In this document: piece after piece, positions 1 through 64,000 of the stretch
Position numbering within the stretch: the first letter of the stretch is position 1
How the letters are laid out: each line of letters opens with the position of its first letter
IMG/VR virus record: IMGVR_UViG_3300046003_007892
Location: 1 to 64,000 of that record
Direction: 5' to 3' (one strand)
DNA length: 64,000 nt
Notes under the pieces: generated by a model
Told to the model about the DNA's origin: nothing
The model's database searches: none
Seen by the model: only the letters and a program-made list of their open reading frames with translations
Made by a program: the position numbers and the translations under genes

Positions 1-850
1 CATTGAGGTCCCAGCCTACGGTATCCCAGCCCGGAACTCGGCGCAGTCCATCGTCGAGTTGGATGCGCATGCCAGAAGACAAGGCAGTCGGGGTGCTCTG
101 AAGCTCACGGATACCGTTCACGGATACGGTCGCCACGATGTTGAGGATGGGGGTCGGGTCGAACGTGACCTTTCCTTCAATGATCTTTTTCAGATTACCG
201 TAGCGATAGGTCTCGACGACGGCGTCTTCGACCGGAGGCGCATAGAGGTTGACGTGGTTCGCGCCAGAGCGAAGGAAGGCCTCATAGGGGATGCCGTCAA
301 CGAAAACGATGATCTCTTCATCGTCCACGCTGAACTCGTCCAGCGCGTCGGGCAGAGGAAACTGTGCGGTCGTGCCGTCAGCCGTAGTCGTCAGCGAATC
401 CGCTGACAGGACCAGGGCGGGAATCATGCGCGGGTTATCGCCGAACCAGTGATACTGCTGCGGGTTGGCAAGCTTGTCGATGTCAATGGGCGGGGCCCAA
501 GAGTAGAAATCACCAGCGAACAGTCTGTCATGGTTGTCCACGATGGCACCGTTGGAGCGAAGGTGCCCGACCAGATCAGAATAGAAGAGCACGCGGTCGA
601 TGGCGGTCTCGCCGCCCACCATGGTGGCTTCAAGCTGGTAGAAAGCACGCTCGGCTGTTTGCTCCGAGATGTAGAAATCCTTCTCCGCATCGAAGTACGA
701 TGGCACCTGCCCAACGTATCCGGTGAGGGACACTGCTTTGCCGGGCTGGAATGCGTGATCGACGGTTGCACCGAAGAACTTGGTCAAGTCCTCAGTGCGC
801 AGACGGGCGGGGAGGAGATCGATGAAACGACGCTTGTTTTGCTTAGCCAT
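1..850 (-). CDS. Virion structural (baseplate/tail) protein, runs off window start
   Basis: Missing from ORF track (no stop in window). ATG at 850, 5 nt after TAAATA; MAKQNKRRFIDLLPARL...; frame at window edge reads ...PGWDTVGWDLN; follows baseplate genes. Middle of frame not fully checked. Confidence 0.6.
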   Translation of the reverse strand, partial: MAKQNKRRFIDLLPARLRTEDLTKFFGATVDHAFQPGKAVSLTGYVGQVPSYFDAEKDFYISEQTAERAFYQLEATMVGGETAIDRVLFYSDLVGHLRSNGAIVDNHDRLFAGDFYSWAPPIDIDKLANPQQYHWFGDNPRMIPALVLSADSLTTTADGTTAQFPLPDALDEFSVDDEEIIVFVDGIPYEAFLRSGANHVNLYAPPVEDAVVETYRYGNLKKIIEGKVTFDPTPILNIVATVSVNGIRELQSTPTALSSGMRIQLDDGLRRVPGWDTVGWDLN

Positions 851-855
851 GTATG

Positions 856-861
856 TATTTA
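856..861 (-). promoter_or_regulatory. Late promoter TAAATA (second copy 881-886)
   Basis: T4-like late -10 element 5 nt before ATG. Confidence 0.6.
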
Positions 862-910
862 CCACCCCATTAAGGTCGGGTATTTAGCTAGGCTGAACAG
901 CGTCGTTTCT

Positions 911-3900
911 TTACTGCCACTTCCTGATCTTGAGGTTCGAAGCCGTATTGGAGTTGATGATCACGACGTCATTGACCTGGGCGGTCGAGAGGAAGATTTC
1001 ATCCGAACGACAGCGGACCTCGAAACCATCACCGAAGCTCGACGACGATTTGCGGGGAACGACGACAACCGAGCCGATCACGCCAGCGAGTTGCTGGTGG
1101 ATGTAGGCTGCGAGTTCCGTGTAGTAGAAAGTCTCACCGAAGTCCCACATCTGAACGTTGAAGTAATCATTTACGGCGCGGATGACGCGGGACTTGATTT
1201 CACCATCTGAAAGGGTGGTGTTTTCAAGCTTCACGACCTTGAACTGTGCGCTGAGGTCTTCTTCGGCTCCGAAGAGAAACTTGTATTGAACAGGGCGCCA
1301 AACAATCTCGTCGGAGAACATTTTGTAGTTGTTGAACTCGCTGAGCGCAATACGGAGATCGAGTTCGCTCGGGGGGAGAGGGAGATCAGCCTTTTTCGCG
1401 CCATTGGCCACCCACTGGCGCGTGACGTAGTCGTATTCCGACGTCAGGACAAATATGTCGATGATGTTGGTCTTGGACGGGTCGATGCGATGATCAGACG
1501 GGGCGTAATGCTTCCACTGGAAATTGATCGGGTATTGAGCAGGCGTCTTGGATTCGTCGGCCGTATACCAATCGATTGCTACGTTCGGTCCTCTGCCCAG
1601 TGCGAAACGATAAGCCTTGGACGTCATCAGGCCATCCACCGGGGACCAGCCCGAAGTTGTCATCTCGAAGAAGTTATTGGCCGTGCCGTCTGCTATCGAG
1701 GTCGAGTCTGGAAGCTGGAACGCGACGGTCCCAATAGGCGGCGTGGCGGCCAGCCGACGTGTGCTCGTTTCGTACACCGTCATGGTATAGTAGGGCAGGA
1801 ATCGGCCCTCGGCGTTTCGAGCCCAGAATAGGTATTTGGACTCCGGCGATACGGCATTAGAGTCAGCAACAACGCGGGCGAAAGTGTCGGGTTGGTCCGG
1901 CACGCCGTCCTCATCAGAGTCGATGAACGCTACTCCGACACGGAGGGGTTCAGCATAGCCGTCCGTGTAATGGATGAGGTTGGTGATCGAGAGATCGAAC
2001 GGGCGGTCGAGACTACGTCCCGTGCCGAGGTTGATGTCCTCGTTGACGGACATGACGCGCACTAGGTCTTGCTTCTGCAATCCGGTGTTGCCGTCTACGG
2101 CCTTGGCACCGTCGAAATACCATTGAACATTCCCCTGGCTCTCGAAGATATAGCGGAGACCAGCGGTGGTGATGCGCCACAGGTCACTGCTCACGTAATC
2201 GACGGTCATGATCTTGATTGTCGTTGACGTGATGGCCTCGTCTGTGGTGAGGGCGGGCGGGCCAATCATCCACGTTCCGGTTGCGAACTCGTACAGGATG
2301 GTGAAGGACGTGTTGTCCAGCAGCTTCTGCTCGATGTCAGCCAACGCCGAACTGGTCAAAGTTGAGTTGAAGCGCGGTATGATGCGCTCGACGCCCACTG
2401 TGGCCGGGACCGGCTTGGAGAAAGTCACGCCCTTACGGCCAGCACTCGGCTGAACTGTGATGTCACCATCGTCGATATCGACAATGCTCAACCACTCGCG
2501 GCCATCAGGCTTCAGGGCGACCAGTGCGCCGGGCTTCAGGGTCGGGCGAATAGCATGCGAGGAACCCACGTTGGCGAACCAACCCGTGCCGGAGATCGAA
2601 GAAGAGGTGGTGGGTCGGATTTCCATATCGGATGGAACTTCCGGGATGGCGGTCGTGGGGCGCATCATGGCCTCAATGGCGTAGTTTGAAGTCGATTGGC
2701 GGCGCAGCGCGGGCTGGATGTAGATCGCGACCATTTCGGCAGGCGTGCGGCTAAGCGACAGAGGAACCTCAACCGAGTAATCGTCGAACTCCTTGTAGAA
2801 CATTCCGTCGTCAGAGAATACGTTGGTGTCCTGGTAGTTGCCCGTGGGGTCGTTGAGGTCGATGAAGCGCGAATGGCCGGAGTAGATGCGATTCACCGCC
2901 TTCATCTTGACTGCCAGATTGGATTGCAGGGGGAAGGTGTTGTAGTCCTCACCCGAGACCATGCGGTTCTGGGTCGCGTAAACAGTCGGTGCGCGACGAC
3001 GGATTTGCTCGTCGGTCTCGCGCGGCGTCGAGTTCGTCACTGTTTCCTGGAGGGAGAAAGTTACCAGAAGGGTGCGCGGAATGCCACGGCGGTTCACATA
3101 AGGAACCGGGATGGTGACGCGGTCGATGTCCTGCGGCCGAATAGTGTAGCGTTGGCCATTCGAGACCCGATACCAGACGCGGATGTTGCCCACCGGGGCG
3201 GCACCGAAACGACCATCGGAGAAGCGGATGCTGATGCGGTCGTCATCTCGGGTCACGACCGAGAAAATGTTGCGGACAGTCGGCGGGAGGCTGTTGAAGG
3301 TCGTGTTTTCGCTAACGATGGCGGGGACCTTGGACCATTCGGTCGTGATCGCACCAGCGTCCGAGACGGTCTGAACCCAGACGTCGCTCTGGTTGATGTT
3401 GGAGACGTCGATGTCGATGAGTTTGTTCTCGACCGGAACCGGGACGTTGATGGTTTGGCGGCTCATCCGTCCCTGCTTGAAGTGAGCGAAGAAACCAGAA
3501 TTGGGAGACGCGTTTCCGGCGCCGTCCGTGCGGTGGAAGAGGTGGAAGGCAGCGTCGGGGTTGGGAGTCCGCTCAAAGAAACCTTGTGTCTCGTCGAAAT
3601 CACCGTTGCAGATTTCAAAATCCATGCGGTCGCCACCAGCCTGTGCGGTGAAGCCAGCGTTGATCTGCGAAGTCTTGCCGTTGATGCGATAGAGTTGAGT
3701 TCGGGCTCCGCCGATGGTAGCCGCCTTCAGGGGCTGACCGAACTGATTGTTCTGAACGAACGCGTTGTTCATGATCAGGGTGAAGCGTTCGTACCAATCC
3801 GGGTCGTCGCTGTTGTTCCACTGAACGGCGGTGTTGGACAGATTGACCCCGTAACCGTCAATGACGTCGTCGTCCGTCTGAATTTCGACGATCTTGAGCA

Positions 3901-4249
3901 GACCGCGAGCGGGCTGGTTACGGCGCGGGTTGTATGACAGGAAACGAGCAAGGCGAAGGATGGATTCGCGGCTCTCGGCGGTTTCGAGAAAGTTCTCCCG
4001 AGCGTTGATGTCAGTCTTGAACGCCAGGGTTCCAGCGAGCCAGGACAGGAGGTCGATGATGAAGATGAACTCCTGGGATTCAATCCAGTCGTTGAAATCT
4101 TCCGGGTAGTTGATCTGAATATACTCACGCAGGGCGCGGTTGATCGACGCCGGGTCTGAGGCGTTGAAGTTCACCTGCGTGAACGCACGGTAGATGACCT
4201 TCCAGTCGGCTCCGCTAAAAATTTCTGACTGTCGAAGGGCCTGGGACAT
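911..4249 (-). CDS. Baseplate wedge subunit (T4 gp6-like), 1112 aa
   Basis: N-term ...EDFNDWIESQEFIFIIDLLSWLAGTLAFKTDINARENFLETAESRESILRLARFLSY; FSDGRFG; RRAPTVYATQNRMVSGEDY typical of gp6/baseplate-J-like wedge proteins. Confidence 0.85.
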   Translation of the reverse strand: MSQALRQSEIFSGADWKVIYRAFTQVNFNASDPASINRALREYIQINYPEDFNDWIESQEFIFIIDLLSWLAGTLAFKTDINARENFLETAESRESILRLARFLSYNPRRNQPARGLLKIVEIQTDDDVIDGYGVNLSNTAVQWNNSDDPDWYERFTLIMNNAFVQNNQFGQPLKAATIGGARTQLYRINGKTSQINAGFTAQAGGDRMDFEICNGDFDETQGFFERTPNPDAAFHLFHRTDGAGNASPNSGFFAHFKQGRMSRQTINVPVPVENKLIDIDVSNINQSDVWVQTVSDAGAITTEWSKVPAIVSENTTFNSLPPTVRNIFSVVTRDDDRISIRFSDGRFGAAPVGNIRVWYRVSNGQRYTIRPQDIDRVTIPVPYVNRRGIPRTLLVTFSLQETVTNSTPRETDEQIRRRAPTVYATQNRMVSGEDYNTFPLQSNLAVKMKAVNRIYSGHSRFIDLNDPTGNYQDTNVFSDDGMFYKEFDDYSVEVPLSLSRTPAEMVAIYIQPALRRQSTSNYAIEAMMRPTTAIPEVPSDMEIRPTTSSSISGTGWFANVGSSHAIRPTLKPGALVALKPDGREWLSIVDIDDGDITVQPSAGRKGVTFSKPVPATVGVERIIPRFNSTLTSSALADIEQKLLDNTSFTILYEFATGTWMIGPPALTTDEAITSTTIKIMTVDYVSSDLWRITTAGLRYIFESQGNVQWYFDGAKAVDGNTGLQKQDLVRVMSVNEDINLGTGRSLDRPFDLSITNLIHYTDGYAEPLRVGVAFIDSDEDGVPDQPDTFARVVADSNAVSPESKYLFWARNAEGRFLPYYTMTVYETSTRRLAATPPIGTVAFQLPDSTSIADGTANNFFEMTTSGWSPVDGLMTSKAYRFALGRGPNVAIDWYTADESKTPAQYPINFQWKHYAPSDHRIDPSKTNIIDIFVLTSEYDYVTRQWVANGAKKADLPLPPSELDLRIALSEFNNYKMFSDEIVWRPVQYKFLFGAEEDLSAQFKVVKLENTTLSDGEIKSRVIRAVNDYFNVQMWDFGETFYYTELAAYIHQQLAGVIGSVVVVPRKSSSSFGDGFEVRCRSDEIFLSTAQVNDVVIINSNTASNLKIRKWQ

Positions 4250-4257
4250 ACTTTTCC

Positions 4258-4653
4258 TTAGAATTCTGGATTGTTGAGGCGGGCAGTTTCCCGACGCTCG
4301 AAGTCGATTGCGAAAGTTTCCACGACATCGAGCGGGATGAAGTCGAGTTCAATCGCTACCCGGATGCCCTGATCTTGGTCGGTGACGTTGACGTTGATGA
4401 CGCGGACGCGAGCGTCTTCCTGACAGACCCGGACAGCCTCAGAGATGATGCGGTCGCGGAGATCGTTGGTGTAGGGTTCGAACAACCAATCCCATATGCG
4501 GCAACCCCACGAAGCTCTCATCACCCGGTCACCCACACGAGTGTGGAAGTGATTGCCGAGGTCGCGCTTTATGAGTTCGACGTCATAGTGGACCCAGTTG
4601 CGAGTCTTTGCCTCACCAACCGTGCTGAATCCCTTGAACATCTTACGTGCCAT
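4258..4653 (-). CDS. Baseplate wedge protein, gp25/GPW-like
   Basis: DVELIKRDLGNHFHTRVGDRVMRASWGCRIWDWLFEP...EDARV pattern; adjacent to gp6-like gene. Confidence 0.85.
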   Translation of the reverse strand: MARKMFKGFSTVGEAKTRNWVHYDVELIKRDLGNHFHTRVGDRVMRASWGCRIWDWLFEPYTNDLRDRIISEAVRVCQEDARVRVINVNVTDQDQGIRVAIELDFIPLDVVETFAIDFERRETARLNNPEF

Positions 4654-4677
4654 CAATAATCCCCGAAGCTATGTCGG

Positions 4678-4721
4678 TATTTATTCCCGCATAAACTCCA
4701 GAGATTTGAACCCGCTAAATA
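4678..4721. promoter_or_regulatory. Divergent late promoters TAAATA (4678-4683 minus; 4716-4721 plus)
   Basis: Motif on each strand facing the baseplate operon and the hydrolase. Confidence 0.6.
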
Positions 4722-4726
4722 TGGGC

Positions 4727-5464
4727 ATGCGCGAACACATCGACCTCGTTGATCAAGACTTCGAAGACCTCGTAGAGGCAGACCTGAGACGATTCCTGGC
4801 TGCGGCCGGTGCGGCAGGCTTGATCGCTGGCGGAGCCATCGCGGCTCATAAGGTCGGTGGAGACAAAGCCGAAGTTTCTCGGGATTGGACCGAAGACGAT
4901 ATGCCGATTTTCGGCGATGGGGATTGGGGTGGGCCCGAAGAAGAACAGGTCCGTCTGGCTCCTAGTCGCGGGGGCGCCCTGCATAGCGAATACACCGCCC
5001 GTGACACCGCCTATCTCGCAGCCACGATCTGGGGCGAGGCCCGGTCGGAAAAAGCTCTGGGGATGCGAGCCGTGGCACACGTGATCATGAACCGCGCCCG
5101 ATCACAGCGGTGGGGAAGCTCCCTTGAAGAGGTGGTCCGCCGCCGCAAGCAATTCTCGTGCTGGAACTCGAACGATGACAACCGCGCCAAGATCAACCGC
5201 ATGGCCCAGATTGATCGCTATCTAAAATCCCAGCCAGAGGGTTACGAGCGGTGGCTGGCAAAGTTCCAACGCAGCGACGAATATCCCGAGTATCTGTTGT
5301 GGCTCCAGGCCAAGAAAATCGCCCGTGACGTCGTGGCCGGAAACACCTCCGACATCACCGATGGCGCGCTCTTCTACCACACGACAGCGATCAACCCATA
5401 CTGGGCTCCGACCATGACACCCATCAAGACCATCGGGAACCACACCTTCCTCACCGACCGTTAA
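4727..5464 (+). CDS. Cell wall hydrolase, SleB/Hydrolase_2 family
   Basis: LAATIWGEARSE, VIMNR, QFSCWN, GALFYHT, IGNHTF motifs; start reassigned to ATG 5 nt after TAAATA. Confidence 0.85.
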   Translation: MREHIDLVDQDFEDLVEADLRRFLAAAGAAGLIAGGAIAAHKVGGDKAEVSRDWTEDDMPIFGDGDWGGPEEEQVRLAPSRGGALHSEYTARDTAYLAATIWGEARSEKALGMRAVAHVIMNRARSQRWGSSLEEVVRRRKQFSCWNSNDDNRAKINRMAQIDRYLKSQPEGYERWLAKFQRSDEYPEYLLWLQAKKIARDVVAGNTSDITDGALFYHTTAINPYWAPTMTPIKTIGNHTFLTDR

Positions 5465-5470
5465 AATGGT

Positions 5471-5498
5471 TTGACCAAACTGCTCGTCGTGGTAGTAG
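5471..5498 (+). promoter_or_regulatory. Sigma70-like early promoter
   Basis: TTGACC-N16-TAGTAG, 7 nt before ATG 5506. Confidence 0.5.
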
Positions 5499-5505
5499 CG
5501 CGGCC

Positions 5506-6507
5506 ATGAGCAAACTTCGAACAGGTGACGAACTTCGCCGCTTCCTAGCGGATGAATCCATCAAGACCATGATGGTGTTCGCCGATAGCTGGAAGCTCCT
5601 GCGCTACATGCAGGACGAGCTTGCGCCGCGCGTGGGGGACTACCTCGTCCGAGGTGGTCTAATCGTGGACATCAACACGTGGACTGTCGGGGTCTCGGAC
5701 CCGAACTGGCCGGTTGTGCGTCGCCACCCCGTGGCCGATTTCGCCAGCAAGACGGCCCGCAACCATTACGTCGATTCCCATCGTCCCAAGATCGAACTCG
5801 ACTTCGAGCGGCGGCATCAGGGTCGCAAGCTCTTCCTCGATTCCTTGGTCGCCGCCATGGATGAGCGAGCGCGAATGTGGTTCCGCGAGAGCCCCTCCGA
5901 GATCGTGCAGGACTGGCTCGGCCTCGACATGCACCCCGGCAAGCTGTCCGATTTTCAGGACTTCACGGGGGTGCGCTTGGATGCGTGGTATTTCCTCGGC
6001 ATTCTGACCCGCTGCCCCCAGCACACCGACGAGTTCATGAACTTCGTGCTCGGGCCGTTCGCGAGCAAGCTCAAAGCCATGGGTCTGGGTTTCGACGAGC
6101 GCAATCGTGCGTTCAACATCCACGGCTTCATGATGCTCTTGGAGGCGTTCGACATCGACTGCATCCCGTCAGGGGTGAAGCGGGAGTTCTACGAGACCCT
6201 ACTGAACCGGTTCAACGATGAGTGGGCGCGCGAATCCATGGCTGGCGACTTGGACGGTGGCGAGTCCGCAGCCCGTGTGGTCTTCTTCTCCATCCTGGCC
6301 GACGTGATCGAACCGACGCTGTCGGGCCCCTCGACATCCGAGATCGCCACCATCGTGGACACCATCATGGCCGCCAACCCAGACAAGGTCGCGCTGGCGC
6401 GTGATGACCAGCGCATCGTTGGTTGGTTCATCGGTCAGGTCAACAAGGCCTCCGAGACCAAGCTCGACGCCCACACCGTCCGCAACCTCATTCTCGAACG
6501 GCTCTGA
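5506..6507 (+). CDS. Protein with C-terminal GatB/YqeY domain
   Basis: C-term IVDTIMAANPDKV...IVGWFIGQVNKASETKLDAHTVRNLILERL matches GatB tail. Confidence 0.7.
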   Translation: MSKLRTGDELRRFLADESIKTMMVFADSWKLLRYMQDELAPRVGDYLVRGGLIVDINTWTVGVSDPNWPVVRRHPVADFASKTARNHYVDSHRPKIELDFERRHQGRKLFLDSLVAAMDERARMWFRESPSEIVQDWLGLDMHPGKLSDFQDFTGVRLDAWYFLGILTRCPQHTDEFMNFVLGPFASKLKAMGLGFDERNRAFNIHGFMMLLEAFDIDCIPSGVKREFYETLLNRFNDEWARESMAGDLDGGESAARVVFFSILADVIEPTLSGPSTSEIATIVDTIMAANPDKVALARDDQRIVGWFIGQVNKASETKLDAHTVRNLILERL

Positions 6508-6525
6508 CGCCAGAAACGACCCACC

Positions 6526-7233
6526 ATGTCCACTCGTTCCTATATCGGAAAAGTCGAAAACGACGGCAGTGTGCGCTACATTTACTGCCACAGTGACGGC
6601 TACATGTCGCACAATGGTGTCTTGCTGTTCTTCTTCTACAGTGACCCGAAGAAATTGGATAAACTCCTCCACGAGGGAGATGTAAGCAGTCTCGGAGCGG
6701 AGATCGGCAAGAAACACGGATGGGACCAACACTCCTGGAATGAAGACAGCGGGATTCCCGTAACGTGGTCGAAGTTCTACGCTCGTGAACGCGGCGACGC
6801 CATGAGGAGATGGTCTCACCCGAGCGAGCAGGAGTTTTGGGCCAAAAGTGACGAAATCCCTTACCTGTTCAAGGACGGGGAATGGTACAGCGAGGATTCT
6901 GGTTGGCCCAAGACGCCCGAAAACACGGTCAAGTTCTCACTCCGAGACCATCTCGGCAAATGCATGGTCAAATGCAGCTATGACGGGGGAACTATCGGAC
7001 TGTCCGATATTGCCTTCTATGAGATCACCGACCCGGAAGACTACGAGGAGGGCGAGAAATCCGAATACGAGGTCGCCGTCGAAGAGGCCCCTCACGGCTC
7101 GATCTTCCTCAAAGACATATTCGATTTCTGCGAGAAAGAACGGGTCAAGCCCAGGTGGTCAGGAAACTACAACGACATCCACATGACGCTTTCCAAGAAA
7201 GCCATGACGAAGTTCGTCCTTCTGCACTGCTAG
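6526..7233 (+). CDS. Conserved phage hypothetical protein
   Basis: MSTRS...IYCHSDGY N-terminus common in phage hypotheticals. Confidence 0.7.
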   Translation: MSTRSYIGKVENDGSVRYIYCHSDGYMSHNGVLLFFFYSDPKKLDKLLHEGDVSSLGAEIGKKHGWDQHSWNEDSGIPVTWSKFYARERGDAMRRWSHPSEQEFWAKSDEIPYLFKDGEWYSEDSGWPKTPENTVKFSLRDHLGKCMVKCSYDGGTIGLSDIAFYEITDPEDYEEGEKSEYEVAVEEAPHGSIFLKDIFDFCEKERVKPRWSGNYNDIHMTLSKKAMTKFVLLHC

Positions 7234-7742
7234 GCGCCCATCTCCTCGAAATCCAGCAGGACCCACTTCGTGAGCGTCTTGGTATCGACCGGGAGCTTGA
7301 GGCAACGGTCGGCGTCGGTGATGCGCCGCAGTGCGTCACCGCGATAGTGGTTGACGACCTTCGAGCCGTTGCGGACTGCTCTTTTCACCGTCAAGCCGCC
7401 GATCTTAGAAATCTGGGTGATCTCCCCAACCTCCAACGCATGACTGGAGTTTCCGGCCGGGACCGAATAGGTCACCCAGTCGCCGATCTTGAGTTCTCTC
7501 TCTGACATGTCGGTGACGGGCTCAATCATGGCCGTCCCGTTGATGTCCACGTATTCGATATCCCGATATGGGAATGACTTCGCTTCAACTCCGAAGCCCC
7601 AAGCAACGAACACCACCGATGAAGAGTATGATCTCCCCATCAAATGACCGATCTTGCCTTTATGCTTACCAGATGTTGAAGTGACTTCGGGGTAGGGGAG
7701 TTCACTTTCGTGAGGAACTTCTTGGAATTGCCATTGACGCAT
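7230..7742 (-). CDS. Hypothetical protein
   Basis: 170-aa ORF convergent with upstream gene. Confidence 0.6.
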   Translation of the reverse strand: MRQWQFQEVPHESELPYPEVTSTSGKHKGKIGHLMGRSYSSSVVFVAWGFGVEAKSFPYRDIEYVDINGTAMIEPVTDMSERELKIGDWVTYSVPAGNSSHALEVGEITQISKIGGLTVKRAVRNGSKVVNHYRGDALRRITDADRCLKLPVDTKTLTKWVLLDFEEMGA

Positions 7743-7787
7743 GAGAGAAGTCTACTTGTCGATGGGAGTAACCTTCAATATTTTTGC

Positions 7788-7815
7788 TTGACCTCAGTCC
7801 AGAAACTTGTAAAGT
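7788..7815 (+). promoter_or_regulatory. Sigma70-like early promoter
   Basis: TTTTTGC-TTGACC-N16-TAAAGT; SD GAGGAG before ATG 7839. Confidence 0.55.
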
Positions 7816-7838
7816 AAAGGCGAACAGAGGAGAACGTC

Positions 7839-8519
7839 ATGGGTCGTCGCGCGCACAACAACCATTTCGACACCGGCAAGACCAAGACGACCTCGTGGGG
7901 CTCTCAGGAAGCCATCGCCCTGTGCGGCGAGGCCTGGACCTTCCGGGGTGGCGTCGTCACCGACGAAGCTCGCGTCTCCTGCTCGAAATGCGCCAAGCTC
8001 CTCGCCCAGCAGAAAATGGGGCCCGACTTCCCCGTGCGGGTCGAGAAGATCGAGCACAAGGGATATCGGTTCGCCTACGCGGCCTACCTCAACGACGAGC
8101 ACATCGGCTACATCGTCTACGACGGCGGCTACGCGAGCGGTCGCTGGTATATTGCCGCCATCCGCCTCAATGCCGGGGACGCCATCGACATCGGCCACCA
8201 GTTGGACGACCAGCACGCCCGCTACCCGAAGGCCGTGCCGTATCGGTCCAAGGAAAACGCCATGCTGGAGATTCCGGCCTTGGCCGCCGCCGAGCGTCTC
8301 AAGACCACGCCGACGCTCATCCGCGAGCAGGCCGAGTGGGAAATCGAACTCGAACGCCGGGGCAAAGAAAACGCCCGCAAGAAAGCGGAAGCCGCGCAGG
8401 CCCGCGAGGAGACCGCGATGGGCTTGCAGGAGATCATCGCCCTTCAGGAGGCCGGGGCCATCTCCCTGTCGAACTTCCAGATCACCGCGCTCCAGAACGC
8501 CCTTAAGGCCTGCCTCTGA
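7839..8519 (+). CDS. Hypothetical protein
   Basis: SD, GC3-rich codon usage. Confidence 0.7.
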   Translation: MGRRAHNNHFDTGKTKTTSWGSQEAIALCGEAWTFRGGVVTDEARVSCSKCAKLLAQQKMGPDFPVRVEKIEHKGYRFAYAAYLNDEHIGYIVYDGGYASGRWYIAAIRLNAGDAIDIGHQLDDQHARYPKAVPYRSKENAMLEIPALAAAERLKTTPTLIREQAEWEIELERRGKENARKKAEAAQAREETAMGLQEIIALQEAGAISLSNFQITALQNALKACL

Positions 8520-8917
8520 TGTTCTGCACCAAGAAAAATGCGGTCGCGCTCGTCCGCCTGATGCAGTTGACCAAGGATACCGGTCGAAACATCGGACGAG
8601 GGGAGGACCGGCGCCTGCTGGCCCCCATCTCGCGCATCTGGCTCGACTACGTCTGCCGCGACGAGATTGTTGTCCGATATGAAAAGCGAGGCGACCGCTA
8701 CAGCCTCGATTTCCTGGAAGCATATCTGGAGTTCAATCGGGAACATCAGACGAAGGACATCAGGACCGTGTCGTGTGGTCAGGTTGAGCGCATCATGGCC
8801 GAAGGCTGGTGCGCCGTCGTCCGCAATGGGAAACCGGTCCAGGTCAGTGGTGATCTCCAAAAGATGGAATGCGACCTCTCGAAGCTCATCCTGTGCGGGG
8901 ACCTGGAGGTCTCGTGA
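8519..8917 (+). CDS. Hypothetical protein
   Basis: TGATG coupling to upstream gene. Confidence 0.65.
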   Translation: MFCTKKNAVALVRLMQLTKDTGRNIGRGEDRRLLAPISRIWLDYVCRDEIVVRYEKRGDRYSLDFLEAYLEFNREHQTKDIRTVSCGQVERIMAEGWCAVVRNGKPVQVSGDLQKMECDLSKLILCGDLEVS

Positions 8918-9396
8918 GCGTCTACACGTGGATGAACGATTTGGGCCGGGATGCGAAGCGCGAGGAATACGGGGCGCACGCCTCGTTGTGCCGTGAACTC
9001 CGCCACGTCCCCGCCTATCGGATGAACGGCTGGCGGGGTATGCGGGGCGAGACGCTTGGGGAGGCCGTCGTCGATAGCCTGCACCGCCACCATTCCGTCT
9101 TCAAGTTCCTCGTCGTGGTCAAGTTCGAAGAATCCCTGCGGGTCCACAACGCGTGGGCTGGGGCACCGGGCGTCGATCTCATAAAGGCGTTCAGCGACGT
9201 CGGCTATCGACCGGCCGAATGGACCTCGCTGCACGACGACCAGTACGGCTACATGCTGTTCTCGATGAGCCGAGACGCCATGATGGCCAAGATGCTTTAT
9301 GAATACGGACCCGACGTTTCGATATATAAGCTGTCGGAGTGGAGCACAAATCGCTGGGCTGCGACCGTTATACTTGACGACGACCCCGACATCTAA
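8914..9396 (+). CDS. Hypothetical protein
   Basis: GTGA overlap start (MSVYTWMND). Confidence 0.65.
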   Translation: MSVYTWMNDLGRDAKREEYGAHASLCRELRHVPAYRMNGWRGMRGETLGEAVVDSLHRHHSVFKFLVVVKFEESLRVHNAWAGAPGVDLIKAFSDVGYRPAEWTSLHDDQYGYMLFSMSRDAMMAKMLYEYGPDVSIYKLSEWSTNRWAATVILDDDPDI

Positions 9397-9899
9397 GAAT
9401 AGATTCGACTCCTGTTCTCCAGACTCTGTATAGTCCGACTCATTGGTGCTCAGCACCCATAAATCGCATCCAGGGCCGGATAGATCGCGGTGGGGCCCGT
9501 CGCAAAGCGTTCAAGACAGTCGGCACACACCGGGTGGACACGCAGGCAGGATGGCCAACGAGACGGAGGGTCGTGGTTGACTCAACTGGCCGAGGAAGGC
9601 AGGCGCATAACCGAGAGGCGCGCGGACCACGATCAGACGGCTGCTCGGCGCGATCTCGCGCGAAAGGCACTATGCAAAGAGGAGGGCTCTGTCCACTGGT
9701 TGACATCCCTCCGCGCATCTCGGGTTCTCTGAACGCCTGGGATGCGTTGCTTGAAACTTCAATGTTTCATAACCGTTTGACCACTTAAGAAGCTCGCCGG
9801 GGCGCAACGACGGCAGATTAATTCACCCTGCGTGAAATCTGACCGATACTCGTGGAGGCCCCGATTACAGGAGGAAGCTTGGTCGGGAATGGGCTGTTC

Positions 9900-10190
9900 A
9901 TGCTGGTATCGGGAAACCGCCAGCCGTCTGTAAAAAGTCACCGCAGCTATCAGACTAATCGACTCAGGATTAGATATTCTCTCCCTGTTGATGACTTCCT
10001 ACGTGGAGTTCTCAACGGGGGGAGAATACGCTGACGATCTAGGATTAGTATAAGGGATTGATAGTCTATAGGATATCAGCTTGCTTGTTCTTGATGTCCT
10101 ATAAGACATAGCTGGTGTCTCAAGCGAACGAGCATAGCGAGTGAGACGAGCACCAGCAGGGGGTGTGAGTGAAACGAAACCCCCTCTGAT
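9900..10190. other. Non-coding AT-richer, hairpin-containing segment; candidate replication origin
   Basis: No credible ORF in 9397-10190; ~40% GC at 10021-10080; GCGAACGAGCATAGCGAGTGAG and GAGTGAAACGAA bulged hairpins. Confidence 0.3.
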
Positions 10191-10667
10191 CTAAAGGCCA
10201 AAATGTTTCGGAAACAACGCGACAAGGTCTCGGGCCCAGTCCATGAGTTCTTGGTCGGAACCCCCAGCTTGCTGGGGCTCTAGCTTGACGATCTCTCCTC
10301 GATGCCCAATCCTCGGGTTGAGATGCGGAGCGATCTTGTTCGGACCCCACTCCGGGTCATTGAACTTTGATTGTGCGAACGCCTCCGGGTGAACACCGTT
10401 GATGTCTACGGCGAGACCAGCATCGTTGACGCACCAGATATGATCTACGTCACCATCCGGGCTCATCTCGGCATGGATGGGCCAGCCTGTTTTTTCATTT
10501 ACGGCCACGGCGAGGTAGCCGCATCCTCCGGTGCTGAAGGTTGAACGGACGAAGTTGTCGATGCCGTGCTCGGGCTTCCATTCGTCGTAGGTGGCCTCGT
10601 CGTCGCCATGGTCCATCCACGGTCGGGCGGCCTCCATGATCGAGCGCATATCGGGGAAACGAGCCAT
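10191..10667 (-). CDS. Putative virion-packaged papain/transglutaminase-fold protein
   Basis: TAAATA 4 nt before ATG; MRSIMEA; GGCGYLA, HIW, DING = Cys-His-Asp triad pattern. Confidence 0.55.
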   Translation of the reverse strand: MARFPDMRSIMEAARPWMDHGDDEATYDEWKPEHGIDNFVRSTFSTGGCGYLAVAVNEKTGWPIHAEMSPDGDVDHIWCVNDAGLAVDINGVHPEAFAQSKFNDPEWGPNKIAPHLNPRIGHRGEIVKLEPQQAGGSDQELMDWARDLVALFPKHFGL

Positions 10668-10671
10668 TCGA

Positions 10672-10677
10672 TATTTA
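10672..10677 (-). promoter_or_regulatory. Late promoter TAAATA
   Basis: 4 nt before ATG 10667. Confidence 0.6.
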
Positions 10678-10762
10678 TTCGAATTCGGTGAACTAAAATA
10701 TTGCACGCCCGTTGGGAGTCCCCTTATGGTCTGAGGGTGAACTTATGGAGTTTTTCACACAA

Positions 10763-10957
10763 ATGACCGTTACCACCTACACCTCGGCCTCGCGCGGCGT
10801 CACCCTGACCATCGCGAACATGCCCACCCCGCACATCGAGAACGCCGTCGCCAAGATCAAGACGTCGGCCGCCACGCTGACGGAATCGCAGGTTGCCACC
10901 CTGGCCGCCCTGGAAACCGAACTGGGCACCCGCGACGACCGCACCGTCGCCGCTTAA
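10763..10957 (+). CDS. Small hypothetical protein
   Basis: GGAG SD, followed by terminator. Confidence 0.6.
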   Translation: MTVTTYTSASRGVTLTIANMPTPHIENAVAKIKTSAATLTESQVATLAALETELGTRDDRTVAA

Positions 10958-10989
10958 TCTACCCACCTCGCCTAATCGGGGTTCGACTA

Positions 10990-11020
10990 GGGCTCGCGGC
11001 TTCGGCTGCGGGCCCTTTTT
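10990..11020 (+). terminator. Intrinsic terminator
   Basis: GGGCTCGCGGC-TTCG-GCTGCGGGCCC-TTTTT. Confidence 0.85.
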
Positions 11021-11022
11021 AC

Positions 11023-11050
11023 TTGACAAGGTTCGAGACCCTCCTATCTT
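11023..11050 (+). promoter_or_regulatory. Sigma70-like early promoter
   Basis: TTGACA-N16-TATCTT, 6 nt before ATG 11057. Confidence 0.55.
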
Positions 11051-11056
11051 GCGGGG

Positions 11057-11212
11057 ATGACCGAGAACCTCACCTCCAAAGAACGTGTCGCCTTCCGGGC
11101 CGCCAAGGAAACCGTCGCGAGAACGCAGGCGATTCTGGCCCTGCGCACGGCCCGGAACAAGACCAACGTTTTCGCCGCGCGCGGAATGGCGTGGATGGAA
11201 CAAGCCCTGTGA
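11057..11212 (+). CDS. Small hypothetical protein (51 aa)
   Basis: MTENLTSKERVAF...; directly after promoter; below ORF-track cutoff. Confidence 0.55.
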   Translation: MTENLTSKERVAFRAAKETVARTQAILALRTARNKTNVFAARGMAWMEQAL

Positions 11213-11217
11213 GGGGA

Positions 11218-11223
11218 TAAATA
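11218..11223 (+). promoter_or_regulatory. Late promoter TAAATA
   Basis: 4 nt before ATG 11228. Confidence 0.6.
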
Positions 11224-11227
11224 CCGG

Positions 11228-11386
11228 ATGAAGAAAGACGAATTCGAAAAGATTCGTGCGGAGGCGCATCGAAAGATCGCTGCCCGCAATGGCAACCTCA
11301 ACGAGGGGGCTGAAGAACCTGCGCCCAAGATGGTGGTCTTCGAGACCGTGGACGACTTGATGAAATCGTCTCGAAAGGGTTCGTGA
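11228..11386 (+). CDS. 52-aa antitoxin-like peptide
   Basis: MKKDEFEKIR...KMVVFETVDDLMKSS; C-term resembles DinJ/RelB tail; GTGA overlap with toxin-like gene. Confidence 0.5.
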   Translation: MKKDEFEKIRAEAHRKIAARNGNLNEGAEEPAPKMVVFETVDDLMKSSRKGS

Positions 11387-11988
11387 GATTTTCTGAGTTC
11401 GGCACCACCCGCATCCTGGCGTCAACCCGCTATCTGAAGAACGTCGCGTTTTTCCTGCGCGGCTACCCGACGATGGACAAGACCCTGACGGCCTTCCTGA
11501 AGGCCAAGGTCGCCAACCCAACGCAGCCCATGGGAGCCAAGGACACACCGTTCACGGGCGGCGTCCTGAAGGGTTTCTGGCACGTCCACCTCATCCACGG
11601 CAAAGTCGTCCTCGTCTACGACTACCGGAACGGAGCCCTGTGCCTCTACGACGTCGTCGAGCACAACGATTTCGAATCAGAGGTCAGGCAGCACAATCTG
11701 GCCAACTATATCGCGGCGGCCGATCTAGAACCCCTCGTCGGCGACGAGGATGAAACCGAGACAGGTCTCGCGCCTCGGGATACCAAAGAGATCGAAGAAC
11801 TTTTCTACATGATGGCCGTCGAAGAGCGCGACATCATCAACGCGGCGATTGCCGGAGACCCCGCAGACCTCATGGAGTTCGTCAAGCTCACCATCACTGC
11901 CGACGAGGCCACGTTCATGGCCGCCATGGGTGGACAGCAGGGTCTGGCGCAAGCTCTCCAGAAAGTCGTCAAGAGCCTCGGCTACTAG
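11383..11988 (+). CDS. RelE/YafQ-family mRNA interferase-like protein with acidic C-terminal extension
   Basis: KDTPFTGGVLKGFWHVHL...VVLVY...LYDVVEHND matches YafQ signature. Confidence 0.65.
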   Translation: MRFSEFGTTRILASTRYLKNVAFFLRGYPTMDKTLTAFLKAKVANPTQPMGAKDTPFTGGVLKGFWHVHLIHGKVVLVYDYRNGALCLYDVVEHNDFESEVRQHNLANYIAAADLEPLVGDEDETETGLAPRDTKEIEELFYMMAVEERDIINAAIAGDPADLMEFVKLTITADEATFMAAMGGQQGLAQALQKVVKSLGY

Positions 11989-12126
11989 GCGTGCCGCCTA
12001 ACCTCCTGGAAGGCCGCAATGACGGCTTCCGCCACGTCTTCCGCACTGTCGGTGCACAGGGTGGTCATCGAAGCGATGACAAAGGCCACCGCCTCGATTT
12101 CCTCTGGCGTGGGGTCACTCGAACCT

Positions 12127-12399
12127 TCACTCATCTTTCGATGATATCAGCCCGTCTTCGCCTGCGTCAAAATATTCGCTAACGAAGCGGGCGCGCTGCT
12201 CCTGCATGGTCGGCTCACCGAACCATTTGCGCGGATTACCACAGCAGTAGGAGGAGCAGGATTGGGGATGAACGGCTCGCTGTCGTGCAGCGCGTTCTAT
12301 GTCGGACTCAGCCGTATACCAACGGTTCTGACGGAGCCAGTTGTCCACTCGCGCGATCTCGCGCTGGCGGGCGTGTCTTCTGTATTCTCGGTTTCGCAT
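12127..12399 (-). CDS. Conserved small basic hypothetical protein
   Basis: CSSYCCGNPRK...TMQEQR motif; start uncertain (12399-12429). Confidence 0.6.
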   Translation of the reverse strand: MRNREYRRHARQREIARVDNWLRQNRWYTAESDIERAARQRAVHPQSCSSYCCGNPRKWFGEPTMQEQRARFVSEYFDAGEDGLISSKDE

Positions 12400-12476
12400 G
12401 TTGACCATCCACATGCCAAGGCGCCCCAAACGGGCGGCAAGGCGGGATAGGAGGGTCAGTGTTGCGCATCACGTAT

Positions 12477-12728
12477 TTACGCTCGTTGTTCTTGGGAGAC
12501 GCCGGGTTCTCCCCAAACGATCAGTTTCTGATAGTCGGACCACTGATGCATCACCATCAAGGGTATGGTGGCGTCATGGCCGAGCATGCTCAGCAGTCCC
12601 TTCTCCTCAAGGTGTTTGAGAATCTCGGGATTGTAGTCGGAGGGCGGCGAGCCTCGGGCGATGCCGTCAAAGACGCGCACCTCTTCGGCGTTGCAGCCCA
12701 TATCAACGGCGGGATGAGTTCTGTCCAT
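12477..12728 (-). CDS. Hypothetical protein
   Basis: ORF from ATG 12728. Confidence 0.5.
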   Translation of the reverse strand: MDRTHPAVDMGCNAEEVRVFDGIARGSPPSDYNPEILKHLEEKGLLSMLGHDATIPLMVMHQWSDYQKLIVWGEPGVSQEQRA

Positions 12729-12731
12729 GGC

Positions 12732-12737
12732 TAAATA
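12732..12737 (+). promoter_or_regulatory. Late promoter TAAATA
   Basis: Upstream of the AAA+ ATPase gene. Confidence 0.5.
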
Positions 12738-12776
12738 TACCACTAACCCATTAAAGCGCAAGTGGAAAAAGCATTC

Positions 12777-14507
12777 ATGAAGATTTTTGAATTCGCACGC
12801 TCAGAAGACCGTGGCCTCGCAAACGTTCGGAAGCATTTTGTTGCAAAGATCGGCGAGCTTGACCGGATTGGCGGCCCCTCTCGCGTGTTTGAGATCGAAG
12901 GAACCGATCAACTCGGTGCTCTCTACTTGCACAAAGACGGTATCCTGGCCATCGGACTGGCTTGGGAAAAAGATCAACACCAGAACCTCGGCATTTCCAC
13001 CGTCTACGTCTGGCCCAAGTATGACCCCAATGACCCGGCTCCCTATGCTATCGATATTCCTCTTGACCTTTCCTTTGAACAGTATAAAGATGCGCTAGTC
13101 GATCTCGTTCGCCATCCACAACTTGGCGAAGTATTGATTTCCGGCAACAGCAAAAAGATCACCGAAATGGCCCGTCGCTCCACCGAGAGTGAATTCGTGC
13201 AGATGTGCGTCTCCATGTATGGCGACAAAGCCCGCGCACTTACGATGCCGGAGATGATGGCCTGCGCGGCTAAGAACGACGTCCAGATTCCCGGCAGCGT
13301 TCGCGGCAACGTCAACCTCAAGGTCGATGCTCACCACTGGAACCTCTCGGGTCGTGAAAACGCCGGGGACAGCGCGGACGCATCCTTCTCGAAGTCACAG
13401 GGCCCGCTGGAGCCCGCTCCCGAGATGGACCCGGATGTCGCCGCTCTGAAGACCGTGCAGGGCGTGGCCCGCATGACTTCGCAGGGCAAGGTCTACCTGT
13501 TCGGCCGCAAGCCCAACGGCGCCTTCTTCAAGATTCCCGGCATCGAGCACATCATTCCGCAGCTTGAACGCCTCCTGGCCCGCGCTCTGCCGGGCGGCAA
13601 CGAGCACTCCATGGACGAGCAATACGAAATGCTCGCCGACCGAGTGAACCTCGTCGCGGGTGGCGAAGCCTCCTTCATCAAATCCCTTCTGATCACCGGC
13701 GCCCCGTCGTCGGGCAAGACCTTCACGGTTCTGAAAACCATCAAGGCTCTCGGTCTCCAGGAAGGCCGCGACTTCATCATCAAGAAGGGTCGTATCACCA
13801 CCCTGGCCATGTATCGGACCCTGATCGAACAGGTGAACGGCATGGTGATCTTTGACGACTGCGACAGCGTCGTTGAGGACAAGAACGCGATCAACATGCT
13901 CAAGGGCGCGCTCGACACCGACCCGGTGCGCGAAATCTCCTACGACGTTCAGGGCACGGTCAACACCGCCGTCATGAGCGCGGAGGTCCGCAACGAATAC
14001 GTGAACGTCATGTCGCGCGTTCTGCGCGGTGAGCCCGAGGACGGCGATCTCGAACAGTTCGTCCGTAAGGTCATCAAGCCCAAGAAGGAGCCGAAGGATT
14101 TCGACGGACTCTGGGACCCCTACCAGCACGATTTGTCGGATGACGAACTCCTGGAGGAAGTCCAGAACTACATGGTCAACCACCTTCCGAACAAGATCGA
14201 CTTCAAGGGCCGCATCATCTTCATCTCCAACATGGCGGAAGAAGACTGGGACACCGCGATCATCTCGCGCGCCTTCTACATGAACATGGACTTCCGTTCG
14301 GATGAAATGATCGACTACATCGACAAGATCAAGCAGCACATCAAGACGCCGTCGCTGTCTGAGGAAGAGAAGCAAGAAGTCATGGACTACATCCGTGATC
14401 TCTACGTCACGGGCAAGCTGAAGCGCGACGTCAACTTCCGTCTCGTCCAGCAAGCCTTCGATCTTCGTCTGACTTCGAATTGGAAGAAGATGATCGCTAT
14501 GCTATAA
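12777..14507 (+). CDS. AAA+ ATPase with N-terminal extension
   Basis: Walker A GAPSSGKT, Walker B MVIFDDCD, FKGRIIFISN, ISR. Confidence 0.85.
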   Translation: MKIFEFARSEDRGLANVRKHFVAKIGELDRIGGPSRVFEIEGTDQLGALYLHKDGILAIGLAWEKDQHQNLGISTVYVWPKYDPNDPAPYAIDIPLDLSFEQYKDALVDLVRHPQLGEVLISGNSKKITEMARRSTESEFVQMCVSMYGDKARALTMPEMMACAAKNDVQIPGSVRGNVNLKVDAHHWNLSGRENAGDSADASFSKSQGPLEPAPEMDPDVAALKTVQGVARMTSQGKVYLFGRKPNGAFFKIPGIEHIIPQLERLLARALPGGNEHSMDEQYEMLADRVNLVAGGEASFIKSLLITGAPSSGKTFTVLKTIKALGLQEGRDFIIKKGRITTLAMYRTLIEQVNGMVIFDDCDSVVEDKNAINMLKGALDTDPVREISYDVQGTVNTAVMSAEVRNEYVNVMSRVLRGEPEDGDLEQFVRKVIKPKKEPKDFDGLWDPYQHDLSDDELLEEVQNYMVNHLPNKIDFKGRIIFISNMAEEDWDTAIISRAFYMNMDFRSDEMIDYIDKIKQHIKTPSLSEEEKQEVMDYIRDLYVTGKLKRDVNFRLVQQAFDLRLTSNWKKMIAML

Positions 14508-14514
14508 GGCATAG

Positions 14515-14883
14515 ATGACCAGAGACGACCTCAATCTGTGGAAACGCATCACCGACACGGTTCGCCGTCTCGGTGATCGTTCGCGTCCAGACCCCCATCC
14601 AACTGCGCCACTGCACGTCAAGCCACCTCATCCTCGCTCACACCCCGCCCATGCGAAAACCCTCGACCTTCACGGCATGACGCTCGACCAAGCCCACCGG
14701 GCAGTGAAGGTCTTTGTCAGGGACGCGAAGGGCGAGGGAACCAGGGCCGTCTTTGTGATCACGGGCCGCTCTGGTCAAATCCGCGAGGAATTCTTGGACT
14801 GGGTCGAGCACATGCCAGCGGTAGAGAGGAGCCAGATGCTTCCGAACCGTGGCTCCTTCCGTCTGCTCCTCAGCCCAAAATGA
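14515..14883 (+). CDS. Smr/MutS2-domain endonuclease
   Basis: TLDLHGMT...VFVITGRSG; N-term DLNLWKRITDTV like alphaproteobacterial Smr proteins. Confidence 0.85.
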   Translation: MTRDDLNLWKRITDTVRRLGDRSRPDPHPTAPLHVKPPHPRSHPAHAKTLDLHGMTLDQAHRAVKVFVRDAKGEGTRAVFVITGRSGQIREEFLDWVEHMPAVERSQMLPNRGSFRLLLSPK

Positions 14884-15397
14884 GGGCCTTGTAGCGGTTG
14901 GCGAAGGGAGCGAACTCCTTCATTTTCACCGCATTCCACGGCACCTTCTCCACAGAGAGCATCCGCTTCGCGACCGCGATGGCGACGACGGCGTCTTCGA
15001 CCGTGCGGAGCGCGTCTTCGTCCATGGTATCGACGACCAGCTTGCCGTCGAAGAGATCGCTGACCATCTGAAAGAGGGCCGGGTCTTCCAGGTTCGAGTT
15101 GTTGAAGTGTAGGCGGATGAAGGCCAGCATGCCGTCGCTGACCAGATAGAGTTCGGCGAGAAGGGGCTCGACCTCGATCTTGAAGGCGGCCTTGTAGTCG
15201 CTCTTCACCTGCGTTGCCTCTGCATGGGACATGCCAGCAACGTCGGGCTCGACCTTGGCGGCCTTGATCTGCTCGTTGACCTCGATCACGAGTTTCTGGC
15301 GAGCCACGAGTTCGGCGTAGCGGTCGGGAATTCCGTTCAGTGAATCGTAGTCGCCCCCGATCAGGGACCCGAGGAGTTTGCGGCGGTCGTAGGTCAT
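14870..15397 (-). CDS. Hypothetical protein, paralog of 15405-15845
   Basis: Shared VSDLFD...DA..AI....LS...F.NRY..LIL C-terminus. Confidence 0.7.
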   Translation of the reverse strand: MTYDRRKLLGSLIGGDYDSLNGIPDRYAELVARQKLVIEVNEQIKAAKVEPDVAGMSHAEATQVKSDYKAAFKIEVEPLLAELYLVSDGMLAFIRLHFNNSNLEDPALFQMVSDLFDGKLVVDTMDEDALRTVEDAVVAIAVAKRMLSVEKVPWNAVKMKEFAPFANRYKALILG

Positions 15398-15404
15398 GGG
15401 GTCC

Positions 15405-15845
15405 CTAAGCGGAGAGAATGAGGTCTTGGTAGCGTTCTGAGAACGTGTCCCAGTGCTTGAGTTTCGCGGGGTCGAAGGTGACCCTATACAGGCTCAGCAG
15501 AACCCTGGTGGCGTAAATCGCCATGGCGGCGTCGGAGTAGTTGGACATCGCGGACATCGCGTCCTCGATTGTGAGCCCTTCTTTCCATCGCAGCGGATGA
15601 TCGGGGTTGTTGAACAGGTCGCCGACTTCCTGCTTCGTGGTTTCGGTCGCCTCGCCATCGAACTCATTGATGATGATGTCGAAGAACGCGTTCAGGCTCT
15701 CGTAGAACGCGATCTCGGCAGTCTCGCACCCCGCGACGTCGTCAGCGTCGGTGGCTTTCCAGGCCTGGAAAACAGCGTGTGCCGTAATCGTAGCGTCATG
15801 GAGACGGCGGTATTTGTCGGCTTGAGCGGAGGCGTTCTGGGTCAT
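15405..15845 (-). CDS. Hypothetical protein, paralog of 14870-15397
   Basis: VGDLFN...DAAMAI...FSERYQDLIL. Confidence 0.7.
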   Translation of the reverse strand: MTQNASAQADKYRRLHDATITAHAVFQAWKATDADDVAGCETAEIAFYESLNAFFDIIINEFDGEATETTKQEVGDLFNNPDHPLRWKEGLTIEDAMSAMSNYSDAAMAIYATRVLLSLYRVTFDPAKLKHWDTFSERYQDLILSA

Positions 15846-16037
15846 GCTATTCCCTTACAATGGTGCACCGAAATCGTCAATGAAAAGGTTGACGGTTGAT
15901 TCTGACGTGATAAGACAGCCCGGCTATCTGCGATGCAATAGCGATATGAGACATACGCATCAGTATCGATCTCTGCACAATATCACTTGTGCGCAACCAA
16001 GGAACACCATGAACCCATAACGCCCGGAGTCTATCCG

Positions 16038-16379
16038 ATGCCCAAGCACGCCCTGCGCCGCAACATGATCGTCTACACCGTGGATTCCGGCAACGGTTTC
16101 TGGTCCCCCTATGGCCGCGTCATCCGATGCGTCGGAGACTACGAGGTCGAGATCGTGGACGTTACCCGCCACGTCCAAATCTATGACGTCGCCGATGTAA
16201 TGATCGTCCACAACTACAAGGGGATGTGGCAGAACCCTCACAGCGATCTCCGCCAAGCCTACCCGGTCTGGATTCCGATGCCGAGCCTTCGCAAGCTCAA
16301 GCAGATGGCCTCTGGATACAATCCCCAGGTCTTCAAGAAGAACCGCAAGAGGCTTGCAAAGCAAAAGTCTGAAGAGTAG
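16038..16379 (+). CDS. Hypothetical protein
   Basis: GGAG SD before ATG 16038. Confidence 0.6.
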   Translation: MPKHALRRNMIVYTVDSGNGFWSPYGRVIRCVGDYEVEIVDVTRHVQIYDVADVMIVHNYKGMWQNPHSDLRQAYPVWIPMPSLRKLKQMASGYNPQVFKKNRKRLAKQKSEE

Positions 16380-16388
16380 AGTGGCGGA

Positions 16389-16685
16389 ATGTCAAAGATC
16401 GAATACACTCCCAGCATCGGCCGCAAGGTGTCCGGGTTCGAGGTCCACTCCGGCATGCAGGACCCGAGCGAGATGGAGACCATCCGTTGGGTGGTGGCCG
16501 CCGAAGCCGACGACCGCGCCGGAGCCATCCGGGAGATGGAACGCATCATGATCGAACGAGTCGGCGTCACGCCGATGACGCCTCGTGAGCGCGCCGACGC
16601 CATCGCGGCCTACCAGGGTGGTCCCCTTCGGGTTGTCGAAAACACGGTGCGGCTCGTTCACGCCGCAGGGTTCGTCGAGGAATAA
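16389..16685 (+). CDS. Hypothetical protein
   Basis: Operonic ORF with SD. Confidence 0.6.
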   Translation: MSKIEYTPSIGRKVSGFEVHSGMQDPSEMETIRWVVAAEADDRAGAIREMERIMIERVGVTPMTPRERADAIAAYQGGPLRVVENTVRLVHAAGFVEE

Positions 16686-16740
16686 TTCGCAAACCAGAGA
16701 CGGCGTGGATATACTCGGGGCTCTACATTTTGGAGCCTAC

Positions 16741-17022
16741 ATGTTTCGTCCCCTACTCGACCGCGTCCTGGTCAAAACCGCTGACCCCGAATCCATCTCC
16801 AAGGGTGGCATCATCATCGCGGAGACCATTCAGGGCAAACCCCAAGAAGGCACCGTGGTCTCGACCGGCCCCGGCATCTACGAAGGCGGCGTCTTCAAAG
16901 AAATCTCCGTCAAGGCTGGCGACCGCGTGCTGTTCAACAAGCTCGCCGGTTCGGAAGTCAAGGTTGATGGCGACACCTTCCTGCTGATCGAAGACAAGCA
17001 AATTCTGGGCGTGCTGGCCTGA
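16741..17022 (+). CDS. groES: Co-chaperonin GroES
   Basis: RPLLDRVLV...SKGGIII...KPQEGTVVSTGPG...VKAGDRVLF..AGSEVKVDG...ILGVL. Confidence 0.95.
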   Translation: MFRPLLDRVLVKTADPESISKGGIIIAETIQGKPQEGTVVSTGPGIYEGGVFKEISVKAGDRVLFNKLAGSEVKVDGDTFLLIEDKQILGVLA

Positions 17023-17729
17023 TGCCCAACCTCACCATCCTGACCGGCGCAGGCATATCCGCCGAATCCGGCATCCAGACCTTCCGCGACGGTGGTGGGC
17101 TCTGGCATGAGCACGACGTCATGAAGGTCGCGAGCCTCAAGGGGTTCGAAGCCGAGCCCGATCTCGTGCATGCTTTCTACAACCAACGTCGTCAGGATGC
17201 GCAGACCGTTCATCCCAACGACGCCCATCATGCCCTTGCCGAACTCGAAGAGGCGTGGGCAGACAAGGGTGCCTTCCTGGTCATCACACAGAACGTCGAT
17301 GATCTTCATCGCCGCGCCGGAACCAAGAACATCGCCCACATCCACGGAGAGATCGACAAGGTGATCTGTCGTTCCTGCGAACACGCCGAGGTGACGACCA
17401 ACGATGTCGATGCCTCAACTGTGTGCGGGAAGTGCGGGGCCGCGACGATGCGGCCGGACGTCGTCTGGTTCGGGGAGATGCCCAAGTATCTCAACGAGAT
17501 CGAGACCGTTCTGGACAACACAGACATCTACGTCACCATCGGGACGTCAGGCTCCGTCATGCCCGCCAGCCTTTTCGCCGAGGTGGTCAAGCAGGCCAAC
17601 CCGGCTGCTGAGGTGATCGAGGTCAACATCCAGCCCACCAACGCCCCCGTCTATACCAAGGTCATTGATGGTACTGCCAGTCGAGGGGTTCGAGAACTGG
17701 TTGACTATCTGGTAGAAAAATACGCATAG
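17022..17729 (+). CDS. cobB: Sir2/CobB NAD-dependent deacylase
   Basis: LTGAGISAESGIQTFRD, ITQNVDDLH, HIHG, CxxC..CxxC, RPDVVWFGE, IGTSG. Confidence 0.92.
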   Translation: MPNLTILTGAGISAESGIQTFRDGGGLWHEHDVMKVASLKGFEAEPDLVHAFYNQRRQDAQTVHPNDAHHALAELEEAWADKGAFLVITQNVDDLHRRAGTKNIAHIHGEIDKVICRSCEHAEVTTNDVDASTVCGKCGAATMRPDVVWFGEMPKYLNEIETVLDNTDIYVTIGTSGSVMPASLFAEVVKQANPAAEVIEVNIQPTNAPVYTKVIDGTASRGVRELVDYLVEKYA

Positions 17730-17736
17730 GGCATCG

Positions 17737-18087
17737 ATGACCAATGTGCTTGACCTTCGCAAAGATTCTGTCGAAGTCTCTGTCGAGATAGTGAGGACGC
17801 CCGCGCCTTCACTACCGATCCCTCTGATACCCCCGGCCAAACGCAGGTCGTTTTTTCGAATGCGATATCGTATCGTCCGGGACAACTATCGGGGATACGA
17901 AGCCCAAGCCAGAGCTTGGTGGTCGCCGGTTTGGGCCCAACTAGGGAAGGACGGCGAATTTGGCGTGAACACCAGTTCCTCCGTCGAAGAGGCTGAAGGA
18001 CGTATCTTGGAATGGGTTCGCAAACGTGTCGAAATAGCTGAGCGTCGGCGTCAAGGTGGCGTCGTGAAATACGTGGAGTTCGATTGA
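17737..18087 (+). CDS. Hypothetical protein
   Basis: Operonic ORF. Confidence 0.6.
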   Translation: MTNVLDLRKDSVEVSVEIVRTPAPSLPIPLIPPAKRRSFFRMRYRIVRDNYRGYEAQARAWWSPVWAQLGKDGEFGVNTSSSVEEAEGRILEWVRKRVEIAERRRQGGVVKYVEFD

Positions 18088-18536
18088 TCTACTTCCTCGA
18101 CTGCGAGTTCGACTCCTTTGGTGGTCGTCTCCTCTCAATAGCGTTGGTGCGCCAGGACGGCCTACCCCTCTCTCTGGTTATCTGGAAAGAGGGCGAGACC
18201 CTGACGCCGTGGGTGACCACAAACGTTGCCCCGCATTTCTATGCTGACCCGCACAGCCGTGAAGTCGAGCGCGCCGACGTCCCCAACGAGCTTGCCAAGT
18301 TTCTGCGTGGTGATTTCCAGCCCGTCATCGTTTCCGACTGGCCGGACGACATCCGGTATTTCTGCGAGTGCACGATGGTGGCGCCGGGGCAGATGATCGC
18401 CCTGAGCGACATCACTTTCCGAATGCTGAAGGTGCAGAGCTACCCGACGACCGTGCCGGGCGCAGTTCAGCACAATGCCTACTGGGACGCCATGGCGTTG
18501 CGGGAAGCCCTCGCTCCTGAGGGCGGCTGGGCTTAA
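18084..18536 (+). CDS. DEDDh 3'-5' exo(ribo)nuclease, Rv2179c-like
   Basis: FLDCEF...LLSIALV...DW..D...HNAYWDA. Confidence 0.8.
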   Translation: MIYFLDCEFDSFGGRLLSIALVRQDGLPLSLVIWKEGETLTPWVTTNVAPHFYADPHSREVERADVPNELAKFLRGDFQPVIVSDWPDDIRYFCECTMVAPGQMIALSDITFRMLKVQSYPTTVPGAVQHNAYWDAMALREALAPEGGWA

Positions 18537-18895
18537 ACGTTCTTCAGTCCGGGCGTCGGGCCGTTAACGGAACGGAACTCCGCGTCATCGGCAGGAATCG
18601 AGCCATCGGCATCGGTGTGAACGAGCATCAGGCGACGCATGACCTTCATCGTATCCTGCTGACCCATACGGACCAGCGACACGAAGGCTTTGCCCATCTG
18701 TTCGAGTTCCCAACGGTTGAGTTGCTCTTCGTTGTTCTGGACGATCTTGCGCCAACCACGCAGGAAATATTCCTCGTTGTCGATAGTGGGGAAGAACCCC
18801 ATTACGATACGGGCGTTGGTGGAGCTACGACCTTCGAGGGGCTCCCCCAGGACGTTGCCTTCAGCTTCGTTGATGATGTCGCGCATGGTCTTCAT
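18533..18895 (-). CDS. Putative internal head protein
   Basis: MKTMRDIINEAE; TAAATA 5 nt upstream. Confidence 0.6.
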   Translation of the reverse strand: MKTMRDIINEAEGNVLGEPLEGRSSTNARIVMGFFPTIDNEEYFLRGWRKIVQNNEEQLNRWELEQMGKAFVSLVRMGQQDTMKVMRRLMLVHTDADGSIPADDAEFRSVNGPTPGLKNV

Positions 18896-18900
18896 GAACA

Positions 18901-18916
18901 TATTTAGCGATAAATA
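18901..18916. promoter_or_regulatory. Back-to-back late promoters TATTTA-GCGA-TAAATA
   Basis: Each element 5 nt before an ATG (18895 minus, 18922 plus). Confidence 0.75.
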
Positions 18917-18921
18917 CCGAA

Positions 18922-19698
18922 ATGAAAACCTATGCCGATATCCTGGTCGAAAGCATCATGGGCACCACGCCCGAATACACGCCTCGCTACCGTGAGGTGC
19001 CAGTCTACGACAAAAACGGTACGCTGATCGGGTTCAACAATGTGACGCCGTTCTCGTCTCACGCCGCAGAGGTTTTGCGTCACAACGACATCGATTTCAC
19101 GAAACAGTATATGAACCAGGGTGGCACCCTGACCTATTTCAATCTTGGCCCGAACAACATCGCGACGTTCTCCCCTGACCTGGAAACCATCTCGCTGCTG
19201 ACGCGCCCGGATTCCTACCAGCCCCTGAACGAGATGGAGGCACCGGCCGATTTTGATAGCTGGTTCGGTGGCAGCGCAGCCACCGAGCCGAACGGTGCGC
19301 CGATGGTTTTCTATCACGGTGTCCCCCACGTCTACGCTGGCTTCGACCGGTTCTCCGATCATCCCATGGGCCATTTCTTCACCTCCGACCCCGACTACGC
19401 TCAGCGGTATGCGGAGAAGCCGATCAACGATGACGAAGAAGATGACACGGGTGCCATCTATCCCGTCTACCTCTCGCTCAAGAACCCGCTCGTCATTAAC
19501 CCTGAGGACAAGGACGGCGTTGGTGACTATTCCCATCACAAGCACACCGCCGAAGACATCCGGGCGGGCGGCTATGACGGGACGATGATTCGTTATGCGG
19601 ATGGTGAGGTCGAGGCCATGGTGATCGACGCGGACCAGATAGTCTCGGCCGTGTCCGCGCGCAAGCCCACCAACCCGTCTCCGATGTCGCGTGGTTGA
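18922..19698 (+). CDS. Putative virion-packaged ADP-ribosyltransferase-like protein (ART-PolyVal-like)
   Basis: MKTYADILVES N-term; VFYHG, FFTSDPDYAQRYA, YPVYLSLKNP, GYDG. Confidence 0.7.
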   Translation: MKTYADILVESIMGTTPEYTPRYREVPVYDKNGTLIGFNNVTPFSSHAAEVLRHNDIDFTKQYMNQGGTLTYFNLGPNNIATFSPDLETISLLTRPDSYQPLNEMEAPADFDSWFGGSAATEPNGAPMVFYHGVPHVYAGFDRFSDHPMGHFFTSDPDYAQRYAEKPINDDEEDDTGAIYPVYLSLKNPLVINPEDKDGVGDYSHHKHTAEDIRAGGYDGTMIRYADGEVEAMVIDADQIVSAVSARKPTNPSPMSRG

Positions 19699-19871
19699 CA
19701 GCGGACGCGACCGGTCCTAGACATAAATTCAGTTCCCCAAAAGGGAGCACCGAGTTCCTTCGCGGGAACGTTCACCGACAGTCACTGCGGGTGTTTTTCA
19801 AGGGACCGCTCGTTCTGACTGTCGGTGAATCCCTTAGGCCGGGGGCCACCGTCTTCTTTCGTCCGTGGTGA

Positions 19872-20738
19872 CTATCCCGGACCTACGCCCAGCCGCCGTG
19901 CAAGTTCGACGGTGAACTTCTTGACCGCAACGCGGTATCTCTTGGGCGCGTGTTTCTTCAGGTCTCTGAAGAAATCAGGCGTAGTGAATGGTCCCAAATA
20001 GAACCCCTTTCGCTGCGATAGACCGCAATACTGCTTCACTGAACTAGACAGAGACGGTTTACGGCTGCCCTCACTGGCGAGGTCCCATAACTGCAAGAAC
20101 TCCTCAACGCAGGAACCGATAGTGGGGTCGAACTCAATGGGCGACGTGTGGTAGTCGGGGCCAAAATCGCTGTATTTCTTTTTTCTTTTTTCCTGATCAG
20201 CATGCTGGATGATCTCCGTCTGGACCATGTGCCGAAGCTCGTGGACGAGCGTCGAGGTGATTTCGTTCAGGGCATACTCAATGTCCTGAGCATGGGTGCG
20301 ATGCGTGGGATAGTCACGGAGGAACGGCGGAGCCAGCGGATAAAGGGACAGGACTTTCTTCTCGTCCTCCCATGAGCCCCTGAGACGTTCCTGGTCGGTC
20401 CAGTAAAGCAAAAGGGTGATACCCTTAACTTGTGGCGTGCGGCTGGTGTAGGACGCCCCCATGCCATCTGTGTCCATCGGGATGCGGTAGGCGGTCACGT
20501 TGCTGGACGGTTCGAACGGACTCTTGGTGACAACAACGCCGAACTCGTCACACAGGGCCTTCAGCGTAGCTTTTTGCTCAGCCACAACATCGGCCCGGTG
20601 GCTTCGTTTTCGGAGTTGGTCGCTCGCCCACCAGAGCATATCTCGGCGGAGAAGATGGGTGATTCGCGCGAGCATTTTGGGCGGAACCTCGACCAGCCCC
20701 TCCGTCAGCCGCATGGCGTTCATCTCGTCTATCCGCAT
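19872..20738 (-). CDS. Putative packaged zincin-like metalloprotein
   Basis: TLVHELRHMVQ (HExxH); TAAATA at 20743-20748, 4 nt before ATG. Confidence 0.6.
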   Translation of the reverse strand: MRIDEMNAMRLTEGLVEVPPKMLARITHLLRRDMLWWASDQLRKRSHRADVVAEQKATLKALCDEFGVVVTKSPFEPSSNVTAYRIPMDTDGMGASYTSRTPQVKGITLLLYWTDQERLRGSWEDEKKVLSLYPLAPPFLRDYPTHRTHAQDIEYALNEITSTLVHELRHMVQTEIIQHADQEKRKKKYSDFGPDYHTSPIEFDPTIGSCVEEFLQLWDLASEGSRKPSLSSSVKQYCGLSQRKGFYLGPFTTPDFFRDLKKHAPKRYRVAVKKFTVELARRLGVGPG

Positions 20739-20965
20739 CCCATATTTAGCTGTTGCTCGGGCCCTCGCTGCCTGATATCAGGGCCGGGCAACTAGGCGAG
20801 ATTTGTCGGTTGTGCCGCGCGTCGTGCCTCATGACGCGCAGGCCGTCGCCCGCTGACACATCTCGTCTGGGTGTCTCTTGAGCAGAGGGGAGGGTAGGCG
20901 TGCCCGTCGCGCCTGCCCTCCTACTCAAATATTGAGACGCCGTGCTGACTTCAGTATTATGACTG

Positions 20966-21334
20966 ATGTCTTGGCGAACCCTCTCCCCACGTTCCTATCC
21001 CGGCTACAAGAGACCTGAGGATATTTTCGATCTCGATATGCTCATCGCGGCCAACTGCTACGAGGGCATCTGCAAGGTTCTCGCAGACCGTCTCCCCCAC
21101 GCCATCGTGACCAAAGGCACGGGCACGCTGGAGGACGTCGAGCGCATCCTTGCCGAACTCTCCTCTAACCAGGAGATGTTCAAGGGCGAGTGGAGCGCGT
21201 TCTCGTATTCGCTCGGGACCCACTACAACTACCAGACCCGCACCGTCACGGAGCGGGGGCGGTGTGTCTGGCTCGGATTTGCCGATGAGCGGGACGCCAT
21301 GCAGTATCGGCTCATGATCGCGGTGGACCAATGA
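20966..21334 (+). CDS. Small protein, FxDxxDAxxF/YxL C-terminal family
   Basis: ends GFADERDAMQYRL. Confidence 0.65.
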   Translation: MSWRTLSPRSYPGYKRPEDIFDLDMLIAANCYEGICKVLADRLPHAIVTKGTGTLEDVERILAELSSNQEMFKGEWSAFSYSLGTHYNYQTRTVTERGRCVWLGFADERDAMQYRLMIAVDQ

Positions 21335-21492
21335 TCAAGATCGGAGACATGGTGCACGTAGAGATCAACGGTTCTCTGATCTTCCCAGAACCTGTCCCGG
21401 TGCGGGAAATCTTCGAGACCGAGGTTGACATCTGGGTGTTTGTCGGCGACAGCAAGTCAGGCGTTCTGTTGGAGAACATCATAAAGGTCTGA
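21331..21492 (+). CDS. Small hypothetical protein (53 aa)
   Basis: ATGA overlap; MIKIGDMVHVEING... Confidence 0.55.
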   Translation: MIKIGDMVHVEINGSLIFPEPVPVREIFETEVDIWVFVGDSKSGVLLENIIKV

Positions 21493-21493
21493 G

Positions 21494-21736
21494 ATGCGCC
21501 GAACCGGACGCTATGTGGGAGTGGACAAGGGCGTTGTTTCGTGTCCCCACAAGGTCAACGTAGAGGACCGGCGCGACTACGACGTCTACACGAAGTTTAT
21601 CCGCGATAACTGTCGGCGGGGAAACTGGTCCAAGGTTTGCTACCGAAAGGTAGACAGAGTGGCGTTCTTTGACTGTGTCACATACCTGTTCGCCGACGAA
21701 CAAGACGCGATGACCTTCAAGCTAGCCTTTGGCTAG
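21494..21736 (+). CDS. Small protein, FxDxxDAxxFxL family
   Basis: ends FADEQDAMTFKLAFG. Confidence 0.65.
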   Translation: MRRTGRYVGVDKGVVSCPHKVNVEDRRDYDVYTKFIRDNCRRGNWSKVCYRKVDRVAFFDCVTYLFADEQDAMTFKLAFG

Positions 21737-22480
21737 TAGCTCGGCCGCCGTATCGCGAATGGATTGCGCCACCGGGTCGTTCGCCATGGCGAAGTGCTCG
21801 ACCATGTGTTCGAGTTCGAACTTGTTGAAGCCGCCGCGCTTGCTCAGACCGGCTTCCCAGTCTGCCGTCGCCTTGGCCTTCATGCGGGCCTCGCGGGCGT
21901 CGCTGATCTCGCGGTAGGTGGGCTGACGGGCACCCCAGGCCTCCATGGCGCGCGGCAGACGGTTGAGCATCTCCCACTCGTCCACGCCTTCGGCCTTCAG
22001 CCATGCGCGGGCCCGGCGTTGAACGACGAGGTGTTCGTAGCCGAACTTACCGCGAAGCATCGGGTGATCGACGGGCTCTTCCCACACCATGGTGCCGTCT
22101 TCGAGCGTCTTGTAGCCAGTCTCGAAGCGGGGATAGAAATCGATGGCGTTGCCGCCGCCGTTGAACAGAACCGTACCGAGGGCTTCCTTGCCCCGAGCCC
22201 GGAACGCCTTGATGGCAAGCTCGTCGCTGCCTTCACCGAAGAGCTTGACGATCTCTGCGCGGATTTCCTCGCTCTGCATGTCGGCCAGGAGGACGCGTCC
22301 GTGCTTGAAGGTCTTGATCGCCGACATGCTCGACGACCGCGAACCCGTCCACGCATTCAGGCCCTGGCCCAGATACAGGATGTTCTCGGGCGAGCGCATG
22401 AGGACGCGCACCTTATGGGCATAGCCGATGCCGGAGACGATCTTGTCGCCGTGCTCAGTCCTGACGAATTCAACGGTCAT
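21722..22480 (-). CDS. Hypothetical protein
   Basis: Coupled operon 23315-21722. Confidence 0.7.
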   Translation of the reverse strand: MTVEFVRTEHGDKIVSGIGYAHKVRVLMRSPENILYLGQGLNAWTGSRSSSMSAIKTFKHGRVLLADMQSEEIRAEIVKLFGEGSDELAIKAFRARGKEALGTVLFNGGGNAIDFYPRFETGYKTLEDGTMVWEEPVDHPMLRGKFGYEHLVVQRRARAWLKAEGVDEWEMLNRLPRAMEAWGARQPTYREISDAREARMKAKATADWEAGLSKRGGFNKFELEHMVEHFAMANDPVAQSIRDTAAELLAKG

Positions 22481-23055
22481 AGCGACATCGACCCCGATTG
22501 ATCGATCATCGGCATCGTGGGCACCAGACCGGGCCCGCGACGCGCGAGGTCGGCGGCGGCCCGATGGCGAGCCGTGCTGCGCTCCCGCACACCCATCCAG
22601 AAATCGAACATGAGACGGTTGCGATATTCTTCGATGGCCATGATGGCGGGGTTGGTCTTGCGCTCGTTACCCCTCACCTTGAGGGCCGTGGCGGTCGATT
22701 CGAGTTTGGCCGTCTCGACGCCGATCAGGATGGAGATCGCCTGAAGGTTCTCCAGCGTGGCGCGCGGCAGCCCGGCGCCGAACGGCGAGGCCTCGACATC
22801 CGCCAGTCGTTTACCCTGACGGGCGAACTCGTGGTAGAGCGAGGAGAAGTAGTCGCCCGCCCACGCGGCGTGACGGTTGATGGTTTCGATACGGAGGACG
22901 AACTCGCGGTTGGCGCGCTTCCACGCCTCGAAGGTATCCGTGGGCCAGCCGACATTGATCGACCGATCATCGCTGATGCCCTCCATGAGGGCCATCAGTT
23001 GTGCGGTGCGGTTGTCCTCTTCGGACAGCCAGTCAGCGTAATCGATGTCGGTCAT
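22477..23055 (-). CDS. Hypothetical protein
   Basis: ATGA coupling. Confidence 0.7.
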   Translation of the reverse strand: MTDIDYADWLSEEDNRTAQLMALMEGISDDRSINVGWPTDTFEAWKRANREFVLRIETINRHAAWAGDYFSSLYHEFARQGKRLADVEASPFGAGLPRATLENLQAISILIGVETAKLESTATALKVRGNERKTNPAIMAIEEYRNRLMFDFWMGVRERSTARHRAAADLARRGPGLVPTMPMIDQSGSMSL

Positions 23056-23315
23056 CCGATCAGTCCCGTGTTGTAAGCGCGGCGAGCGTGGAAGTAGACG
23101 GTCTCGCGCTCGGCGTGGTTGTCGATTTCAGTGAAGGTCGGGTTCGAGCCGACCGACATCCGCTTGGCTTCGCCGAGGTCTTCCTTGGCGTCCACGCGAA
23201 CGAACCATTGGTTCTTCGTCTGCCCGCGTTCGAGTTCACGAATGACCAGACCGGACTTCGTCCGTTTGGCGATGAAGCGGTTGCCCGCGATCTCACTGAA
23301 GCTGCGCTCGGTCAT
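23052..23315 (-). CDS. Hypothetical protein
   Basis: ATGA coupling. Confidence 0.65.
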   Translation of the reverse strand: MTERSFSEIAGNRFIAKRTKSGLVIRELERGQTKNQWFVRVDAKEDLGEAKRMSVGSNPTFTEIDNHAERETVYFHARRAYNTGLIG

Positions 23316-23497
23316 TTTTCTTGCCCATCATCGGAAGCGATATCCCAACCCTGTTGGGACGGGCGACCCGACTGCGGCACGTCAGACGAGCGGGCAAGAC
23401 GGCCCATCATCTTACCACGAGGCGCGTCCTCATAACGCTCCACGCGGCGAGCCTTTCGGCGTTGTTCGGTACGGGTTTTCGACTTGGACATTCGTAT

Positions 23498-23569
23498 AGC
23501 ATAAACGACAGGATTGACTTGTCAAGTAAATAATCGAGTTTGACAAAACCATAATCGTCGGGATAGGTT
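23498..23569. promoter_or_regulatory. Divergent sigma70-like promoters
   Basis: Minus TTGACA(23520-25)-N16-TATGCT; plus TTGACA(23540-45)..TAGGTT 5 nt before ATG 23575. Confidence 0.55.
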
Positions 23570-23574
23570 GCGGC

Positions 23575-24255
23575 ATGTCCGATGCCAAAGCCCGCACACG
23601 TCTCCGCAAGCTCCGTGATGAGGTTGCCGCCCTGGTTGGGTCAGGGGGCCAGACCGACCCCGCGCCGCTGTACGCGGACCTCCGGGCCATCATGGGCGGC
23701 GGGCGCGCGCATCGCGACGACACCACTGGCTTCGACGAACCCTTGATTCGGGTTCTGGGCTGGAACATCAAGCGGCATATGTTCGACAATTTCCGCATCC
23801 TTCACGACTGCAAGAAACCTGATCGGGCACAGTTCCTCGAACTCGATGACGGCGGCAATAGCGGCGTCATGACTGTGCTCTGGATGGAGGAGACCCTTTT
23901 CCCGGACTGGCTCAATGAGAGTGCCACGTCATGGAAGACCGAGTGTTCGATTGATGCGAGGTTGCTGTCGGGCGAGGAAGTCTACCTCCTTCGCCTCATG
24001 GCTGAGAAGATTTGGTCCCGGAACATGGCGAGCGATGGCTGGGCGTCTTGTCATCTGCGGACCAACATCGATCAGTGCCGCCACGTCAGTGTCCAGCCCC
24101 GCATCTACGTCGAGGACCGACCCAACTACGCTGCGCTGGCGGCGAAGCAAAACGCCTATGCGCTCACCATCGCAGACGTATTCCGCAAGGAAGTCCCGCA
24201 TCTGGTCGCCTCGGCACCGCGCATCATGGCGATCTTCGACAAACTCAAATACTGA
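23575..24255 (+). CDS. Hypothetical protein
   Basis: 226-aa ORF after promoter. Confidence 0.7.
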   Translation: MSDAKARTRLRKLRDEVAALVGSGGQTDPAPLYADLRAIMGGGRAHRDDTTGFDEPLIRVLGWNIKRHMFDNFRILHDCKKPDRAQFLELDDGGNSGVMTVLWMEETLFPDWLNESATSWKTECSIDARLLSGEEVYLLRLMAEKIWSRNMASDGWASCHLRTNIDQCRHVSVQPRIYVEDRPNYAALAAKQNAYALTIADVFRKEVPHLVASAPRIMAIFDKLKY

Positions 24256-24396
24256 CACGGGCTCGCGGGCCTGTTAGGTTCGATGAGGTTGCCGCGAACC
24301 TGAATCGCGGCGTAGAGGAGGTAGCTGGGCGAGGCCTTGCTATGTCCAATGAGCGGGGCGGCTCGGCCGGGCTGCCCCACTCGACCTAAATATGAG

Positions 24397-24825
24397 ATGC
24401 GAAATCTCATCCTCCTGGTTGAATACTACGAGGCGTCCATGACGCCAGAACAACTTGAGGCCCAAGCGCGAGGCTACGAGGGCGCCATTCAGAACGAACG
24501 CGCTTCCGATTTCGACTGGAAATTTGTTCCAGACTTCCCGCTTGAGAAAGTGCAGTTCCAACCCGGCGACGGTGGGACGACCCCGGAAGGATGGGCGGAC
24601 TTTCTCCGCGACGAAATCAAGATGTGGGACGAAGAAGAAGGTCAACCAGATCGCTTCAACGATCTCCTTGAAGAGCCCATCCGGGAAGCAATCATCGTCC
24701 ATCTCGGTGAGGACGGCATGGGCTATTTGTGGGACGGCTGCCACCGCACAGGGGCAACCGCGACGAAGGGGCTGCCGACCATTGCTGCCATCGTCGGCAC
24801 CCGCAAATCCGATTTCTGGACCTAG
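24397..24825 (+). CDS. ParB/sulfiredoxin-like domain protein, putatively packaged
   Basis: MRNLILLVE; AIIV...YLWDGCHR...TIAAIV; TAAATA 24387-24392. Confidence 0.6.
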   Translation: MRNLILLVEYYEASMTPEQLEAQARGYEGAIQNERASDFDWKFVPDFPLEKVQFQPGDGGTTPEGWADFLRDEIKMWDEEEGQPDRFNDLLEEPIREAIIVHLGEDGMGYLWDGCHRTGATATKGLPTIAAIVGTRKSDFWT

Positions 24826-25175
24826 AAACCCTCGCCCTCTATGGCGAAGATGAACTCACCGTGGCGGAGCCAGAAAGCGAACGCGGCGGCCCGGTCTGCA
24901 AAACCAGAGCACCGATAGACGTTACTTCCAATGGCCTCCAGGAGACCGTAGCTTTCGAAGATTTTCGGGTGCGCGACCATTCGGTAGTAGCACGTCGGGT
25001 GTGCCTCTTGGAAACCGTTCTCCGAACCAATGCGGCTGTCTCCGCCCCGCAGACACCAAACGTCAAACTCGCCCACCTTGCGAGCGGCCACGAAGGCGTC
25101 ATACCGTTCATAGAGGGCATCGCGGTCCCGACCGTCCGAATTGACGCCGAAGAGATCGTCACTAAAGCGGCTCAT
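24822..25175 (-). CDS. Small protein, FxDxxAxxF family
   Basis: GFADRAAAFAFWL. Confidence 0.6.
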   Translation of the reverse strand: MSRFSDDLFGVNSDGRDRDALYERYDAFVAARKVGEFDVWCLRGGDSRIGSENGFQEAHPTCYYRMVAHPKIFESYGLLEAIGSNVYRCSGFADRAAAFAFWLRHGEFIFAIEGEGF

Positions 25176-25177
25176 GG

Positions 25178-25372
25178 TCAGAGTTCGGGATAGTCGTCGC
25201 TGGCCCGCAGCCCCTTGGCGACTAACGGGACCAGGGAACGTTTCAACCCGCTGGCTCGCCGCGTGCTGGCCAGTTCCTCGCCAACCGCACGAATGAGGGC
25301 CTCGTGGATGATGCGCTGGGCCTCCGCCAAACTAGCGTTGACGCGAGCCATGTCCGTCTTGGGCTGGCTCAC
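25178..25372 (-). CDS. Small hypothetical protein
   Basis: GGAGG SD, GTGA overlap. Confidence 0.55.
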   Translation of the reverse strand: MSQPKTDMARVNASLAEAQRIIHEALIRAVGEELASTRRASGLKRSLVPLVAKGLRASDDYPEL

Positions 25373-25872
25373 AGTCCAGCCTCCTCGGGCGTGGTGTGGT
25401 TGTAGATCACGACGCCGACCGGGGTCAGGGTATAGAGCTTGCGGTTCGGTTTGCCGGACGACCAGCGCAGCAGCCCCTTGTCGATCAGGGCTTTGATGGT
25501 GCGGGCATCGGTGCGGGATTCCCTCGACGATTGGGCACTGCCGTGGAACCGGATGATCGCGCGCAGCATAGGCTTGGTGCACTCCGCCTTCACGATGGGG
25601 ACCAGCTTGGCTTCGGCTTCCGCGACGATGGCGTCTCGGTCGCGGGCACCCCAGGCCGCGTCCCGGAAGAGGGTGTATTCTTCGATGGCGTTGAACATCC
25701 GCTGCTGAGCAGAGACGAGGGCTTCCATGGATACCGGCGCGAACCTGCTTTCGTCGGCGAACAGGGCTTGGGCTTGGGCCATCCCGGCGTTCATGACGTC
25801 CTGGGGAATGCGCGCCAGACGGGCCGCGTTGTCGGCTTCGATGCGGTCGAAAATTTTCTTGGTATCGGTCAT
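25369..25872 (-). CDS. Hypothetical protein with C-terminal winged-helix-like segment
   Basis: TIKALIDKGLLRW...YTLTPVG. Confidence 0.6.
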   Translation of the reverse strand: MTDTKKIFDRIEADNAARLARIPQDVMNAGMAQAQALFADESRFAPVSMEALVSAQQRMFNAIEEYTLFRDAAWGARDRDAIVAEAEAKLVPIVKAECTKPMLRAIIRFHGSAQSSRESRTDARTIKALIDKGLLRWSSGKPNRKLYTLTPVGVVIYNHTTPEEAGL

Positions 25873-25931
25873 GTGTTTCTCCTCTGGAGCCAACATATAA
25901 GTCGCTCTTAAATTATGTCAAGTAAATTCTA

Positions 25932-26357
25932 CTATCGGAGGCCGAGAGCCTTCATGAGGGTCAGGACGGCTTCCCCCCGCACGGTGTCGGGGTCATCCTT
26001 GGGGTCCGCGTAGGGGGACAGGACCAACAGGGCTTGCTCGATGTCCATCGACCGCTTGGGGTTGGACAGAACCGAGTTGCAGACGGCGGCCAGGACGGCA
26101 CTGCGGGCGGAATCGACGAGGTTCGAAGCGATCATGGCCGTGCCGATTTCTCGACTGAACTTCGGGTCCTTCATGGAATCGTAAGCCTCGCCCGCCATGC
26201 GCTGCAAGGCACCCAGCGAAGGAACGTCCGGGACGTCTTCGAAGTATCCGTCCTCGTCGGAGGCCTTACAAATCCTGGCCAGATCGGGCAGGATTTCGAT
26301 CAGCGAGACCGAAAGGGAAACCGAAACAGGGATGCGATTCTTGGACATGTCGGACAT
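25932..26357 (-). CDS. Hypothetical protein
   Basis: AGGAG SD before ATG 26357. Confidence 0.65.
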   Translation of the reverse strand: MSDMSKNRIPVSVSLSVSLIEILPDLARICKASDEDGYFEDVPDVPSLGALQRMAGEAYDSMKDPKFSREIGTAMIASNLVDSARSAVLAAVCNSVLSNPKRSMDIEQALLVLSPYADPKDDPDTVRGEAVLTLMKALGLR

Positions 26358-26411
26358 TGAGTTCTCCTTCAAACCCAAAATAGGGCAAAGGGGGAACTTG
26401 TCAAGCAAATA

Positions 26412-26606
26412 TCACCAGAGCAGCATGAGCTTGAGTGCCTGTGCTGCCGTCACATCTTTGACTGTCCAGTAATCTGCGACTCCGGGCCATATGATCAGGG
26501 TGTCGTCAAACGGTATGTCGAGATGGTGAAACAGTTTACGGATGACGGAAAGCTCTCCGTATAGGTCCATGACCGTTATGCCGTCCGAGTCAAGCTTGAT
26601 ATCCAT
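26412..26606 (-). CDS. Small hypothetical protein
   Basis: TTGAAA-N17-TATACT promoter (26613-26641) 6 nt before ATG. Confidence 0.55.
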   Translation of the reverse strand: MDIKLDSDGITVMDLYGELSVIRKLFHHLDIPFDDTLIIWPGVADYWTVKDVTAAQALKLMLLW

Positions 26607-26643
26607 CTTGACAGTATAGACTATCGAGAGATGAATTTCAAAA

Positions 26644-26719
26644 TGGCGTCCCGAGCAGGGCTCGAACCTGCGACCTCATCCTTCGGAGGGATGTGCTCTT
26701 CCAACTGAGCTACCGGGAC
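26644..26719 (-). tRNA. tRNA-Arg(CCG)
   Basis: Cloverleaf, loop CTCCGAA, CCA encoded. Confidence 0.92.
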
Positions 26720-26743
26720 TTGAGGCGTCACCCTCGAAAAGAA

Positions 26744-26819
26744 TGGATGGGGCGGTAGGGGTCGAACCCACAACCGACGCATTCAAAGTGCGTTGCTCTA
26801 CCAGTTAAGCTACGCCCCA
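26744..26819 (-). tRNA. tRNA-Gln(TTG)
   Basis: loop CTTTGAA, U1-A72, CCA encoded. Confidence 0.92.
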
Positions 26820-26843
26820 CCAGGGGTGGTCCTGAGCACTTTG

Positions 26844-26916
26844 CTGGGGAGATAGGTCTCGAACCTATAACCGCCCGATTCAGAGTCGGGTGCTCCACCA
26901 GTTAAGCTACTCCCCA
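26844..26916 (-). tRNA. tRNA-Gln(CTG), no encoded CCA
   Basis: loop CTCTGAA, U1-A72; 17-bp flanking inverted repeat. Confidence 0.9.
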
Positions 26917-26937
26917 GCAAAATGCTCAGGACCGAAA

Positions 26938-27012
26938 TGGCGATCACGACGGGTTTCGAACCCGTGGCCTGCGCATCGACAGTGCGCTGCTCTACCCCTG
27001 AGCTACGTGACC
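26938..27012 (-). tRNA. tRNA-Asp(GTC)
   Basis: loop CTGTCGA, CCA encoded. Confidence 0.9.
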
Positions 27013-27013
27013 G

Positions 27014-27089
27014 TGGCGACCTTGACGAGGTTCGAACTCGCGACATTCGGATAGACAATCCGACGCTCTACCAGTTGAGCTACAAGGCC
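27014..27089 (-). tRNA. tRNA-Asp(GTC)
   Basis: loop TTGTCTA (U37), CCA encoded. Confidence 0.88.
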
Positions 27090-27116
27090 GTCGTAGATGA
27101 AGAACAATGTCCTTTG

Positions 27117-27190
27117 CTGGGATGGAGGGATTCGAACCCCCGACCCTCGGTTTCGTAGACCGATGCTCTAATCCGCTGAGCTACACCCCA
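27117..27190 (-). tRNA. tRNA-Arg(ACG), no encoded CCA
   Basis: loop CTACGAA; 12-bp flanking inverted repeat. Confidence 0.9.
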
Positions 27191-27215
27191 GCAAAGGACA
27201 TTCCTCTTTTAGTAA

Positions 27216-27291
27216 TGGCGTAGCTAGGAGGGCTCGAACCTCCAACCTTCAGATTCGTAATCTGATGCTCTTCCAGTTGAGCTATAGCTAC
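27216..27291 (-). tRNA. tRNA-Arg(ACG)
   Basis: loop TTACGAA, CCA encoded. Confidence 0.92.
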
Positions 27292-27406
27292 ATTGTTCCT
27301 TTCGTGAACAAAACTTGTGATGGTTGCCGGGAGGTCGGTGCCCAGATTGGCACTACACCGACTTCCCGACTGTTCTGCCCGGTGCCGCTGCGCAGCGACT
27401 TTGGGC

Positions 27407-27442
27407 AAAGAAAAACCCGCCCCGGCCTGAGCCGAAGCGGGT
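27407..27442 (-). terminator. Intrinsic terminator (attenuator) upstream of tRNA array 1
   Basis: ACCCGC-TTCGGC-TCAG-GCCGGG-GCGGGT followed by TTTTCTTT. Confidence 0.8.
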
Positions 27443-27479
27443 GTTTCTAATCCTGTAGACCTAGACCGAGGATTTGGCC

Positions 27480-27587
27480 TTAGCAGCCGCCTCCTTGATC
27501 ACCATTGTCCACACGACGAGAAACCCCGCAACCGCGTTGGCGGTCCCGTTGCTGTCGATCTCGGCGTTGGTTGATGGTGTAGGTCAT
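27480..27587 (-). CDS. Leader peptide of tRNA array 1 (35 aa, MTYTINQRRDRQQRDRQRGCGVSRRVDNGDQGGGC)
   Basis: 8 nt after TATAAATA; 12 consecutive Gln/Arg/Asp codons matching array tRNAs; antiterminator pairing. Confidence 0.8.
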   Translation of the reverse strand: MTYTINQRRDRQQRDRQRGCGVSRRVDNGDQGGGC

Positions 27588-27595
27588 GATGTAAC

Positions 27596-27603
27596 TATTT
27601 ATA
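27596..27603 (-). promoter_or_regulatory. Late promoter TATAAATA (full T4 consensus)
   Basis: Exact match, drives leader 1. Confidence 0.7.
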
Positions 27604-27622
27604 CAGATGGTTCGAAAAGACG

Positions 27623-27940
27623 TCAATAAGAAAATTTCTGCCGGGCGATTTTTCTGCGGCGAAGTATGGCGTGGGCCTCGACGGGGTGCGGAAACGCTGG
27701 CATCCCTTCCCTTCTCACAAATCGAATCTTTCCTTCGGGGGTCAGGTAGAAAAAGTTCGCGCCGCCACGCCTGACAAGTGCAGCCTCGGTCAACTTTTTC
27801 AATGCAGCAAGGATAGTCTCGGCAGTCAGACGATGTTTCCCCAACGCGTCGATTACCTTCTTCAACTCTCCTACGGACGTGGCTCTCGAATCATGAAGTG
27901 CGTGCCCGACAATACGCTGATTTTTTGATAGCTTAATCAT
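27623..27940 (-). CDS. Small basic winged-helix-like protein
   Basis: ILAALKKLTEAALV...FYLTPEG. Confidence 0.5.
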   Translation of the reverse strand: MIKLSKNQRIVGHALHDSRATSVGELKKVIDALGKHRLTAETILAALKKLTEAALVRRGGANFFYLTPEGKIRFVRREGMPAFPHPVEAHAILRRRKIARQKFSY

Positions 27941-27978
27941 GACTACATAGTAGATGACGGAACGGTCGTAGTCGAAAT

Positions 27979-28461
27979 TTAGATTGGACGAATCGCCCCC
28001 TCGGGGTTCACGATCATGATCTCGCCTCGGGGACCATCGGACATCCAGCCCTCGGCGCCAGTCTCGGCCAAATGTGCTGCCACGTCCATGTGCCCGTGCT
28101 CGGGGTCTCCAGTCAGTGCGAAGGCGAGTTCGTAATAGGTCCGGGCGTCGGTGATGTCATAGAGGGTCAGGTCGCGGGTGGTCTCGTAGGAGAGAACCCG
28201 TTTACGGCCCTTATAGTAGGAATCGCCCTGGTTCGCCCATCCGGCCCATTCCTTGGCCGCGCCGTCGTCAATGGTGAACCACGCGCATGGCCCGTTTGGG
28301 ATTTCGAAGTCGGTTGGGTTGTCGGTGCCGTGATGAAGGACGGTCCCAGCAGGCAAGACTTTCTTGGGGAAGCGGCTCAGTGGCCAGCGGTCATCAGGCG
28401 CGCGCTTCTCTTCGTCGAAGGCATCCAAGGGGTCTTTGAAGGCGATCTCGCTGTATCTCAT
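27979..28461 (-). CDS. Putative packaged ART-like protein
   Basis: MRYSEI; LPAGTVLHHGT...AWFT...A..WA...GEIMI. Confidence 0.5.
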   Translation of the reverse strand: MRYSEIAFKDPLDAFDEEKRAPDDRWPLSRFPKKVLPAGTVLHHGTDNPTDFEIPNGPCAWFTIDDGAAKEWAGWANQGDSYYKGRKRVLSYETTRDLTLYDITDARTYYELAFALTGDPEHGHMDVAAHLAETGAEGWMSDGPRGEIMIVNPEGAIRPI

Positions 28462-28673
28462 TGGCCGACTCTGGTTCGACCCTTGTTGCCGGGCTCAACG
28501 GCCGGAAGCTGATACGTGCTGTCGTTCATTAGCGCACAGACATGGAAGGCCACGCTCTCTGAGGCGAACTCCGCGATGGGAATGCGGGACAGGCTCGGGT
28601 TGTCGATGATACCCGCCGCCACGCCGGGGCGAAGGTCGTTGTTCTTGGCCAGGATGACGGAGTATCTTTTCAT
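28458..28673 (-). CDS. Small hypothetical protein
   Basis: ATGA coupling. Confidence 0.55.
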   Translation of the reverse strand: MKRYSVILAKNNDLRPGVAAGIIDNPSLSRIPIAEFASESVAFHVCALMNDSTYQLPAVEPGNKGRTRVGQ

Positions 28674-28680
28674 CAGATAT

Positions 28681-29016
28681 TTAGGTTGGGCGGAAGGTCT
28701 CGTCCATCCATGCCAAGGTAATATCCCGCGAAGCCTTGTCGGCGTCTCCGGTCACCGTGATCTCTTCGACCACGAGCTTGGATTCTGGTCCCCATATTTC
28801 CCAGACGGTATCGTCGGCGGTGGCTTCCCGGAAGACTGCTGCGATTTTCCAGTCCGATGCCTCGATCTCCACGTCGTGCGCCCCACGAGGGTCCCTCCTG
28901 GAATCGATTTTAAGAGTGAACTCGACGCCGTTCGAGCGAAAGCCGAACCCTCGTCCGTTGGCTACTCCCATCGCCAAGGCGAAAGCGGTTCGCACAATAA
29001 TCCTGGCGTCGATCAT
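28681..29016 (-). CDS. Hypothetical protein
   Basis: Coupled ORF; ends RDITLAW like neighbour. Confidence 0.6.
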   Translation of the reverse strand: MIDARIIVRTAFALAMGVANGRGFGFRSNGVEFTLKIDSRRDPRGAHDVEIEASDWKIAAVFREATADDTVWEIWGPESKLVVEEITVTGDADKASRDITLAWMDETFRPT

Positions 29017-29426
29017 TCGGCTTCCATCTCGGCGATCATCGGGAAGAGGGTGATGTCGCGCTCAAATCGGTCCCGGTCCCCGTCGAACTTCAAGATCATC
29101 AGGGGACCGTGGAAGGTCGTGGTTCCGTCCGACTGCGCCCGCATTCCATACAGGGTTCTGCGCCCCATTCTCGGGACGGTAAGGAGGGCGTCGTGCGGCC
29201 CAGCCGTCCAGCCGTCGAATGGGATGCCAAGACCGAGCGTCGCTTGCCAGTAGAACTGCCCCTGGTCGGTGTCGATGCTTCGCGACAACCGAACCCGCAG
29301 GCCAGATCGGGAATTGTTTTTCAGAACCTCAGCATGGTAGTCGCCCCCGCTGGCCTCGAACCACGCACTGGGCTGATTCCAGACATGCTGCCACACGCGG
29401 GCAATGAGGCGCCCCATCGGGCTCAC
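29013..29426 (-). CDS. Hypothetical protein
   Basis: Coupled ORF; ends FERDITLF. Confidence 0.6.
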   Translation of the reverse strand: MSPMGRLIARVWQHVWNQPSAWFEASGGDYHAEVLKNNSRSGLRVRLSRSIDTDQGQFYWQATLGLGIPFDGWTAGPHDALLTVPRMGRRTLYGMRAQSDGTTTFHGPLMILKFDGDRDRFERDITLFPMIAEMEAE

Positions 29427-30274
29427 AGGAGTCGCATACCGCCCATCGACGCCGCCATGGCTTCGGCGAGAAGGCTGTCGAACTCCGACTTGGCGCCGGG
29501 GTCGGTGTCGAGACGGGACATGATCTCGAACGCCTTGTTGACCTTGCGGGTCTCATCGTTCTCTTCGAGGTTGGGCCCGTTGAAGTAGAAGGTCGAGCCC
29601 TCGTCGTCGATGTCATAGGCGGACGCGAAACCGAGGTCTTCGCGTTTGCACGAGAACAGATCGGACGGGCGGAACCCCTGCGCGTTGACCTTGTTCAGCG
29701 GGTTCTCGGGGTCGTCGTTCCACGCCAGCTTGACCTCGACAGCTTCGCGGGCAGTCGGGGTGCAGACGATTCCGTGGTAGTCCGACGAACTCACGCCGCC
29801 CTTGTAGGACATCGAAACCCGCCAGCGACGTTCGCCGGGCCCGGCCTTGGGATACGGCTTGCCCTCGGGGTCGCACTCGGACATCAGAACTCCGTCTTCG
29901 TTGACGTGTTCGCCATCGGCGTCCTGAAGAACCGTGCCGCTGAGATAGACGCTGCCGCTATCGTATTCGTGCAGCTTGAGGACGATGTCGTCCAAGCGGA
30001 TGAGGCGATTGATTTCCTCGCGGGCGTCGGGGAGGACGGGCGTGAGGCGAACGGCCTTGGGCCAGTGACGACCCAGAACAGTTTCCAGCTTGGCGGCGGT
30101 GCGGGCGCGGAAGCGGTTCCAGTCCTTGGCGATACGCTGCTGACGCTCTTCCTGATCGCGATTGCGGCGACCATCGGCGGCCAATGACAGGGTCTCGCCC
30201 AGATCGTAGAAGAGGACACTGCCCTCGACTGCGGCGGCGAGGATGAGGCGGGTGGCGGCTGTGTAGTTGCGCAT
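29423..30274 (-). CDS. Hypothetical protein
   Basis: TTGACA-N16-TAATGG promoter (30281-30308) 6 nt before ATG. Confidence 0.7.
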   Translation of the reverse strand: MRNYTAATRLILAAAVEGSVLFYDLGETLSLAADGRRNRDQEERQQRIAKDWNRFRARTAAKLETVLGRHWPKAVRLTPVLPDAREEINRLIRLDDIVLKLHEYDSGSVYLSGTVLQDADGEHVNEDGVLMSECDPEGKPYPKAGPGERRWRVSMSYKGGVSSSDYHGIVCTPTAREAVEVKLAWNDDPENPLNKVNAQGFRPSDLFSCKREDLGFASAYDIDDEGSTFYFNGPNLEENDETRKVNKAFEIMSRLDTDPGAKSEFDSLLAEAMAASMGGMRLL

Positions 30275-30313
30275 ACGAGACCATTATCTCGTATCCCGAA
30301 CATGTCAACTATT

Positions 30314-30835
30314 TTAGCGCGCCCAACAGGCGTCCACGAAGGCAACGTCATCAGCCATCAAGGGTTTCTGGTCCTCGCCGAGCGGGATAGCTCGAACTTG
30401 AACGGGACCCATGAACCTCTGGACGGCAGCCGCGATCTTGGCGGTCATGGCTTCCAGGGGTTCGCCATACTGCTCCTGAACGGCCAGCCGAATGTCGTCA
30501 TCCGACATCCCCTCGTAGTCACCGTCCGTCATCCAAATCTCGCCGTAGCAATGCGTGCGGGACATCTGGAGCCGGTAGGCTTCGTTGTGGATGTCGAGAC
30601 CGGCGTGATCGCAAATGACGTCATGGGCAAGACAGCACCCGTCGCCGATGACGATCTGACCGTCTTTCATCAGAACGCCAGCGGCGCCCTGTGGATATCG
30701 GGCATTCCATTCCGCCTTGGTCGGCGCGAGGCAGATGACGGTCTTGCGATTATCACCGGGATTCAGGATTCGGTCCTGGTACACGATAGCCTCGCCAAGG
30801 ATACTCTCGACGATGATGTCAGCGTAGGTTTTCAT
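30314..30835 (-). CDS. Putative internal head protein
   Basis: MKTYADIIVES N-terminus, near-identical to that of 18922. Confidence 0.65.
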   Translation of the reverse strand: MKTYADIIVESILGEAIVYQDRILNPGDNRKTVICLAPTKAEWNARYPQGAAGVLMKDGQIVIGDGCCLAHDVICDHAGLDIHNEAYRLQMSRTHCYGEIWMTDGDYEGMSDDDIRLAVQEQYGEPLEAMTAKIAAAVQRFMGPVQVRAIPLGEDQKPLMADDVAFVDACWAR

Positions 30836-31692
30836 TTATTGGCCACGATGTGCTCGACGAAAGAAGTTATATGGGGCTTGAGCGGAGTCCCCAGTACCCA
30901 AGAAGCGAAGCAGTCGGCCCAGAACTCACCAAAGTTGTTTCTCGAATAGTCTCTCGGGAATGCGCCGGGGTCATTTTGAAGACACCAGTTGTATCGGTCG
31001 TTCAGGTGCACTCGGCAACCAGGGAAGCGGTACTCAAAACGATGGCCGAATTCGTGAATGATAGCGTGGATAAGGAACGGGTCGTTGGTGCTCGGCACAA
31101 GCCAAACATTATCTCCGGCGTAGTCGTAGTAACCGCCAACGCCGTGCCGGGTATGCTTGACACTAACGTCAACCGACATGAGCCAGCCCACCCCCTTGGC
31201 CTCCATGTAGCGACGCGCCGCATTGAAGCATCGCACCATCGCGTTTTTGTACGACTCGGAAATGCCATCACCATAGAAGATTATCTTAGTCTGACCAACG
31301 TCCACGGTCTCGACTTCTACGTTTGGGTCATTCGGGTCCAGGTCATTGAAGTAATCTGTGCCCTTAACGTATGGGAAGTTTACGGCCGGACGGTTCTTGC
31401 CTCCACGGCTCGTGATCTCGCGTCCCGCGCTATTCTGACCAGTGTTCTGACCAGTGTTCTGACCAACGTTGGAATAGTTTGAACCGCCATATTCTACGCC
31501 GTTGACAGTGACTGACCCCAACGCGCCGATAGATATGTTTACTCCGCCAACCTGGAACGATTGAACACTGCTTTCGCCACCAGTATGAGCGTATTCATTG
31601 AGGTGCTCGTCTGTGCAACAGCTACAACGAATTTCCGGTGCCTGGGACGTTTCGACGATGGCTAGGGATTTTCGTATATCGGAGTTGTCCAT
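30832..31692 (-). CDS. Putative packaged zinc metallopeptidase (lethal-factor-like fold)
   Basis: IIHEFGHRFE...YSRNNFGEFWADCF; TAAATA 31697-31702, 4 nt before ATG. Confidence 0.7.
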   Translation of the reverse strand: MDNSDIRKSLAIVETSQAPEIRCSCCTDEHLNEYAHTGGESSVQSFQVGGVNISIGALGSVTVNGVEYGGSNYSNVGQNTGQNTGQNSAGREITSRGGKNRPAVNFPYVKGTDYFNDLDPNDPNVEVETVDVGQTKIIFYGDGISESYKNAMVRCFNAARRYMEAKGVGWLMSVDVSVKHTRHGVGGYYDYAGDNVWLVPSTNDPFLIHAIIHEFGHRFEYRFPGCRVHLNDRYNWCLQNDPGAFPRDYSRNNFGEFWADCFASWVLGTPLKPHITSFVEHIVANK

Positions 31693-31696
31693 CCGA

Positions 31697-31723
31697 TATT
31701 TATCACGGCTTGGTGGCTAAATA
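31697..31723. promoter_or_regulatory. Divergent late promoters TAAATA
   Basis: Each 4 nt before ATG (31692 minus, 31728 plus). Confidence 0.7.
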
Positions 31724-31727
31724 TTCG

Positions 31728-32324
31728 ATGCGAGAGTTCCTCAACATCCTGGCCGAAAACAGAGCCCAACCCTTTCCTGGTCTCACCCCGGAGTTCCTCG
31801 CCAAGCTGCGCGAGATTCGACACCAGTGCCGCATCGACAACGGCGGGGGCGGGTCATGCCACCTCGTCTCGGAATGGCTCGATGACGAATACGGATGGGA
31901 CCGTGTCAGCGGCACCTACACGTCCGCCGACTATCAGGACGTCGCTATCACGGGCCACCTCTGGAACCTCTTGCCCGATAACAGCATACTCGATGCAACG
32001 GCCGATCAGACCGGCGAGGGGCACGACATCCGAGTCATCCACCCCTCTGACCCCGAGTACCATCGCTATCGCCCCGAGTGGTATCCAGATTTCCATCCCG
32101 ATCACGAGGATTTCGAGAAATTTTGGGCTGAATATCAGCCGCTCAGTTTCCCCCACTACGACGGGAGCAAATATCCGAAGTTTTCTGGCGAGGACGACTA
32201 CACGGGTCAGAACCGTCTGCGGGACGAGCGCGGTGACTATTGGTGGTCAACCGACAAGGAACAACTGGCTCGCTATCACGACGAGCAGCAGCGCGAATAC
32301 GATTGGAAGCGCGGACAGTTCTAG
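31728..32324 (+). CDS. Putative packaged papain/transglutaminase-fold protein
   Basis: MREFLNILAE; GGSCHLVSEWL, GHLWN, ILDATADQ triad pattern. Confidence 0.6.
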   Translation: MREFLNILAENRAQPFPGLTPEFLAKLREIRHQCRIDNGGGGSCHLVSEWLDDEYGWDRVSGTYTSADYQDVAITGHLWNLLPDNSILDATADQTGEGHDIRVIHPSDPEYHRYRPEWYPDFHPDHEDFEKFWAEYQPLSFPHYDGSKYPKFSGEDDYTGQNRLRDERGDYWWSTDKEQLARYHDEQQREYDWKRGQF

Positions 32325-32782
32325 TAGTAGTCGTACCCGCTGCCACCGCTGCTGTTGTTCGATTCCCTCATCGAGCCCCTGACCAGCGCGATGAGCCACA
32401 TGACAATCCAACCCGCGACGTAGGCGACAAAGGTCGCGACGAGCCCCGCGAAAAACCATCCCCAGAATTTCGGATAGATGGTCACGAGTCGAATGAACCC
32501 GACGATTGCGCCGATCACCACGGCTCCGACGACGGGAGCCATGAGGTTTAGTCGCCCCCATTTACCCTCGTCACCGGAATCGACAATGAAGTCGGCGAAG
32601 CGGGCGACCGGATTGACGAACGGTTGTTTGGGCTCTGGTTCCTCGACCACGGCGGGCGGCTGGAAGTTATCGTCCATCGAAACCATCGACGTGGGGGCAG
32701 GCTCAGCGACAATGACGTCCCGACCACGTTCATCCTTGGAGAAGACGAACCCTTCTTGCTTGCGCGATGCTTTTCCCATCAC
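32321..32782 (-). CDS. Membrane protein
   Basis: Two hydrophobic C-terminal helices. Confidence 0.7.
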   Translation of the reverse strand: MMGKASRKQEGFVFSKDERGRDVIVAEPAPTSMVSMDDNFQPPAVVEEPEPKQPFVNPVARFADFIVDSGDEGKWGRLNLMAPVVGAVVIGAIVGFIRLVTIYPKFWGWFFAGLVATFVAYVAGWIVMWLIALVRGSMRESNNSSGGSGYDYY

Positions 32783-33169
32783 CTGCCACTATACCGTGCA
32801 GTTTTTTCGGTCAACCGATATCTTCGCGAAACGAAGAACGGCCCCCGAAGGTGCGCACCAACGGAGGCCGTCACAACCGACGCGGACGTGCTGCGGTCAC
32901 CAAGCGGCAGAGATCAGAAGCCTATCCGATCAAGCCCATGACGTGTCTGCAAGAGCGCGCCGCCCCCAACAGAATCCGCCTGATTGTGCATGGAGCCCAC
33001 CAGCCTAAGCGGGCCTCCCTTACGCGGGCAAACAATCCCGTTCCACCTAAGCCCGTTAAAGGCTGACCCTTGAGGATGACCGTAGTCTCCTGTCGGACTG
33101 ACATCTCGCCAGGGCGGTGCTGCAAAACACTTTCGCCGGTCTGGGTGGCCACCCTCGCCGACGAAATAA

Positions 33170-33703
33170 TCAGAGTCCGAGTTCTACTATGGCGGCGTGG
33201 AACTCCGCAATACGTTTCTTGTATGGCTCAAGGGCAATCGTCGGGTAACCGGCCAGTGCCGCCTTGGCGACCTGTTTCTCGGTGAAGAGGCCGACCCAGC
33301 CAAGGAAGTTGAGGTGATCGTATTGTTCTTCCAAGATGCCAAGCTCATAGCCGATATCGAAGAAAGCTTGATCGCCATCGAATGGAAATACCGGATGGCG
33401 GTCTGGAACCTCAACGATATATCGGCAGTCCGACACGTAGATGCCGTCGTTGAAGATCATGCGGAAGACGTCGCGGTCGATTTCGTTGTTGAAAAAGAAC
33501 CGAGCCCCCACCCAGGTGTAGTCTTTACCAAAGACCCATCCGCATAGTTCGTGGGTTTTCGTCCATTCATGGACGGGCTCACGTGTATAGTCGAAATACG
33601 GGTAGCCCATATTTGACAGGAATTGCGCCGCCGTCGAGCCCATGTTTGGGCGGTGGGCTTCCTGAATAGCGGACTTCATTTGCGACAAGGGTGGCAGGCT
33701 CAC
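33170..33703 (-). CDS. Hypothetical protein
   Basis: GTGA overlap start; FFFNNEIDRDVFRM. Confidence 0.6.
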   Translation of the reverse strand: MSLPPLSQMKSAIQEAHRPNMGSTAAQFLSNMGYPYFDYTREPVHEWTKTHELCGWVFGKDYTWVGARFFFNNEIDRDVFRMIFNDGIYVSDCRYIVEVPDRHPVFPFDGDQAFFDIGYELGILEEQYDHLNFLGWVGLFTEKQVAKAALAGYPTIALEPYKKRIAEFHAAIVELGL

Positions 33704-34209
33704 AGCCGACGCCCCCGAAGGTCCATGACCTGATAGCCGAGCAGACTGGCTTTCGCGGCGCATTCTTCCGAACGAATGCCCGCCCAACCGAAATCGTAGT
33801 CGATGACGCTGACCTCGGAACCCAACGCCTTCATGTCATCGTAGAAATCGTCTAGCTCCTGGCCGGTGGGCTCGAACACCCAGCCAGATTTTCGCAGCGG
33901 CGCCGCGAACGGAATATTTTTCCTGATAAGGGGCCCCAGCATAAGGGCCCAACGGTTCTCGAATCGCTCGGCGACCTCCTGGGACTGGAAAAAGAACTCC
34001 GAATTGAACTGGTAGTATCCGGGTTCGAGTTCCTCGGCCGCGCTCATCGCTTGCTGCATTGCCGGGCTCCGCAGCGTGACGACATACCAACCAGCCGCAT
34101 TGAGGGCATGGACCCCCAACTGCCCGCGAAGCCTCGGGGCTATACCGCCCCGCTGCTCCAGGTAGGCATTGATGGCGTCGTTGCCGAATGGAACGGTCGA
34201 GCGGCTCAT
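33700..34209 (-). CDS. Hypothetical protein
   Basis: Coupled ORF. Confidence 0.65.
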   Translation of the reverse strand: MSRSTVPFGNDAINAYLEQRGGIAPRLRGQLGVHALNAAGWYVVTLRSPAMQQAMSAAEELEPGYYQFNSEFFFQSQEVAERFENRWALMLGPLIRKNIPFAAPLRKSGWVFEPTGQELDDFYDDMKALGSEVSVIDYDFGWAGIRSEECAAKASLLGYQVMDLRGRRL

Positions 34210-34502
34210 TTGCCAGCTATGTCGAAGATGGAAATCATTTCGCCTTGGGGGAGATCACGGGTCACGGTGCGATTCAAGACCTCCTCAATGGCCCGTTCCA
34301 TGGCGAAGTTGGTCTCGTAGACGGACGTGCTCCGGTTGGGCTGACCGTCCAGCCATTTCTTGGCTTCGATCAAGACGGCGGTGACGTCGCTCGCGTAGGT
34401 GATGAGGTCATGGATATCCCCGGCCTCTTCGGGCGTCGTGTCCGGGCTCGCGGCGAACCCGGACAGGCGCGCGACCACGGCAGAGATGTCGTTCTTGGCC
34501 AT
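34206..34502 (-). CDS. Hypothetical protein
   Basis: TGATG coupling (MAKNDIS). Confidence 0.6.
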   Translation of the reverse strand: MAKNDISAVVARLSGFAASPDTTPEEAGDIHDLITYASDVTAVLIEAKKWLDGQPNRSTSVYETNFAMERAIEEVLNRTVTRDLPQGEMISIFDIAGK

Positions 34503-34687
34503 CAGGATTTCATCCTCTGTTCGAACGCGTTCAGGTCGGCTTCCAGTTTCGCCATCCGCTCTTCGGACGTCAGCATAGGCGGAACCACAAGATTGGGCTC
34601 GTAGGTTTGTCGCACCCATGGGGACCGGACAGGAGGGCGGTTCTGCGAACGCTTCACCGCGAGGTTCATCATCGCGAGACTGGTCAT
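34502..34687 (-). CDS. Small hypothetical protein
   Basis: Fills operon gap, coupled. Confidence 0.5.
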   Translation of the reverse strand: MTSLAMMNLAVKRSQNRPPVRSPWVRQTYEPNLVVPPMLTSEERMAKLEADLNAFEQRMKS

Positions 34688-34688
34688 G

Positions 34689-35036
34689 TCAGGTATCCAC
34701 GTTGTAGCGGAGTTTGAACTCGACGGCGTCCTTGGCGTCCTCGAAGGCGATCACGTAACGGTCTTCGATCTCGTTACCCAGGTTGTCCTCGGGTTCCAGA
34801 GTCTGATATTCCGCCATGACGAAATCACCCTTGAGGATTTCTTTCGCGTGGAGTTCGCCGATCATCGCCGAGTATCCGCCATGGTAGACGATCACGCCGT
34901 GCACTAGCGTCCAACCGAGGGCCGCCATGTGCAAAACCGCTTGAAGATCGCCGCGCGCCTCGGATAGTTCCCGCACGGCGGTGCGAGTTCTGGCGAGTTC
35001 GTGCTCGCAGTCCGAAAGGGCGGCGGTACGTCTCAT
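34689..35036 (-). CDS. Small protein, FxDxxDAxxFKL family
   Basis: ends AFEDAKDAVEFKLRY; ATGA start. Confidence 0.65.
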   Translation of the reverse strand: MRRTAALSDCEHELARTRTAVRELSEARGDLQAVLHMAALGWTLVHGVIVYHGGYSAMIGELHAKEILKGDFVMAEYQTLEPEDNLGNEIEDRYVIAFEDAKDAVEFKLRYNVDT

Positions 35037-35260
35037 CGCTGACGAATCACAAAGACTTCGGAGGCCGAGTCCTGCCAGACGTAGTAGTGCTCGCCGGGCG
35101 TGTCGCGCATCTTCTCGCGGCCGAACCACTGATAGAGGTCCGTGCCGTCGAAGCGATAGAGCTTCAGTTCCGTCCAGGAGTTCTTCGGCATCTGATTGTA
35201 GGCCGCCTGTTCGAGTTCAGGAACATGAGTGCGGGCGGCGTCTTCGACTTCAGTAAACAT
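35033..35260 (-). CDS. Small hypothetical protein
   Basis: GGAG SD; TTGACG-N16-TATCTC promoter 35282-35309. Confidence 0.6.
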   Translation of the reverse strand: MFTEVEDAARTHVPELEQAAYNQMPKNSWTELKLYRFDGTDLYQWFGREKMRDTPGEHYYVWQDSASEVFVIRQR

Positions 35261-35320
35261 GGGAGTCTCCATTTCACGACAGAGATACCACAAGTTGGTT
35301 TACCGTCAAGTAAATAGGGT

Positions 35321-35884
35321 ATGCGCTACTTCAACATCTTTGAATCAAAATCGGCTCCGCTCTACCACGGAACCGATCTCCTGTTGTTGGCTGCCATCGT
35401 GCAGGGGAACTTTCTCCACAAAGGCATCAACTGGGGGAGGCCTGGGGAACCCAACGGGCCTCGCCTGACCCGCAACTACGGCACGGCATACTCCTTTGCC
35501 AACGACAACGAGTTTGGCATGGGCGGGGTCCTAGTGCTCGACCAGATGAAGATCGCGCAGCGGTATCGCATTCAACCCTACGCCGACGTGGATGCCTCTG
35601 GAGAGCGTTGGGTTAACGAATTTGAAGAGGTGCCGATCACGAGTGAGATCGGCCCGCTGAATCGATATCTGATTTCGATCAATGCTGACCCGGCCCACAT
35701 CCAGACGGTGATGGCGGACGAAGACCTCATGGGGCACCGCTGCGCGGAAGCCAGCCATTGCATTTCGGAAACGTTCGCGACCTACGAGGAGTGCCACGAC
35801 GCCCTCGATCATCTCCTGAAACACCCGATGCTCAACCGGATGGTCCCGCGAGGCCGAGATACGCCGCTGGGTTGGCGGGTCTAA
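35321..35884 (+). CDS. Putative packaged ADP-ribosyltransferase-like protein
   Basis: MRYFNIFES; LYHGT, RLTR, EFEE; TAAATA 35311-35316, 4 nt before ATG. Confidence 0.6.
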   Translation: MRYFNIFESKSAPLYHGTDLLLLAAIVQGNFLHKGINWGRPGEPNGPRLTRNYGTAYSFANDNEFGMGGVLVLDQMKIAQRYRIQPYADVDASGERWVNEFEEVPITSEIGPLNRYLISINADPAHIQTVMADEDLMGHRCAEASHCISETFATYEECHDALDHLLKHPMLNRMVPRGRDTPLGWRV

Positions 35885-35886
35885 TG

Positions 35887-35920
35887 CAAAACGCCCTCCC
35901 GGCCTGACCGGAAGGGCGTC
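35887..35920 (-). terminator. Intrinsic terminator after large ncRNA
   Basis: GACGCCCTTCCGG-TCAGG-CCGGGAGGGCGT-TTTG. Confidence 0.75.
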
Positions 35921-35924
35921 ACCA

Positions 35925-36868
35925 ATGGACACGGCGGGGAGAATCGAACTCCCTGACGGATATGCGTCAGCGTCATTTCGCTCACCAGCCAGGATGCTTA
36001 TCCAGACTGACTTCCACATCCTCGCCGAACGTGAAGAGGGAGGATTCTCACCTCGGCCCCCGGTTTCCAAAACCGGTGCTCTCCGACCGCTCAGGTTTGT
36101 CCTGTGGGGAGTTTCGAACCTCCGTCACCAGCCTCGCCGTTGCGTCCCGTCCCCTTTCTCACGACCCGCGACGTCGCTACACTTCAGTTCCGACTCTGAG
36201 CTACCTCAACCTAGTATGACCGGGGGATTCGAACCCAACCCCGAAAGGCCTTACGACCCCGGTGTCCACCGTGGCGGGCTCGCCATATCCCTTCGCCGCC
36301 CCGCAGCCTAGGGGAGCGACGACCGCAGCCGGTCAATTCCTTATGCCCATTCGGGCAAATTCGCGTGGAAGGCTCGCCCCTTGGTGCCAAGGAACATTCG
36401 AACGCCCACAAACAGACCGCCCTCCGGGAGCCGTTCCCCGCGCGCGGCGGGTCAGATGTCCTACACTGCTGGCGGAACCCTCCTAGCACCGGAGAGAACG
36501 TTCAGCGAATTATCGGAACGGAGCAGTTTAGGCTTACGCGCGCTATCTTGATAGGGAGGCCTGGGGACTCGTATGTTCACCCGAGGTTCTTTAAGGTCCC
36601 CCGCATAGGGGCCCATCCATCCTGTTATCCGTCCTCAACTGAAAGACGGGTGTTCGACGCCCGACTCCCAATACTGTTGCCCGTTCGGGCGAAATGATGC
36701 TGCTCGGGGGACTTGCACCCTTCTCTGGCTTTCTCGGCGGCAGCTTTCCCGCTTCGTCTACCAGAACCTTACACTGACCCCCAGGTTCCCTGAGGCGAGG
36801 CGTCCTATGCCTCCTTACGCTGCTCTCCACCGCATGCGGTTCGGAGCGGCGCGTGCAGCCGACCAACG
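35925..36868 (-). ncRNA. Large (~950 nt) structured ncRNA candidate with several tRNA-like modules (GOLLD/ROOL-like?)
   Basis: Own promoter and terminator, no credible ORF, many hairpins, 5 T-loop-like motifs, 3' T-arm plus CCA. Confidence 0.7.
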
Positions 36869-36873
36869 CCTTC

Positions 36874-36902
36874 TACCTACTCGGGACTGCGTTGCCTGTC
36901 AA
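36874..36902 (-). promoter_or_regulatory. Sigma70-like promoter of the large ncRNA
   Basis: TTTTTGC-TTGACA-N17-TAGGTA. Confidence 0.6.
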
Positions 36903-36919
36903 GCAAAAACTTTCGACCA

Positions 36920-37195
36920 TCAGCAGAACCGCAGGCGATATTTGGCGAGATCGAGATCGCAGTCGAAGCACATGATGAACTGCGACCAGGGCACGACCGG
37001 AGCCATGCTGGGCTTCCACACCGGTCCCGTTTGCACGCCGGGGAGCGCGATGCTGTTCTCGATGCACCAAAGCTGAGCCTCTTTGGTCAAATCAGCAACA
37101 AGGCTGATGACGTCGATGCGCAACCCGTCGTTTTTCTCCAAGAGGACGATACGGCCAGCAACAACCTCGAAGTTGGTGATCATCGAAGCCGTCAT
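36920..37195 (-). CDS. Small protein, FxxxxDxxxY/FxL family
   Basis: ends CFDCDLDLAKYRLRF. Confidence 0.6.
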   Translation of the reverse strand: MTASMITNFEVVAGRIVLLEKNDGLRIDVISLVADLTKEAQLWCIENSIALPGVQTGPVWKPSMAPVVPWSQFIMCFDCDLDLAKYRLRFC

Positions 37196-37521
37196 AGGAA
37201 GAGCATCTGGAACAGGACGGCCTCCGCCGCCGTATTGAAAGAAATCAGGCCAACCTGCGCCGTTTTATACAGATCGGAACCACGATCATTATAACGTTCG
37301 TGCATATTCCGGTCGTTGTAAAGTTTCACGACACAGACATAGGCGGAAAACTGCTCGTTGGCCACGATGAGTTCGTGGACCTCCTTCGCGACGGTGAAGT
37401 CGCGAGAATGCGGAAACCGGCGCAGCTTTGGCGCCAGCGTCACCTCGAAAGGCAGAGGGTAGATGACGTCGCGCAGGAACCCCTTATCCCGCCGCCAGTT
37501 CGCTGACCAGTTGGGGTTCAC
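37192..37521 (-). CDS. Small protein, same C-terminal family
   Basis: ends SFNTAAEAVLFQMLF. Confidence 0.6.
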   Translation of the reverse strand: MNPNWSANWRRDKGFLRDVIYPLPFEVTLAPKLRRFPHSRDFTVAKEVHELIVANEQFSAYVCVVKLYNDRNMHERYNDRGSDLYKTAQVGLISFNTAAEAVLFQMLFL

Positions 37522-37525
37522 GGGT

Positions 37526-37789
37526 TCAGAAACCCCTGCGGATGTCGCGCCGACCGCCCATCACCCGAACGAAGGTCGAGCCCACGAAGGTCAGGATGCA
37601 GAGGAAGAAAACGGCGAAGAAAATGCCGAAGACGATCTCAGGACCCGAATACGGCACCAGGGTTTTCTGACCCGTGCAGACGTTGACGAACTCTCGCCCT
37701 TCCAACAGGGGTCGTTCGATCATGCACGAAGCCTGATTGAGGTTCAGGGTCGAGGACTGGCCATCGACGATGATAGGTGCGGTTTGCAT
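37526..37789 (-). CDS. Small membrane protein
   Basis: IVFGIFFAVFFLCILTFVG helix. Confidence 0.65.
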   Translation of the reverse strand: MQTAPIIVDGQSSTLNLNQASCMIERPLLEGREFVNVCTGQKTLVPYSGPEIVFGIFFAVFFLCILTFVGSTFVRVMGGRRDIRRGF

Positions 37790-37792
37790 GGT

Positions 37793-38140
37793 TCAGGTCT
37801 CCGACGTGTAGGTGATCGTAAGGTAGGACTGGCCGTCGTCGTCATAGACGAGGGCGTGATGGCTCACACACGCGAACCGGAACGTCCGACCCTTGTAGGT
37901 GATTTCGGCCGCCATGAAACCCCGGAGGGCCTCGGCGTTGATGTAGTTCTCGTCCAACGAGACGTAGATGTTCTGATCGTTCGCGATGACGGTGTTGTTC
38001 CGCACCGAAATCGACAGTGCGTCGCCGATCACCTCGGCGTAGGCACCCAAGAGCGACCGGTCGCGAAAACGAGCGAGCGGCATCCGGGCGACCAGGGCGT
38101 CGTAAACGTCATCCACGATGACAGCGTCGAGATTGATCAC
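37793..38140 (-). CDS. Hypothetical protein
   Basis: GTG start just after upstream stop. Confidence 0.6.
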   Translation of the reverse strand: MINLDAVIVDDVYDALVARMPLARFRDRSLLGAYAEVIGDALSISVRNNTVIANDQNIYVSLDENYINAEALRGFMAAEITYKGRTFRFACVSHHALVYDDDGQSYLTITYTSET

Positions 38141-38142
38141 GA

Positions 38143-38529
38143 TCAGGACTCCGGCAGATTGATGAGCTTGTTCAGGATGGGAATCGGCAACGTCCACTGT
38201 CCAATCCAGTGTTCGACCGTGGCCTCCGCCCGGCAGAACGGGATGATGACCAGATGGTTGGAGAAATCATCGGTGTCGAGCAGGCGTTGCAGAATGCGGG
38301 CACGTGTCGCCGGGGTCATCGCGAAATAATCGACGACAATCACGAACTCGCTCGGCGTTTCCTGCGGGTCCCGAAGGCACGCGACGGGCCCGATGGCCCC
38401 CAGGTCAGCGATCATCTCCGGCACGTTCGCGGGCTCGACATTGATAGCCACCGGCCGCCGCATGATCGGCAGGGTGGTGAACTGGGCACCCAGAGCAGAG
38501 AGAAGCGTCAGTTGGGTTTGGGTAAGCAC
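38143..38529 (-). CDS. Hypothetical protein
   Basis: AGGAG SD; TTGACA promoter at 38576-38581. Confidence 0.65.
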   Translation of the reverse strand: MLTQTQLTLLSALGAQFTTLPIMRRPVAINVEPANVPEMIADLGAIGPVACLRDPQETPSEFVIVVDYFAMTPATRARILQRLLDTDDFSNHLVIIPFCRAEATVEHWIGQWTLPIPILNKLINLPES

Positions 38530-38583
38530 GGGTCTCTCCTGTTGAGTTGACCCCTTGTAACCTAATCGCCGAACTTGTCAAGT

Positions 38584-38620
38584 AAAAGAAAACGCCCCCG
38601 GTGAGAACCGAGGGCGTCTT
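38584..38620 (-). terminator. Intrinsic terminator
   Basis: ACGCCCTCGGT-TCTC-ACCGGGGGCGT-TTTCTTTT. Confidence 0.8.
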
Positions 38621-38642
38621 GATGTTCATCCGCTGGGATGCT

Positions 38643-39119
38643 TTAGGGTTTGCGACGGTCGTTGGGGTTACGGTCGAAGTACGGGCTCAAAGCCCCGTCA
38701 GTCGGCGAATACTTGTCGAAATCGAGATGGCCGTCACGACGATACCAAGGACCCATGGAGCAATAGTCCCAAATTTGGGCGGTGGTGTGATTTAGGTCCC
38801 TCGCCATGCCTTTGCACATGTCGAATTCTTGTCGTTGACTGTAACGGCTATTTCCGTCTTCGTCCGTTTCAAAGGCCCGCACCAGCCTGACGAAGTCCGG
38901 GTGGTTCTCGATGTCGGGCATGTAACGGCTGAAGTTGTAACGTTGACCCCAATCGTTGCTGTTGTCTTCGAAATCGTTTCTGAGCGTATCAGCCGAATTC
39001 GGAAACTGATCAGACTGCTTCTTCGTAGTCCGAATGCCAAAGACTTGGTCAGTGCCGAAACCCAAGAATTCGTTCAGCTTGGTTTCCGTGATGATGTTCA
39101 TATATTTGCGAATCGACAT
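38643..39119 (-). CDS. Putative internal head protein
   Basis: MSIRKYMNIITETKLNE; TAAATA 39145-39150. Confidence 0.65.
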   Translation of the reverse strand: MSIRKYMNIITETKLNEFLGFGTDQVFGIRTTKKQSDQFPNSADTLRNDFEDNSNDWGQRYNFSRYMPDIENHPDFVRLVRAFETDEDGNSRYSQRQEFDMCKGMARDLNHTTAQIWDYCSMGPWYRRDGHLDFDKYSPTDGALSPYFDRNPNDRRKP

Positions 39120-39213
39120 AGTCGTGGGCCCTCAAGTTTGATGTTATTTATCAAACTGCGTTCGCTGGCGTGCAAAGGGCGTGGGGACTAGATTTCCTGA
39201 CGCGGCCCCGAAC

Positions 39214-39414
39214 TTACGGAAGGCTGCGTTCATGAAGAGAACGGTCATTGCAACGACGCCGCTTCCCCAACCAGGACCCATCGCCGCAAACACGCCACCT
39301 TTTCCCCTTCTTGCGCTCGTAAAGGAACCGCCCCCGCGCGTTGATCGCGGATGGAACCACCATGACGCCGTCCTTCCAAGAGGAGGCGAATGGGACCCAG
39401 ACCAAATCAATCAT
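39214..39414 (-). CDS. Small hypothetical protein
   Basis: MIDLVWVPF resembles neighbour MMAELVWLPY. Confidence 0.5.
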   Translation of the reverse strand: MIDLVWVPFASSWKDGVMVVPSAINARGRFLYERKKGKRWRVCGDGSWLGKRRRCNDRSLHERSLP

Positions 39415-39628
39415 TGGGGCCGAACTTGAGCATGTATTCAGTATAGCGGGCCACGGTCAGAGACATCTCGACGATATAGGTGGTCGGCTGTCCATGAAGA
39501 CGCGTGATGCGATGATCATGGTAATTGTCGCTGATGAAGGCGGCCCGCTCGTCGGACCTGGGCGGGCACTGCCACCCAAAGGGTACGTGGGAAATGACAT
39601 AGGGGAGCCAGACGAGTTCAGCCATCAC
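39407..39628 (-). CDS. Small hypothetical protein
   Basis: Coupled ORF. Confidence 0.55.
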   Translation of the reverse strand: MMAELVWLPYVISHVPFGWQCPPRSDERAAFISDNYHDHRITRLHGQPTTYIVEMSLTVARYTEYMLKFGPND

Positions 39629-40125
39629 CCAACGGCCAAATAGGTTGCTAGGCCTTTTTCGCGTGCTTGGTCAAAAATAGGTCCTGCTTCGAACGTGATC
39701 TTCAAACAATGCAAACGTGTCGTTTCAATGATTACGTCATGAAACTCCGTCTTGAACATGCCGAATATTTCACCATCAATAGAGACAATAATGTCAACCT
39801 TGTTGAGACGCTCTGAAGAGTATCCCCAATGACTCCCTATACTGAAGGACAAGTGAAATTCTGATATTTCTTCATTATCGAACTTCTCTATGGCTTCCGA
39901 TATCATCAGGTCATTTGGATACCCATTTTCGTCGGACAGATAAAGTCCTGGGAATATCAACGTGATTTCTTTGGATGTCACGCCTAGATAGCGGTCTACT
40001 TCCTGAGTAGGCTTGGTAGTGTTATCCAAACCAATGGCGGCTCCTGGCCTGTATACAGTGGGAGCGGGTAGCTTCGGGTCGAGCTTGGAAATAAGTCTCG
40101 TAAGAAAAGCATCTTCGAGCGTCAA
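39625..40125 (-). CDS. AT-rich hypothetical protein
   Basis: TTGA overlap with HNH stop; 22/60 GC at 39841-39900. Confidence 0.55.
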   Translation of the reverse strand: MTLEDAFLTRLISKLDPKLPAPTVYRPGAAIGLDNTTKPTQEVDRYLGVTSKEITLIFPGLYLSDENGYPNDLMISEAIEKFDNEEISEFHLSFSIGSHWGYSSERLNKVDIIVSIDGEIFGMFKTEFHDVIIETTRLHCLKITFEAGPIFDQAREKGLATYLAVG

Positions 40126-40667
40126 TGAGAAATCTTCTTCCATCTTTTTTTCACGGCCACGTCAGAGCAGCCGAGCATCTCAGCTATCTTAACCATGGAG
40201 AGACGAGACATCAAATTAGGAAGATCGACCGAGTCCCAGTCCACCTTGCCTTTTCGCTGCCCGGCACACGCGACGGAACATGTGATCTGGTGGGCGGGTT
40301 TGGGCCCGGAGCAAATCGGGCACGGCACCGGCTCTTCGGCGTAGAGGGATTTGTAGTCGGCGAACCTCTCGTCGAATGACGGAGGATTCTCCGGTACGTC
40401 CAATATGCCGTCGTGAACTTCCCGGTGGCAGTTCGCGCAGAGGAGAACGCATTTCTTCAACTCGGCCACGATCTTCGGCCAGGACGCTGGATTCCTCCGC
40501 ACCGTTCCCAACGCGAAATCCTTGGCGGTTGGGTCCAGGTGGTGCAGTTCCAATGCAGATACTGTTCGATCATATGAGCAGATCGCACAGCATCCACCCA
40601 TGGCCTCGACGATGCGTTCTTTGGTGCGGCGTCGCCAACTCTTTACCGCTTCTGAGCCTTTGGACAA
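40122..40667 (-). CDS. HNH endonuclease (free-standing) with C-terminal Zn-finger/HTH
   Basis: GGCCAIC...LELHHLDP...KCVLLCANCHREVH; GGAGGT SD before TTG; TAAATA 40701-40706. Confidence 0.85.
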   Translation of the reverse strand: MSKGSEAVKSWRRRTKERIVEAMGGCCAICSYDRTVSALELHHLDPTAKDFALGTVRRNPASWPKIVAELKKCVLLCANCHREVHDGILDVPENPPSFDERFADYKSLYAEEPVPCPICSGPKPAHQITCSVACAGQRKGKVDWDSVDLPNLMSRLSMVKIAEMLGCSDVAVKKRWKKISH

Positions 40668-40740
40668 GAAAAATACCTCCGAGCCGAAGTGGCCCAAAGG
40701 TATTTATCTTCGTGTAATCAAACCTATGACGGTTCGAGAA

Positions 40741-40829
40741 TGGCTCCTAGTTGAGGAATCGAACCTCACTCGTTAGCCTCGCGGCCTACAGGGTAACAAC
40801 CTGCCCGCACACCTTGTGCGTTACTAGGA
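40741..40829 (-). tRNA. tRNA-Asn(GTT) with atypical long variable arm
   Basis: loop TTGTTAC, U1-A72, GGCC-GCGA-GGCT variable hairpin, CCA encoded. Confidence 0.75.
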
Positions 40830-40861
40830 ATAGCGATGCCCCGAAAGGCATCAGAGATAAG

Positions 40862-41173
40862 CTGGGCAGGCAGGGCTCGAACCTGCGACATTTCGATTCG
40901 CTTGTTCCCATGTTCCCATGGGCGCGGACTATATCTTCACCCTCAGCATTACCTGTTAGGGGCTGGGTGCTGTTTGGTCGTTATCGGGTTTGGCTCCCTC
41001 AGACCTAGTCTCTACACCTTCCGAAATACTCAAGGCCTTCTTTCGGCTCGGCTCGGGATTGCCACCGCCATTACGCGAGAGGTTTCCCCGAATTCTCCCA
41101 GATTTTCAACCTCAGTTTCCCGAGGAAGTGTCCATTGAACAGTCGAACGCTCTACCAACTGAGCTACAACCCA
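40862..41173 (-). tRNA. tRNA-Asn(GTT) split by group I intron (exons 41138-41173, 40862-40898), no CCA
   Basis: Exons join to a canonical 73-nt cloverleaf with loop CT-GTT-AA. Confidence 0.9.
40899..41137 (-). mobile_element. Group I intron, 239 nt, no ORF
   Basis: P GAATTCGGGGAAAC, Q AATCCCGAGC, R GTAGAGACTA, S AAGATATAGTCC; P1 with U.G at 5' splice site; terminal G. Confidence 0.92.
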
Positions 41174-41326
41174 GCTTATCTCTGACTTGGCGTCCCCCCT
41201 CCCGCCATCACCTGTTGGTGTCTGCGCGGTCGGAGGAACATGGTTGCCCCCGACCATGAGAAACCTTGCTCTCATGGTCGGGAGGGTTTTCTTGCCCTCC
41301 CCCGTAAAGGGGGTCCGGCACGAAGA

Positions 41327-41557
41327 TTAAACGTCGGTCGCCTTCCTGTGATTCTTGAAATCGCGTCCGCGTTCCTGAATGACGGTTGCGTCGAGTTCGG
41401 TTCCGAAGGCCTCAAGGACCGTCCAACCTCGGCTCCACTTGCCGTCTTCCTTGAGATCAACGAGGCCGTCCTGGATGGCCCGTTCAGACGGAATCCAGGA
41501 GACTTGACGTGCGCCGTTGCGCTCCAGTGTGCATTGTTTTACAGTCTCCCTTCTCAT
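41327..41557 (-). CDS. Small hypothetical protein within tRNA array
   Basis: AAGGA SD, 76 aa. Confidence 0.55.
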   Translation of the reverse strand: MRRETVKQCTLERNGARQVSWIPSERAIQDGLVDLKEDGKWSRGWTVLEAFGTELDATVIQERGRDFKNHRKATDV

Positions 41558-41601
41558 CTGATAGTCCTTTCGTAAGACTTCACCACCATGGTGAAGAATA
41601 G

Positions 41602-41676
41602 TGGAGGCGCAGGGTGGTCTCGAACCACCGACATGCAGAATATGAATCTGCCGCTCTACCCCTGAGCTACTGCGCC
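41602..41676 (-). tRNA. tRNA-Met(CAT), probably elongator (Ile2 not excluded)
   Basis: loop TTCATAT, G1-C72, CCA encoded. Confidence 0.85.
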
Positions 41677-41729
41677 GTATTCCTTTTGCTGCCGCCCCAG
41701 CATCGAAACACTGGGACGGCGGCGAAACT

Positions 41730-41893
41730 TGGTGGACGTGCCAGGAATCGAACCCGGACAGTTGAGTTTCACCCCAACCGCATTACCCGGACGGACCCCG
41801 CCTCTGACTGTCTCCGGGTTCGCGACCCCTCGGACATCCTCGGACGAGGCACTCCGCCTCTATCAAACTCAACGGGTATCCCCGTCTACGCCC
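41730..41893 (-). ncRNA. 164-nt tRNA/tmRNA-like RNA with Ala identity (G3.U70, A73, CCA)
   Basis: GGGCGT/ACGTCC-A-CCA acceptor, T-arm CCGGG-TTCGATT-CCTGG, 8-bp stem enclosing ~95-nt insert. Confidence 0.6.
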
Positions 41894-41898
41894 GTAAA

Positions 41899-41974
41899 TG
41901 GTAGGCCCGGACGGGTTCGAACCGCCGACATTCGGTGTGTAAAACCGACGCTCTCCCAACTGAGCTACAGGCCC
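41899..41974 (-). tRNA. tRNA-Val(TAC)
   Basis: loop TTTACAC, CCA encoded. Confidence 0.92.
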
Positions 41975-42087
41975 TCAGGTCACCCTGAAAATCTCCCAGT
42001 GATTACCCCACCGCTTGGTCGGCAACCTCCGCCGCTGGGAGCGGCCTCTCTGACTGTCGCCATCCTGGCGCCGGTCGTATTCTTGTG

Positions 42088-42164
42088 TGGTCGGCGAAGG
42101 TGGGTTCGAACCACCGACCTTTCGATTATCGGTCGAATGCTCTAACCAACTGAGCTACTCGCCG
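42088..42164 (-). tRNA. tRNA-Ile(GAT)
   Basis: loop CCGATAA (C33), CCA encoded. Confidence 0.88.
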
Positions 42165-42205
42165 TCACACAAACTGAGCTTTGATGCTCCTGACCTCGCC
42201 ACGTC

Positions 42206-42270
42206 TGGCTGTCCGGCGAGGGTTTCGAACCCTCCGCGCCTTGCCTGTCGGCCACCTAGGGACCAGACAG
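42206..42270 (-). ncRNA. 65-nt tRNA mimic lacking an anticodon arm
   Basis: 9-bp CTGTCTGGT/GCCGGACAG stem, T-arm GAGGG-TTCGAAA-CCCTC, CCA. Confidence 0.5.
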
Positions 42271-42345
42271 TCAGGAACATCTCTGCTAAGAACCCTTCCG
42301 CTTCTTCCCTCGCAGCTTACGAGGGCGTCCCCTTGGGATTCGAAA

Positions 42346-42410
42346 TGGCGGGGCGCCCGGATTTGACCCGGAGATCGTTCGCTTCAAGCGGGGCATCGCA
42401 ACCTAGCCCC
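42346..42410 (-). pseudogene. Degenerate tRNA-like element
   Basis: CCA end, T-arm with GTCAAAT loop, truncated D-arm, weak stem around TGA. Confidence 0.4.
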
Positions 42411-42452
42411 TAAGCTTGTGACCTTCCCCCTACGGGGCACACACCGATGAAA

Positions 42453-42527
42453 TGGTAGTCGAGGGTGGGATTGAACCACCGACCTTCGCCTTATCAAGAC
42501 GCTGCTCTCCCGCTGAGCTACTCGACC
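42453..42527 (-). tRNA. tRNA-Ile(GAT)
   Basis: loop TTGATAA, CCA encoded. Confidence 0.88.
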
Positions 42528-42532
42528 GCACG

Positions 42533-42607
42533 TGGTAGGTCTGGAGGGTTTCGCACCCCCGACCTTTGCAATGTCAATGCAACGCTCTCCTCCTGAGCTA
42601 CAGACCC
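42533..42607 (-). tRNA. tRNA-Val(GAC)
   Basis: loop TTGACAT, T-loop TGCGAAA, CCA encoded. Confidence 0.88.
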
Positions 42608-42702
42608 ATACCACATGGAAACTATCCCCCGACGACCCACAGTGCAGGCCGTCTATTCAAGACCCCGAGGGATGGGGTCCCGGAAGCGCGAGGCTTCCGA
42701 AA

Positions 42703-42777
42703 TGGTGGCCACAGGTGGTCTCGAACCACCGACACCCGCATTTTCAGTGCGGTGCTCTACCCCTGAGCTACATGGCC
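42703..42777 (-). tRNA. tRNA-Phe(GAA)
   Basis: loop CTGAAAA, CCA encoded. Confidence 0.92.
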
Positions 42778-42779
42778 GT

Positions 42780-43070
42780 AGACATAATCCTGGTCACCCT
42801 TACCGCTCACCATTGGGCCTCCACCTGGGGGCTTCAACGCCAAGCCGGGGGATTGAACCCCGACAGATCATGTCCGTATCGGAACACGCCAACAGACCAC
42901 CAGCGAAGAAGGGATTCGAACCCTTCTGCCTCCCCCTTCGCCACCGTTACTGCCGAAACAGCCAAGGCATCGAACCTTGTCGGGTTTGGGTGCGCCGTGC
43001 AACGCTCTTGGTCAGTTCAAGGCCTTTGGACCGCCTGTAGGCGATCTGTTGGCGAGTTCCGATAGTCTTC
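42780..43070 (-). ncRNA. Structured RNA candidate between tRNA-Tyr and tRNA-Phe
   Basis: 22-bp stem (43043-43064 with 42877-42898) enclosing two T-loop hairpins; third T-loop hairpin 42846-42862. Confidence 0.55.
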
Positions 43071-43082
43071 ATATGTATTCAC

Positions 43083-43166
43083 TGGTCGGCAGAGTAGGAT
43101 TCGAACCTACGCGCCTTTCAGAGCGGGGTTACAGTCCGCCGGTTTCAACCACTCACCCATCTGCCG
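43083..43166 (-). tRNA. tRNA-Tyr(GTA)
   Basis: loop CTGTAAC, long variable arm, CCA encoded. Confidence 0.9.
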
Positions 43167-43187
43167 ATAAGTGAATACATACTGCGT

Positions 43188-43262
43188 TGGCAGGAGAGGA
43201 GGGATTTGAACCCCCGACCTTCGGTTTTGGAGACCGCTGCTCTACCACTGAGCTACACTCCT
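43188..43262 (-). tRNA. tRNA-Trp(CCA)
   Basis: loop CTCCAAA, CCA encoded. Confidence 0.92.
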
Positions 43263-43320
43263 ATGTCAACGCATCGTCTTCGTCTTGTTCTTTCGTTCTG
43301 TTCTCCGTTTCGATGACTGC

Positions 43321-43349
43321 AACCTAGTCGAGGTGTTTGGGGCAGTCAA
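43321..43349 (-). promoter_or_regulatory. Sigma70-like promoter directly ahead of tRNA array 2
   Basis: TTGACT-N17-TAGGTT. Confidence 0.55.
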
Positions 43350-43512
43350 CAACTTTTTTCGATTTTGTTGAATATTTTCGAGGACTTACTCAACTGTACT
43401 CAACGTATACTTCGTGCGTTCTTCGCCTTTACTTGGCGGATACTTGCTGGTTCTTTGTGACTTCAAACTGCCAAGGCATTTGTTGTCGGGGTCCCTGTTG
43501 GGTTTCGGCCAT

Positions 43513-43548
43513 AGAAAAAGGCCGCTCCGGTTTTCCGGGGCGGCCTTT
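43513..43548 (-). terminator. Intrinsic terminator (attenuator) upstream of tRNA array 2
   Basis: AAAGGCCGCCCCGG-AAAA-CCGGAGCGGCC-TTTTTCT. Confidence 0.85.
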
Positions 43549-43572
43549 GTATCTCTGGAGCGGGGTGGGTGT

Positions 43573-43668
43573 TTAGATCGACACCCCATCACGTCCATGC
43601 ACAAAAGCCGCGCCCGGAATATTCCAGACGACGTTGTTGTTCACAAACATGATATAGTTCTTGCTCAT
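43573..43668 (-). CDS. Leader peptide of tRNA array 2 (31 aa, MSKNYIMFVNNNVVWNIPGAAFVHGRDGVSI)
   Basis: 6 nt after TAAATA; 14 consecutive codons for N/Y/I/M/F/V/W matching array tRNAs; 17-bp antiterminator. Confidence 0.85.
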   Translation of the reverse strand: MSKNYIMFVNNNVVWNIPGAAFVHGRDGVSI

Positions 43669-43674
43669 CACTCT

Positions 43675-43680
43675 TATTTA
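43675..43680 (-). promoter_or_regulatory. Late promoter TAAATA
   Basis: GCTAAATA, drives leader 2. Confidence 0.65.
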
Positions 43681-43703
43681 GCAAACTGGCTCGCGGCAGT
43701 CAA

Positions 43704-44216
43704 TTAAAAACGTCCAAAATCGTAATTTTCTTGCGATTTCATATATCTGGCTGCGCTGATGGCCTCTCTGGTGCCGGAATAGGTGTAGGTCCCCCGTCTG
43801 GTCACGAAGCTGAGTTGGCGTTCGAACGACGAGGGGTCGATGGTGTATTGCGGAATGATCATGACGTAGGGACAGACCTGGAAACCCACGCCAAGCATCA
43901 GGTTGTAGTCTCGCTTAAGTTCGGCCCCGAGTTCGTAGACCATGTTGCGAAGGATGTCGTAGTCGTATTCGGGCCGGTTCCGTCGCGGTCCAAGGAGATC
44001 GTAGTCGATGCTAAACCGGCAAGCGAGAGGTCTTGTGCACGCCTCGATGACTGAGCGGCGCACGTTCTTGACGGGCGCGGTCATGATGAAGTCGGCATGC
44101 GGGACGAGTTCGGGATAAACGTCGAGGACGCCGAGGGTGAGTTCGCGAGCCAGTTTGACCAGATAGGGGTCGTGGTTAGCGATTTGATCACAGTTCTGAA
44201 CTAGCTGGTGCTGCAT
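43704..44216 (-). CDS. Miniature T4 gp23/gp24-like capsid protein paralog (170 aa)
   Basis: IANHDPYLVKLAR; ELGAELKRD; CPY...IDPSSFERQLSFVTRRG recall gp23 N-arm, spine helix and C-terminus. Confidence 0.5.
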   Translation of the reverse strand: MQHQLVQNCDQIANHDPYLVKLARELTLGVLDVYPELVPHADFIMTAPVKNVRRSVIEACTRPLACRFSIDYDLLGPRRNRPEYDYDILRNMVYELGAELKRDYNLMLGVGFQVCPYVMIIPQYTIDPSSFERQLSFVTRRGTYTYSGTREAISAARYMKSQENYDFGRF

Positions 44217-44253
44217 CTGATAAGAATACCAGAGCGGCCATCGCGAACCCTAA

Positions 44254-45474
44254 TTATAGAGCAATGGCTCCATTGCGGTCGAACGCCTGAACGATGGTGA
44301 CCTCCATGGGCCCGCCTTTGAGAATGAACTCGTGCTCGTGGTTGAACGCGTTGTCGAGTTCCAGATAGTCGAGCCCGCAGATAATCTGATCGGGCTGAGC
44401 GGTGATCTGGAGGACGACGCCGAACTCACCATCGATCTCGGAATCCTTCCAACGGTTCTGGCTCATGATCTGGCCCATGAAGTTGTCGTCTCCGACGTTG
44501 GCGTTCCTGGCGAAACCATCGGCGACGTATTGCTCGGTCGTCCAGCTTGACGGCCGACCCCACGATATCGACAGCGTGTGGTTGCCCGTCTCGACAGCCT
44601 GCGCGAAATTGTTGTGCGCATCCGAGAAGAGCAGACCCCGATACAGGGTGATGGGCTGGGTCGGCCGAACCGGGAGGGCGAGGAGTTCGTCGATGTAGGA
44701 CTGATGGAGCGGCCACACCTTATTGTTCTTCGCCCATTTCACCACGGCGGTCTTGAGGATTTTCGTCAGTCGGGGCTGCCGGGCTTCCGTAAGGCTCTCG
44801 TCCAGATTTTCGTCGGGGTCATAGGAGATTTTCTCCGCCGTCCATGAGGCGAGCTTGGATTGGAAGATCACACCACGGGGTGCCGACAACCGGCTCGGGT
44901 CATGGAGGTCGTTGAACCAGACACCATCCACGCCCATGACGTCTTCGGCGTAGACGGTCAGGATGAGATCGAGGGGCGAGGTGTCGATGCGGGTCTGCAT
45001 GCAGCGATCTGCGAGTTTCTGGGTCCCGGTCATCCCCGTGGGGATTTCCTTGATGATGATGTCCTCGTTGTATTCGGGGTCCGACTCGGCCTCGGCCTCT
45101 TCGCGGGTATCGAAGACGAAGGCGACTCGGCCATCCATCTCCTCGTCATACCAGGAGACCTGATACTGGGCCTTGGCCTCCGCGTATCCGTTCTCGATTG
45201 CCCATTGCCGAATCTGCGCCTCTTGCCTCTTGCCCACCTTGTGGGCGTCGAGGAAGACGTTGCCGGGCTTGGTCATCTCATAGGTGTCGCCGCCCACGAA
45301 GCCCCGCGCGATTCTCCGCCATGCGTTGGGATGAAGGGAAACAGAGAGGCCCGCACCCTCGTAGGAATCCGCGCGCTTGTCAGTGGCCGTCATGGAGCCG
45401 ACGTGCCAGAGTTTACGGAACGTGCGGGTCTTCAGCGGGGCAGCGGTCTCGAAGAGGAAGGCGGCATAATCCAT
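44254..45474 (-). CDS. Putative packaged two-domain ADP-ribosyltransferase-like protein
   Basis: C-domain LYRG, SSWT, EHE (R-S-E clade); N-domain LWHVG..GLSVS; TAAATA 45479-45484, 4 nt before ATG. Confidence 0.7.
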   Translation of the reverse strand: MDYAAFLFETAAPLKTRTFRKLWHVGSMTATDKRADSYEGAGLSVSLHPNAWRRIARGFVGGDTYEMTKPGNVFLDAHKVGKRQEAQIRQWAIENGYAEAKAQYQVSWYDEEMDGRVAFVFDTREEAEAESDPEYNEDIIIKEIPTGMTGTQKLADRCMQTRIDTSPLDLILTVYAEDVMGVDGVWFNDLHDPSRLSAPRGVIFQSKLASWTAEKISYDPDENLDESLTEARQPRLTKILKTAVVKWAKNNKVWPLHQSYIDELLALPVRPTQPITLYRGLLFSDAHNNFAQAVETGNHTLSISWGRPSSWTTEQYVADGFARNANVGDDNFMGQIMSQNRWKDSEIDGEFGVVLQITAQPDQIICGLDYLELDNAFNHEHEFILKGGPMEVTIVQAFDRNGAIAL

Positions 45475-45481
45475 GCCGTAT

Positions 45482-45781
45482 TTAGGCGGCCCGGCGACGG
45501 CCCTGCATCAGATTGTGCTTGGGCGCGAAGGCGGTGTGGTCTCGGCGCGGGAGACCGAGGCGGTCGGCCTTCCCCAAGACGGCGTTCTTGGTGCAGCCCA
45601 ATTTCTTGCCGATATCGATGGCCAGGAGGTCGGCAGCCCAGAGATCGCGAAGACGTTGGACCCGCTCGGGGTTCCAGAACTTCGCCGCCTCCCTCGCCGC
45701 CAGCTTGACCGCCCGCTCGGCGAGAATGACATCCCAGTCAACGATCTTTTCAACGAAGCGACCGTTCTCACGCTGCTGCAA
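45482..45781 (-). CDS. gcrA: GcrA-like cell-cycle regulator (N-terminal DNA-binding domain)
   Basis: WNPERVQRLRDLW...IGKKLGCTKNAVLGKADRLGL. Confidence 0.85.
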   Translation of the reverse strand: MQQRENGRFVEKIVDWDVILAERAVKLAAREAAKFWNPERVQRLRDLWAADLLAIDIGKKLGCTKNAVLGKADRLGLPRRDHTAFAPKHNLMQGRRRAA

Positions 45782-46238
45782 AGCCGAAGTCCCCTGCCAC
45801 CATGCGGAACGCCACCGCGTCCTTCACTGATCTGAAGTTGAGGATGACGCTGCCGTCTCCCATCCAAAAATTCTTGATCACCTTGGGTGAATATCCGACA
45901 ACCTCCAAGCACCAATCGAGGCCATCACCCAGTCTGGCCTCGGGCGGCATGCACACCATAGCGTTGGTCAGGGCAGGAACCCTGACCAGAACCCTCGACA
46001 TGGTGATCTTGCATCGGTCGGGGTCGTCGGGGATGGCCTCGTAGGCGCCGATCAGCCAGATGGGTTTGTCGCACGACGGGTCGTAGGCTCCGTCATGGCG
46101 TCTCCATTTTTTACCGGGCTCGACACCAGTTGGGTAGGTGGCACTATACTCGGGCAGATAGCCGAAAGCGGAATTGAGATTCGCCATGCATCCTAGACGG
46201 ATTTTGGGCAACCGGCTCAGATAGGGGTCATTCTCCAT
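45768..46238 (-). CDS. Hypothetical protein, FxSxxDAxxFxM family
   Basis: YSATYPTGVEPGKKWRR; ends NFRSVKDAVAFRM. Confidence 0.65.
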   Translation of the reverse strand: MENDPYLSRLPKIRLGCMANLNSAFGYLPEYSATYPTGVEPGKKWRRHDGAYDPSCDKPIWLIGAYEAIPDDPDRCKITMSRVLVRVPALTNAMVCMPPEARLGDGLDWCLEVVGYSPKVIKNFWMGDGSVILNFRSVKDAVAFRMVAGDFGFAAA

Positions 46239-46277
46239 AGCGGTCCCTATACCAGAGGGATTATTTTTGGAAAGTGG

Positions 46278-46306
46278 TTGACCGAATATTTCTCATTCGC
46301 TAGATC
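46278..46306 (+). promoter_or_regulatory. Sigma70/73-like promoter
   Basis: TTGACC-N17-TAGATC, with GCTAGATC matching the Caulobacter-type -10. Confidence 0.6.
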
Positions 46307-46330
46307 GGTCTGGCATTCTGGAGAGAAGCG

Positions 46331-46702
46331 TTGAGCTATACCGGTTGGGAACTGCCGCCCGAAGAACGAGCGCGCCTGCTGGGCGTGTTCGCCCCCACAT
46401 ACCCAGACGTCGTCGCCCACCACATCACGCTCCGGCTGGGTGGCAAGCCAGATGTTCTTCCCGAAGCCACGACCGCCACCGTGATCGGCGTGACCGACGA
46501 TGGCGTCGGACTGGAAGCCCTGATCGTCGAGATCGCTGGCACGACTGAACGCCCGGATGGGAAGACCTACCACATCACATGGTCGGTGGACCGCGCGGCC
46601 GGGTTCGCACCCAAGATGGCCGCAGGCCTGATCAACACTCACGGCTGGCGAGCCGTGGAGCCGACCGATATCAACATCTCACCGAGGTTCTTTGCTCAAT
46701 GA
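46331..46702 (+). CDS. 2H phosphoesterase
   Basis: Two HxT motifs (HHITL, YHITW). Confidence 0.75.
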   Translation: MSYTGWELPPEERARLLGVFAPTYPDVVAHHITLRLGGKPDVLPEATTATVIGVTDDGVGLEALIVEIAGTTERPDGKTYHITWSVDRAAGFAPKMAAGLINTHGWRAVEPTDINISPRFFAQ

Positions 46703-46878
46703 CTCGATACGTCCTCAAGACCAACAACACCCGCACGGCCATGATCAAACTTGGCGGCATCGAAGGCGTTCGTATCGTCGGAGGGGTTGGCGCCCTGGTC
46801 GTTGAGGTCCATGCTCTGTCCATCCGCAGCGTGAATCGCACGCTCGACGGCTACGGTGAATTGGTCGCCCAACAATGA
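46699..46878 (+). CDS. Small hypothetical protein
   Basis: ATGA coupling on both sides. Confidence 0.55.
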   Translation: MTRYVLKTNNTRTAMIKLGGIEGVRIVGGVGALVVEVHALSIRSVNRTLDGYGELVAQQ

Positions 46879-47342
46879 AGATTGAATACCTTCACGGAGA
46901 CGCCCTAGAGGGACCCGAAACGGTCATCATACAGGGCTGCAACGCGCAAGGTGCCATGGGGTCAGGTTTTGCTAAAGCGATCAGGGACCGTCATCCCGAA
47001 GTCTACGACGGGTATCGGGCAATTTACGAACGTCAGGGTAATCGACTCCGACTCGGACAGGTCATCACCGTGGATGTGGGTTCGCGCATCTTCGCCAACG
47101 CCATCACCCAAGAGTTCTATGGACGCGACCCTGACGTCGTCTACGTCTCGTATGACGCCATGGCAGCAGCGTATGAGGAGATGGACCGCATCGCAATCAG
47201 TGCTCGGGTGGGGGAAGAGCCGCCTCGTTTCGCAATGCCTCTCATTGGGGCTGGGCTTGCAAACGGAGACTGGTCCATCATCGCCGCCATTATTGAAGCC
47301 AAGGCGAAGAACTTTGTCCCTGTCGTCTATCGTTTCCCATAA
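46875..47342 (+). CDS. Macrodomain (ADP-ribose-1''-phosphate processing type)
   Basis: GD.L...IIQGCNAQGAMGSGFAKAI...MPLIGAGLANGDW. Confidence 0.9.
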   Translation: MKIEYLHGDALEGPETVIIQGCNAQGAMGSGFAKAIRDRHPEVYDGYRAIYERQGNRLRLGQVITVDVGSRIFANAITQEFYGRDPDVVYVSYDAMAAAYEEMDRIAISARVGEEPPRFAMPLIGAGLANGDWSIIAAIIEAKAKNFVPVVYRFP

Positions 47343-47670
47343 CGCAAACCCGGCCCTCAAGGGTTATCGAGACCTCACGGGCGACGGGCGCATCCTCCTG
47401 GTCTTCAATGACCATCTGTGCCCGATCACGCCCAAATACCGGGCTGAGATCGTGCTGGAATACAACGCCGCCGACGCCGAGCCATGGTTGCGGATAACGA
47501 AGAACCGGTACGGCAAGGACGACATCTTCGCGTATCTGCGCGACCTCGGCTTTGAGGTATCGAAGAGCATCCTCCATCTTGACGATTTCGGCATCGGTCA
47601 CATCAAATATTCCGAGGCCATGTTGATGGCCCTCGTCATGTATTCACCATCTGAAGAAGAAATAAGTTGA
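47314..47670 (+). CDS. Hypothetical protein
   Basis: 3' part of track ORF 46951-47670; start uncertain. Confidence 0.5.
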   Translation: MSLSSIVSHNANPALKGYRDLTGDGRILLVFNDHLCPITPKYRAEIVLEYNAADAEPWLRITKNRYGKDDIFAYLRDLGFEVSKSILHLDDFGIGHIKYSEAMLMALVMYSPSEEEIS

Positions 47671-47696
47671 CGGAAGCCTTGCCGTCCTGCTAAATA
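47667..47696 (+). promoter_or_regulatory. Hybrid promoter of NAD operon (TTGACG..GCTAAATA)
   Basis: -35 hexamer plus a -10 that is also the late TAAATA box. Confidence 0.55.
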
Positions 47697-47752
47697 GGCT
47701 CATCAGCATCGGGATAGACCCAACGCTGACCAGAGCTTAGTGGGATTCACTT

Positions 47753-48904
47753 ATGGCACCGAACACCAGCGCATCGCCCGCGCACGACCTCGCCGTTTTC
47801 ATTGGCAGGTTCCAGCCGTTTCATAACGGCCACCTTCACGTCATTCTTCAGGCCCTCCTGTTCGCCCGTTACGTGCTGATCGTCATCGGCTCGCACGACA
47901 TGGCGCGTCGGCCTGATCACCTTCCCTTCACCAGCGACGAACGTCGTGACATGATTCTCGCGGGCATCCCCGCCGAGTTCCACGACCGCATCCGCTTCGC
48001 CTACGCGGAAGACTTCGGCAACATGACGATGTGGACCAGCAACGTCCGCCGCATGGCCGAGGTAGTCCTGGCCGAGACCGCCTTCCCCAAAGACGTCAAC
48101 GACTGCTCGGTCACCCTGATCGGGCACAAGAAGGACAACTCGTCCTTCTATCTGTCGGCCTTCCAAGACTGGGAGACCATCGACGTCGCCAACCACGAGA
48201 ACCTGTCCGCGACGCCGATGCGTGAGAAATATCTCAACGCCGACGAGGGCGAAGTCGCCGAGTTCTTCCGAGACGCCGCCATGATGATGCCCAAGGGCAC
48301 CGTGGACTGGCTCAAGGCCTTCATGGTCTCGCGCTACTATCGCGAGATGGTCGCCGAATGGCAGTTCATGAAGGACTACCTGCGCCCCTACCTCGCGCTG
48401 CCGTATCCGCCCAAGTTCGTCACCGTGGACAACGTCGTCATCTTTGGCGACAAGGTTCTGCTGGTCCTCCGCAAGGGCTACCCGTGCAAGGGCCTGTGGG
48501 CTCTGCCGGGCGGCCACCTCAACGACGACGAGAACGTCATCACGGGCTGCCTGCGGGAACTCAAGGAAGAGACCAAGCTGAAGGTCCCCGAGGCCATCCT
48601 GCGCGGCAGCATCATCGGCGAGCCCAAGGTCTACGACAATCCCTACCGGTCGATGCGGAAGCGGACCATCACGCACGCCGTCCTGGTCCACATCGTTCCG
48701 AAGATTCCGACGCGCCAGGATGGCACGCTGGAAACCGACCCGGACAAGATCAGGGCCGCTCTGGCGCCGCCGAAGATCAAGGCGTCGGACGACGCCAAGA
48801 AGGCCCAGTGGGTTCCCCTGCACGAGATCAAGCGCAGTGAACTCATGGAAGACCACTGGCAAATCATCCAAGAGATGCGCCAGCGCATCCCGGCAGACAA
48901 GTAA
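47753..48904 (+). CDS. nadM: Bifunctional NMN/NaMN adenylyltransferase - Nudix ADP-ribose pyrophosphatase
   Basis: IGRFQPFHNGH; WALPGG..DENVITGCLRELKEET Nudix box. Confidence 0.93.
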   Translation: MAPNTSASPAHDLAVFIGRFQPFHNGHLHVILQALLFARYVLIVIGSHDMARRPDHLPFTSDERRDMILAGIPAEFHDRIRFAYAEDFGNMTMWTSNVRRMAEVVLAETAFPKDVNDCSVTLIGHKKDNSSFYLSAFQDWETIDVANHENLSATPMREKYLNADEGEVAEFFRDAAMMMPKGTVDWLKAFMVSRYYREMVAEWQFMKDYLRPYLALPYPPKFVTVDNVVIFGDKVLLVLRKGYPCKGLWALPGGHLNDDENVITGCLRELKEETKLKVPEAILRGSIIGEPKVYDNPYRSMRKRTITHAVLVHIVPKIPTRQDGTLETDPDKIRAALAPPKIKASDDAKKAQWVPLHEIKRSELMEDHWQIIQEMRQRIPADK

Positions 48905-48915
48905 GGGCCCCGACC

Positions 48916-50280
48916 ATGATCAACTTCGATTTCGCCAAGCGGGCCTACGATCACAGCTTCAAGATCGACCCCATCATCCGGTTCCTGTCGGACACGGATT
49001 TCTACAAGCTGTTGATGCACCAGTTCATCTACCGGAACTTCTACAACACGACGGTGTCCTTCCAGGTCTTCAACCGGTCGGACTCCGTGCTGCTCGCGAC
49101 CGAGATCGACGAGGCCGAACTCCGCGCCCAACTCGACCACGTTCGCACCCTGAAATGGGAGCAAAACGAACTCAACTACCTGAAGGCCCAGGAGTTCTAC
49201 GGCAAGCGGGACCTGTTCTGCAACGCCTACCTGGACTACCTCCAACACAGCTTCAAGCTCAGCGACTACGATCTGGAGATGACCGCCAACGGTCAAATTC
49301 TGCTGACCTTCAAGGGCACGTGGGTCGAGGTCACCCTGTGGGAAATCTACGCGCTGGCGATCATCAACGAGATGCGCTACCGCCGCAAGATGGCCCTGAT
49401 GACCAAGATGGGTCTCGACGTCATGTATTCGCAGGCCAAGACCAAGGCCTACCGGAAGGCCAAGAAGCTCGCCCGTCTGGCCAACCTGAAGATCACCGAC
49501 TTCGGCACCCGTCGCCGTCACAGCCATCTCTGGCAGGAATACATCATCCTCCTCTACCGGGACATCCTCGGCGACCGCTTCATCGGCACGTCGAACGTCT
49601 ACTTCGCCATGAAGCACGGCCTGAACGCCATCGGGACCAACGCGCACGAGATGCCGATGGCCTACGCCGCCATGGCCGCCGCCCACGGTGGTTCGGACGA
49701 AGAAATCCGGGAGGCTCAATACAAGTTCCTCCGGGATTGGGCGGCCGATTATCGCGGCGGTCTTCAGGTCTTCCTTCCCGACACCTTCGGCACCACCCAG
49801 TTCCTCAAGGGCGCCCCGCTCTGGCTGAAGGAATGGCGCGGTGGTCGCCCGGATTCCAAGAAACCCATTCCGGGCGGCGAGGAACTGATCGCCTACTGGA
49901 AGGAACACGACGAGGCCATCGAAGAGAAGCTGATCGTTTTCGCTGACGGCCTCGACGTCCGCATCGACGGCTTCGAGCCCAACGGCGAAGACATCACGGC
50001 CATCTATGAACACTTCGAGCCCACGGGCGTCGGCCACACCTACGGTCTGGGCACGATGGGGACCTGTGACTTCCTCGGCTGTCACCCCGACGATACCGAC
50101 GACGTCCAGATCATGAAGCCGATCTCGCTCGTCTGCAAACTCAGCGAAGTTGAAGATGTCCCGGCTGTCAAGCTGTCGGACAACTACAAGAAAGCGACGA
50201 GCGCGAGCCCCGAAGAGGTCGCCCGCTATCGTGCGATCTTTGGTCACGAGGGGATGGAGAACATCCCCGTCCAGGTCTAG
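48916..50280 (+). CDS. pncB: Nicotinate phosphoribosyltransferase
   Basis: DTDFYKLLMHQ, DFGTRRRHS, GTNAHE, PDTFGT, RPDS, AVKLSDN..KATS. Confidence 0.93.
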   Translation: MINFDFAKRAYDHSFKIDPIIRFLSDTDFYKLLMHQFIYRNFYNTTVSFQVFNRSDSVLLATEIDEAELRAQLDHVRTLKWEQNELNYLKAQEFYGKRDLFCNAYLDYLQHSFKLSDYDLEMTANGQILLTFKGTWVEVTLWEIYALAIINEMRYRRKMALMTKMGLDVMYSQAKTKAYRKAKKLARLANLKITDFGTRRRHSHLWQEYIILLYRDILGDRFIGTSNVYFAMKHGLNAIGTNAHEMPMAYAAMAAAHGGSDEEIREAQYKFLRDWAADYRGGLQVFLPDTFGTTQFLKGAPLWLKEWRGGRPDSKKPIPGGEELIAYWKEHDEAIEEKLIVFADGLDVRIDGFEPNGEDITAIYEHFEPTGVGHTYGLGTMGTCDFLGCHPDDTDDVQIMKPISLVCKLSEVEDVPAVKLSDNYKKATSASPEEVARYRAIFGHEGMENIPVQV

Positions 50281-50330
50281 TTGTAAAGAAAAACATTGCC
50301 AGATGTGAAATCTGGAGTAAGGACAATATC

Positions 50331-50948
50331 ATGAGAACCCATCCGAAAAAGTTCGTCGTCTTCGTTGATACCCAAGGCGACTTCGTCTTCCGCAACGGCA
50401 AGCTGCCGGTCGCCGATGCCGAGAGCATCCTGGCCGACCTTCTTCGCTATGCTTCTGAACTCAGCCCCGACGAGGTCGATGGCGTGCTGTTCACCTTCGA
50501 CACCCACGAGCGGGAGACCTACATGGGTTCGCCCGAGAACCTCGGCAATCCCGACGCGGGAGAGCCCGGTTTCGACATCCACTGCGAGCGCGGCACGCCG
50601 GGCTGGGAGAATGTCGTCAACCCCCGGCTGATCGATTCCCGCATCCCCGTCTACACGCTGGAGAAGGGCGTGTTCGACATGTGGGCCGAAGACAATATCG
50701 AAGTTCACGGCGAGCAGATGTATGCGCCCAAGAACCGCGACGCCTTCATCGCCCGCTTCCTCACCGAGGGACAGACCGTCGAGGTTGTCGGCGTCGCCGC
50801 CGACTTCTGTGTGAAGTGGGCCGTGGACGGCTTCGTCAAGCGGGGCTTCCATGTCGTGGTCCCCTCGGAACTCACGCGAGGCATCATTCGCCAAATCGAT
50901 CAGGTGGTCGAGGAAGACTACGCGGAAGGTTCGGTCACCGTCATCTAA
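50331..50948 (+). CDS. pncA: Nicotinamidase (isochorismatase family)
   Basis: VDTQGDF, DTH, HCERGT.GW, KG, VGVAADFCV. Confidence 0.9.
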   Translation: MRTHPKKFVVFVDTQGDFVFRNGKLPVADAESILADLLRYASELSPDEVDGVLFTFDTHERETYMGSPENLGNPDAGEPGFDIHCERGTPGWENVVNPRLIDSRIPVYTLEKGVFDMWAEDNIEVHGEQMYAPKNRDAFIARFLTEGQTVEVVGVAADFCVKWAVDGFVKRGFHVVVPSELTRGIIRQIDQVVEEDYAEGSVTVI

Positions 50949-51038
50949 TACTTGACGAGAATAGAACCTGTGTTAGTTGGTGTTCAACAGGTGGGTTCCA
51001 AGGGGGTGCCCACCGCAACCAGAAGAGATTTTTCTTTC

Positions 51039-51587
51039 ATGTTTGACATCAACGAAGGCGACCGCACCCTTCTCATCATCGACGGTTCGAACCTGTATTC
51101 GGCAGCCAAGTCCCTCGGTCTGGAACTGGACTTCAAGAGGCTCCTGTCCGCCGTCAAGGAAGAGGGCCGCCTTGTTCAGGCCAAATACTATACCGCGATC
51201 TCGGCCGACCCCGAAGAGTTCTCCCCCATCCGGGGTCTGGTCGATTTCCTCGACTACAACGGCTACTCGCTGGTCACCAAGCCCATGAAACGTTTCACGG
51301 ACTCGCAAGGCGTCTTGCGCACCAAGGGCAACATGGACATCGAGATGGCGGTGGACATGGTTCGGATGGCCGACCACGTCGATCACATCATTCTGTTCTC
51401 CGGCGATGGCGACTTCCGCCGCGTTGTTGAGGCCGTCCAGGAGAAAGGCGTCCGCGTCACGGTCGTCTCGACCATGAAGAGCCAGCCGCCCCAGATCGCC
51501 GACGAGCTTCGTCGTCAGGCCGACTGCTTCCTCGATCTCACCACCCTGGCCGCCGTCATTGGCCGGACACCGCCCGCCCCGAAATAA
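51039..51587 (+). CDS. NYN domain LabA/DUF88 protein
   Basis: IDGSNLY, KGNMDIEMAVD, LFSGDGDF, ELRRQAD.F.DL. Confidence 0.9.
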   Translation: MFDINEGDRTLLIIDGSNLYSAAKSLGLELDFKRLLSAVKEEGRLVQAKYYTAISADPEEFSPIRGLVDFLDYNGYSLVTKPMKRFTDSQGVLRTKGNMDIEMAVDMVRMADHVDHIILFSGDGDFRRVVEAVQEKGVRVTVVSTMKSQPPQIADELRRQADCFLDLTTLAAVIGRTPPAPK

Positions 51588-51644
51588 TTTTGTCTCCGTC
51601 ATAGATTTTTGGTAAACGAAAATCTCAACAGCAAAGGTTAACGA

Positions 51645-52346
51645 ATGATTCGTTCCACTCTCTTCGCGGTTCTCGCCGCATCCGCTTCCCTTCTGGCTTC
51701 GGCCGCTTCGGCTCAGGACAACCTGTCCTTCAACGTCGGCGTCACCTCCGACTATGTGACGCGCGGTTCCAGTCAGACCGGCCATGACGCCGCCATTCAG
51801 GGCGGCGCCGACTATGTGTTCGGCGACAGCGGCTTCTACGTCGGCGCATGGGGCTCCACCGTCGATTTCGGCGATGGCACCGATGCCGAACTCGACTACT
51901 ACGGTGGCTACCGCACGGTGGCGGCGGGTTGGGGTCTCGACTTCGGTCTGGCCTCCTACAACTACACCAACGCCCCGGCCGACATCGACATGGTCGAGGC
52001 CCTCGTGACTGCCACCCGCACCTTCGGGACGGTCGGCACCACCTTCCAGGTCGCCTACTCGCCCGACTACTTCAACATCGGCTCCGAAGGCGTCTGGCTC
52101 GAAGCCGGGGCCACCGTGCCGGTCGCCGACCGTCTGACCCTGTCGGGCTCCGTGGGCGCCCAGATCGTCGAAGAGCAGGGCTTCGGCAATGCCTCCTATG
52201 AGACCTGGAATGTCGGGCTGGGCTACAAGCTGACCGACAATCTGTCCGCCGATCTCCGCTACACGGGCAACAACCTCCGCGACACCGATTTCGGCGCCGA
52301 TTTCGCCGACGACACGGTCGCGTTCACCATCAACGCGGCCTTCTAA
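51645..52346 (+). CDS. TIGR02001/TorF-family outer-membrane beta-barrel
   Basis: Signal peptide; TSDYVTRGSSQT...AIQGGADY...YVGAWGSTVDF...ELDYYGG; C-terminal Phe. Confidence 0.85.
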   Translation: MIRSTLFAVLAASASLLASAASAQDNLSFNVGVTSDYVTRGSSQTGHDAAIQGGADYVFGDSGFYVGAWGSTVDFGDGTDAELDYYGGYRTVAAGWGLDFGLASYNYTNAPADIDMVEALVTATRTFGTVGTTFQVAYSPDYFNIGSEGVWLEAGATVPVADRLTLSGSVGAQIVEEQGFGNASYETWNVGLGYKLTDNLSADLRYTGNNLRDTDFGADFADDTVAFTINAAF

Positions 52347-52358
52347 GGAAAAGCGCAG

Positions 52359-53021
52359 ATGACCGATTTCTTCCAAGCAATCTCGACGGCGGCGGCAGCA
52401 ATGACCCCGCTGGAAATCTTCGCGACGGTGACGTCGGCCCTCTGCGTGTTTCTCGCAGGGAAGCGGAAGGTGATCAACTACCCCATCGGTATCGTGGGGA
52501 CGATTGCCTTTTTCTTCTTCTTCTGGAACGTCGGCCTCTACAGTTCCGCCATCCTCCAGGTGTTCTTCACCGCCGTTCAGTTCTACGGCTGGTGGTACTG
52601 GCTCAAGGGCAACAAGGGCACTCCTCCCCCGATCACGCGGGCAAACCGCAACTGGTTGATCGGGGGCGGGGTGGCCGCCATCGTCGGAGCCTACGCGCTG
52701 TCGCTGATCACCGGGGCCTTCAACGCCAACATGGCGTTCGCTGACGCGGTCATCTTCGGCCTCAGCGTGGTCGCCCAGTTCTTCATGGACCGCAAGAAGC
52801 TGGAAAGCTGGCTGGTCTGGGGCGTCGTCAACGTCCTGTCCATCTATGTGTACGGCAGCCAGGGTCTGGTCCTGACGACCGTCCTCTACGTCGCCTTCCT
52901 CGTCCATGCCGGTTACGGCTGGTGGCAGTGGTATCGGGAGTGGGAGGTACGCACCCGTAGCGAAGCCGAGACCAAGCGGGTCTGGCAGAACGCCGACGCC
53001 AGCAAGGGAACTGTGGTCTGA
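52359..53021 (+). CDS. pnuC: Nicotinamide riboside transporter
   Basis: NYPIGI, QFYGWWYW, SVVAQFFM.RKKLESWLVW..VN. Confidence 0.92.
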   Translation: MTDFFQAISTAAAAMTPLEIFATVTSALCVFLAGKRKVINYPIGIVGTIAFFFFFWNVGLYSSAILQVFFTAVQFYGWWYWLKGNKGTPPPITRANRNWLIGGGVAAIVGAYALSLITGAFNANMAFADAVIFGLSVVAQFFMDRKKLESWLVWGVVNVLSIYVYGSQGLVLTTVLYVAFLVHAGYGWWQWYREWEVRTRSEAETKRVWQNADASKGTVV

Positions 53022-53022
53022 T

Positions 53023-53259
53023 ATGAGTGCAGTCGAGATTGCTCGGAACCACAAGACCCTCCAGGTCGTGGACAACCTTGGCAACGAGTTTACCCTCTAC
53101 TGCAACGGCGGGGAAGTCATGGTAAGTCTCGTGGAGGTTCCGAAGGCCAAGGGGGAGGAGGCGGAGATCGGCCGCACCTTCCTCGATCTCGACACCCTTG
53201 AAGTCGTCCTCATGGAAGCCTTGGATTTCGTCCGGTCCAAGAATCCAAAGCTTCCATGA
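53023..53259 (+). CDS. Small hypothetical protein
   Basis: ATG 1 nt after pnuC stop. Confidence 0.55.
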   Translation: MSAVEIARNHKTLQVVDNLGNEFTLYCNGGEVMVSLVEVPKAKGEEAEIGRTFLDLDTLEVVLMEALDFVRSKNPKLP

Positions 53260-53314
53260 TTTGCTTGACAAGTATTCCGGCCGGGTTCATATAGAGCCAA
53301 CACGGAGGGCCACC

Positions 53315-53596
53315 ATGACTGACCGCAACGAACTCGGAATCTTCGACGCATCTTCTGCGCCGGAGGACAACTCGGTCTTCTATGCGCTCGTCGATGACGG
53401 CAAAGTCTGGGGGCCGCTGACCTACTGGTCGGAAGGAACCTGGAACGCGCGCGCCTTCCCCGACCACCCGACCATGTTCGCCGACGATGAGGGCCACGGT
53501 ATCGACGCCGGGTCGTTCGTCGGCTGGGCTCCCACGCTGGTGGAAGTCGAACAGGCAAAAATCCTCTACGACCGTGCCACCGGAGAAGTCCAATGA
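53315..53596 (+). CDS. Small hypothetical protein
   Basis: GGAGGG SD; TTGACA promoter at 53265. Confidence 0.6.
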   Translation: MTDRNELGIFDASSAPEDNSVFYALVDDGKVWGPLTYWSEGTWNARAFPDHPTMFADDEGHGIDAGSFVGWAPTLVEVEQAKILYDRATGEVQ

Positions 53597-53802
53597 CCCC
53601 GTTCGTGTCCCAGTATGGCGAGCCCCATCCCCGCGCCTCGACGTGGCACTGGCAGGAGATCGAAGGCGGACAGGCGACCGGCAACGGCGGGACCGTTCGG
53701 GGCTCGACCGAGATGGAAGCCCTCGACCGCTTGCGCGAAGAATATCCCGGCATCGGTGCCATCAAGTGGGTGAAGCGGGTCGCTGCTCCCCCGGAGAACT
53801 AG
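53593..53802 (+). CDS. Small hypothetical protein
   Basis: ATGA coupling. Confidence 0.55.
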   Translation: MTPFVSQYGEPHPRASTWHWQEIEGGQATGNGGTVRGSTEMEALDRLREEYPGIGAIKWVKRVAAPPEN

Positions 53803-54852
53803 ATGTTCGTTAAGCCCAAGATCGGTTTCCTGCTCGGCAAGTTCTTGCCGCCCCACAACGGGCACAAGTTCCTGTGCGAGTTCGCCCGCCAGTATTGTGA
53901 CCATCTCGTCATCCTCGTCGCCACCCTTCCGAGCGAGCCCATTCCTGGCCGCCTCCGCTACGAGTGGATGAAGGAGATGTTCCCCGACTGCACGGTCGTG
54001 TGGACCAACGAAGTCCTCCCGCAGGAACCGAAGAACGACCGCGATGGTCAGTTTTGGGAAACGTGGAAGCAGGAAATCGCCAAGGCCATGCGGGCGCACG
54101 CCCGCACGTTCAACGACGGCATGGGCATCGGCGGCTTGCCGTGGAAATGGCCCGACGTCGTGTTCGCCTCCGAAGACTACGGCCACAAGCTCGCGGCATC
54201 GGTCGGTGCCCGGTTCGTCCCCTGCGACATCGTCCGTCAGGCTGTCCCGATCTCGGGCACGCGTGTGCGGGCCAACCCGGAACTGGAATGGGAGTTCCTC
54301 CCGGACGTCGTCCGCCCCTACTTCGTCAAGCGCGCGGTGGTGTTCGGGCCGGAGAGCACGGGCAAGTCAACCCTGGCCGCAGAACTCGCCGCGCACTTCA
54401 AGACTACCCTGGTTCCCGAATACGGCCGGACCTACACCGAGGCGTTCGGCTCCGACGTTGGACCCGAAGACCTCAAGAACATCGTAGCCGGACACGTCGC
54501 CAGTGTGGCGGCTGCCAAGCGGCAGTGCAAAACCCGCGTCCTGATTGAAGACACCGACCCCGTCATGACCGCCGTGTGGTCCGACATGCTGGTCGGCGAA
54601 CGGGACCCGTGGTTCTCCGAGTATCGCGACCACGCCGACATCTATCTGTTGTGTGACGTCGATATCCCGTGGGTCAATGACGGCACTCGCTATTTCGAGA
54701 ACGATGAAGATCGCCGAAGATTTTTCGCCATCTGTGAAAAAGAACTTCAAGATCGTCGCGTTCCCTATGTTGTCATTCGGGGCGATAGAAAAGAACGACT
54801 GCGTCTTGCCATCGACGCCGTGCAGGGGTTATATGGTGCACCGATAATCTGA
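53803..54852 (+). CDS. nadR: NadR-type NMN adenylyltransferase / ribosylnicotinamide kinase (no HTH)
   Basis: GKFLPPHNGH; GPESTGKSTLA; VPEYGR; DTD; DIPWVNDG.R. Confidence 0.92.
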   Translation: MFVKPKIGFLLGKFLPPHNGHKFLCEFARQYCDHLVILVATLPSEPIPGRLRYEWMKEMFPDCTVVWTNEVLPQEPKNDRDGQFWETWKQEIAKAMRAHARTFNDGMGIGGLPWKWPDVVFASEDYGHKLAASVGARFVPCDIVRQAVPISGTRVRANPELEWEFLPDVVRPYFVKRAVVFGPESTGKSTLAAELAAHFKTTLVPEYGRTYTEAFGSDVGPEDLKNIVAGHVASVAAAKRQCKTRVLIEDTDPVMTAVWSDMLVGERDPWFSEYRDHADIYLLCDVDIPWVNDGTRYFENDEDRRRFFAICEKELQDRRVPYVVIRGDRKERLRLAIDAVQGLYGAPII

Positions 54853-54862
54853 CGGGCACCCG

Positions 54863-55177
54863 ATGTCGATCTCTGCGCCTCCTATCCGGTTCTGGAAACC
54901 AATCTCGACGGCCCCCCGTCTACCGCGTTCGCCCGGCCACGGCTTCGGGCCCCTGATTGGACTGTTCGTCCCCTACAACCCAGCCCGTTTCTCCCAGGAG
55001 AAATGCTGGGACGTCGGGTACTGGTGCGAACACCACAAATGCTTCCGCTTCACTGGTGACGATGGCCCCAATGACATGCAGCCCACGCACTGGTGCGAAA
55101 TCGATTTTCCTGCAATTGCCCCAGAGGACTATGCCGGGCAGGGTGTATTGGCCACCGGGGGCCAAGATGGGTTGTGA
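54863..55177 (+). CDS. DUF551-like small protein
   Basis: WKPISTAP...PTHW. Confidence 0.6.
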   Translation: MSISAPPIRFWKPISTAPRLPRSPGHGFGPLIGLFVPYNPARFSQEKCWDVGYWCEHHKCFRFTGDDGPNDMQPTHWCEIDFPAIAPEDYAGQGVLATGGQDGL

Positions 55178-55715
55178 TATCCACGCCTTCATCGAGAGGC
55201 AGATGCCTGACGGGTCATGGACGACCCAGTTCAAGATCGACGGCATCACGTTCGATGATTACATCGAGCGCAAGATCGCAGACGGGACCGCCCAGACCGT
55301 GACCGGGACGTCAGACGATGATGAGGCCCGCGCCCGCTTCCGCGCCATGCTAGAGGCGATGGACCCAGATGAGGCGGTGGCCAAACTGGGTGATCAAATC
55401 AAGCCAAACTTCGTGATGCCTGAACCTTTTGAATGGCGCCACTATGCGTTCTTCTACGCCATTGCGGGCGTGCGGGGTCGCGGGGGTCCGCAGTTCTGGG
55501 AGCCCCGAGGCGTGCCCCCCGACGTGTCCGTCGAGACCGCCGACTATATCGAAAGCTGGAACGCAGATGGTCACACCCATAGCTGGCAGATGCTGTCCGA
55601 ACTCCTGGCCGAGCCCGGCATGAAAGAGTTCGAAGCCTATTATGCCGCCTTCGAGGAGATCGCCTCCAAGGTGGACCCGACCTGCACCCGCCTCGTTTAT
55701 TTCTTCGACAACTAA
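55167..55715 (+). CDS. Conserved phage protein (MGCDIH...FFDN)
   Basis: MGCDIH start, AGVR, HTHSW, LVYFFDN end. Confidence 0.75.
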   Translation: MGCDIHAFIERQMPDGSWTTQFKIDGITFDDYIERKIADGTAQTVTGTSDDDEARARFRAMLEAMDPDEAVAKLGDQIKPNFVMPEPFEWRHYAFFYAIAGVRGRGGPQFWEPRGVPPDVSVETADYIESWNADGHTHSWQMLSELLAEPGMKEFEAYYAAFEEIASKVDPTCTRLVYFFDN

Positions 55716-55724
55716 GAGGGCCCC

Positions 55725-56285
55725 ATGGGCTGCGACATCCATATTGCTTTCGAGATCAAGCGCGAGAAGGGGTGGGAACCCCTGCTGCCCGTCATCATTG
55801 AAGACATGTGGGATTTCATCGACGAAAAAATCGCCGATGGAACCGCCCATACCCTGACCGGCACATCGGACGATGACGAGGCCCTTGAGCGATTCAAGGC
55901 CTATCTGAAATCCATGCCTCCCGAAGAAAAGCTGGAGAAGTTCGCCTACCACGAAAAAGTCCGCCTCAGTTTCGGATGTGGGTACGACCTTCGTGGACGC
56001 GACTACGAGTTCTTCACCAGTATCGCGGGGGTGCGGTCCTATAACGAAGACCACAAAATCATTTGGCAGCCTCGTGGCGTCCCGGATGACGTCTCGCCTC
56101 TTGTGAAAAAAGAAATCGATTACTACGACTGTGATGGACACTCGCACAGTTGGCAGATGCTGTCCGAACTCCTCAATGAGCCCAGGATAGCTGCGCGACA
56201 TCCTCACAAAATGAAACCCTTGCTGGAAATCGCCAAGATGGGAGACCCGGAGAAAATCCGCATGGTCTACTATTTCGACAACTAA
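55725..56285 (+). CDS. Tandem paralog of previous gene
   Basis: MGCDIH...AGVR...HSHSW...MVYYFDN. Confidence 0.75.
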   Translation: MGCDIHIAFEIKREKGWEPLLPVIIEDMWDFIDEKIADGTAHTLTGTSDDDEALERFKAYLKSMPPEEKLEKFAYHEKVRLSFGCGYDLRGRDYEFFTSIAGVRSYNEDHKIIWQPRGVPDDVSPLVKKEIDYYDCDGHSHSWQMLSELLNEPRIAARHPHKMKPLLEIAKMGDPEKIRMVYYFDN

Positions 56286-56354
56286 ACGGGGGCGGGAAAT
56301 TAATTGCTTGACAACACACTTCTCTGTGTTCTAATGCCCAAGAAGGAGAAGTAA

Positions 56355-56894
56355 ATGTTTGTCAAGGCCAATGAACTAGCCGCCGTCCTCAACGAGTCCG
56401 AAACCGGCAAGATGAGCGTGGGGGTCTACACCGACACCATGTCCGCCGCCGCGCTGGGCAAGCTGCTCGACGCCGAGGTCGTGGATACGGATTCGTTCCA
56501 GCCCCGCGACGGAAGGCTGGTCATCGACTGCACCGATGCCGTCACCGACGACATGGACCGCAAGCGGGAAATCTATGCCGCCATCGACCGAGCCGCGCTC
56601 TACAGCGGGGTCTGCACGGCGGTGTTCGCCTTCAGGCAAAGCTACGATCTCGGTGCCGCCTCGAACCGCATCATCAACTTCACGATGCGGCGCAGGGGAC
56701 GGCCGAGCCGGGTTGACCCCGAGAAAGTCATCAACGCCCTTCGGGGGACCACTCCTGGCCCGCTCGTGCTCGCCAACATCGAACGTGGCGCCATGACCGT
56801 GGTGGGCAAGGAGTTCGGCCTGACCCGCGCCCGCGTCTCCCAGATCGTTCAGGACTACGTCGCGTCCCAGCCGAAGCCCCGGAAGGCCAAGTGA
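56355..56894 (+). CDS. Protein with C-terminal sigma-r4-like HTH
   Basis: MTVVGKEFGLTRARVSQIV. Confidence 0.65.
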   Translation: MFVKANELAAVLNESETGKMSVGVYTDTMSAAALGKLLDAEVVDTDSFQPRDGRLVIDCTDAVTDDMDRKREIYAAIDRAALYSGVCTAVFAFRQSYDLGAASNRIINFTMRRRGRPSRVDPEKVINALRGTTPGPLVLANIERGAMTVVGKEFGLTRARVSQIVQDYVASQPKPRKAK

Positions 56895-57058
56895 TGCGGC
56901 GCCTGAATCCCACCCATATACGAAACGAAACGCTCCGAAGGGCCGGGACCATCAACACCGTCATGACTGGCGTCTACCTTAGCGGCGCCGGTCATGGCTT
57001 CGTTTGCGGCGTGATCGCCACCCTGGCGGTCGTCGGCATCGTTGCGCTCATTTTCTGA
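56894..57058 (+). CDS. Small membrane protein (54 aa)
   Basis: TGATG coupling at both ends; hydrophobic C-terminus. Confidence 0.5.
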   Translation: MRRLNPTHIRNETLRRAGTINTVMTGVYLSGAGHGFVCGVIATLAVVGIVALIF

Positions 57059-57702
57059 TGGGCGGCGCAGTAAAGGTCGCCTTTCGGCTCCACGACGGCA
57101 CGGTCACGGCTGACACCCGGTGGACGAACGCGGTCCCCCACAAGCTCACGGACCCAATGTTAGTGGCCGACGACGCAGAATACTTGCGCGAATACGCGTA
57201 TGCGGAATCCGACTATCGGAGCAACGGTGAGGACGTTACGGTCTCACCGACCGGATACGGTCTGATCGTCGTCGATGCCATCACGCACACCATTTACAGC
57301 GGCAACGGCTACTGCACGCCGGGTGAGCACAACGCCTCGACGATCATGAGAAATACCCGGCAGGACCCAGAAGCGTTCAAGCTCTGGGACCAGATGATGC
57401 GCGAAGGCCGCCTGTCGGTCTATCGTTTCTTGAGCGGCGGCGTGCGCGAACCCTATCCGGGCTTCGCGGCCGATTCGCCCCTCACCGTCACAGAAGAGGC
57501 CCGTTCCATCTACCATTTCGAGGAGCGGGCGAACGAGTACACCACGGTCGTCATCAGCCTCGCGCCATGGACGGTGCGGCGGTTTAGCATGACGCCCGAT
57601 CTCGAAATGCTCAATGCCCTCGTCGAGGGGGGCTTCCCCCTGACAGACCTGGACCGGCTGGCGTGGAATCACTGGTTCCGCGACCAAGAAAACGAAAACT
57701 AA
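57058..57702 (+). CDS. Hypothetical protein
   Basis: TGATG start MGGAVKVAFR. Confidence 0.65.
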   Translation: MGGAVKVAFRLHDGTVTADTRWTNAVPHKLTDPMLVADDAEYLREYAYAESDYRSNGEDVTVSPTGYGLIVVDAITHTIYSGNGYCTPGEHNASTIMRNTRQDPEAFKLWDQMMREGRLSVYRFLSGGVREPYPGFAADSPLTVTEEARSIYHFEERANEYTTVVISLAPWTVRRFSMTPDLEMLNALVEGGFPLTDLDRLAWNHWFRDQENEN

Positions 57703-57713
57703 AGGGACCACCC

Positions 57714-58868
57714 ATGGCGACCAAGACACCGTCGAAAAAATCTTTGATGATTCCGAACTCGCAGTGGCGGGTGATGGAGGACGTCGAAATCCGGCACTGG
57801 GCTGAGCCGGGCGGGAGCAATGGGATGGGTTCGGCGAAATCGCGTGCCGTGAAAGTCCTGACAGCGACCATTCCGGCAGGCACGGTCCTGACCGTGATCG
57901 GCAAGTTCACGGCCTTCAGCATTCTCGGCGAGGGCATCACCTTCCCGGCCCAGACCACCGACGCGCTCATCAAGCACGACTTCGGAGCCCTCCGGGATGA
58001 GTTCAACTACAGCGTCGGTGCCCCCGGCTACCGCTTTCATCCCCGCTACCAGGGCATCCAGCTATGGCCGGAGACCGACGACAAGGGCGTCACCTACATC
58101 GAACTCCCCTACGCGGAACTCGCCCCCTATCTGGAACAGGTCGGCGAGCCCGAGCGTCAAACCTTCTGGGTCATTCGCGACGCGGCCACGGGCGAATACT
58201 ATCGCACGACGCGCTGGCTCGGCTACATGACCGACGCCAAGACGAACTGCACCATCAACGTCACGCCGGGCTGGAAGCCCCGTCAGGGCTATCCCTACGA
58301 GATGGAGAAGACGACCGGCAAGGCCAAGAAGCACACCGATCTCGGCAAGATCAAGACGACGATCATGAACTTCACCGGCTATTTCGCCGGGCTGGACCGC
58401 GTCGAGACCAAGGACTGGTTGGAGCGCGACCGTACATCGTCCGGCGACGACACGTGGCCGTTCATCGATACCCTCGAAGCCGTCCAGATCGACAAGATGA
58501 CCAAGGAAGAAATCCAGGTCATCCCGTTGGCTCCGTGGCGCGAACGCAGCCTACGCCTCCGTCGCCTGACGGCCGAGTTCGGCTCCAGTGTCCGCAAGGT
58601 CTTCGACGATCTGGACAAGAAAGGCGTGCTGGCCGACTTCCCCTACATGATCGCCTTCAGGAACCCGAAGGGCTTCACTGACGTCCAGGTCGCCGACATC
58701 GAGGCAGCGGTGAAGACGAGCGGTATCAAGGGCAAGAAAGCCAAGGACGTGAACAGCTACGCCATCGCGGCCAAGTCGTTCTCGCCCGTGCTCGCCACCG
58801 CGCTGTCCAGTCAGGGAATCGAGGGAAAGATCATCTCGACCTCGACCCTCGAAGAAGCCACCGCGTAA
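57714..58868 (+). CDS. Hypothetical protein
   Basis: Strong GC3 codon bias, SD. Confidence 0.75.
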   Translation: MATKTPSKKSLMIPNSQWRVMEDVEIRHWAEPGGSNGMGSAKSRAVKVLTATIPAGTVLTVIGKFTAFSILGEGITFPAQTTDALIKHDFGALRDEFNYSVGAPGYRFHPRYQGIQLWPETDDKGVTYIELPYAELAPYLEQVGEPERQTFWVIRDAATGEYYRTTRWLGYMTDAKTNCTINVTPGWKPRQGYPYEMEKTTGKAKKHTDLGKIKTTIMNFTGYFAGLDRVETKDWLERDRTSSGDDTWPFIDTLEAVQIDKMTKEEIQVIPLAPWRERSLRLRRLTAEFGSSVRKVFDDLDKKGVLADFPYMIAFRNPKGFTDVQVADIEAAVKTSGIKGKKAKDVNSYAIAAKSFSPVLATALSSQGIEGKIISTSTLEEATA

Positions 58869-58904
58869 TTTGACAGCAGCCCAGACTGGAAGCCACAATA
58901 GCGA

Positions 58905-59315
58905 ATGGTCTACGTGATCTTCTTCGCCCTTGTGGTCGCCGGTCTGGGCTCGCTCATCTGCGCAGTCATGGCCGCTTACTATCTTGTGAAGATCGCAGCG
59001 ATGTCGGGCGAAGAGGTCCAGGTCGCCTATGATAACGGTGCCCGCTGGCCGCATCAGTGGATTCGCTACGTGGGCACTCCCCTCTATCAGGAGGGGCGGA
59101 AGAAAAAGATTTCGCGAATGATGGCCCGCAAGCGCATCGCCCGCATCGGCATCGACCGCTACGGGAAGAAGATCATCCTCATGGAGACCTTGAAGGCGAT
59201 GGAGGGGCGGCTGGAAGCCTCAGGGAAGCCCGCTGAGCCCATTCGCGTGGATTTGCCTCCCGTGGGCCCACCCGAGCACTATTACGGCGTCTGGCGGCTC
59301 GACAAGGGCCTCTAG
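58905..59315 (+). CDS. Membrane-anchored protein
   Basis: N-terminal hydrophobic helix; TTGACA promoter near 58870. Confidence 0.65.
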   Translation: MVYVIFFALVVAGLGSLICAVMAAYYLVKIAAMSGEEVQVAYDNGARWPHQWIRYVGTPLYQEGRKKKISRMMARKRIARIGIDRYGKKIILMETLKAMEGRLEASGKPAEPIRVDLPPVGPPEHYYGVWRLDKGL

Positions 59316-60292
59316 GAGGACTTCTGGGGCCCCGGCCAGTTGTCGTGGCGGATGATGTCCTGGAACTCTCCGTAGATGGGAACCACCGAGTCCGCGATCA
59401 GAGGCGAGTCCATGCTCTCCGGGATGGTCAGCATCGCGGTGAAGTGTTTGATATCTTCGGGATGGCGGCGGGTCAGGGCCTCGATCTCGTTCCGGGCCCA
59501 ACGCTGCTTCCAGCCCAACCGTTCGGCATTGACCCAGGTCGTCAACCGAATGGACACCGCTTCGCCCTTGATCGCGAACGGATTATCGACCGGGATGTCG
59601 ATCACGTTCGTCCCGGAGCGGTCGCTGATGACCCGAACCCGCATGCCGGATTCCCAGGTGTCGTGGGTGGACATGTAGTTGCCCAGGAGGAGGCCGTCGC
59701 GGAACGGCATCATGCAGCCGAAGTCCCCGCGCTTCTGGCTCACGAACGCGAACAGGGGGACGAGCATGAGGAGTTCAGGCAGACCTCCCATCAGGCACTG
59801 AACTGGCTTGCTCTCGCAGGCGCCGCGCTCAATCAGGCGTTCCAGCACATGCTTGGCGAAGGTGAGGTTGCACGAGATGTCGTCGATGACGACGCGGTGG
59901 CGGTCGCAGATGAGCCGCATGTATCGGACCTCAACGATGTCCTCGTCGAACTCCCGTTCATCCTCCATCGACTTCAGCTTGTGGGTGGTGGCCGACAGAT
60001 AGAAGAAGCCGTCAACGTCCGACAGCACGCCTTCGAAGCCCGCGACACGAACCCGTGTGTGATGCGTCGAGACCACGTTGAGGGTTTCGGCGACGCGGGC
60101 GATCAACTGCCGCCGAACCTTTTCGACTGTGGTCTTCGAGAGCTTGGGATGCTTGTCGAACAGGGGCCACGTCAGTTCCTGCATGAGCTTGGCGACTGCG
60201 AAGCGACCATCCTTCCGCGCCGTCGCGTTGTCCTTGCGACGGAGGTTCCGAAGTTCGTCCCTCACGTATCCAATTGTCAGGCGATCAGGCAT
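59312..60292 (-). CDS. Hypothetical protein
   Basis: TTGACA-N17-TAACCA (60299-60327) 6 nt before ATG. Confidence 0.75.
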   Translation of the reverse strand: MPDRLTIGYVRDELRNLRRKDNATARKDGRFAVAKLMQELTWPLFDKHPKLSKTTVEKVRRQLIARVAETLNVVSTHHTRVRVAGFEGVLSDVDGFFYLSATTHKLKSMEDEREFDEDIVEVRYMRLICDRHRVVIDDISCNLTFAKHVLERLIERGACESKPVQCLMGGLPELLMLVPLFAFVSQKRGDFGCMMPFRDGLLLGNYMSTHDTWESGMRVRVISDRSGTNVIDIPVDNPFAIKGEAVSIRLTTWVNAERLGWKQRWARNEIEALTRRHPEDIKHFTAMLTIPESMDSPLIADSVVPIYGEFQDIIRHDNWPGPQKSS

Positions 60293-60323
60293 CCATACTG
60301 GTTAAGGATGCCCGATCTCCTTG

Positions 60324-61022
60324 TCAAGCAATTTGAGCCCTGGGTTTATTTTTTGAACCCTTCTTGGGACCGGTAGTGCTGAACGGCGTGGTGGTGATTT
60401 TCTCCATCGACCAACCTTTCTTAAGCCGAACAGAGAATGCGGCCGGGCTGCATCCTAGCTCGCGCGCCCACGCGGCTTGCGTCAGGTTCTTCCCGTCATA
60501 TTCGATGCTTTTCGATGGACCGAGGGGCCGCCCCTGCTTGCTCTTGGGTTTGTTCAAGGCTTCCTCAATCGACCAGCCGCGCAGGAGACGATTCGGTATG
60601 GTGCCGCGATTGAAGCCCTTGGTCTTGCCCCACTGGGTCCTGTTCAGGGTCTCGTCATCGACCGTGATCATGTTCGCGCTCTTGCGAAGTCTCTGAACGC
60701 GTTCTGGGCTCTCACCGAGTGGCGTGGTGATTGCCTCCTCGGTCGTCCATCCGCGCCCCAACCGGGAACGAATAACCTCGCCGCCGATGCCGTAGCGGTC
60801 GCCCCAGTTGGGCGTTGACATCGTCTCGCCGTTGAATGTCAGAAGGCTTGTGGCGTGCCAGGGGTCATGGATGAGGGAGTCGGGACGGAACAGGCGATCT
60901 CCCCGCATGCCGCGCCGCCAACGGATATACAGGGTGTGGCGGTGGATGCCGGTTTCGCGAGCCCACTCGGAGAGGCCTTGCGTTTTGCCCTCGTGGGCAA
61001 CGAGGATTTTCAATGCGGGCAC
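60324..61022 (-). CDS. Protein of four tandem HNH-associated DNA-binding repeats, no nuclease domain
   Basis: Repeats of (Y/F/H)xGxTxxLxxWAxxxG...RLxxGWSxExA. Confidence 0.7.
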   Translation of the reverse strand: MPALKILVAHEGKTQGLSEWARETGIHRHTLYIRWRRGMRGDRLFRPDSLIHDPWHATSLLTFNGETMSTPNWGDRYGIGGEVIRSRLGRGWTTEEAITTPLGESPERVQRLRKSANMITVDDETLNRTQWGKTKGFNRGTIPNRLLRGWSIEEALNKPKSKQGRPLGPSKSIEYDGKNLTQAAWARELGCSPAAFSVRLKKGWSMEKITTTPFSTTGPKKGSKNKPRAQIA

Positions 61023-61043
61023 TCAATATCTCCAAAAAATAAC

Positions 61044-61066
61044 ACCCTCCGGGCATAGCCCGGAAG
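61044..61066 (-). terminator. Hairpin/terminator after nadE
   Basis: CCTTCCGGGC-TAT-GCCCGGAGG followed by GTGTTATTTTT. Confidence 0.5.
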
Positions 61067-61097
61067 GTATCATTTCGTCTACCAAAAAATGGATGAC

Positions 61098-62126
61098 TTA
61101 TCGAGCCGAAGGCGGCACGAACAGACGGAGGTCGAGATCGTCGATAGCCTGAAGGCGCGGCATCATGGGGTGGTCGAAGTTGAGCGGGTTCTTGCGCTTG
61201 AACCAGCTTCCGCCGATGCGGCCGGTGACGTTATTGAAGATCGTCAAATCCTTCGAGTTGCCGAGCTTCAGGGCGGCGCGCAGACGAGCATCGTCCATCG
61301 GGCCGGTCGTGCTTTCGAGGACATCCTGAATGGCCAGGACCATCAGGTCCCATTCCAGATAGGTGGCGCCGAGTTGGGCTTCATCGCCACCCGCAAGAAC
61401 GGCCAGACCATCGGTCGGCGTCGCGCGCCACGTCGCTTCCGGCACGCCGAGACGACGAGCCAGCGCGGGGACTTCCCACGATTTCAGCAGCGACTGGATG
61501 GGGGCCACGTCGCCGACGTCGCCGTGCACGGTCCAGAACCCGGCAACGAGTTCCGACCAGTTGTCGGTCGAGGCCACGAAACCACGGAGCTTGCGGGCCC
61601 AGTTGTAGAGGGTGATCATCCGCAGACGGGCCCGGACGTTGCCGCGACGAACGCGGACTTCCTGGTCGGGGTCTTCCTCGTGGGCGAGATCGAAATCGCC
61701 GAGGCTCTTCAGCGTCGCGTCATAGAGTTCGGTGAGATCGACGTTCATGTGTTCGAGGCCGAGGGCCCGGCAGGTTTCGATGCCGCGTTCGGTTTCCTCG
61801 GGGTTCTGGTGGATGGGCAGCGTGAAGCCGATCACCCGGTATCCGGCACGTTTGAACAGCGCAGCGACAACGGCCGAATCGACGCCGCCCGACATGCCGA
61901 GCACGACGGTTTCGGTGCCGGTTTGGATGCGGTAGCCGGTCAGACGATGGACCAGCGAGTCCATGATGAAGGTGAGGCTGTGCTCTGGGAGGTAGCGACC
62001 CTTGACGATCTGCGCGTCCAGTTGGGCGGCGAACCAGGGGCTGAGGGTGTGGAGGTTATTTTGGCGGCTGAGATCGAGGATGTCAGCGCGGAGGGCGGCG
62101 TCAGCCACCGGTATTCTGAAGGTCAT
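61098..62126 (-). CDS. nadE: NH3-dependent NAD+ synthetase
   Basis: VLGMSGGVDSAVV, GNVRARLRM, STDNWSELVAGFWTVHGD; start 62126 or 62141. Confidence 0.9.
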   Translation of the reverse strand: MTFRIPVADAALRADILDLSRQNNLHTLSPWFAAQLDAQIVKGRYLPEHSLTFIMDSLVHRLTGYRIQTGTETVVLGMSGGVDSAVVAALFKRAGYRVIGFTLPIHQNPEETERGIETCRALGLEHMNVDLTELYDATLKSLGDFDLAHEEDPDQEVRVRRGNVRARLRMITLYNWARKLRGFVASTDNWSELVAGFWTVHGDVGDVAPIQSLLKSWEVPALARRLGVPEATWRATPTDGLAVLAGGDEAQLGATYLEWDLMVLAIQDVLESTTGPMDDARLRAALKLGNSKDLTIFNNVTGRIGGSWFKRKNPLNFDHPMMPRLQAIDDLDLRLFVPPSAR

Positions 62127-62196
62127 AACAAATCCTGCCATGTATGGCGGCGGTCGGGTCTATCCCAGTTGCCGTGCAAGCACTCTACGCCCGCCG

Positions 62197-62454
62197 TCAC
62201 GGCTTGACAATATCTTTGTTCAGTTTCAGCCGAAGTTTTGCTTCCTCGACCTCGCTGTCCAGCGTGAGGATGAGGAGGTGCTCGCAATCCGATTGGTACT
62301 CCTTTGCCCGCCTATAGGGTTTATTCATCCCCGAGGATGGTTTTGCTTCAATGGTGTAGTCGAACAGCACGCCGTCCAGCATGGTGAAGACCTCGGTGAC
62401 CTCTTTTAGGTCGTCGCACCAGAACCGATGAATGAAACGCTGTGAGTGCTGCAT
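62197..62454 (-). CDS. Small hypothetical protein
   Basis: ends LDSEVEEAKLRLKL. Confidence 0.55.
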   Translation of the reverse strand: MQHSQRFIHRFWCDDLKEVTEVFTMLDGVLFDYTIEAKPSSGMNKPYRRAKEYQSDCEHLLILTLDSEVEEAKLRLKLNKDIVKP

Positions 62455-62455
62455 C

Positions 62456-62791
62456 TCAGATACCCAGCAAGGCGTTGACCTCGACGAGAATGTCTTCGCG
62501 AGGACGGCCCAGTATGGTGCGAGCCAGGGCGGCTACTTTGCCGCCCATGTAGATCGAGCCCAGCATCTGAGCCGAAATGTCATGACAGATGATAGGAGAC
62601 CATTGCCCCGAGGTTCCAATCCAGAACACACTGGAGTTCTCTCCGGGGACGTTGTGCTCGACCCAGAGACCGTCTTCGCGCTCAACCCGGTGGAGGCTCG
62701 TCCGCTTCCACAGGTTTGGAGTTTCGCGGAACGATTTCTCCAGAGCCGCACAGATTGGCAGGCTCTGTTGGTTGAGTTCTTGGTTGGTCAT
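62456..62791 (-). CDS. Hypothetical protein
   Basis: Operonic ORF. Confidence 0.6.
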   Translation of the reverse strand: MTNQELNQQSLPICAALEKSFRETPNLWKRTSLHRVEREDGLWVEHNVPGENSSVFWIGTSGQWSPIICHDISAQMLGSIYMGGKVAALARTILGRPREDILVEVNALLGI

Positions 62792-62888
62792 TTGGTGCCC
62801 CGAAAGAGAACCCCTTTTAGAGGAACCATCCGGGTACTGTCAAAATGCTTTTATAGCAGTCGCCAACCAAATCCTTTATAGTTTCCCC

Positions 62889-63179
62889 ATGTTTCAAACC
62901 CAACGCATGGCCACACCGGCTGAACTTGAAATCGCCACCCTCCTGTTCGAGCGGGCCCTTGAGGAGCATCGCATCGAACATAAACTGGCGCAGAAACGGC
63001 GCACGCCGTTCTGGGAATATCGAATGATCGTGTCTGGTATCGACCTCACCATCTCGCAGATGGGGCGGCGTGGAAACATCACCTGCGAGGACTGGAGATT
63101 CGTTGGCAACATGGTCGAGTTCGACACCGAGAGCCAGTTCTCCAAAGACCTCACGAAGGTGATGTTCCTCCTCACCTAG
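62889..63179 (+). CDS. Small hypothetical protein
   Basis: TATAGT 6 nt before ATG; ends FSKDLTKVMFLLT. Confidence 0.6.
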   Translation: MFQTQRMATPAELEIATLLFERALEEHRIEHKLAQKRRTPFWEYRMIVSGIDLTISQMGRRGNITCEDWRFVGNMVEFDTESQFSKDLTKVMFLLT

Positions 63180-63604
63180 GCATTTTTCACCAGATATTCG
63201 ATGCGGTGCTGGACAGCGATCTGGGCCTTGCGGATGCCAAGCACGGCGGCCTGCTGATAGGCCTCGTCCTGTGCATACAGCCACGGGTCAAACAGGCAGC
63301 CCCGGACAAACGGAAGAGCGGTGAACCCATCGGTGCGCTTCAGCGGAGCGTTCGAAACGCCGCCGATGAGAGTGCCGAACCCAGTGATGCTCTGAAGGAA
63401 GTTGTGGATGTCGATCAGGGTGTTGATCATCTGGTCGTTGATGGCCACGAGGCGGCCGGTGCCGTCGAGACCCCGGAACATGACGCGCTGGGCCCGCTCG
63501 ATGATCTCGTAGTCATCCAGCAGGGCGACCAGCGTGGCCCCCATGCCGTTCACGGTGTAGAACTCGATGCGGCCATTGGCGGGGTCGATGTTGATCGGGG
63601 TCAT
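63176..63604 (-). CDS. Hypothetical protein
   Basis: ATGA coupling. Confidence 0.65.
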   Translation of the reverse strand: MTPINIDPANGRIEFYTVNGMGATLVALLDDYEIIERAQRVMFRGLDGTGRLVAINDQMINTLIDIHNFLQSITGFGTLIGGVSNAPLKRTDGFTALPFVRGCLFDPWLYAQDEAYQQAAVLGIRKAQIAVQHRIEYLVKNA

Positions 63605-63795
63605 GCGGCTTCCTCCCGGATGTCGAGCCAGTGGTCTGCGTCGAGAGCACCGTCCGAATAGATGATGAGTTCACGCCCGTTCGACAGGGTGATGCGAATG
63701 CCGTGCGAGACCATCGGGTTTCCCTCGACCTCCACGGCGGTGATGGTCTGGCCGACGATGGACTGGCCAGCGGCGGTGTCTGCTGCGTTGGCCAT
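63601..63795 (-). CDS. Small hypothetical protein
   Basis: Operonic ORF. Confidence 0.6.
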   Translation of the reverse strand: MANAADTAAGQSIVGQTITAVEVEGNPMVSHGIRITLSNGRELIIYSDGALDADHWLDIREEAA

Positions 63796-63798
63796 TCC

Positions 63799-63999
63799 TT
63801 AGCCCTCCCAAATGGTGCGGCCGATCACGGCGCCTTCGGGGGCGACGCGGACGCCCTGTTCGTCCAGATAGACGCACTTCCCGTCGATCTTGACGACGAT
63901 GTCCTGAATCATTTCTCCAGGCTCGTCGGTGCGGAAGGCGAAGGGACCGGTGACGATCTCGGTCTGACCCTTGTCGTTGTAGCGTTCACCTTCGACGAG
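63799..63999 (-). CDS. Partial ORF entering from window end
   Basis: Open frame ...LVEGERYNDKG...RTIWEG* with GC3 bias. Confidence 0.55.
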   Translation of the reverse strand, partial: LVEGERYNDKGQTEIVTGPFAFRTDEPGEMIQDIVVKIDGKCVYLDEQGVRVAPEGAVIGRTIWEG

Positions 64000-64000
64000 T

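What the first reader, a model, noticed from the sequence alone, without database searches (positions are those of the whole stretch)
43513..43680. tRNA-sensing attenuator 2: leader peptide spells out the amino acids of its tRNA array (N,Y,I,M,F,V,W)
Seen (minus strand): late promoter TAAATA (43675-80), ATG 6 nt later, 31-codon ORF MSK-NYIMFVNNNVVWNI-PGAAFVHGRDGVSI, then an intrinsic terminator (43513-48), then the tRNA array at 43262-40741. The 14 consecutive codons AAC TAT ATC ATG TTT GTG AAC AAC AAC GTC GTC TGG AAT ATT (43618-59) use all seven and only the seven amino acids of the array tRNAs (Trp, Tyr, Phe, Val GAC+TAC, Ile x2, Met, Asn x2), including both Val codon classes. Immediately after the run, CCGGG(C)GCGGCTTTTGTG (43600-17) pairs over 17 bp (one bulge) with TACAAAGGCCGCCCCGG (43535-51), the terminator 5' arm. 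The Val-Val-Trp codons can instead pair with that segment (protector). Known: this 1:2/2:3/3:4 layout is ribosome-mediated attenuation as in his/trp/thr/ilv/leu operons, where it controls biosynthetic enzymes. Inference: here it controls tRNA genes, so stalling caused by depleted, uncharged or nuclease-cleaved host tRNAs would switch on the replacement tRNAs, a feedback counter to anticodon-nuclease defences. I am not aware of this being described for tRNA arrays.
Basis: partly seen in the sequence, partly recalled or inferred. Interest (0 to 1): 0.98.

Follow-up and report, generated by a model that had tools for sequence, protein, structure and literature searches.

The report
Leader-peptide attenuators controlling phage tRNA arrays
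A giant phage puts a tiny gene in front of each of two tRNA gene clusters, written only in the codons those tRNAs read and followed by a switchable stop signal, so it probably makes extra tRNAs only when decoding of those codons falters. I found no earlier description of this kind of control for tRNA genes.

Summary
On the minus strand there is a promoter, a start codon 6 nt later and a 31-codon ORF. Its 14-codon run uses exactly the seven amino acids, and all eight anticodon classes, of the array downstream. A strong intrinsic terminator and an 18-bp antiterminator follow.

This is far beyond chance. The run is the longest of its kind in all six frames of the window (14 against 8). A second array in the window (Arg, Asp, Gln) has the same module, with a 12-codon Gln/Arg/Asp run (next longest 7).

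Folding with a ribosome footprint placed codon by codon flips terminator to antiterminator exactly over the control codons in the array-2 leader. In the array-1 leader the change falls where the run ends.

The TAAATA-then-ATG layout is this phage's usual leaderless gene start (14 of 23 sites).

An unrelated phage family (L030 and relatives) has a conserved leader using exactly the ten amino acids of its downstream tRNAs.

Best reading: ribosome-mediated attenuation giving demand-driven feedback on tRNA supply. All evidence is computational. No transcript data or close relatives exist. The anti-nuclease purpose is inference. Two smaller arrays lack clear attenuators.

Verdict: a new variant of a known mechanism, of high interest.

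The parts
43698..43703 (-). -35-like hexamer TTGACT of the array-2 leader promoter, 17 nt upstream of TAAATA
   Evidence: The same TTGACn-17-TA(T)AAATA layout heads all four tRNA arrays of the phage.
43675..43681 (-). CTAAATA promoter element, like the T4 and Rak2-like late-promoter motif
   Evidence: 14 of 23 TAAATA sites in the window are followed at 4-5 nt by the ATG of a long ORF. PMC5259590 reports ATAAATA as the predicted late promoter of the Rak2-like phage CBB.
43573..43668 (-). leader ORF 2: 31 codons plus stop, probably leaderless (ATG 6 nt after TAAATA). An alternative GTG start lies at 43671.
   Evidence: Public gene callers also call it as a 31-aa gene.
43618..43659 (-). control-codon run of 14 codons (NYIMFVNNNVVWNI), all decodable by the array-2 tRNAs and covering all 8 anticodon classes
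43587..43654 (-). 1:2 protector hairpin: the control codons pair with region 2
   Evidence: -30.8 kcal/mol
43599..43619 (-). region 2, the 5' strand of the antiterminator
   Evidence: duplex -32.2 kcal/mol, z -6.6, 0 of 500 shuffles
43534..43552 (-). region 3, the 3' strand of the antiterminator, which is also the 5' arm of the terminator
43513..43548 (-). intrinsic terminator 2: GC stem 43545-43520, loop AAAA, U-tract 43519-43513
   Evidence: -24.0 kcal/mol
43321..43349 (-). second promoter-like site (TTGACT, 17 nt, TAGGTT) between the terminator and tRNA-Trp. It is a possible attenuator-independent entry point.
   Evidence: It shares the exact 9-mer TTGACTGCC with the leader promoter. Its function is untested.
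40741..43262 (-). tRNA array 2: Trp, Tyr, Phe, Val(GAC), Ile, Ile, Val(TAC), Met(CAT), intron-split Asn(GTT), and an 89-nt Asn(GTT)-like gene
40671..40705 (-). terminator-like hairpin closing the array-2 transcription unit
27596..27626 (-). array-1 promoter: TTGACG, 17 nt, TATAAATA
27480..27587 (-). leader ORF 1: 35 codons plus stop, with the ATG 8 nt after TATAAATA
27534..27569 (-). control-codon run 1 of 12 codons (QRRDRQQRDRQR). All Arg codons are CGN, and all five anticodon classes of array 1 are covered.
27507..27529 (-). region 2 of attenuator 1
27437..27460 (-). region 3 of attenuator 1. It overlaps the 5' arm of the terminator.
   Evidence: duplex -40.2 kcal/mol, z -6.7, 0 of 500 shuffles
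27409..27448 (-). intrinsic terminator 1: GC stem 27441-27416 plus a U-tract
   Evidence: -28.5 kcal/mol
26644..27291 (-). tRNA array 1: Arg(ACG) x2, Asp(GTC) x2, Gln(CTG), Gln(TTG), Arg(CCG)

Best explanation
These are ribosome-mediated (leader-peptide) transcription attenuators placed in front of tRNA gene arrays of a Rak2-like jumbo phage.

Proposed mechanism:
1. Transcription starts a few nucleotides after the TAAATA element, so the leader mRNA is leaderless or nearly so and is translated at once.
2. If every codon of the control run is decoded promptly, the ribosome moves onto region 2 while the polymerase makes regions 3 and 4. The terminator then forms and the tRNA array is not transcribed from this promoter.
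3. If the ribosome stalls anywhere in the run, region 1 is masked and region 2 is free. A stall would follow if any one of the cognate aminoacyl-tRNAs is scarce because it is depleted, uncharged or cleaved.
4. The free region 2 pairs with region 3 to form the antiterminator, and the polymerase reads through into the array.

Because the run holds at least one codon for every tRNA species in the array, the leader acts as an OR gate over the whole set. Because the products are the very tRNAs being sensed, the loop is negative feedback that keeps decoding capacity topped up during infection.

Shown here by computation: the anatomy, its statistical non-randomness, the three alternative structures, the footprint-dependent switch, and the replication of the design.

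Inferred: that the ORF is translated, that stalling drives read-through in vivo, and why the phage needs this control.
For: 1. Codon-to-tRNA match.
- Array 2: all 14 codons of the run fall in the array's set, and 8 of 8 anticodon classes are covered.
- Array 1: all 12 codons fall in the set, 5 of 5 classes are covered, and all Arg codons are CGN, matching the ACG and CCG anticodons.

2. Statistics.
- Each run is the longest of its kind in six frames of 64 kb: 14 against 8, and 12 against 7.
- Expected numbers in the upstream region are 5e-8 and 2e-6 by locus composition.
- Against 1.76 Mb of other phage DNA, the rate is about 1 per million codon positions.
- About 30 tRNA arrays from other NadM-carrying phage contigs show nothing comparable, apart from the L030 family. 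The single tRNAs of CBB and a tRNA pair in Atu_ph07 also have no convincing leader.

3. Structures.
- Leader-region folding z-scores are -5.7 and -5.2.
- Antiterminator duplex z-scores are -6.6 and -6.7, with 0 of 500 shuffles as good.
- Energies in kcal/mol: 1:2 hairpins -30.8 and -28.6; 2:3 domains -50.2 and -48.3; terminators -24.0 and -28.5.

4. Ribosome-footprint model.
- Array-2 leader: terminator probability is about 0 with the A site at codons 3-14, 0.31 at codon 15, and 0.98 from codon 17.
- In transcripts cut before the terminator's 3' arm, that arm's partner is sequestered while the ribosome sits on the control run. It is freed once the ribosome covers region 2. The boundary is at codon 15-18 in leader 2 and codon 18 in leader 1, which is the end of each run.

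5. Start context.
- TAAATA followed at 4-5 nt by ATG heads 14 of 23 sites, including structural genes and the neighbouring 406-aa gene.
- All four arrays carry TTGACn-17-TA(T)AAATA followed by an ATG at 5-8 nt.

6. Independent lineage. In ten contigs of a phage family with 44% G+C, a leader with a Shine-Dalgarno site has an 11-codon run (TCMIKTERFYH).
- The run uses exactly the ten amino acids of the tRNAs downstream. It uses none of those unique to the tRNAs upstream of the leader.
- It is identical at the nucleotide level except for one change, while the flanks vary.
- It is followed by a terminator with compensatory changes.

7. Genome context. The phage also encodes CysRS, another class I aminoacyl-tRNA synthetase, a T4 Rnl1-like RNA ligase, peptidyl-tRNA hydrolase, IF3, ribosomal protein S21 and a release-factor-like gene.
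Against: - No transcript data. No RNA run holds this phage, and laying reads was uninformative.
- No diverged relatives of this phage exist in the collections, so covariation of leader and array cannot be tested within the lineage.
- Neither leader has a Shine-Dalgarno sequence, so translation rests on the leaderless argument.
- At equilibrium, attenuator 1 switches only partly. In an out-of-frame run, footprints over the control region lowered terminator probability to 0.45-0.7.
- A promoter-like site downstream of terminator 2 could make array 2 partly independent of the attenuator.
- Arrays 3 (Arg-UCU, CAU) and 4 (Lys x4) have the same promoter and a mini-ORF with only 2-3 cognate codons. 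Neither has a U-tract terminator.
- In the L030 family no strong antiterminator was found.
- In that family, gain or loss of single tRNAs is not mirrored in the leader: Val in L031, Met missing in L115.
- Most amino acids have only one or two codons in leader 2, so sensitivity to a single scarce tRNA may be low.
Confidence: 0.78

Rival explanations
1. A general translation sensor or timer, not a codon-specific one. The leader only reports whether ribosomes are translating at all, for example during host shut-off or late infection. Any slowdown gives read-through, and the codon choice is secondary.
For: The structural switch depends only on ribosome position. Most amino acids have a single codon in leader 2, so a specific response may be weak. 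All arrays share one promoter type, which suggests common timing.
Against: This does not explain why two leaders in one genome, and a third in an unrelated family, use exactly the amino acids of their own downstream tRNAs and cover all of them.
Confidence: 0.1
2. An ordinary terminator of the upstream gene plus a chance ORF. The hairpins end transcription of the 170-aa and 105-aa genes, and the small ORFs are not translated.
For: Both modules lie directly after protein genes (ends at 43704 and 27623). There is no Shine-Dalgarno sequence.
Against: - Each module has its own promoter between the gene end and the ORF.
- Run statistics give 5e-8 and 2e-6.
- The antiterminator duplexes were matched by 0 of 500 shuffles.
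- The switch boundary coincides with the end of the run in both leaders.
Confidence: 0.02
3. Amino-acid starvation control of the classical kind. The leaders sense charging, meaning amino-acid supply, rather than the amount or integrity of tRNA. The phage raises tRNA gene expression under starvation for reasons unrelated to defence.
For: Leader-peptide attenuators respond to aminoacyl-tRNA and cannot tell low charging from low tRNA. This is established for trp and his, from general knowledge. The anatomy is the same.
Against: More tRNA does not relieve amino-acid shortage, so as the main purpose this gives no benefit. The product-equals-sensed-molecule loop fits control of tRNA amount better. 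This differs from the best explanation in purpose, not in mechanism.
Confidence: 0.07
4. Direct RNA-tRNA sensing without a ribosome. The codon run would bind the anticodons of free tRNAs, like a multi-specifier T-box or a tRNA sponge.
For: The run displays one codon per tRNA species.
Against: - No T-box or any other Rfam family matches the leaders.
- The run is in frame with a start codon placed as in real genes of the phage.
- Three-base contacts without a T-box scaffold are too weak.
- The codons lie buried in the 1:2 hairpin.
Confidence: 0.02

Closest known systems
Leader-peptide attenuators of amino-acid operons in enterobacteria (trp, his, pheA, leu, thr, ilvGMEDA, ilvBN)
   Same: A promoter-proximal short ORF with a run of control codons. 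Mutually exclusive 1:2, 2:3 and 3:4 structures. An intrinsic terminator. Stalling at the control codons favours the antiterminator. Multi-amino-acid leaders also exist (thr: Thr and Ile; ilv: Leu, Val and Ile). These points are from general knowledge; the layout was tested here.
   Different: The regulated genes are tRNAs, not biosynthetic enzymes. The run covers seven (or three) amino acids, with about one codon per tRNA species rather than many codons of one kind. The start is leaderless and has no Shine-Dalgarno sequence. The element is in a phage.
pheST attenuator (phenylalanyl-tRNA synthetase) of E. coli
   Same: A leader peptide with cognate codons controls a component of the translation apparatus that raises the supply of the sensed aminoacyl-tRNA (general knowledge).
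   Different: It controls a synthetase, senses one amino acid, and is a cellular gene.
T-box riboswitches
   Same: They sense tRNA status and control transcription termination through an antiterminator/terminator choice.
   Different: T-boxes bind uncharged tRNA directly, without a ribosome. They have a conserved specifier loop and a T-box sequence. No Rfam match was found here, and the element here is an ORF.
trpL attenuator of Sinorhizobium meliloti (rnTrpL / peTrpL)
   Same: Ribosome-mediated attenuation operating in an alphaproteobacterium, the likely host group of this phage (PMC6614838, listed).
   Different: It controls trpE(G). Its leader has Trp codons only, and it is not leaderless.
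Phage tRNAs as counter-defence (T5 tRNA-Lys against PARIS; T5 tRNA-Tyr against retron PtuAB; anticodon-loop variants)
   Same: Phage tRNA genes replace host tRNAs that defence nucleases cleave (PMC11464382, PMC11555353, PMC10264068). This gives a reason to sense tRNA shortage.
   Different: PMC10264068 has no mention of attenuation, leader, terminator or promoter, and the full-text searches that listed the other two found no paper on attenuation of tRNA genes. They do not appear to describe any control of phage tRNA transcription.
Leader upstream of the tRNA cluster in the L030 phage family
   Same: Promoter, short ORF whose 11-codon run uses exactly the ten amino acids of the downstream tRNAs, then an intrinsic terminator directly before the first tRNA.
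   Different: It has a Shine-Dalgarno site and a 5' UTR. It is unrelated in sequence, and no strong antiterminator was found.

Membership tests
Ribosome-mediated (leader-peptide) transcription attenuator | Short ORF directly downstream of a promoter and upstream of the regulated genes | tested here: met
   ORFs of 31 and 35 codons begin 6 and 8 nt after the TAAATA/TATAAATA elements.
Ribosome-mediated (leader-peptide) transcription attenuator | The leader ORF is translated (usable initiation signal) | tested here: inconclusive
   There is no Shine-Dalgarno sequence. However, the TAAATA-N4-5-ATG layout heads 14 of 23 sites, including long genes, which argues for leaderless initiation. There are no ribosome or proteome data.
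Ribosome-mediated (leader-peptide) transcription attenuator | Cluster of control codons tied to the regulated function | tested here: met
   Runs of 14 and 12 codons match the downstream tRNA sets exactly. Each is the longest such run in the window, with E of 5e-8 and 2e-6.
Ribosome-mediated (leader-peptide) transcription attenuator | Intrinsic terminator between the leader and the regulated genes | tested here: met
   GC-rich hairpins with U-tracts at 43548-43513 and 27448-27409, at -24.0 and -28.5 kcal/mol.
Ribosome-mediated (leader-peptide) transcription attenuator | Antiterminator (2:3) mutually exclusive with the terminator | tested here: met
   Duplexes of -32.2 and -40.2 kcal/mol overlap the 5' arm of the terminator. 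z = -6.6 and -6.7, with 0 of 500 shuffles as good.
Ribosome-mediated (leader-peptide) transcription attenuator | Anti-antiterminator (1:2) that includes the control codons | tested here: met
   Hairpins at 43654-43587 and about 27570-27509, at -30.8 and -28.6 kcal/mol.
Ribosome-mediated (leader-peptide) transcription attenuator | A stall at the control codons favours read-through; a ribosome beyond them favours termination | tested here: met
   In-silico footprint model only. The array-2 leader switches fully. In the truncated-transcript model, both leaders change state at the end of the run. The array-1 leader switches only partly at equilibrium.
Ribosome-mediated (leader-peptide) transcription attenuator | Read-through in vivo depends on leader translation and on the level of cognate aminoacyl-tRNA | not testable with these tools
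   No RNA data for this phage. Reporter and Term-seq experiments are needed.
T-box riboswitch | Conserved stem I with specifier loop, plus the T-box sequence in the antiterminator bulge | tested here: not met
   No Rfam match at the gathering threshold or at E up to 1 in 40600-43800.
T4-type late promoter (TATAAATA) | Match to TATAAATA about 6-8 nt before the transcript start, recurring before late genes, with a gp55-type sigma in the genome | tested here: inconclusive
   The array-1 leader has an exact TATAAATA and the array-2 leader has CTAAATA. The motif recurs before genes, including a tail lysozyme-like gene. Rak2-like phage CBB is reported to have the same motif. No gp55 homologue was identified in the stretches read, and a -35 TTGAC is also present.
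Sigma-70-type promoter | TTGACA-like -35 and TATAAT-like -10 hexamers, 16-18 nt apart | tested here: inconclusive
   TTGACT and TTGACG sit at exactly 17 nt. The -10 is TATAAA (5 of 6) for array 1 but TAAATA (3 of 6) for array 2. The consensus scan did not call either.

The most novel reading that the evidence does not exclude
Phages have evolved, at least twice independently, 'pangram' leader peptides that list one codon for every tRNA of a downstream array. With these they measure, codon by codon, whether the infected cell can still decode, and they switch on replacement tRNAs on demand. This would be an inducible counter-measure to host tRNA decay and to tRNA-cleaving immune systems. It would also be the first case of ribosome-mediated attenuation whose regulated product is the sensed tRNA itself.
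Probability: 0.45. Interest if true: 0.95.

Novelty: new variant of a known kind. Interest (0 to 1): 0.88.

Why it matters
Why phages carry tRNA genes is a question about fifty years old. Current answers are codon compensation, replacement of a decaying host pool, and escape from anticodon nucleases. None of them says how phage tRNA expression is controlled.

A leader that reads out decoding capacity for exactly the codons served by the downstream tRNAs would be a direct, testable link between tRNA demand and tRNA supply.

It would extend classical attenuation from enzymes to the tRNAs themselves, giving a closed autoregulatory loop.

It would also give a compact natural sensor for the availability of many tRNAs at once, and a sequence signature (the leader codon set equals the array tRNA set) that can be searched for in all phage genomes.

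Finding a second, unrelated family with the same signature suggests the principle is not a one-off.

Tried and rejected
Searches for relatives of this phage:
- Near-identical DNA search in GenBank phages found only tRNA-Trp fragments of roseophages.
- Flanking proteins have no useful relatives. The 170-aa ORF finds only itself. The 406-aa protein shares only a mobile domain, and a contig carrying that domain (L005) has no tRNAs nearby.
- A tRNA-Trp pattern and a promoter-leader pattern in IMG/VR returned only this phage or unrelated T4-like genes.
- All public copies of the phage are identical in the leader, so there is no variation to read.

Distant relatives:
- Atu_ph07 has a Met-Leu tRNA pair without a leader.
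- The 50-kb Phosso stretch I read has no tRNAs.
- CBB has single tRNAs between small ORFs and no convincing leaders. The only hints are KKKK before its tRNA-Lys and a Met-rich stretch before a tRNA-Met, neither significant after multiple testing.

Walking the contig to 128.7 kb and 9 kb to the left:
- I found two more arrays, Arg(UCU)+CAU and Lys x4. Both have the same promoter and mini-ORFs but no clear terminator, so I did not count them as attenuators.
- No leader was found before the phage's CysRS or its other synthetase.

RNA evidence:
- One run search gave only a weak wastewater lead. Laying its contigs showed mostly tRNA-like matches from other organisms. Two earlier attempts failed.

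Screen of other arrays:
- The first screen missed the L030 leader because it split that array.
- In the second screen, which used merged arrays and a coverage statistic, the candidates in L058, L044 and L059 were inspected and rejected. They lie inside a long ORF or lack a start and a terminator.
- A possible leader for the upstream half of the L030-family cluster (MVSVGNN...) was too weak to claim.

Literature:
- Six full-text searches and one paper check found no description of attenuation of tRNA genes.
Full report
**What is there**

On the minus strand the sequence reads, in order:
- the end of a 170-aa ORF (stop at 43704);
- TTGACT (43703-43698), then 17 nt, then TAAATA (43680-43675), then six bases;
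- ATG at 43668 and a 31-codon ORF with its stop at 43575-43573;
- a GC-rich hairpin with a U-tract (43548-43513);
- about 250 nt of spacer, then tRNA-Trp at 43262.

ARAGORN and Rfam give the array as Trp, Tyr, Phe, Val(GAC), Ile, Ile, Val(TAC) and Met(CAT). With introns allowed, a further tRNA appears at 41173-40861. Read by eye, its anticodon loop is CUGUU / intron / AA. It is therefore tRNA-Asn(GUU) split by the group I intron that Rfam finds at 40906-41155. A last, odd 89-nt gene with a GUU anticodon and a long extra arm lies at 40829-40741.

Codons 4-17 of the ORF (43659-43618) use those seven amino acids and no others. Every anticodon class has at least one cognate codon in the run.

**Is it more than chance?**

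I translated the window in six frames and listed all runs built only from W, Y, F, V, I, M and N. The leader run is the longest, at 14; the next are 8.

The expected number of such a run in the 600 nt upstream of the array, from the window's own composition, is 5e-8.

It gives five runs of 14 or more in 3.5 million codon positions. None of them also covers all seven amino acids.

**A second copy of the design in the same window**

The title 'attenuator 2' made me look upstream of the other array (Arg-ACG x2, Asp x2, Gln-CUG, Gln-UUG, Arg-CCG; 27291-26644). It has the following parts:
- TTGACG, 17 nt, TATAAATA (27626-27596);
- an ATG 8 nt later (27587);
- a 35-codon ORF whose codons 7-18 read Q R R D R Q Q R D R Q R;
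- a strong terminator (27448-27409).

All six Arg codons are CGN, as the ACG and CCG anticodons require. Both Gln codons and both Asp codons occur. This run is again the longest of its kind in the window, 12 against 7, with E of 2e-6.

Two arrays with disjoint tRNA sets, each preceded by a leader written in its own set, is the strongest single argument that the match is functional.

**Structures**

Both leader regions fold far better than shuffles, with z of -5.7 and -5.2.

In leader 2 the minimum-energy fold has the 1:2 hairpin plus the terminator. The centroid fold has the 2:3 antiterminator.

The antiterminator duplexes were compared with 500 dinucleotide shuffles of the upstream sequence:

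| Leader | Pairing | Energy (kcal/mol) | z | Shuffles as good |
|---|---|---|---|---|
| 2 | 43619-43599 with 43552-43534 | -32.2 | -6.6 | 0 of 500 |
| 1 | 27529-27507 with 27460-27437 | -40.2 | -6.7 | 0 of 500 |

Folded alone, the elements score as follows:

| Element | Leader 2 (kcal/mol) | Leader 1 (kcal/mol) |
|---|---|---|
| 1:2 hairpin | -30.8 | -28.6 |
| 2:3 domain | -50.2 | -48.3 |
| Terminator | -24.0 | -28.5 |

**Does a ribosome on the control codons flip the switch?**

I forced a 28-nt footprint to be unpaired (A-site codon -15 to +12) and moved it codon by codon.

In leader 2 the terminator probability is:
- about 0 with the A site on codons 3-14;
- 0.31 on Trp-15;
- 0.69 on codon 16;
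- 0.98 from codon 17 onwards.

I then folded transcripts cut just before the 3' arm of the terminator, which mimics the moment of decision. The 5' arm is sequestered while the ribosome sits on the run. It is released once the ribosome covers region 2. The change falls at codon 15-18 in leader 2 and at codon 18 in leader 1, which is where each run ends.

At full-length equilibrium, leader 1 switches only partly. In an out-of-frame run, footprints over the control region lowered terminator probability to 0.45-0.7.

**Promoter and start**

TAAATA occurs 23 times in the window. At 14 sites an ATG that opens an ORF of 52-406 codons follows after 4-5 nt. These include the neighbouring 406-aa gene and a tail-lysozyme-like gene.

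This is evidently the phage's standard gene start, and it implies leaderless mRNAs. The leader ORFs fit it, with spacings of 6 and 8 nt.

The phage is a Rak2-like jumbo phage. Its baseplate wedge protein is 36-43% identical to those of Phosso, Atu_ph07, CBB and RaK2. For CBB, an ATAAATA motif before structural genes has been proposed as a T4-like late promoter (PMC5259590).

All four tRNA arrays, and the NAD-salvage operon at 47667, also carry a TTGAC -35 element at 17-18 nt. I therefore cannot say whether host sigma-70, a phage late factor, or both use these promoters.

**The rest of the phage**

The window is bases 1-64000 of a 240-kb IMG/VR contig. Identical copies occur in several samples. 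Walking to 128.7 kb found two more arrays on the same strand.

Array 3 (contig 64833-64682; Arg-UCU and a CAU tRNA):
- promoter TTGACC, 17 nt, TATAAATA;
- an 11-codon mini-ORF holding AGG, AGA and AUA;
- no U-tract terminator.

Array 4 (83311-82946; Lys-CUU x2 and Lys-UUU x2):
- promoter TTGACA, 17 nt, CTAAATA;
- a 13-codon mini-ORF with two AAA codons;
- only a weak hairpin.

I do not count either as an attenuator. They show that the long-leader design is not universal, even within this genome.

Further on, the phage encodes the following:
- CysRS and a second class I aminoacyl-tRNA synthetase;
- a T4 Rnl1-like RNA ligase;
- peptidyl-tRNA hydrolase;
- IF3 and ribosomal protein S21;
- a release-factor-like gene;
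- ClpXP and ClpS.

This is a genome heavily invested in translation and tRNA repair.

**Other phages**

No diverged relative of this phage could be found. As a control I used 79 IMG/VR loci anchored on the NadM gene.

Their roughly 30 tRNA arrays show no comparable upstream run, with one exception that I first missed. In L030 and L031 there is:
- a promoter-like site;
- a Shine-Dalgarno sequence;
- a 21-codon ORF whose codons 3-13 read T C M I K T E R F Y H;
- a terminator placed directly before tRNA-Cys.

The tRNAs downstream in L030 are C, M, Y, K, F, I, E, T, R and H, exactly those ten amino acids. This is the only run in the 21-kb locus that covers all ten. Only two or three such runs occur in 3.8 million null codon positions.

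A metagenome scan with a conserved 19-mer found eight more contigs of this family. In them:
- The tRNAs upstream of the leader (M, G, G, L, N, S, S, D, V) contribute none of their unique amino acids to the run.
- The run is identical at the nucleotide level in eight distinct sequences, apart from one G-to-A change, while the promoter spacer and the UTR vary.
- The middle hairpin and the terminator show compensatory changes.

The footprint model finds no strong antiterminator there. Single tRNA gains and losses are also not mirrored in the leader. The signature recurs, but the mechanism in that family is unresolved.

**Comparison with known systems**

The anatomy is that of the classical leader-peptide attenuators. 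Every defining sequence feature I could test is met (see the membership table). Translation of the leader and the in-vivo response could not be tested.

It is not a T-box.

It differs from the classical systems in four ways:
- The target is a set of tRNA genes, so the product is the molecule being sensed.
- The run lists many amino acids, roughly one codon per tRNA species.
- The start is leaderless.
- The setting is a phage.

Full-text searches found no description of attenuation of tRNA genes or arrays. A key paper on phage tRNAs as counter-defence does not mention transcriptional control.

Work showing that phage tRNAs rescue infection from PARIS, from retron effectors and from other anticodon nucleases (PMC11464382, PMC11555353, PMC10264068) gives a rationale for sensing tRNA shortage. 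It is not evidence for it.

**Verdict**

No experimental evidence exists.

I rate it a new variant of a known mechanism. My confidence is about 0.78 for ribosome-mediated, codon-specific attenuation. I am clearly less confident that defence evasion is its purpose.

Noticed in passing
window 40861-41173 (-); intron 40906-41155; HNH ORF 40122-40697 (-): tRNA-Asn(GUU) is interrupted in its anticodon loop by a group I intron (Rfam 50.1 bits, at the gathering score). An HNH homing-endonuclease gene lies just downstream of the array (PHROG E 3e-38).
   Followed up: partly
window 40741-40829 (-): An 89-nt tRNA-like gene with a GUU anticodon and a long extra arm. The tRNA model does not call it, and it has only a weak tRNA-Sec-model hit (25.5 bits). 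Its identity and function are unclear.
   Followed up: no
window, 23 TAAATA sites (for example 4716+, 20748-, 24387+, 31702-, 31718+, 35311+, 45484-): 14 of 23 TAAATA motifs are followed at 4-5 nt by the ATG of a long ORF. This phage of 58% G+C seems to start many genes as leaderless mRNAs directly from a T4-late-like promoter.
   Followed up: partly
L090 8650-8925 (contig 64682-64957, minus strand), just past the window's end: Array 3 holds Arg(UCU) and a CAU tRNA. Its promoter is TTGACC-17-TATAAATA, and an 11-codon mini-ORF ends AGG CUG AGA CGA AUA stop. The AUA codon raises the question whether the CAU tRNA is an Ile2 type. There is no U-tract terminator. A C-rich stretch lies before the tRNA.
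   Followed up: partly
L092 8850-9370 (contig 82946-83466, minus strand): Array 4 holds four tRNA-Lys genes (CUU x2, UUU x2). It follows TTGACA-17-CTAAATA and a 13-codon mini-ORF with two AAA codons. Its start (ACATCATGACC) is identical to that of leader 1, which suggests that the modules arose by duplication.
   Followed up: partly
L111 and L112 (contig 99-129 kb); L094 12504-13184: The phage encodes CysRS, a second class I aminoacyl-tRNA synthetase (519 aa), a T4 Rnl1-like RNA ligase, PTH2, IF3, ribosomal protein S21, ClpX, ClpP and ClpS. It also has a release-factor-like gene called as two pieces (33 and 183 aa).
   Followed up: no
window 43321-43349 (-): A second promoter-like site (TTGACT-17-TAGGTT) lies between terminator 2 and tRNA-Trp. 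It shares the exact 9-mer TTGACTGCC with the leader promoter.
   Followed up: partly
window 47667-47696 (+): A third TTGAC-N18-TAAATA promoter in the window sits about 55 nt before the NadM-like gene (47753-48904) and the NAPRTase gene (48916-50280). It is the same promoter type as the tRNA arrays but has a normal 5' UTR.
   Followed up: no
window 41677-41898, 42165-42452, 42778-43082, 41174-41601 (-): Array 2 has unusually long gaps between its tRNAs. At a relaxed threshold ARAGORN calls weak tRNA-like sequences at 42900-42982 (Val-AAC) and 41730-41803, which may be decayed tRNA genes.
   Followed up: no
L030 1222-1400; L031 209-391; L115-L125: An unrelated phage family (44% G+C, contigs of 130-170 kb) has a conserved 21-codon leader. 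Its run TCMIKTERFYH equals the amino-acid set of the tRNAs downstream. A terminator with compensatory changes follows.
   Followed up: yes
L122 about 2382-2417: In the same family, a mini-ORF (MVSVGNNCLEP) lies about 360 nt before the upstream half of the tRNA cluster (M G G L N S S D V). It covers six of those seven amino acids. It is too weak to call, and a 60-codon ORF lies between it and the tRNAs.
   Followed up: partly
L114 28561-28895 (Pectobacterium phage CBB): The small ORF directly before CBB's tRNA-Lys ends in KKKK, and the ORF before one tRNA-Met has 4 Met in 12 residues. Neither is significant after multiple testing, but both are worth a systematic look.
   Followed up: no
window 45482-45781 (-): A GcrA-like protein (Pfam PF07750 in the public gene call) points to an alphaproteobacterial host. 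So do the best NadM matches, which are to roseobacter phages.
   Followed up: no

What the first reader, a model, noticed from the sequence alone, without database searches (positions are those of the whole stretch)
47667..54852. Complete Preiss-Handler plus NR-import NAD rebuilding kit
Seen: NadM-Nudix, PncB, PncA, then NYN, an OM barrel, PnuC and NadR, with NadE at 61098-62126. Known chemistry: NADase-type defences (Thoeris ThsA, DSR, SIR2-pAgo) yield nicotinamide and ADP-ribose. PncA, PncB, NadM and NadE rebuild NAD from nicotinamide, Nudix turns ADP-ribose into AMP and R5P, and PnuC/NadR import and convert NR. Described phage routes NARP1 (Adps+Namat) and NARP2 (Nampt+Nmnat) use other enzymes. 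Inference: a distinct deamidating NAD-reconstitution route with a parallel import route. It would need host or out-of-window PRPP synthetase.
Basis: partly seen in the sequence, partly recalled or inferred. Interest (0 to 1): 0.72.

Follow-up and report, generated by a model that had tools for sequence, protein, structure and literature searches.

The report
Jumbo phage NAD-rebuilding gene cluster
A lake-water jumbo phage carries, in one 8-kb block, enzymes to rebuild NAD from nicotinamide, plus an importer set for nicotinamide riboside with its own outer-membrane channel; most parts are already described in phages, and only the channel and the fusion of the two routes look new.

Summary
Window 46.9-54.9 kb (+ strand) encodes a macro domain, NadM-Nudix, PncB, a nicotinamidase-type PncA, NYN, a 12-stranded Gcw_chp/TorF porin, PnuC, three small ORFs and NadR. 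NadE lies at 61098-62141 on the minus strand. Catalytic motifs are intact, and independent lake metagenomes bridge every gene junction.

The host genome is an Atu_ph07/Phosso-like jumbo myovirus (240-kb fragment, about 45% complete).
- PnuC+NadR is NARP3, published in August 2026.
- Preiss-Handler clusters in "NAD-jumbo phages" were described in 2024.
- Atu_ph07 and Phosso already carry PncB, the same PncA, NadE and PnuC.
- At least 20 IMG/VR contigs share a NadE-PncB-PncA module.

Three things are not described in the papers I read:
- The porin-PnuC-NadR trio recurs in five phage lineages. The closest bacterial pnuC-nadR operons lack the porin, and the closest bacterial porins sit beside amt.
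- Both routes are fused in one cluster.
- A macro domain lies next to the cluster.

No Prs gene was found here or in complete relatives. The phage also encodes ADP-ribosyltransferases, so supplying its own NAD use rivals the counter-defence reading. The order of amidation and adenylylation is unresolved. Verdict: a new variant of a known kind, moderate interest.

The parts
46875..47342 (+). Macro-domain protein (155 aa). Likely an ADP-ribose-binding or ADP-ribose-releasing enzyme.
   Evidence: Pfam Macro is only E 0.003. PHROG 335 gives E 2e-38. The ESM Atlas model has pTM 0.91 and TM 0.93 to a viral Macro-domain cluster. Motifs NAQGAMGSGFA and GAGLA are present. Homologues lie near NadM-PncB in L072 and L085.
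47314..47670 (+). Small ORF of unknown function. The start is uncertain; TTG at 47314 is the first in-frame start.
   Evidence: GC3 frame plot and translation. No family hit.
47753..48904 (+). NadM-Nudix: a bifunctional nicotinamide/nicotinate mononucleotide adenylyltransferase fused to an ADP-ribose pyrophosphatase.
   Evidence: Pfam and NCBIfam hits. PDB 2qjo E 2e-62 and 2qjt E 4e-58. GRFQPFHNGH at residue 18, SATPMR at 152, Nudix box at 254.
48916..50280 (+). PncB, nicotinate phosphoribosyltransferase.
   Evidence: PF17767 plus PF04095; NF003704 378.5 bits. PDB 1ybe E 9e-118. FGTRRR and GTNAHE motifs. It is the only PF04095 hit in the 240-kb record.
50331..50948 (+). PncA-type nicotinamidase, a divergent branch of the isochorismatase superfamily.
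   Evidence: The top seven PDB hits are named nicotinamidase or pyrazinamidase. D13/K112/C160 and D57/H59/H84 are invariant in the window, Phosso and Atu_ph07 proteins. Identity is 53% to the Phosso 'hydrolase' and 43% to Atu_ph07 AUZ95018.
50952..51587 (+). LabA-like NYN-domain protein, probable start near 51039. Likely a passenger gene with no evident NAD role.
   Evidence: PF01936 E 5e-36. Atlas places it in a bacterial LabA-like NYN cluster, with the model starting at residue 30. It is not found beside the NAD genes in any related phage locus.
51645..52346 (+). Outer-membrane 12-stranded beta-barrel channel (Gcw_chp/TorF family), with a signal peptide and a C-terminal Phe.
   Evidence: PF09694 105 bits, TIGR02001 167 bits. 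The AF2 model has pLDDT 91.2 and 12 strands. Foldseek top hits are FapF, NanC, KdgM, OmpG and PcoB. The gene order porin-PnuC-NadR recurs in L003, L009, L047 and L048.
52359..53021 (+). PnuC nicotinamide riboside transporter (inner membrane).
   Evidence: PF04973 164 bits, TIGR01528 108 bits. Identity is 45-70% to PnuC in the other trio-bearing phages.
53023..53802 (+). Three small ORFs of unknown function inserted between PnuC and NadR: about 53023-53259, 53198/53315-53596 and 53593-53802.
   Evidence: GC3 frame plot, translations and ORF list. No Pfam or NCBIfam hits. Other phages carry different insertions at this position, including an IS1595 transposase in L047.
53803..54852 (+). NadR-type bifunctional NMN adenylyltransferase / ribosylnicotinamide kinase, lacking the HTH regulator domain.
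   Evidence: TIGR01526 233 bits; NF005988 aligns from profile position 63 onward. PDB 8x7f E 3e-30, 1lw7 E 7e-26, 9x6f (Bas30_86) E 5e-24. Motifs GKFLPPHNGH, ISGTRVR and GPESTGKS are present.
60324..61022 (-). HNH homing-endonuclease-like gene directly downstream of NadE. It may explain why NadE is displaced.
   Evidence: PHROG 3377 E 3e-33.
61098..62141 (-). NadE: single-domain, NH3-dependent NAD synthetase family. NaAD versus NaMN specificity is unresolved.
   Evidence: PF02540 138 bits, TIGR00552 139 bits. SGGVDS at residue 84. The best PDB hit is 3fiu (84.5 bits), then 2e18 (78 bits). Identity is 49-58% to NadE genes that sit next to PncB in IMG/VR jumbo contigs.

Best explanation
This is a phage-encoded NAD+ supply block made of three cooperating parts.

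1. A deamidating salvage branch. PncA turns nicotinamide into nicotinate. PncB, using host PRPP and ATP, makes NaMN. NadM and NadE then finish to NAD+.
2. An import branch, NARP3-like. A phage-made 12-stranded outer-membrane channel lets nicotinamide riboside into the periplasm. PnuC carries it across the inner membrane. NadR phosphorylates and adenylylates it to NAD+.
3. ADP-ribose handling. The macro domain frees or binds ADP-ribose. The Nudix half of NadM splits it to AMP and ribose-5-phosphate, which host Prs can turn back into PRPP.

The block keeps NAD+ available during the long infection of a jumbo phage of a Caulobacterales-type host. It would work whether NAD+ is drained by host NADase defences or by the phage's own ADP-ribosyltransferases.

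Shown by sequence: gene identities, intact catalytic motifs, tight co-directional packing, and conservation of each module in other phages.
Inferred: substrate specificities, NR passage through the porin, and the counter-defence role.
For: - Domain and motif evidence exists for every enzyme.
- From NadM to PnuC the genes are co-directional with 3-57 bp gaps.
- A NadE-PncB-PncA module, or NadM-PncB-PncA with Macro nearby, is conserved in at least 20 IMG/VR jumbo-phage contigs and in Phosso and Atu_ph07.
- The order porin-PnuC-NadR is conserved in the window, three other large phage-like contigs (L009 569 kb, L047 279 kb, L048 272 kb) and all 11 Bertelyvirus records, despite different insertions between the genes.
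- The closest bacterial pnuC-nadR operons (20 loci, Hyphomonadaceae/Caulobacterales) have no such porin within 6 kb. In the three examined they sit between glnD and mutS.
- The porin model is a confident 12-stranded channel like NanC and KdgM.
- PnuC+NadR from phage Bas30 restores NAD+ against Sir2-HerA (PMC13464706). Nampt plus a NadM-type Nmnat from KVP40 defeats Thoeris and DSR2.
- The region is identical across independent lake metagenomes.
Against: - There is no functional data for any protein here.
- NadM-family enzymes often prefer NMN, so the NaMN -> NaAD step is unproven (PMC3376133).
- NadE is on the other strand, 6 kb away.
- Nothing links the porin to NR except gene order. Its nearest bacterial relatives sit next to ammonium transporters.
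- No Prs was found, so PncB depends on the host.
- The phage has at least two ART-PolyVal ADP-ribosyltransferases, so the block may serve phage NAD consumption rather than counter-defence.
- 0 of 11 other PncB-bearing IMG/VR jumbo phages have PnuC or the porin, so the two branches are not obligately linked.
Confidence: 0.72

Rival explanations
1. Same enzymes, different purpose. The block is an auxiliary metabolic module that feeds the phage's own NAD+ demand, mainly its ADP-ribosyltransferases, and recycles their by-product nicotinamide. It is not primarily a countermeasure to host NADase immunity.
For: At least two ART-PolyVal domains lie in the same genome: window 19291-19653 and G000 85413-86096. 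A macro domain, which reverses ADP-ribosylation, sits at the head of the block. The 'NAD-jumbo phage' paper reports synthesis genes together with NAD-consuming genes. KVP40 NARP2 raises NAD+ even without a defence system.
Against: Homologous two-gene sets (NARP2, NARP3) do defeat Thoeris, DSR2 and Sir2-HerA in experiments. The two purposes are not exclusive. No NAD-dependent DNA ligase was found in the 240-kb fragment.
Confidence: 0.4
2. The deamidating branch runs in the Francisella order. NadE acts as an NMN synthetase (NaMN -> NMN), and NadM and/or NadR then adenylylate NMN. Both branches would converge on NMN, and no NaMN adenylyltransferase would be needed.
For: There is no NadD; the only NMNAT-like genes are NadM and NadR. 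The best solved-structure match of NadE is 3fiu, which to my knowledge is the Francisella enzyme characterised as an NMN synthetase (84.5 bits). NadM replacing NadD goes with NMN-synthetase activity in Francisella (PMC3376133).
Against: The margin over conventional NAD synthetases is small (84.5 against 78 and 75 bits). Archaeal and Acinetobacter NadM accept NaMN and work with ordinary NAD synthetases. Specificity residues could not be checked against a held source, because the 2009 PNAS paper was not available.
Confidence: 0.35
3. The porin is unrelated to NR uptake. It could be an ammonium or cation channel that supplies NH3-dependent NadE, or an envelope-remodelling or superinfection-exclusion protein that merely happens to lie next to PnuC.
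For: The closest bacterial homologues (Brevundimonas and relatives, 41-53% identity) lie immediately downstream of an Amt ammonium transporter in three of three Caulobacterales chromosomes examined. NadE here is of the ammonia-dependent type. From my own knowledge, prophage-encoded porins used for exclusion are known.
Against: Bertelyviruses keep porin-PnuC-NadR but have no NadE above threshold, no PncB and no PncA. The order porin-PnuC-NadR survives different insertions in five lineages. 34 other IMG/VR Gcw_chp loci with more distant porins have no PnuC or NadR, so the pairing is specific to this porin clade.
Confidence: 0.25
4. The block is a recently captured piece of host DNA, or an assembly artefact, with no selected function in the phage.
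For: GC3 of NadM and PncB is at the 96th-98th percentile of the genome's ORFs. PncB is closest to an alphaproteobacterial enzyme.
Against: The sequence is identical in a second IMG/VR contig and in four lake metagenomes, with every junction bridged. The same modules occur in many complete jumbo-phage genomes with direct terminal repeats. Catalytic residues are invariant across phage homologues. The flanks are phage genes: baseplate wedge, tRNA arrays and HNH.
Confidence: 0.03

Closest known systems
NARP3 (Bas30_87 PnuC + Bas30_86 NadR; Sci Adv 2026, PMC13464706)
   Same: It pairs a PnuC-type NR transporter with an HTH-less NadR (NMNAT + RNK) on a phage genome, on the same strand. The window NadR matches the Bas30_86 structure 9x6f at E 5e-24, with the HxGH, ISxTxxR and Walker A motifs kept.
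   Different: The host range differs: Caulobacterales-type jumbo phages here, Enterobacteriaceae phages there. Three small ORFs lie between the two genes. A dedicated outer-membrane porin gene precedes PnuC, and the NARP3 paper never mentions an outer membrane or a porin. Here the pair is fused to a Preiss-Handler module.
NARP2 / KVP40 NadV + NatV (Nampt + Nmnat)
   Same: It has a NadM-type Nmnat that finishes NAD+ from a mononucleotide made from nicotinamide and PRPP, and it depends on host PRPP. From my own knowledge, KVP40 NatV is a NadM-Nudix fusion like the window protein.
   Different: There is no Nampt here. The one-step amidated route is replaced by PncA + PncB + NadE, which is deamidating and needs extra ATP and ammonia.
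'NAD-jumbo phage' Preiss-Handler clusters (pncB-nadD-nadE, e.g. Kuafu_71; Microbiome 2024, PMC11662467)
   Same: A jumbo phage carries a clustered, complete Preiss-Handler gene set. PnuC, NadR and NadM clusters are also reported there.
   Different: Here NadM replaces NadD. A nicotinamidase makes nicotinamide, not nicotinate, the entry point; that paper mentions phage pncA only in passing. It reports no porin and no macro domain. Those phages come from animal guts and this one from lake water.
Agrobacterium phage Atu_ph07 and Sinorhizobium phage Phosso (cultured relatives)
   Same: The structural genes match (baseplate wedge 40-43% identity). They share PncB (45-47%), the same divergent PncA (43-53%), NadE, Nudix and PnuC; Atu_ph07 also has NadR. 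Neither has Prs.
   Different: In those phages PnuC(/NadR) lies far from PncB. They have no Gcw_chp porin. In Phosso, NMNAT and Nudix are separate genes. Their PncA is annotated only as 'hydrolase' or 'hypothetical'.
Caulobacter Bertelyvirus phages (CcrBL9 gp342-344)
   Same: They have the same three-gene order of Gcw_chp porin, PnuC and NadR (36%, 53% and 60% identity).
   Different: They have no PncB, PncA or NadE. They are siphoviruses unrelated to the window phage. Their porin is annotated only as 'putative exported protein' or 'hypothetical'.
Haemophilus influenzae NR uptake (OmpP2 porin - PnuC - NadR) and Francisella NadE*/NadM route (established knowledge; PMC3376133)
   Same: The cellular logic is the same: a porin, then PnuC, then NadR for NR scavenging. 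An NadM-with-NadE pathway without NadD also exists in cells.
   Different: Those are cellular and not clustered. OmpP2 is a 16-stranded general-type porin, which I state from my own knowledge and did not test here.

Membership tests
NARP3 | PnuC-like nicotinamide riboside transporter encoded by the phage | tested here: met
   PF04973 164 bits and TIGR01528 108 bits, both above their cutoffs.
NARP3 | NadR-like bifunctional RNK + NMNAT enzyme without the HTH domain | tested here: met
   TIGR01526 233 bits. NF005988 aligns from profile position 63. HxGH, ISGTRVR and Walker A motifs are present. The match to Bas30_86 (9x6f) is E 5e-24.
NARP3 | The two genes form an adjacent two-gene operon | tested here: inconclusive
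   They share a strand but are 780 bp apart, with three small ORFs between them. The order is conserved in related phages, with other insertions. Co-transcription was not tested.
NARP3 | Restores NAD+ and phage growth against NAD-depleting defence, dependent on NR | not testable with these tools
   This needs infection assays.
NARP2 | Nampt (nicotinamide phosphoribosyltransferase) | tested here: not met
   The only PF04095 protein in the 240-kb record is PncB-type: NAPRTase_N domain and 1ybe E 9e-118. The record is about 45% complete.
NARP2 | Nmnat of the NadM(-Nudix) type | tested here: met
NARP1 | Adps (Prs-like ADPR pyrophosphokinase) plus Namat | tested here: not met
   There is no Pribosyltran_N hit in the record, and no Nampt/Namat-type protein.
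Preiss-Handler salvage pathway with nicotinamide entry | Nicotinamidase with a Asp-Lys-Cys triad and a metal site | tested here: met
   D13, K112, C160 and D57, H59, H84 align with Mtb PncA residues and are invariant in the three phage homologues. Activity was not assayed.
Preiss-Handler salvage pathway with nicotinamide entry | Nicotinate phosphoribosyltransferase | tested here: met
Preiss-Handler salvage pathway with nicotinamide entry | NaMN adenylyltransferase activity | tested here: inconclusive
   There is no NadD; only NadM and NadR are present. NadM enzymes vary in how well they accept NaMN.
Preiss-Handler salvage pathway with nicotinamide entry | NAD synthetase (PP-loop amidotransferase) | tested here: met
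   PF02540 and TIGR00552 are above their cutoffs and SGGVDS is present. Whether the substrate is NaAD or NaMN is not testable here.
Gcw_chp / TorF putative porin family (12-stranded small OM channels) | Family HMM above cutoff, signal peptide, C-terminal aromatic residue, closed beta-barrel | tested here: met
   PF09694 105 bits (cutoff 24) and TIGR02001 167 bits (cutoff 47). The N-terminal hydrophobic leader ends in AxA, and the protein ends in Phe. The AF2 model has 12 strands at pLDDT 91, and Foldseek finds NanC, KdgM and FapF.
NAD-jumbo phage (PMC11662467) | Phage genome over 200 kb encoding every gene of a salvage or Preiss-Handler route | tested here: met
   The record is 240 kb and about 45% complete. 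The gene set is as above.

The most novel reading that the evidence does not exclude
Lytic jumbo phages of Caulobacterales build an envelope-spanning vitamin-scavenging line of their own. A phage-encoded 12-stranded outer-membrane channel, recruited from a host porin clade that normally partners the Amt ammonium transporter, feeds nicotinamide riboside to phage PnuC and NadR. In this phage that three-tier NARP3 variant is fused to a nicotinamidase-initiated deamidating route and a macro domain. Together they form a single super-module able to rebuild NAD+ from both NADase products and from the environment. The deamidating route (PncA-PncB-NadM/NadE) would then be a fourth NAD+ reconstitution pathway, conserved in Atu_ph07-like phages.
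Probability: 0.35. Interest if true: 0.65.

Novelty: new variant of a known kind. Interest (0 to 1): 0.45.

Why it matters
NAD+ depletion is a major bacterial anti-phage strategy, and three phage NAD+ reconstitution pathways are now established.

This locus shows that a whole clade of roughly 0.5-Mb alphaproteobacterial phages carries a different, deamidating solution: a nicotinamidase, PncB and NadE. One member has joined it physically to a NARP3-type import route.

The recurrent phage-encoded outer-membrane channel in front of PnuC suggests that outer-membrane permeability to NR limits NARP3 in some diderm hosts, and that phages solve this themselves. That would be a rare case of a lytic phage installing a nutrient channel in the host envelope.

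Cultured phages carry each module (Atu_ph07, Phosso, CcrBL9), so both ideas can be tested directly.

Tried and rejected
- A single-sequence AlphaFold model of the macro-like protein was useless (pLDDT 37). The ESM Atlas and PHROGs settled its identity instead.
I rebuilt the alignment without that row.
- The single-protein PncB scan of IMG/VR found only the phage itself. An alignment query was needed.
- I looked for PRPP synthetase, Nampt, NadD and NAD-dependent ligase in the 240-kb record. None were found, but the record is only about 45% complete.
- I looked for a riboswitch or other Rfam element in the block and found none.
- The promoter/terminator scan was uninformative, at near-shuffle counts.
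- I tried to decide whether NadE is an NAD or an NMN synthetase from PDB scores. The margin is too small, and the paper that defines the specificity residues is not held.
- I asked whether bacteria pair this porin with pnuC. They do not. The bacterial pnuC-nadR operons lack it, and the bacterial porins pair with amt.
- tblastx of the trio-bearing contigs against the genome gave only noise outside the trio.
- The whole-record search of L009, L047 and L048 for PncB was not possible, because those records are not held.
- NYN was considered as a pathway member and rejected. It is not conserved with the module anywhere else.

Full report
**What is there.** The window is the first 64 kb of a 240-kb IMG/VR virus record that CheckV rates about 45% complete. 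GC content is 58-59%. Its 1112-aa baseplate wedge protein is 43% identical to that of Sinorhizobium phage Phosso and 40% to that of Agrobacterium phage Atu_ph07, both about 0.47-0.49 Mb. The window also holds 16 tRNA genes. It is therefore a fragment of an Atu_ph07-like jumbo myovirus.

Between 46.9 and 54.9 kb a co-directional block on the + strand encodes:
- a macro domain, 46875-47342
- a small unknown ORF
- NadM-Nudix, 47753-48904
- PncB, 48916-50280
- a PncA-type nicotinamidase, 50331-50948
- a LabA-like NYN protein, 50952-51587
- a Gcw_chp/TorF outer-membrane barrel, 51645-52346
- PnuC, 52359-53021
- three small unknown ORFs
- an HTH-less NadR, 53803-54852

These calls rest. NadE is at 61098-62141 on the minus strand, followed by an HNH endonuclease. 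From NadM to PnuC the intergenic gaps are 3-57 bp.

**Are the enzymes plausible?**
- NadM has GRFQPFHNGH, SATPMR and an intact Nudix box. It matches the Synechocystis and Francisella NadM-Nudix structures at E 1e-58 to 1e-62.
- PncB matches the Agrobacterium NAPRTase structure at E 9e-118 and keeps FGTRRR and GTNAHE.
- PncA is the weakest call by HMM, at 29 bits. Its top seven solved relatives are named nicotinamidase or pyrazinamidase. The Asp-Lys-Cys triad (D13, K112, C160) and the metal ligands that mark nicotinamidases within the isochorismatase superfamily (D57, H59, H84) are invariant in it and in its Phosso and Atu_ph07 homologues.
- NadR keeps the HxGH, ISxTxxR and Walker A motifs. It matches E. 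coli-type, Haemophilus and Bas30_86 NadR structures.
- NadE has the SGGVDS PP-loop.
- The macro protein is below Pfam threshold. It matches PHROG 335 at E 2e-38, and its Atlas model superposes on viral Macro clusters at TM 0.93.

**Is it real DNA of one phage?** A second IMG/VR contig carries the whole block at 100% identity. Contigs of four lake-water metagenomes cover 47700-53600 with 0-1 differences. Separate contigs bridge each junction from PncB to the small ORFs after PnuC.

**What is already known.**
- PnuC+NadR in phages was proposed as a reconstitution pathway in the NARP1/2 paper. It was demonstrated as NARP3 in 2026 with Bas30_86/87, including rescue from Sir2-HerA.
- Jumbo phages with complete salvage or Preiss-Handler gene sets ('NAD-jumbo phages', e.g. 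pncB-nadD-nadE clusters) were reported in 2024. Jumbo-phage NAD systems were reviewed in 2021.
- The Atu_ph07 paper lists PncB, NadR, PnuC and Nudix genes.

**How widespread the parts are.**
- In INPHARED, PncB relatives occur in 13 of 50,697 records. This PncA occurs in 3: Phosso, and Atu_ph07 as two records.
- In IMG/VR an alignment query found 35 PncB loci. In about 20 of them NadE lies about 1 kb upstream of PncB and/or this PncA lies 1.4-5 kb downstream (4.5 kb upstream in one). Three (L071, L072, L085) share the window's NadM-PncB arrangement, and L072 and L085 also have a Macro homologue nearby. Several of these are complete 435-578 kb genomes with terminal repeats.
- The nicotinamidase-initiated deamidating module is therefore a clade trait, not a one-off.
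- None of 11 such records has PnuC or a Gcw_chp porin. Atu_ph07 and Phosso have PnuC elsewhere in the genome. The physical fusion of the two branches was seen only in this phage.

**The porin.** This is the least expected part.
- Its AlphaFold model, built from a 42-sequence alignment, is confident (pLDDT 91.2). It shows a signal helix plus 12 strands. Foldseek finds the 12-stranded channels FapF, NanC, KdgM and PcoB, and also OmpG.
- The gene order porin-PnuC-NadR recurs in CcrBL9 and all ten other Bertelyvirus records. It also recurs in three other large phage-like contigs of 569, 279 and 272 kb, with porin identities of 48-62%. Different small ORFs, and once an IS1595 transposase, are inserted between the genes.
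- The 20 closest bacterial pnuC loci (Hyphomonadaceae, Caulobacterales and other alphaproteobacteria, with some more distant) have nadR directly downstream in most cases. None has a porin of this family within 6 kb. In the three examined, the operon sits between glnD and mutS.
- Conversely, the closest bacterial porins (Brevundimonas and relatives, 41-53% identity) lie directly downstream of an Amt ammonium transporter in three of three Caulobacterales chromosomes examined.
- 34 more distant Gcw_chp loci in IMG/VR have no PnuC or NadR.
- The simplest reading is that phages of Caulobacterales recruited a small cation-channel porin and attached it to the NR importer.
- Bertelyviruses lack NadE, PncB and PncA. 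That argues against the porin serving ammonia supply to NadE.
- NR passage remains an inference from gene order alone.

**Mechanism and open steps.**
- Nicotinamide, whether from host NADases or from the phage's own ADP-ribosyltransferases, would be deamidated by PncA and ribosylated by PncB using host PRPP. No Prs was found here or in three complete relatives.
- From NaMN there are two possible orders: NadM then NadE (classical), or NadE as an NMN synthetase followed by NadM/NadR (Francisella-type). There is no NadD. NadE's best structural match is 3fiu, which I recall as the Francisella NMN synthetase, but only by about 6 bits. NadM enzymes differ in NaMN acceptance. I leave this open at roughly 65:35 for the classical order.
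- The Nudix half should split ADP-ribose, by homology to the slr0787 and Francisella enzymes. The macro domain could release ADP-ribose from modified targets.
- NYN is a bacterial-type LabA-like protein. It is not found with these genes in any other phage, and I treat it as a passenger.

**Purpose.** Counter-defence is supported only by analogy to NARP2 and NARP3. Self-supply for phage ADP-ribosyltransferases is equally compatible. The two are not exclusive.

**Verdict.** The block is a new variant of a known kind: a fuller, fused version of already described phage NAD modules. Two features were not found described in the papers I read:
1. the phage-specific outer-membrane channel coupled to PnuC-NadR
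2. the clade-wide nicotinamidase-initiated route as a candidate fourth reconstitution pathway

Interest is moderate, at 0.45.

Noticed in passing
window 26644-27291 and 40741-43262 (- strand): Two tRNA arrays with 16 tRNA genes in all, including duplicated Arg, Gln, Asp, Ile and Val.
   Followed up: no
window 40906-41155 (-): An Rfam group I intron hit scores 50.1 bits against a gathering cutoff of 50. It lies next to an unusually long (89-nt) tRNA-Asn call at 40741-40829. It could be a real intron in or beside a tRNA or protein gene, or a borderline hit.
   Followed up: no
window 19291-19653 (+), ORF 18922-19698; also G000 85413-86096 (-) and 86774-86959 (+): ART-PolyVal ADP-ribosyltransferase domains lie in the phage genome: two above cutoff and one weak. 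The phage is itself an NAD+ consumer.
   Followed up: partly
window 60324-61022 (-): An HNH homing-endonuclease-like gene lies directly downstream of NadE. In related phages NadE sits next to PncB, so a mobile element may have accompanied its relocation.
   Followed up: no
L047 12605-13522: In a related 279-kb phage-like contig, an IS1595-family transposase and several small ORFs are inserted between PnuC and NadR. The trio order is still preserved.
   Followed up: no
L011 4462-6678; L104 2560-4696; L105 2496-4678: In Brevundimonas-type chromosomes the closest bacterial homologue of the phage porin lies immediately downstream of an Amt ammonium transporter. In L105 it is followed by glutamate synthase genes. 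This suggests an uncharacterised outer-membrane partner for ammonium uptake.
   Followed up: partly
window 47753-50280: NadM and PncB have GC3 of 0.86-0.87, at the 96th-98th percentile of the genome's ORFs. This fits recent capture from a high-GC host or strong codon adaptation.
   Followed up: partly
L003 8592-8984; L002 13311-13763; L048 768-1250: Nucleoside 2-deoxyribosyltransferase-like genes (DUF1937/DUF4406, Nuc_deoxyri_tr2) sit next to or near the NAD genes in CcrBL9, Phosso and a 272-kb contig. No counterpart was detected in the window block.
   Followed up: no
window 47700-53600: The same sequence, with 0-1 differences, recurs in lake-water metagenomes from at least five samples and studies dated 2023-2025. 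This points to a widespread, nearly clonal freshwater phage.
   Followed up: partly
window 54863-60292: About eight ORFs between NadR and the HNH gene have no Pfam hits. Only 55725-56285 matches a PHROG of unknown function (phrog_10141, E 6e-30).
   Followed up: no
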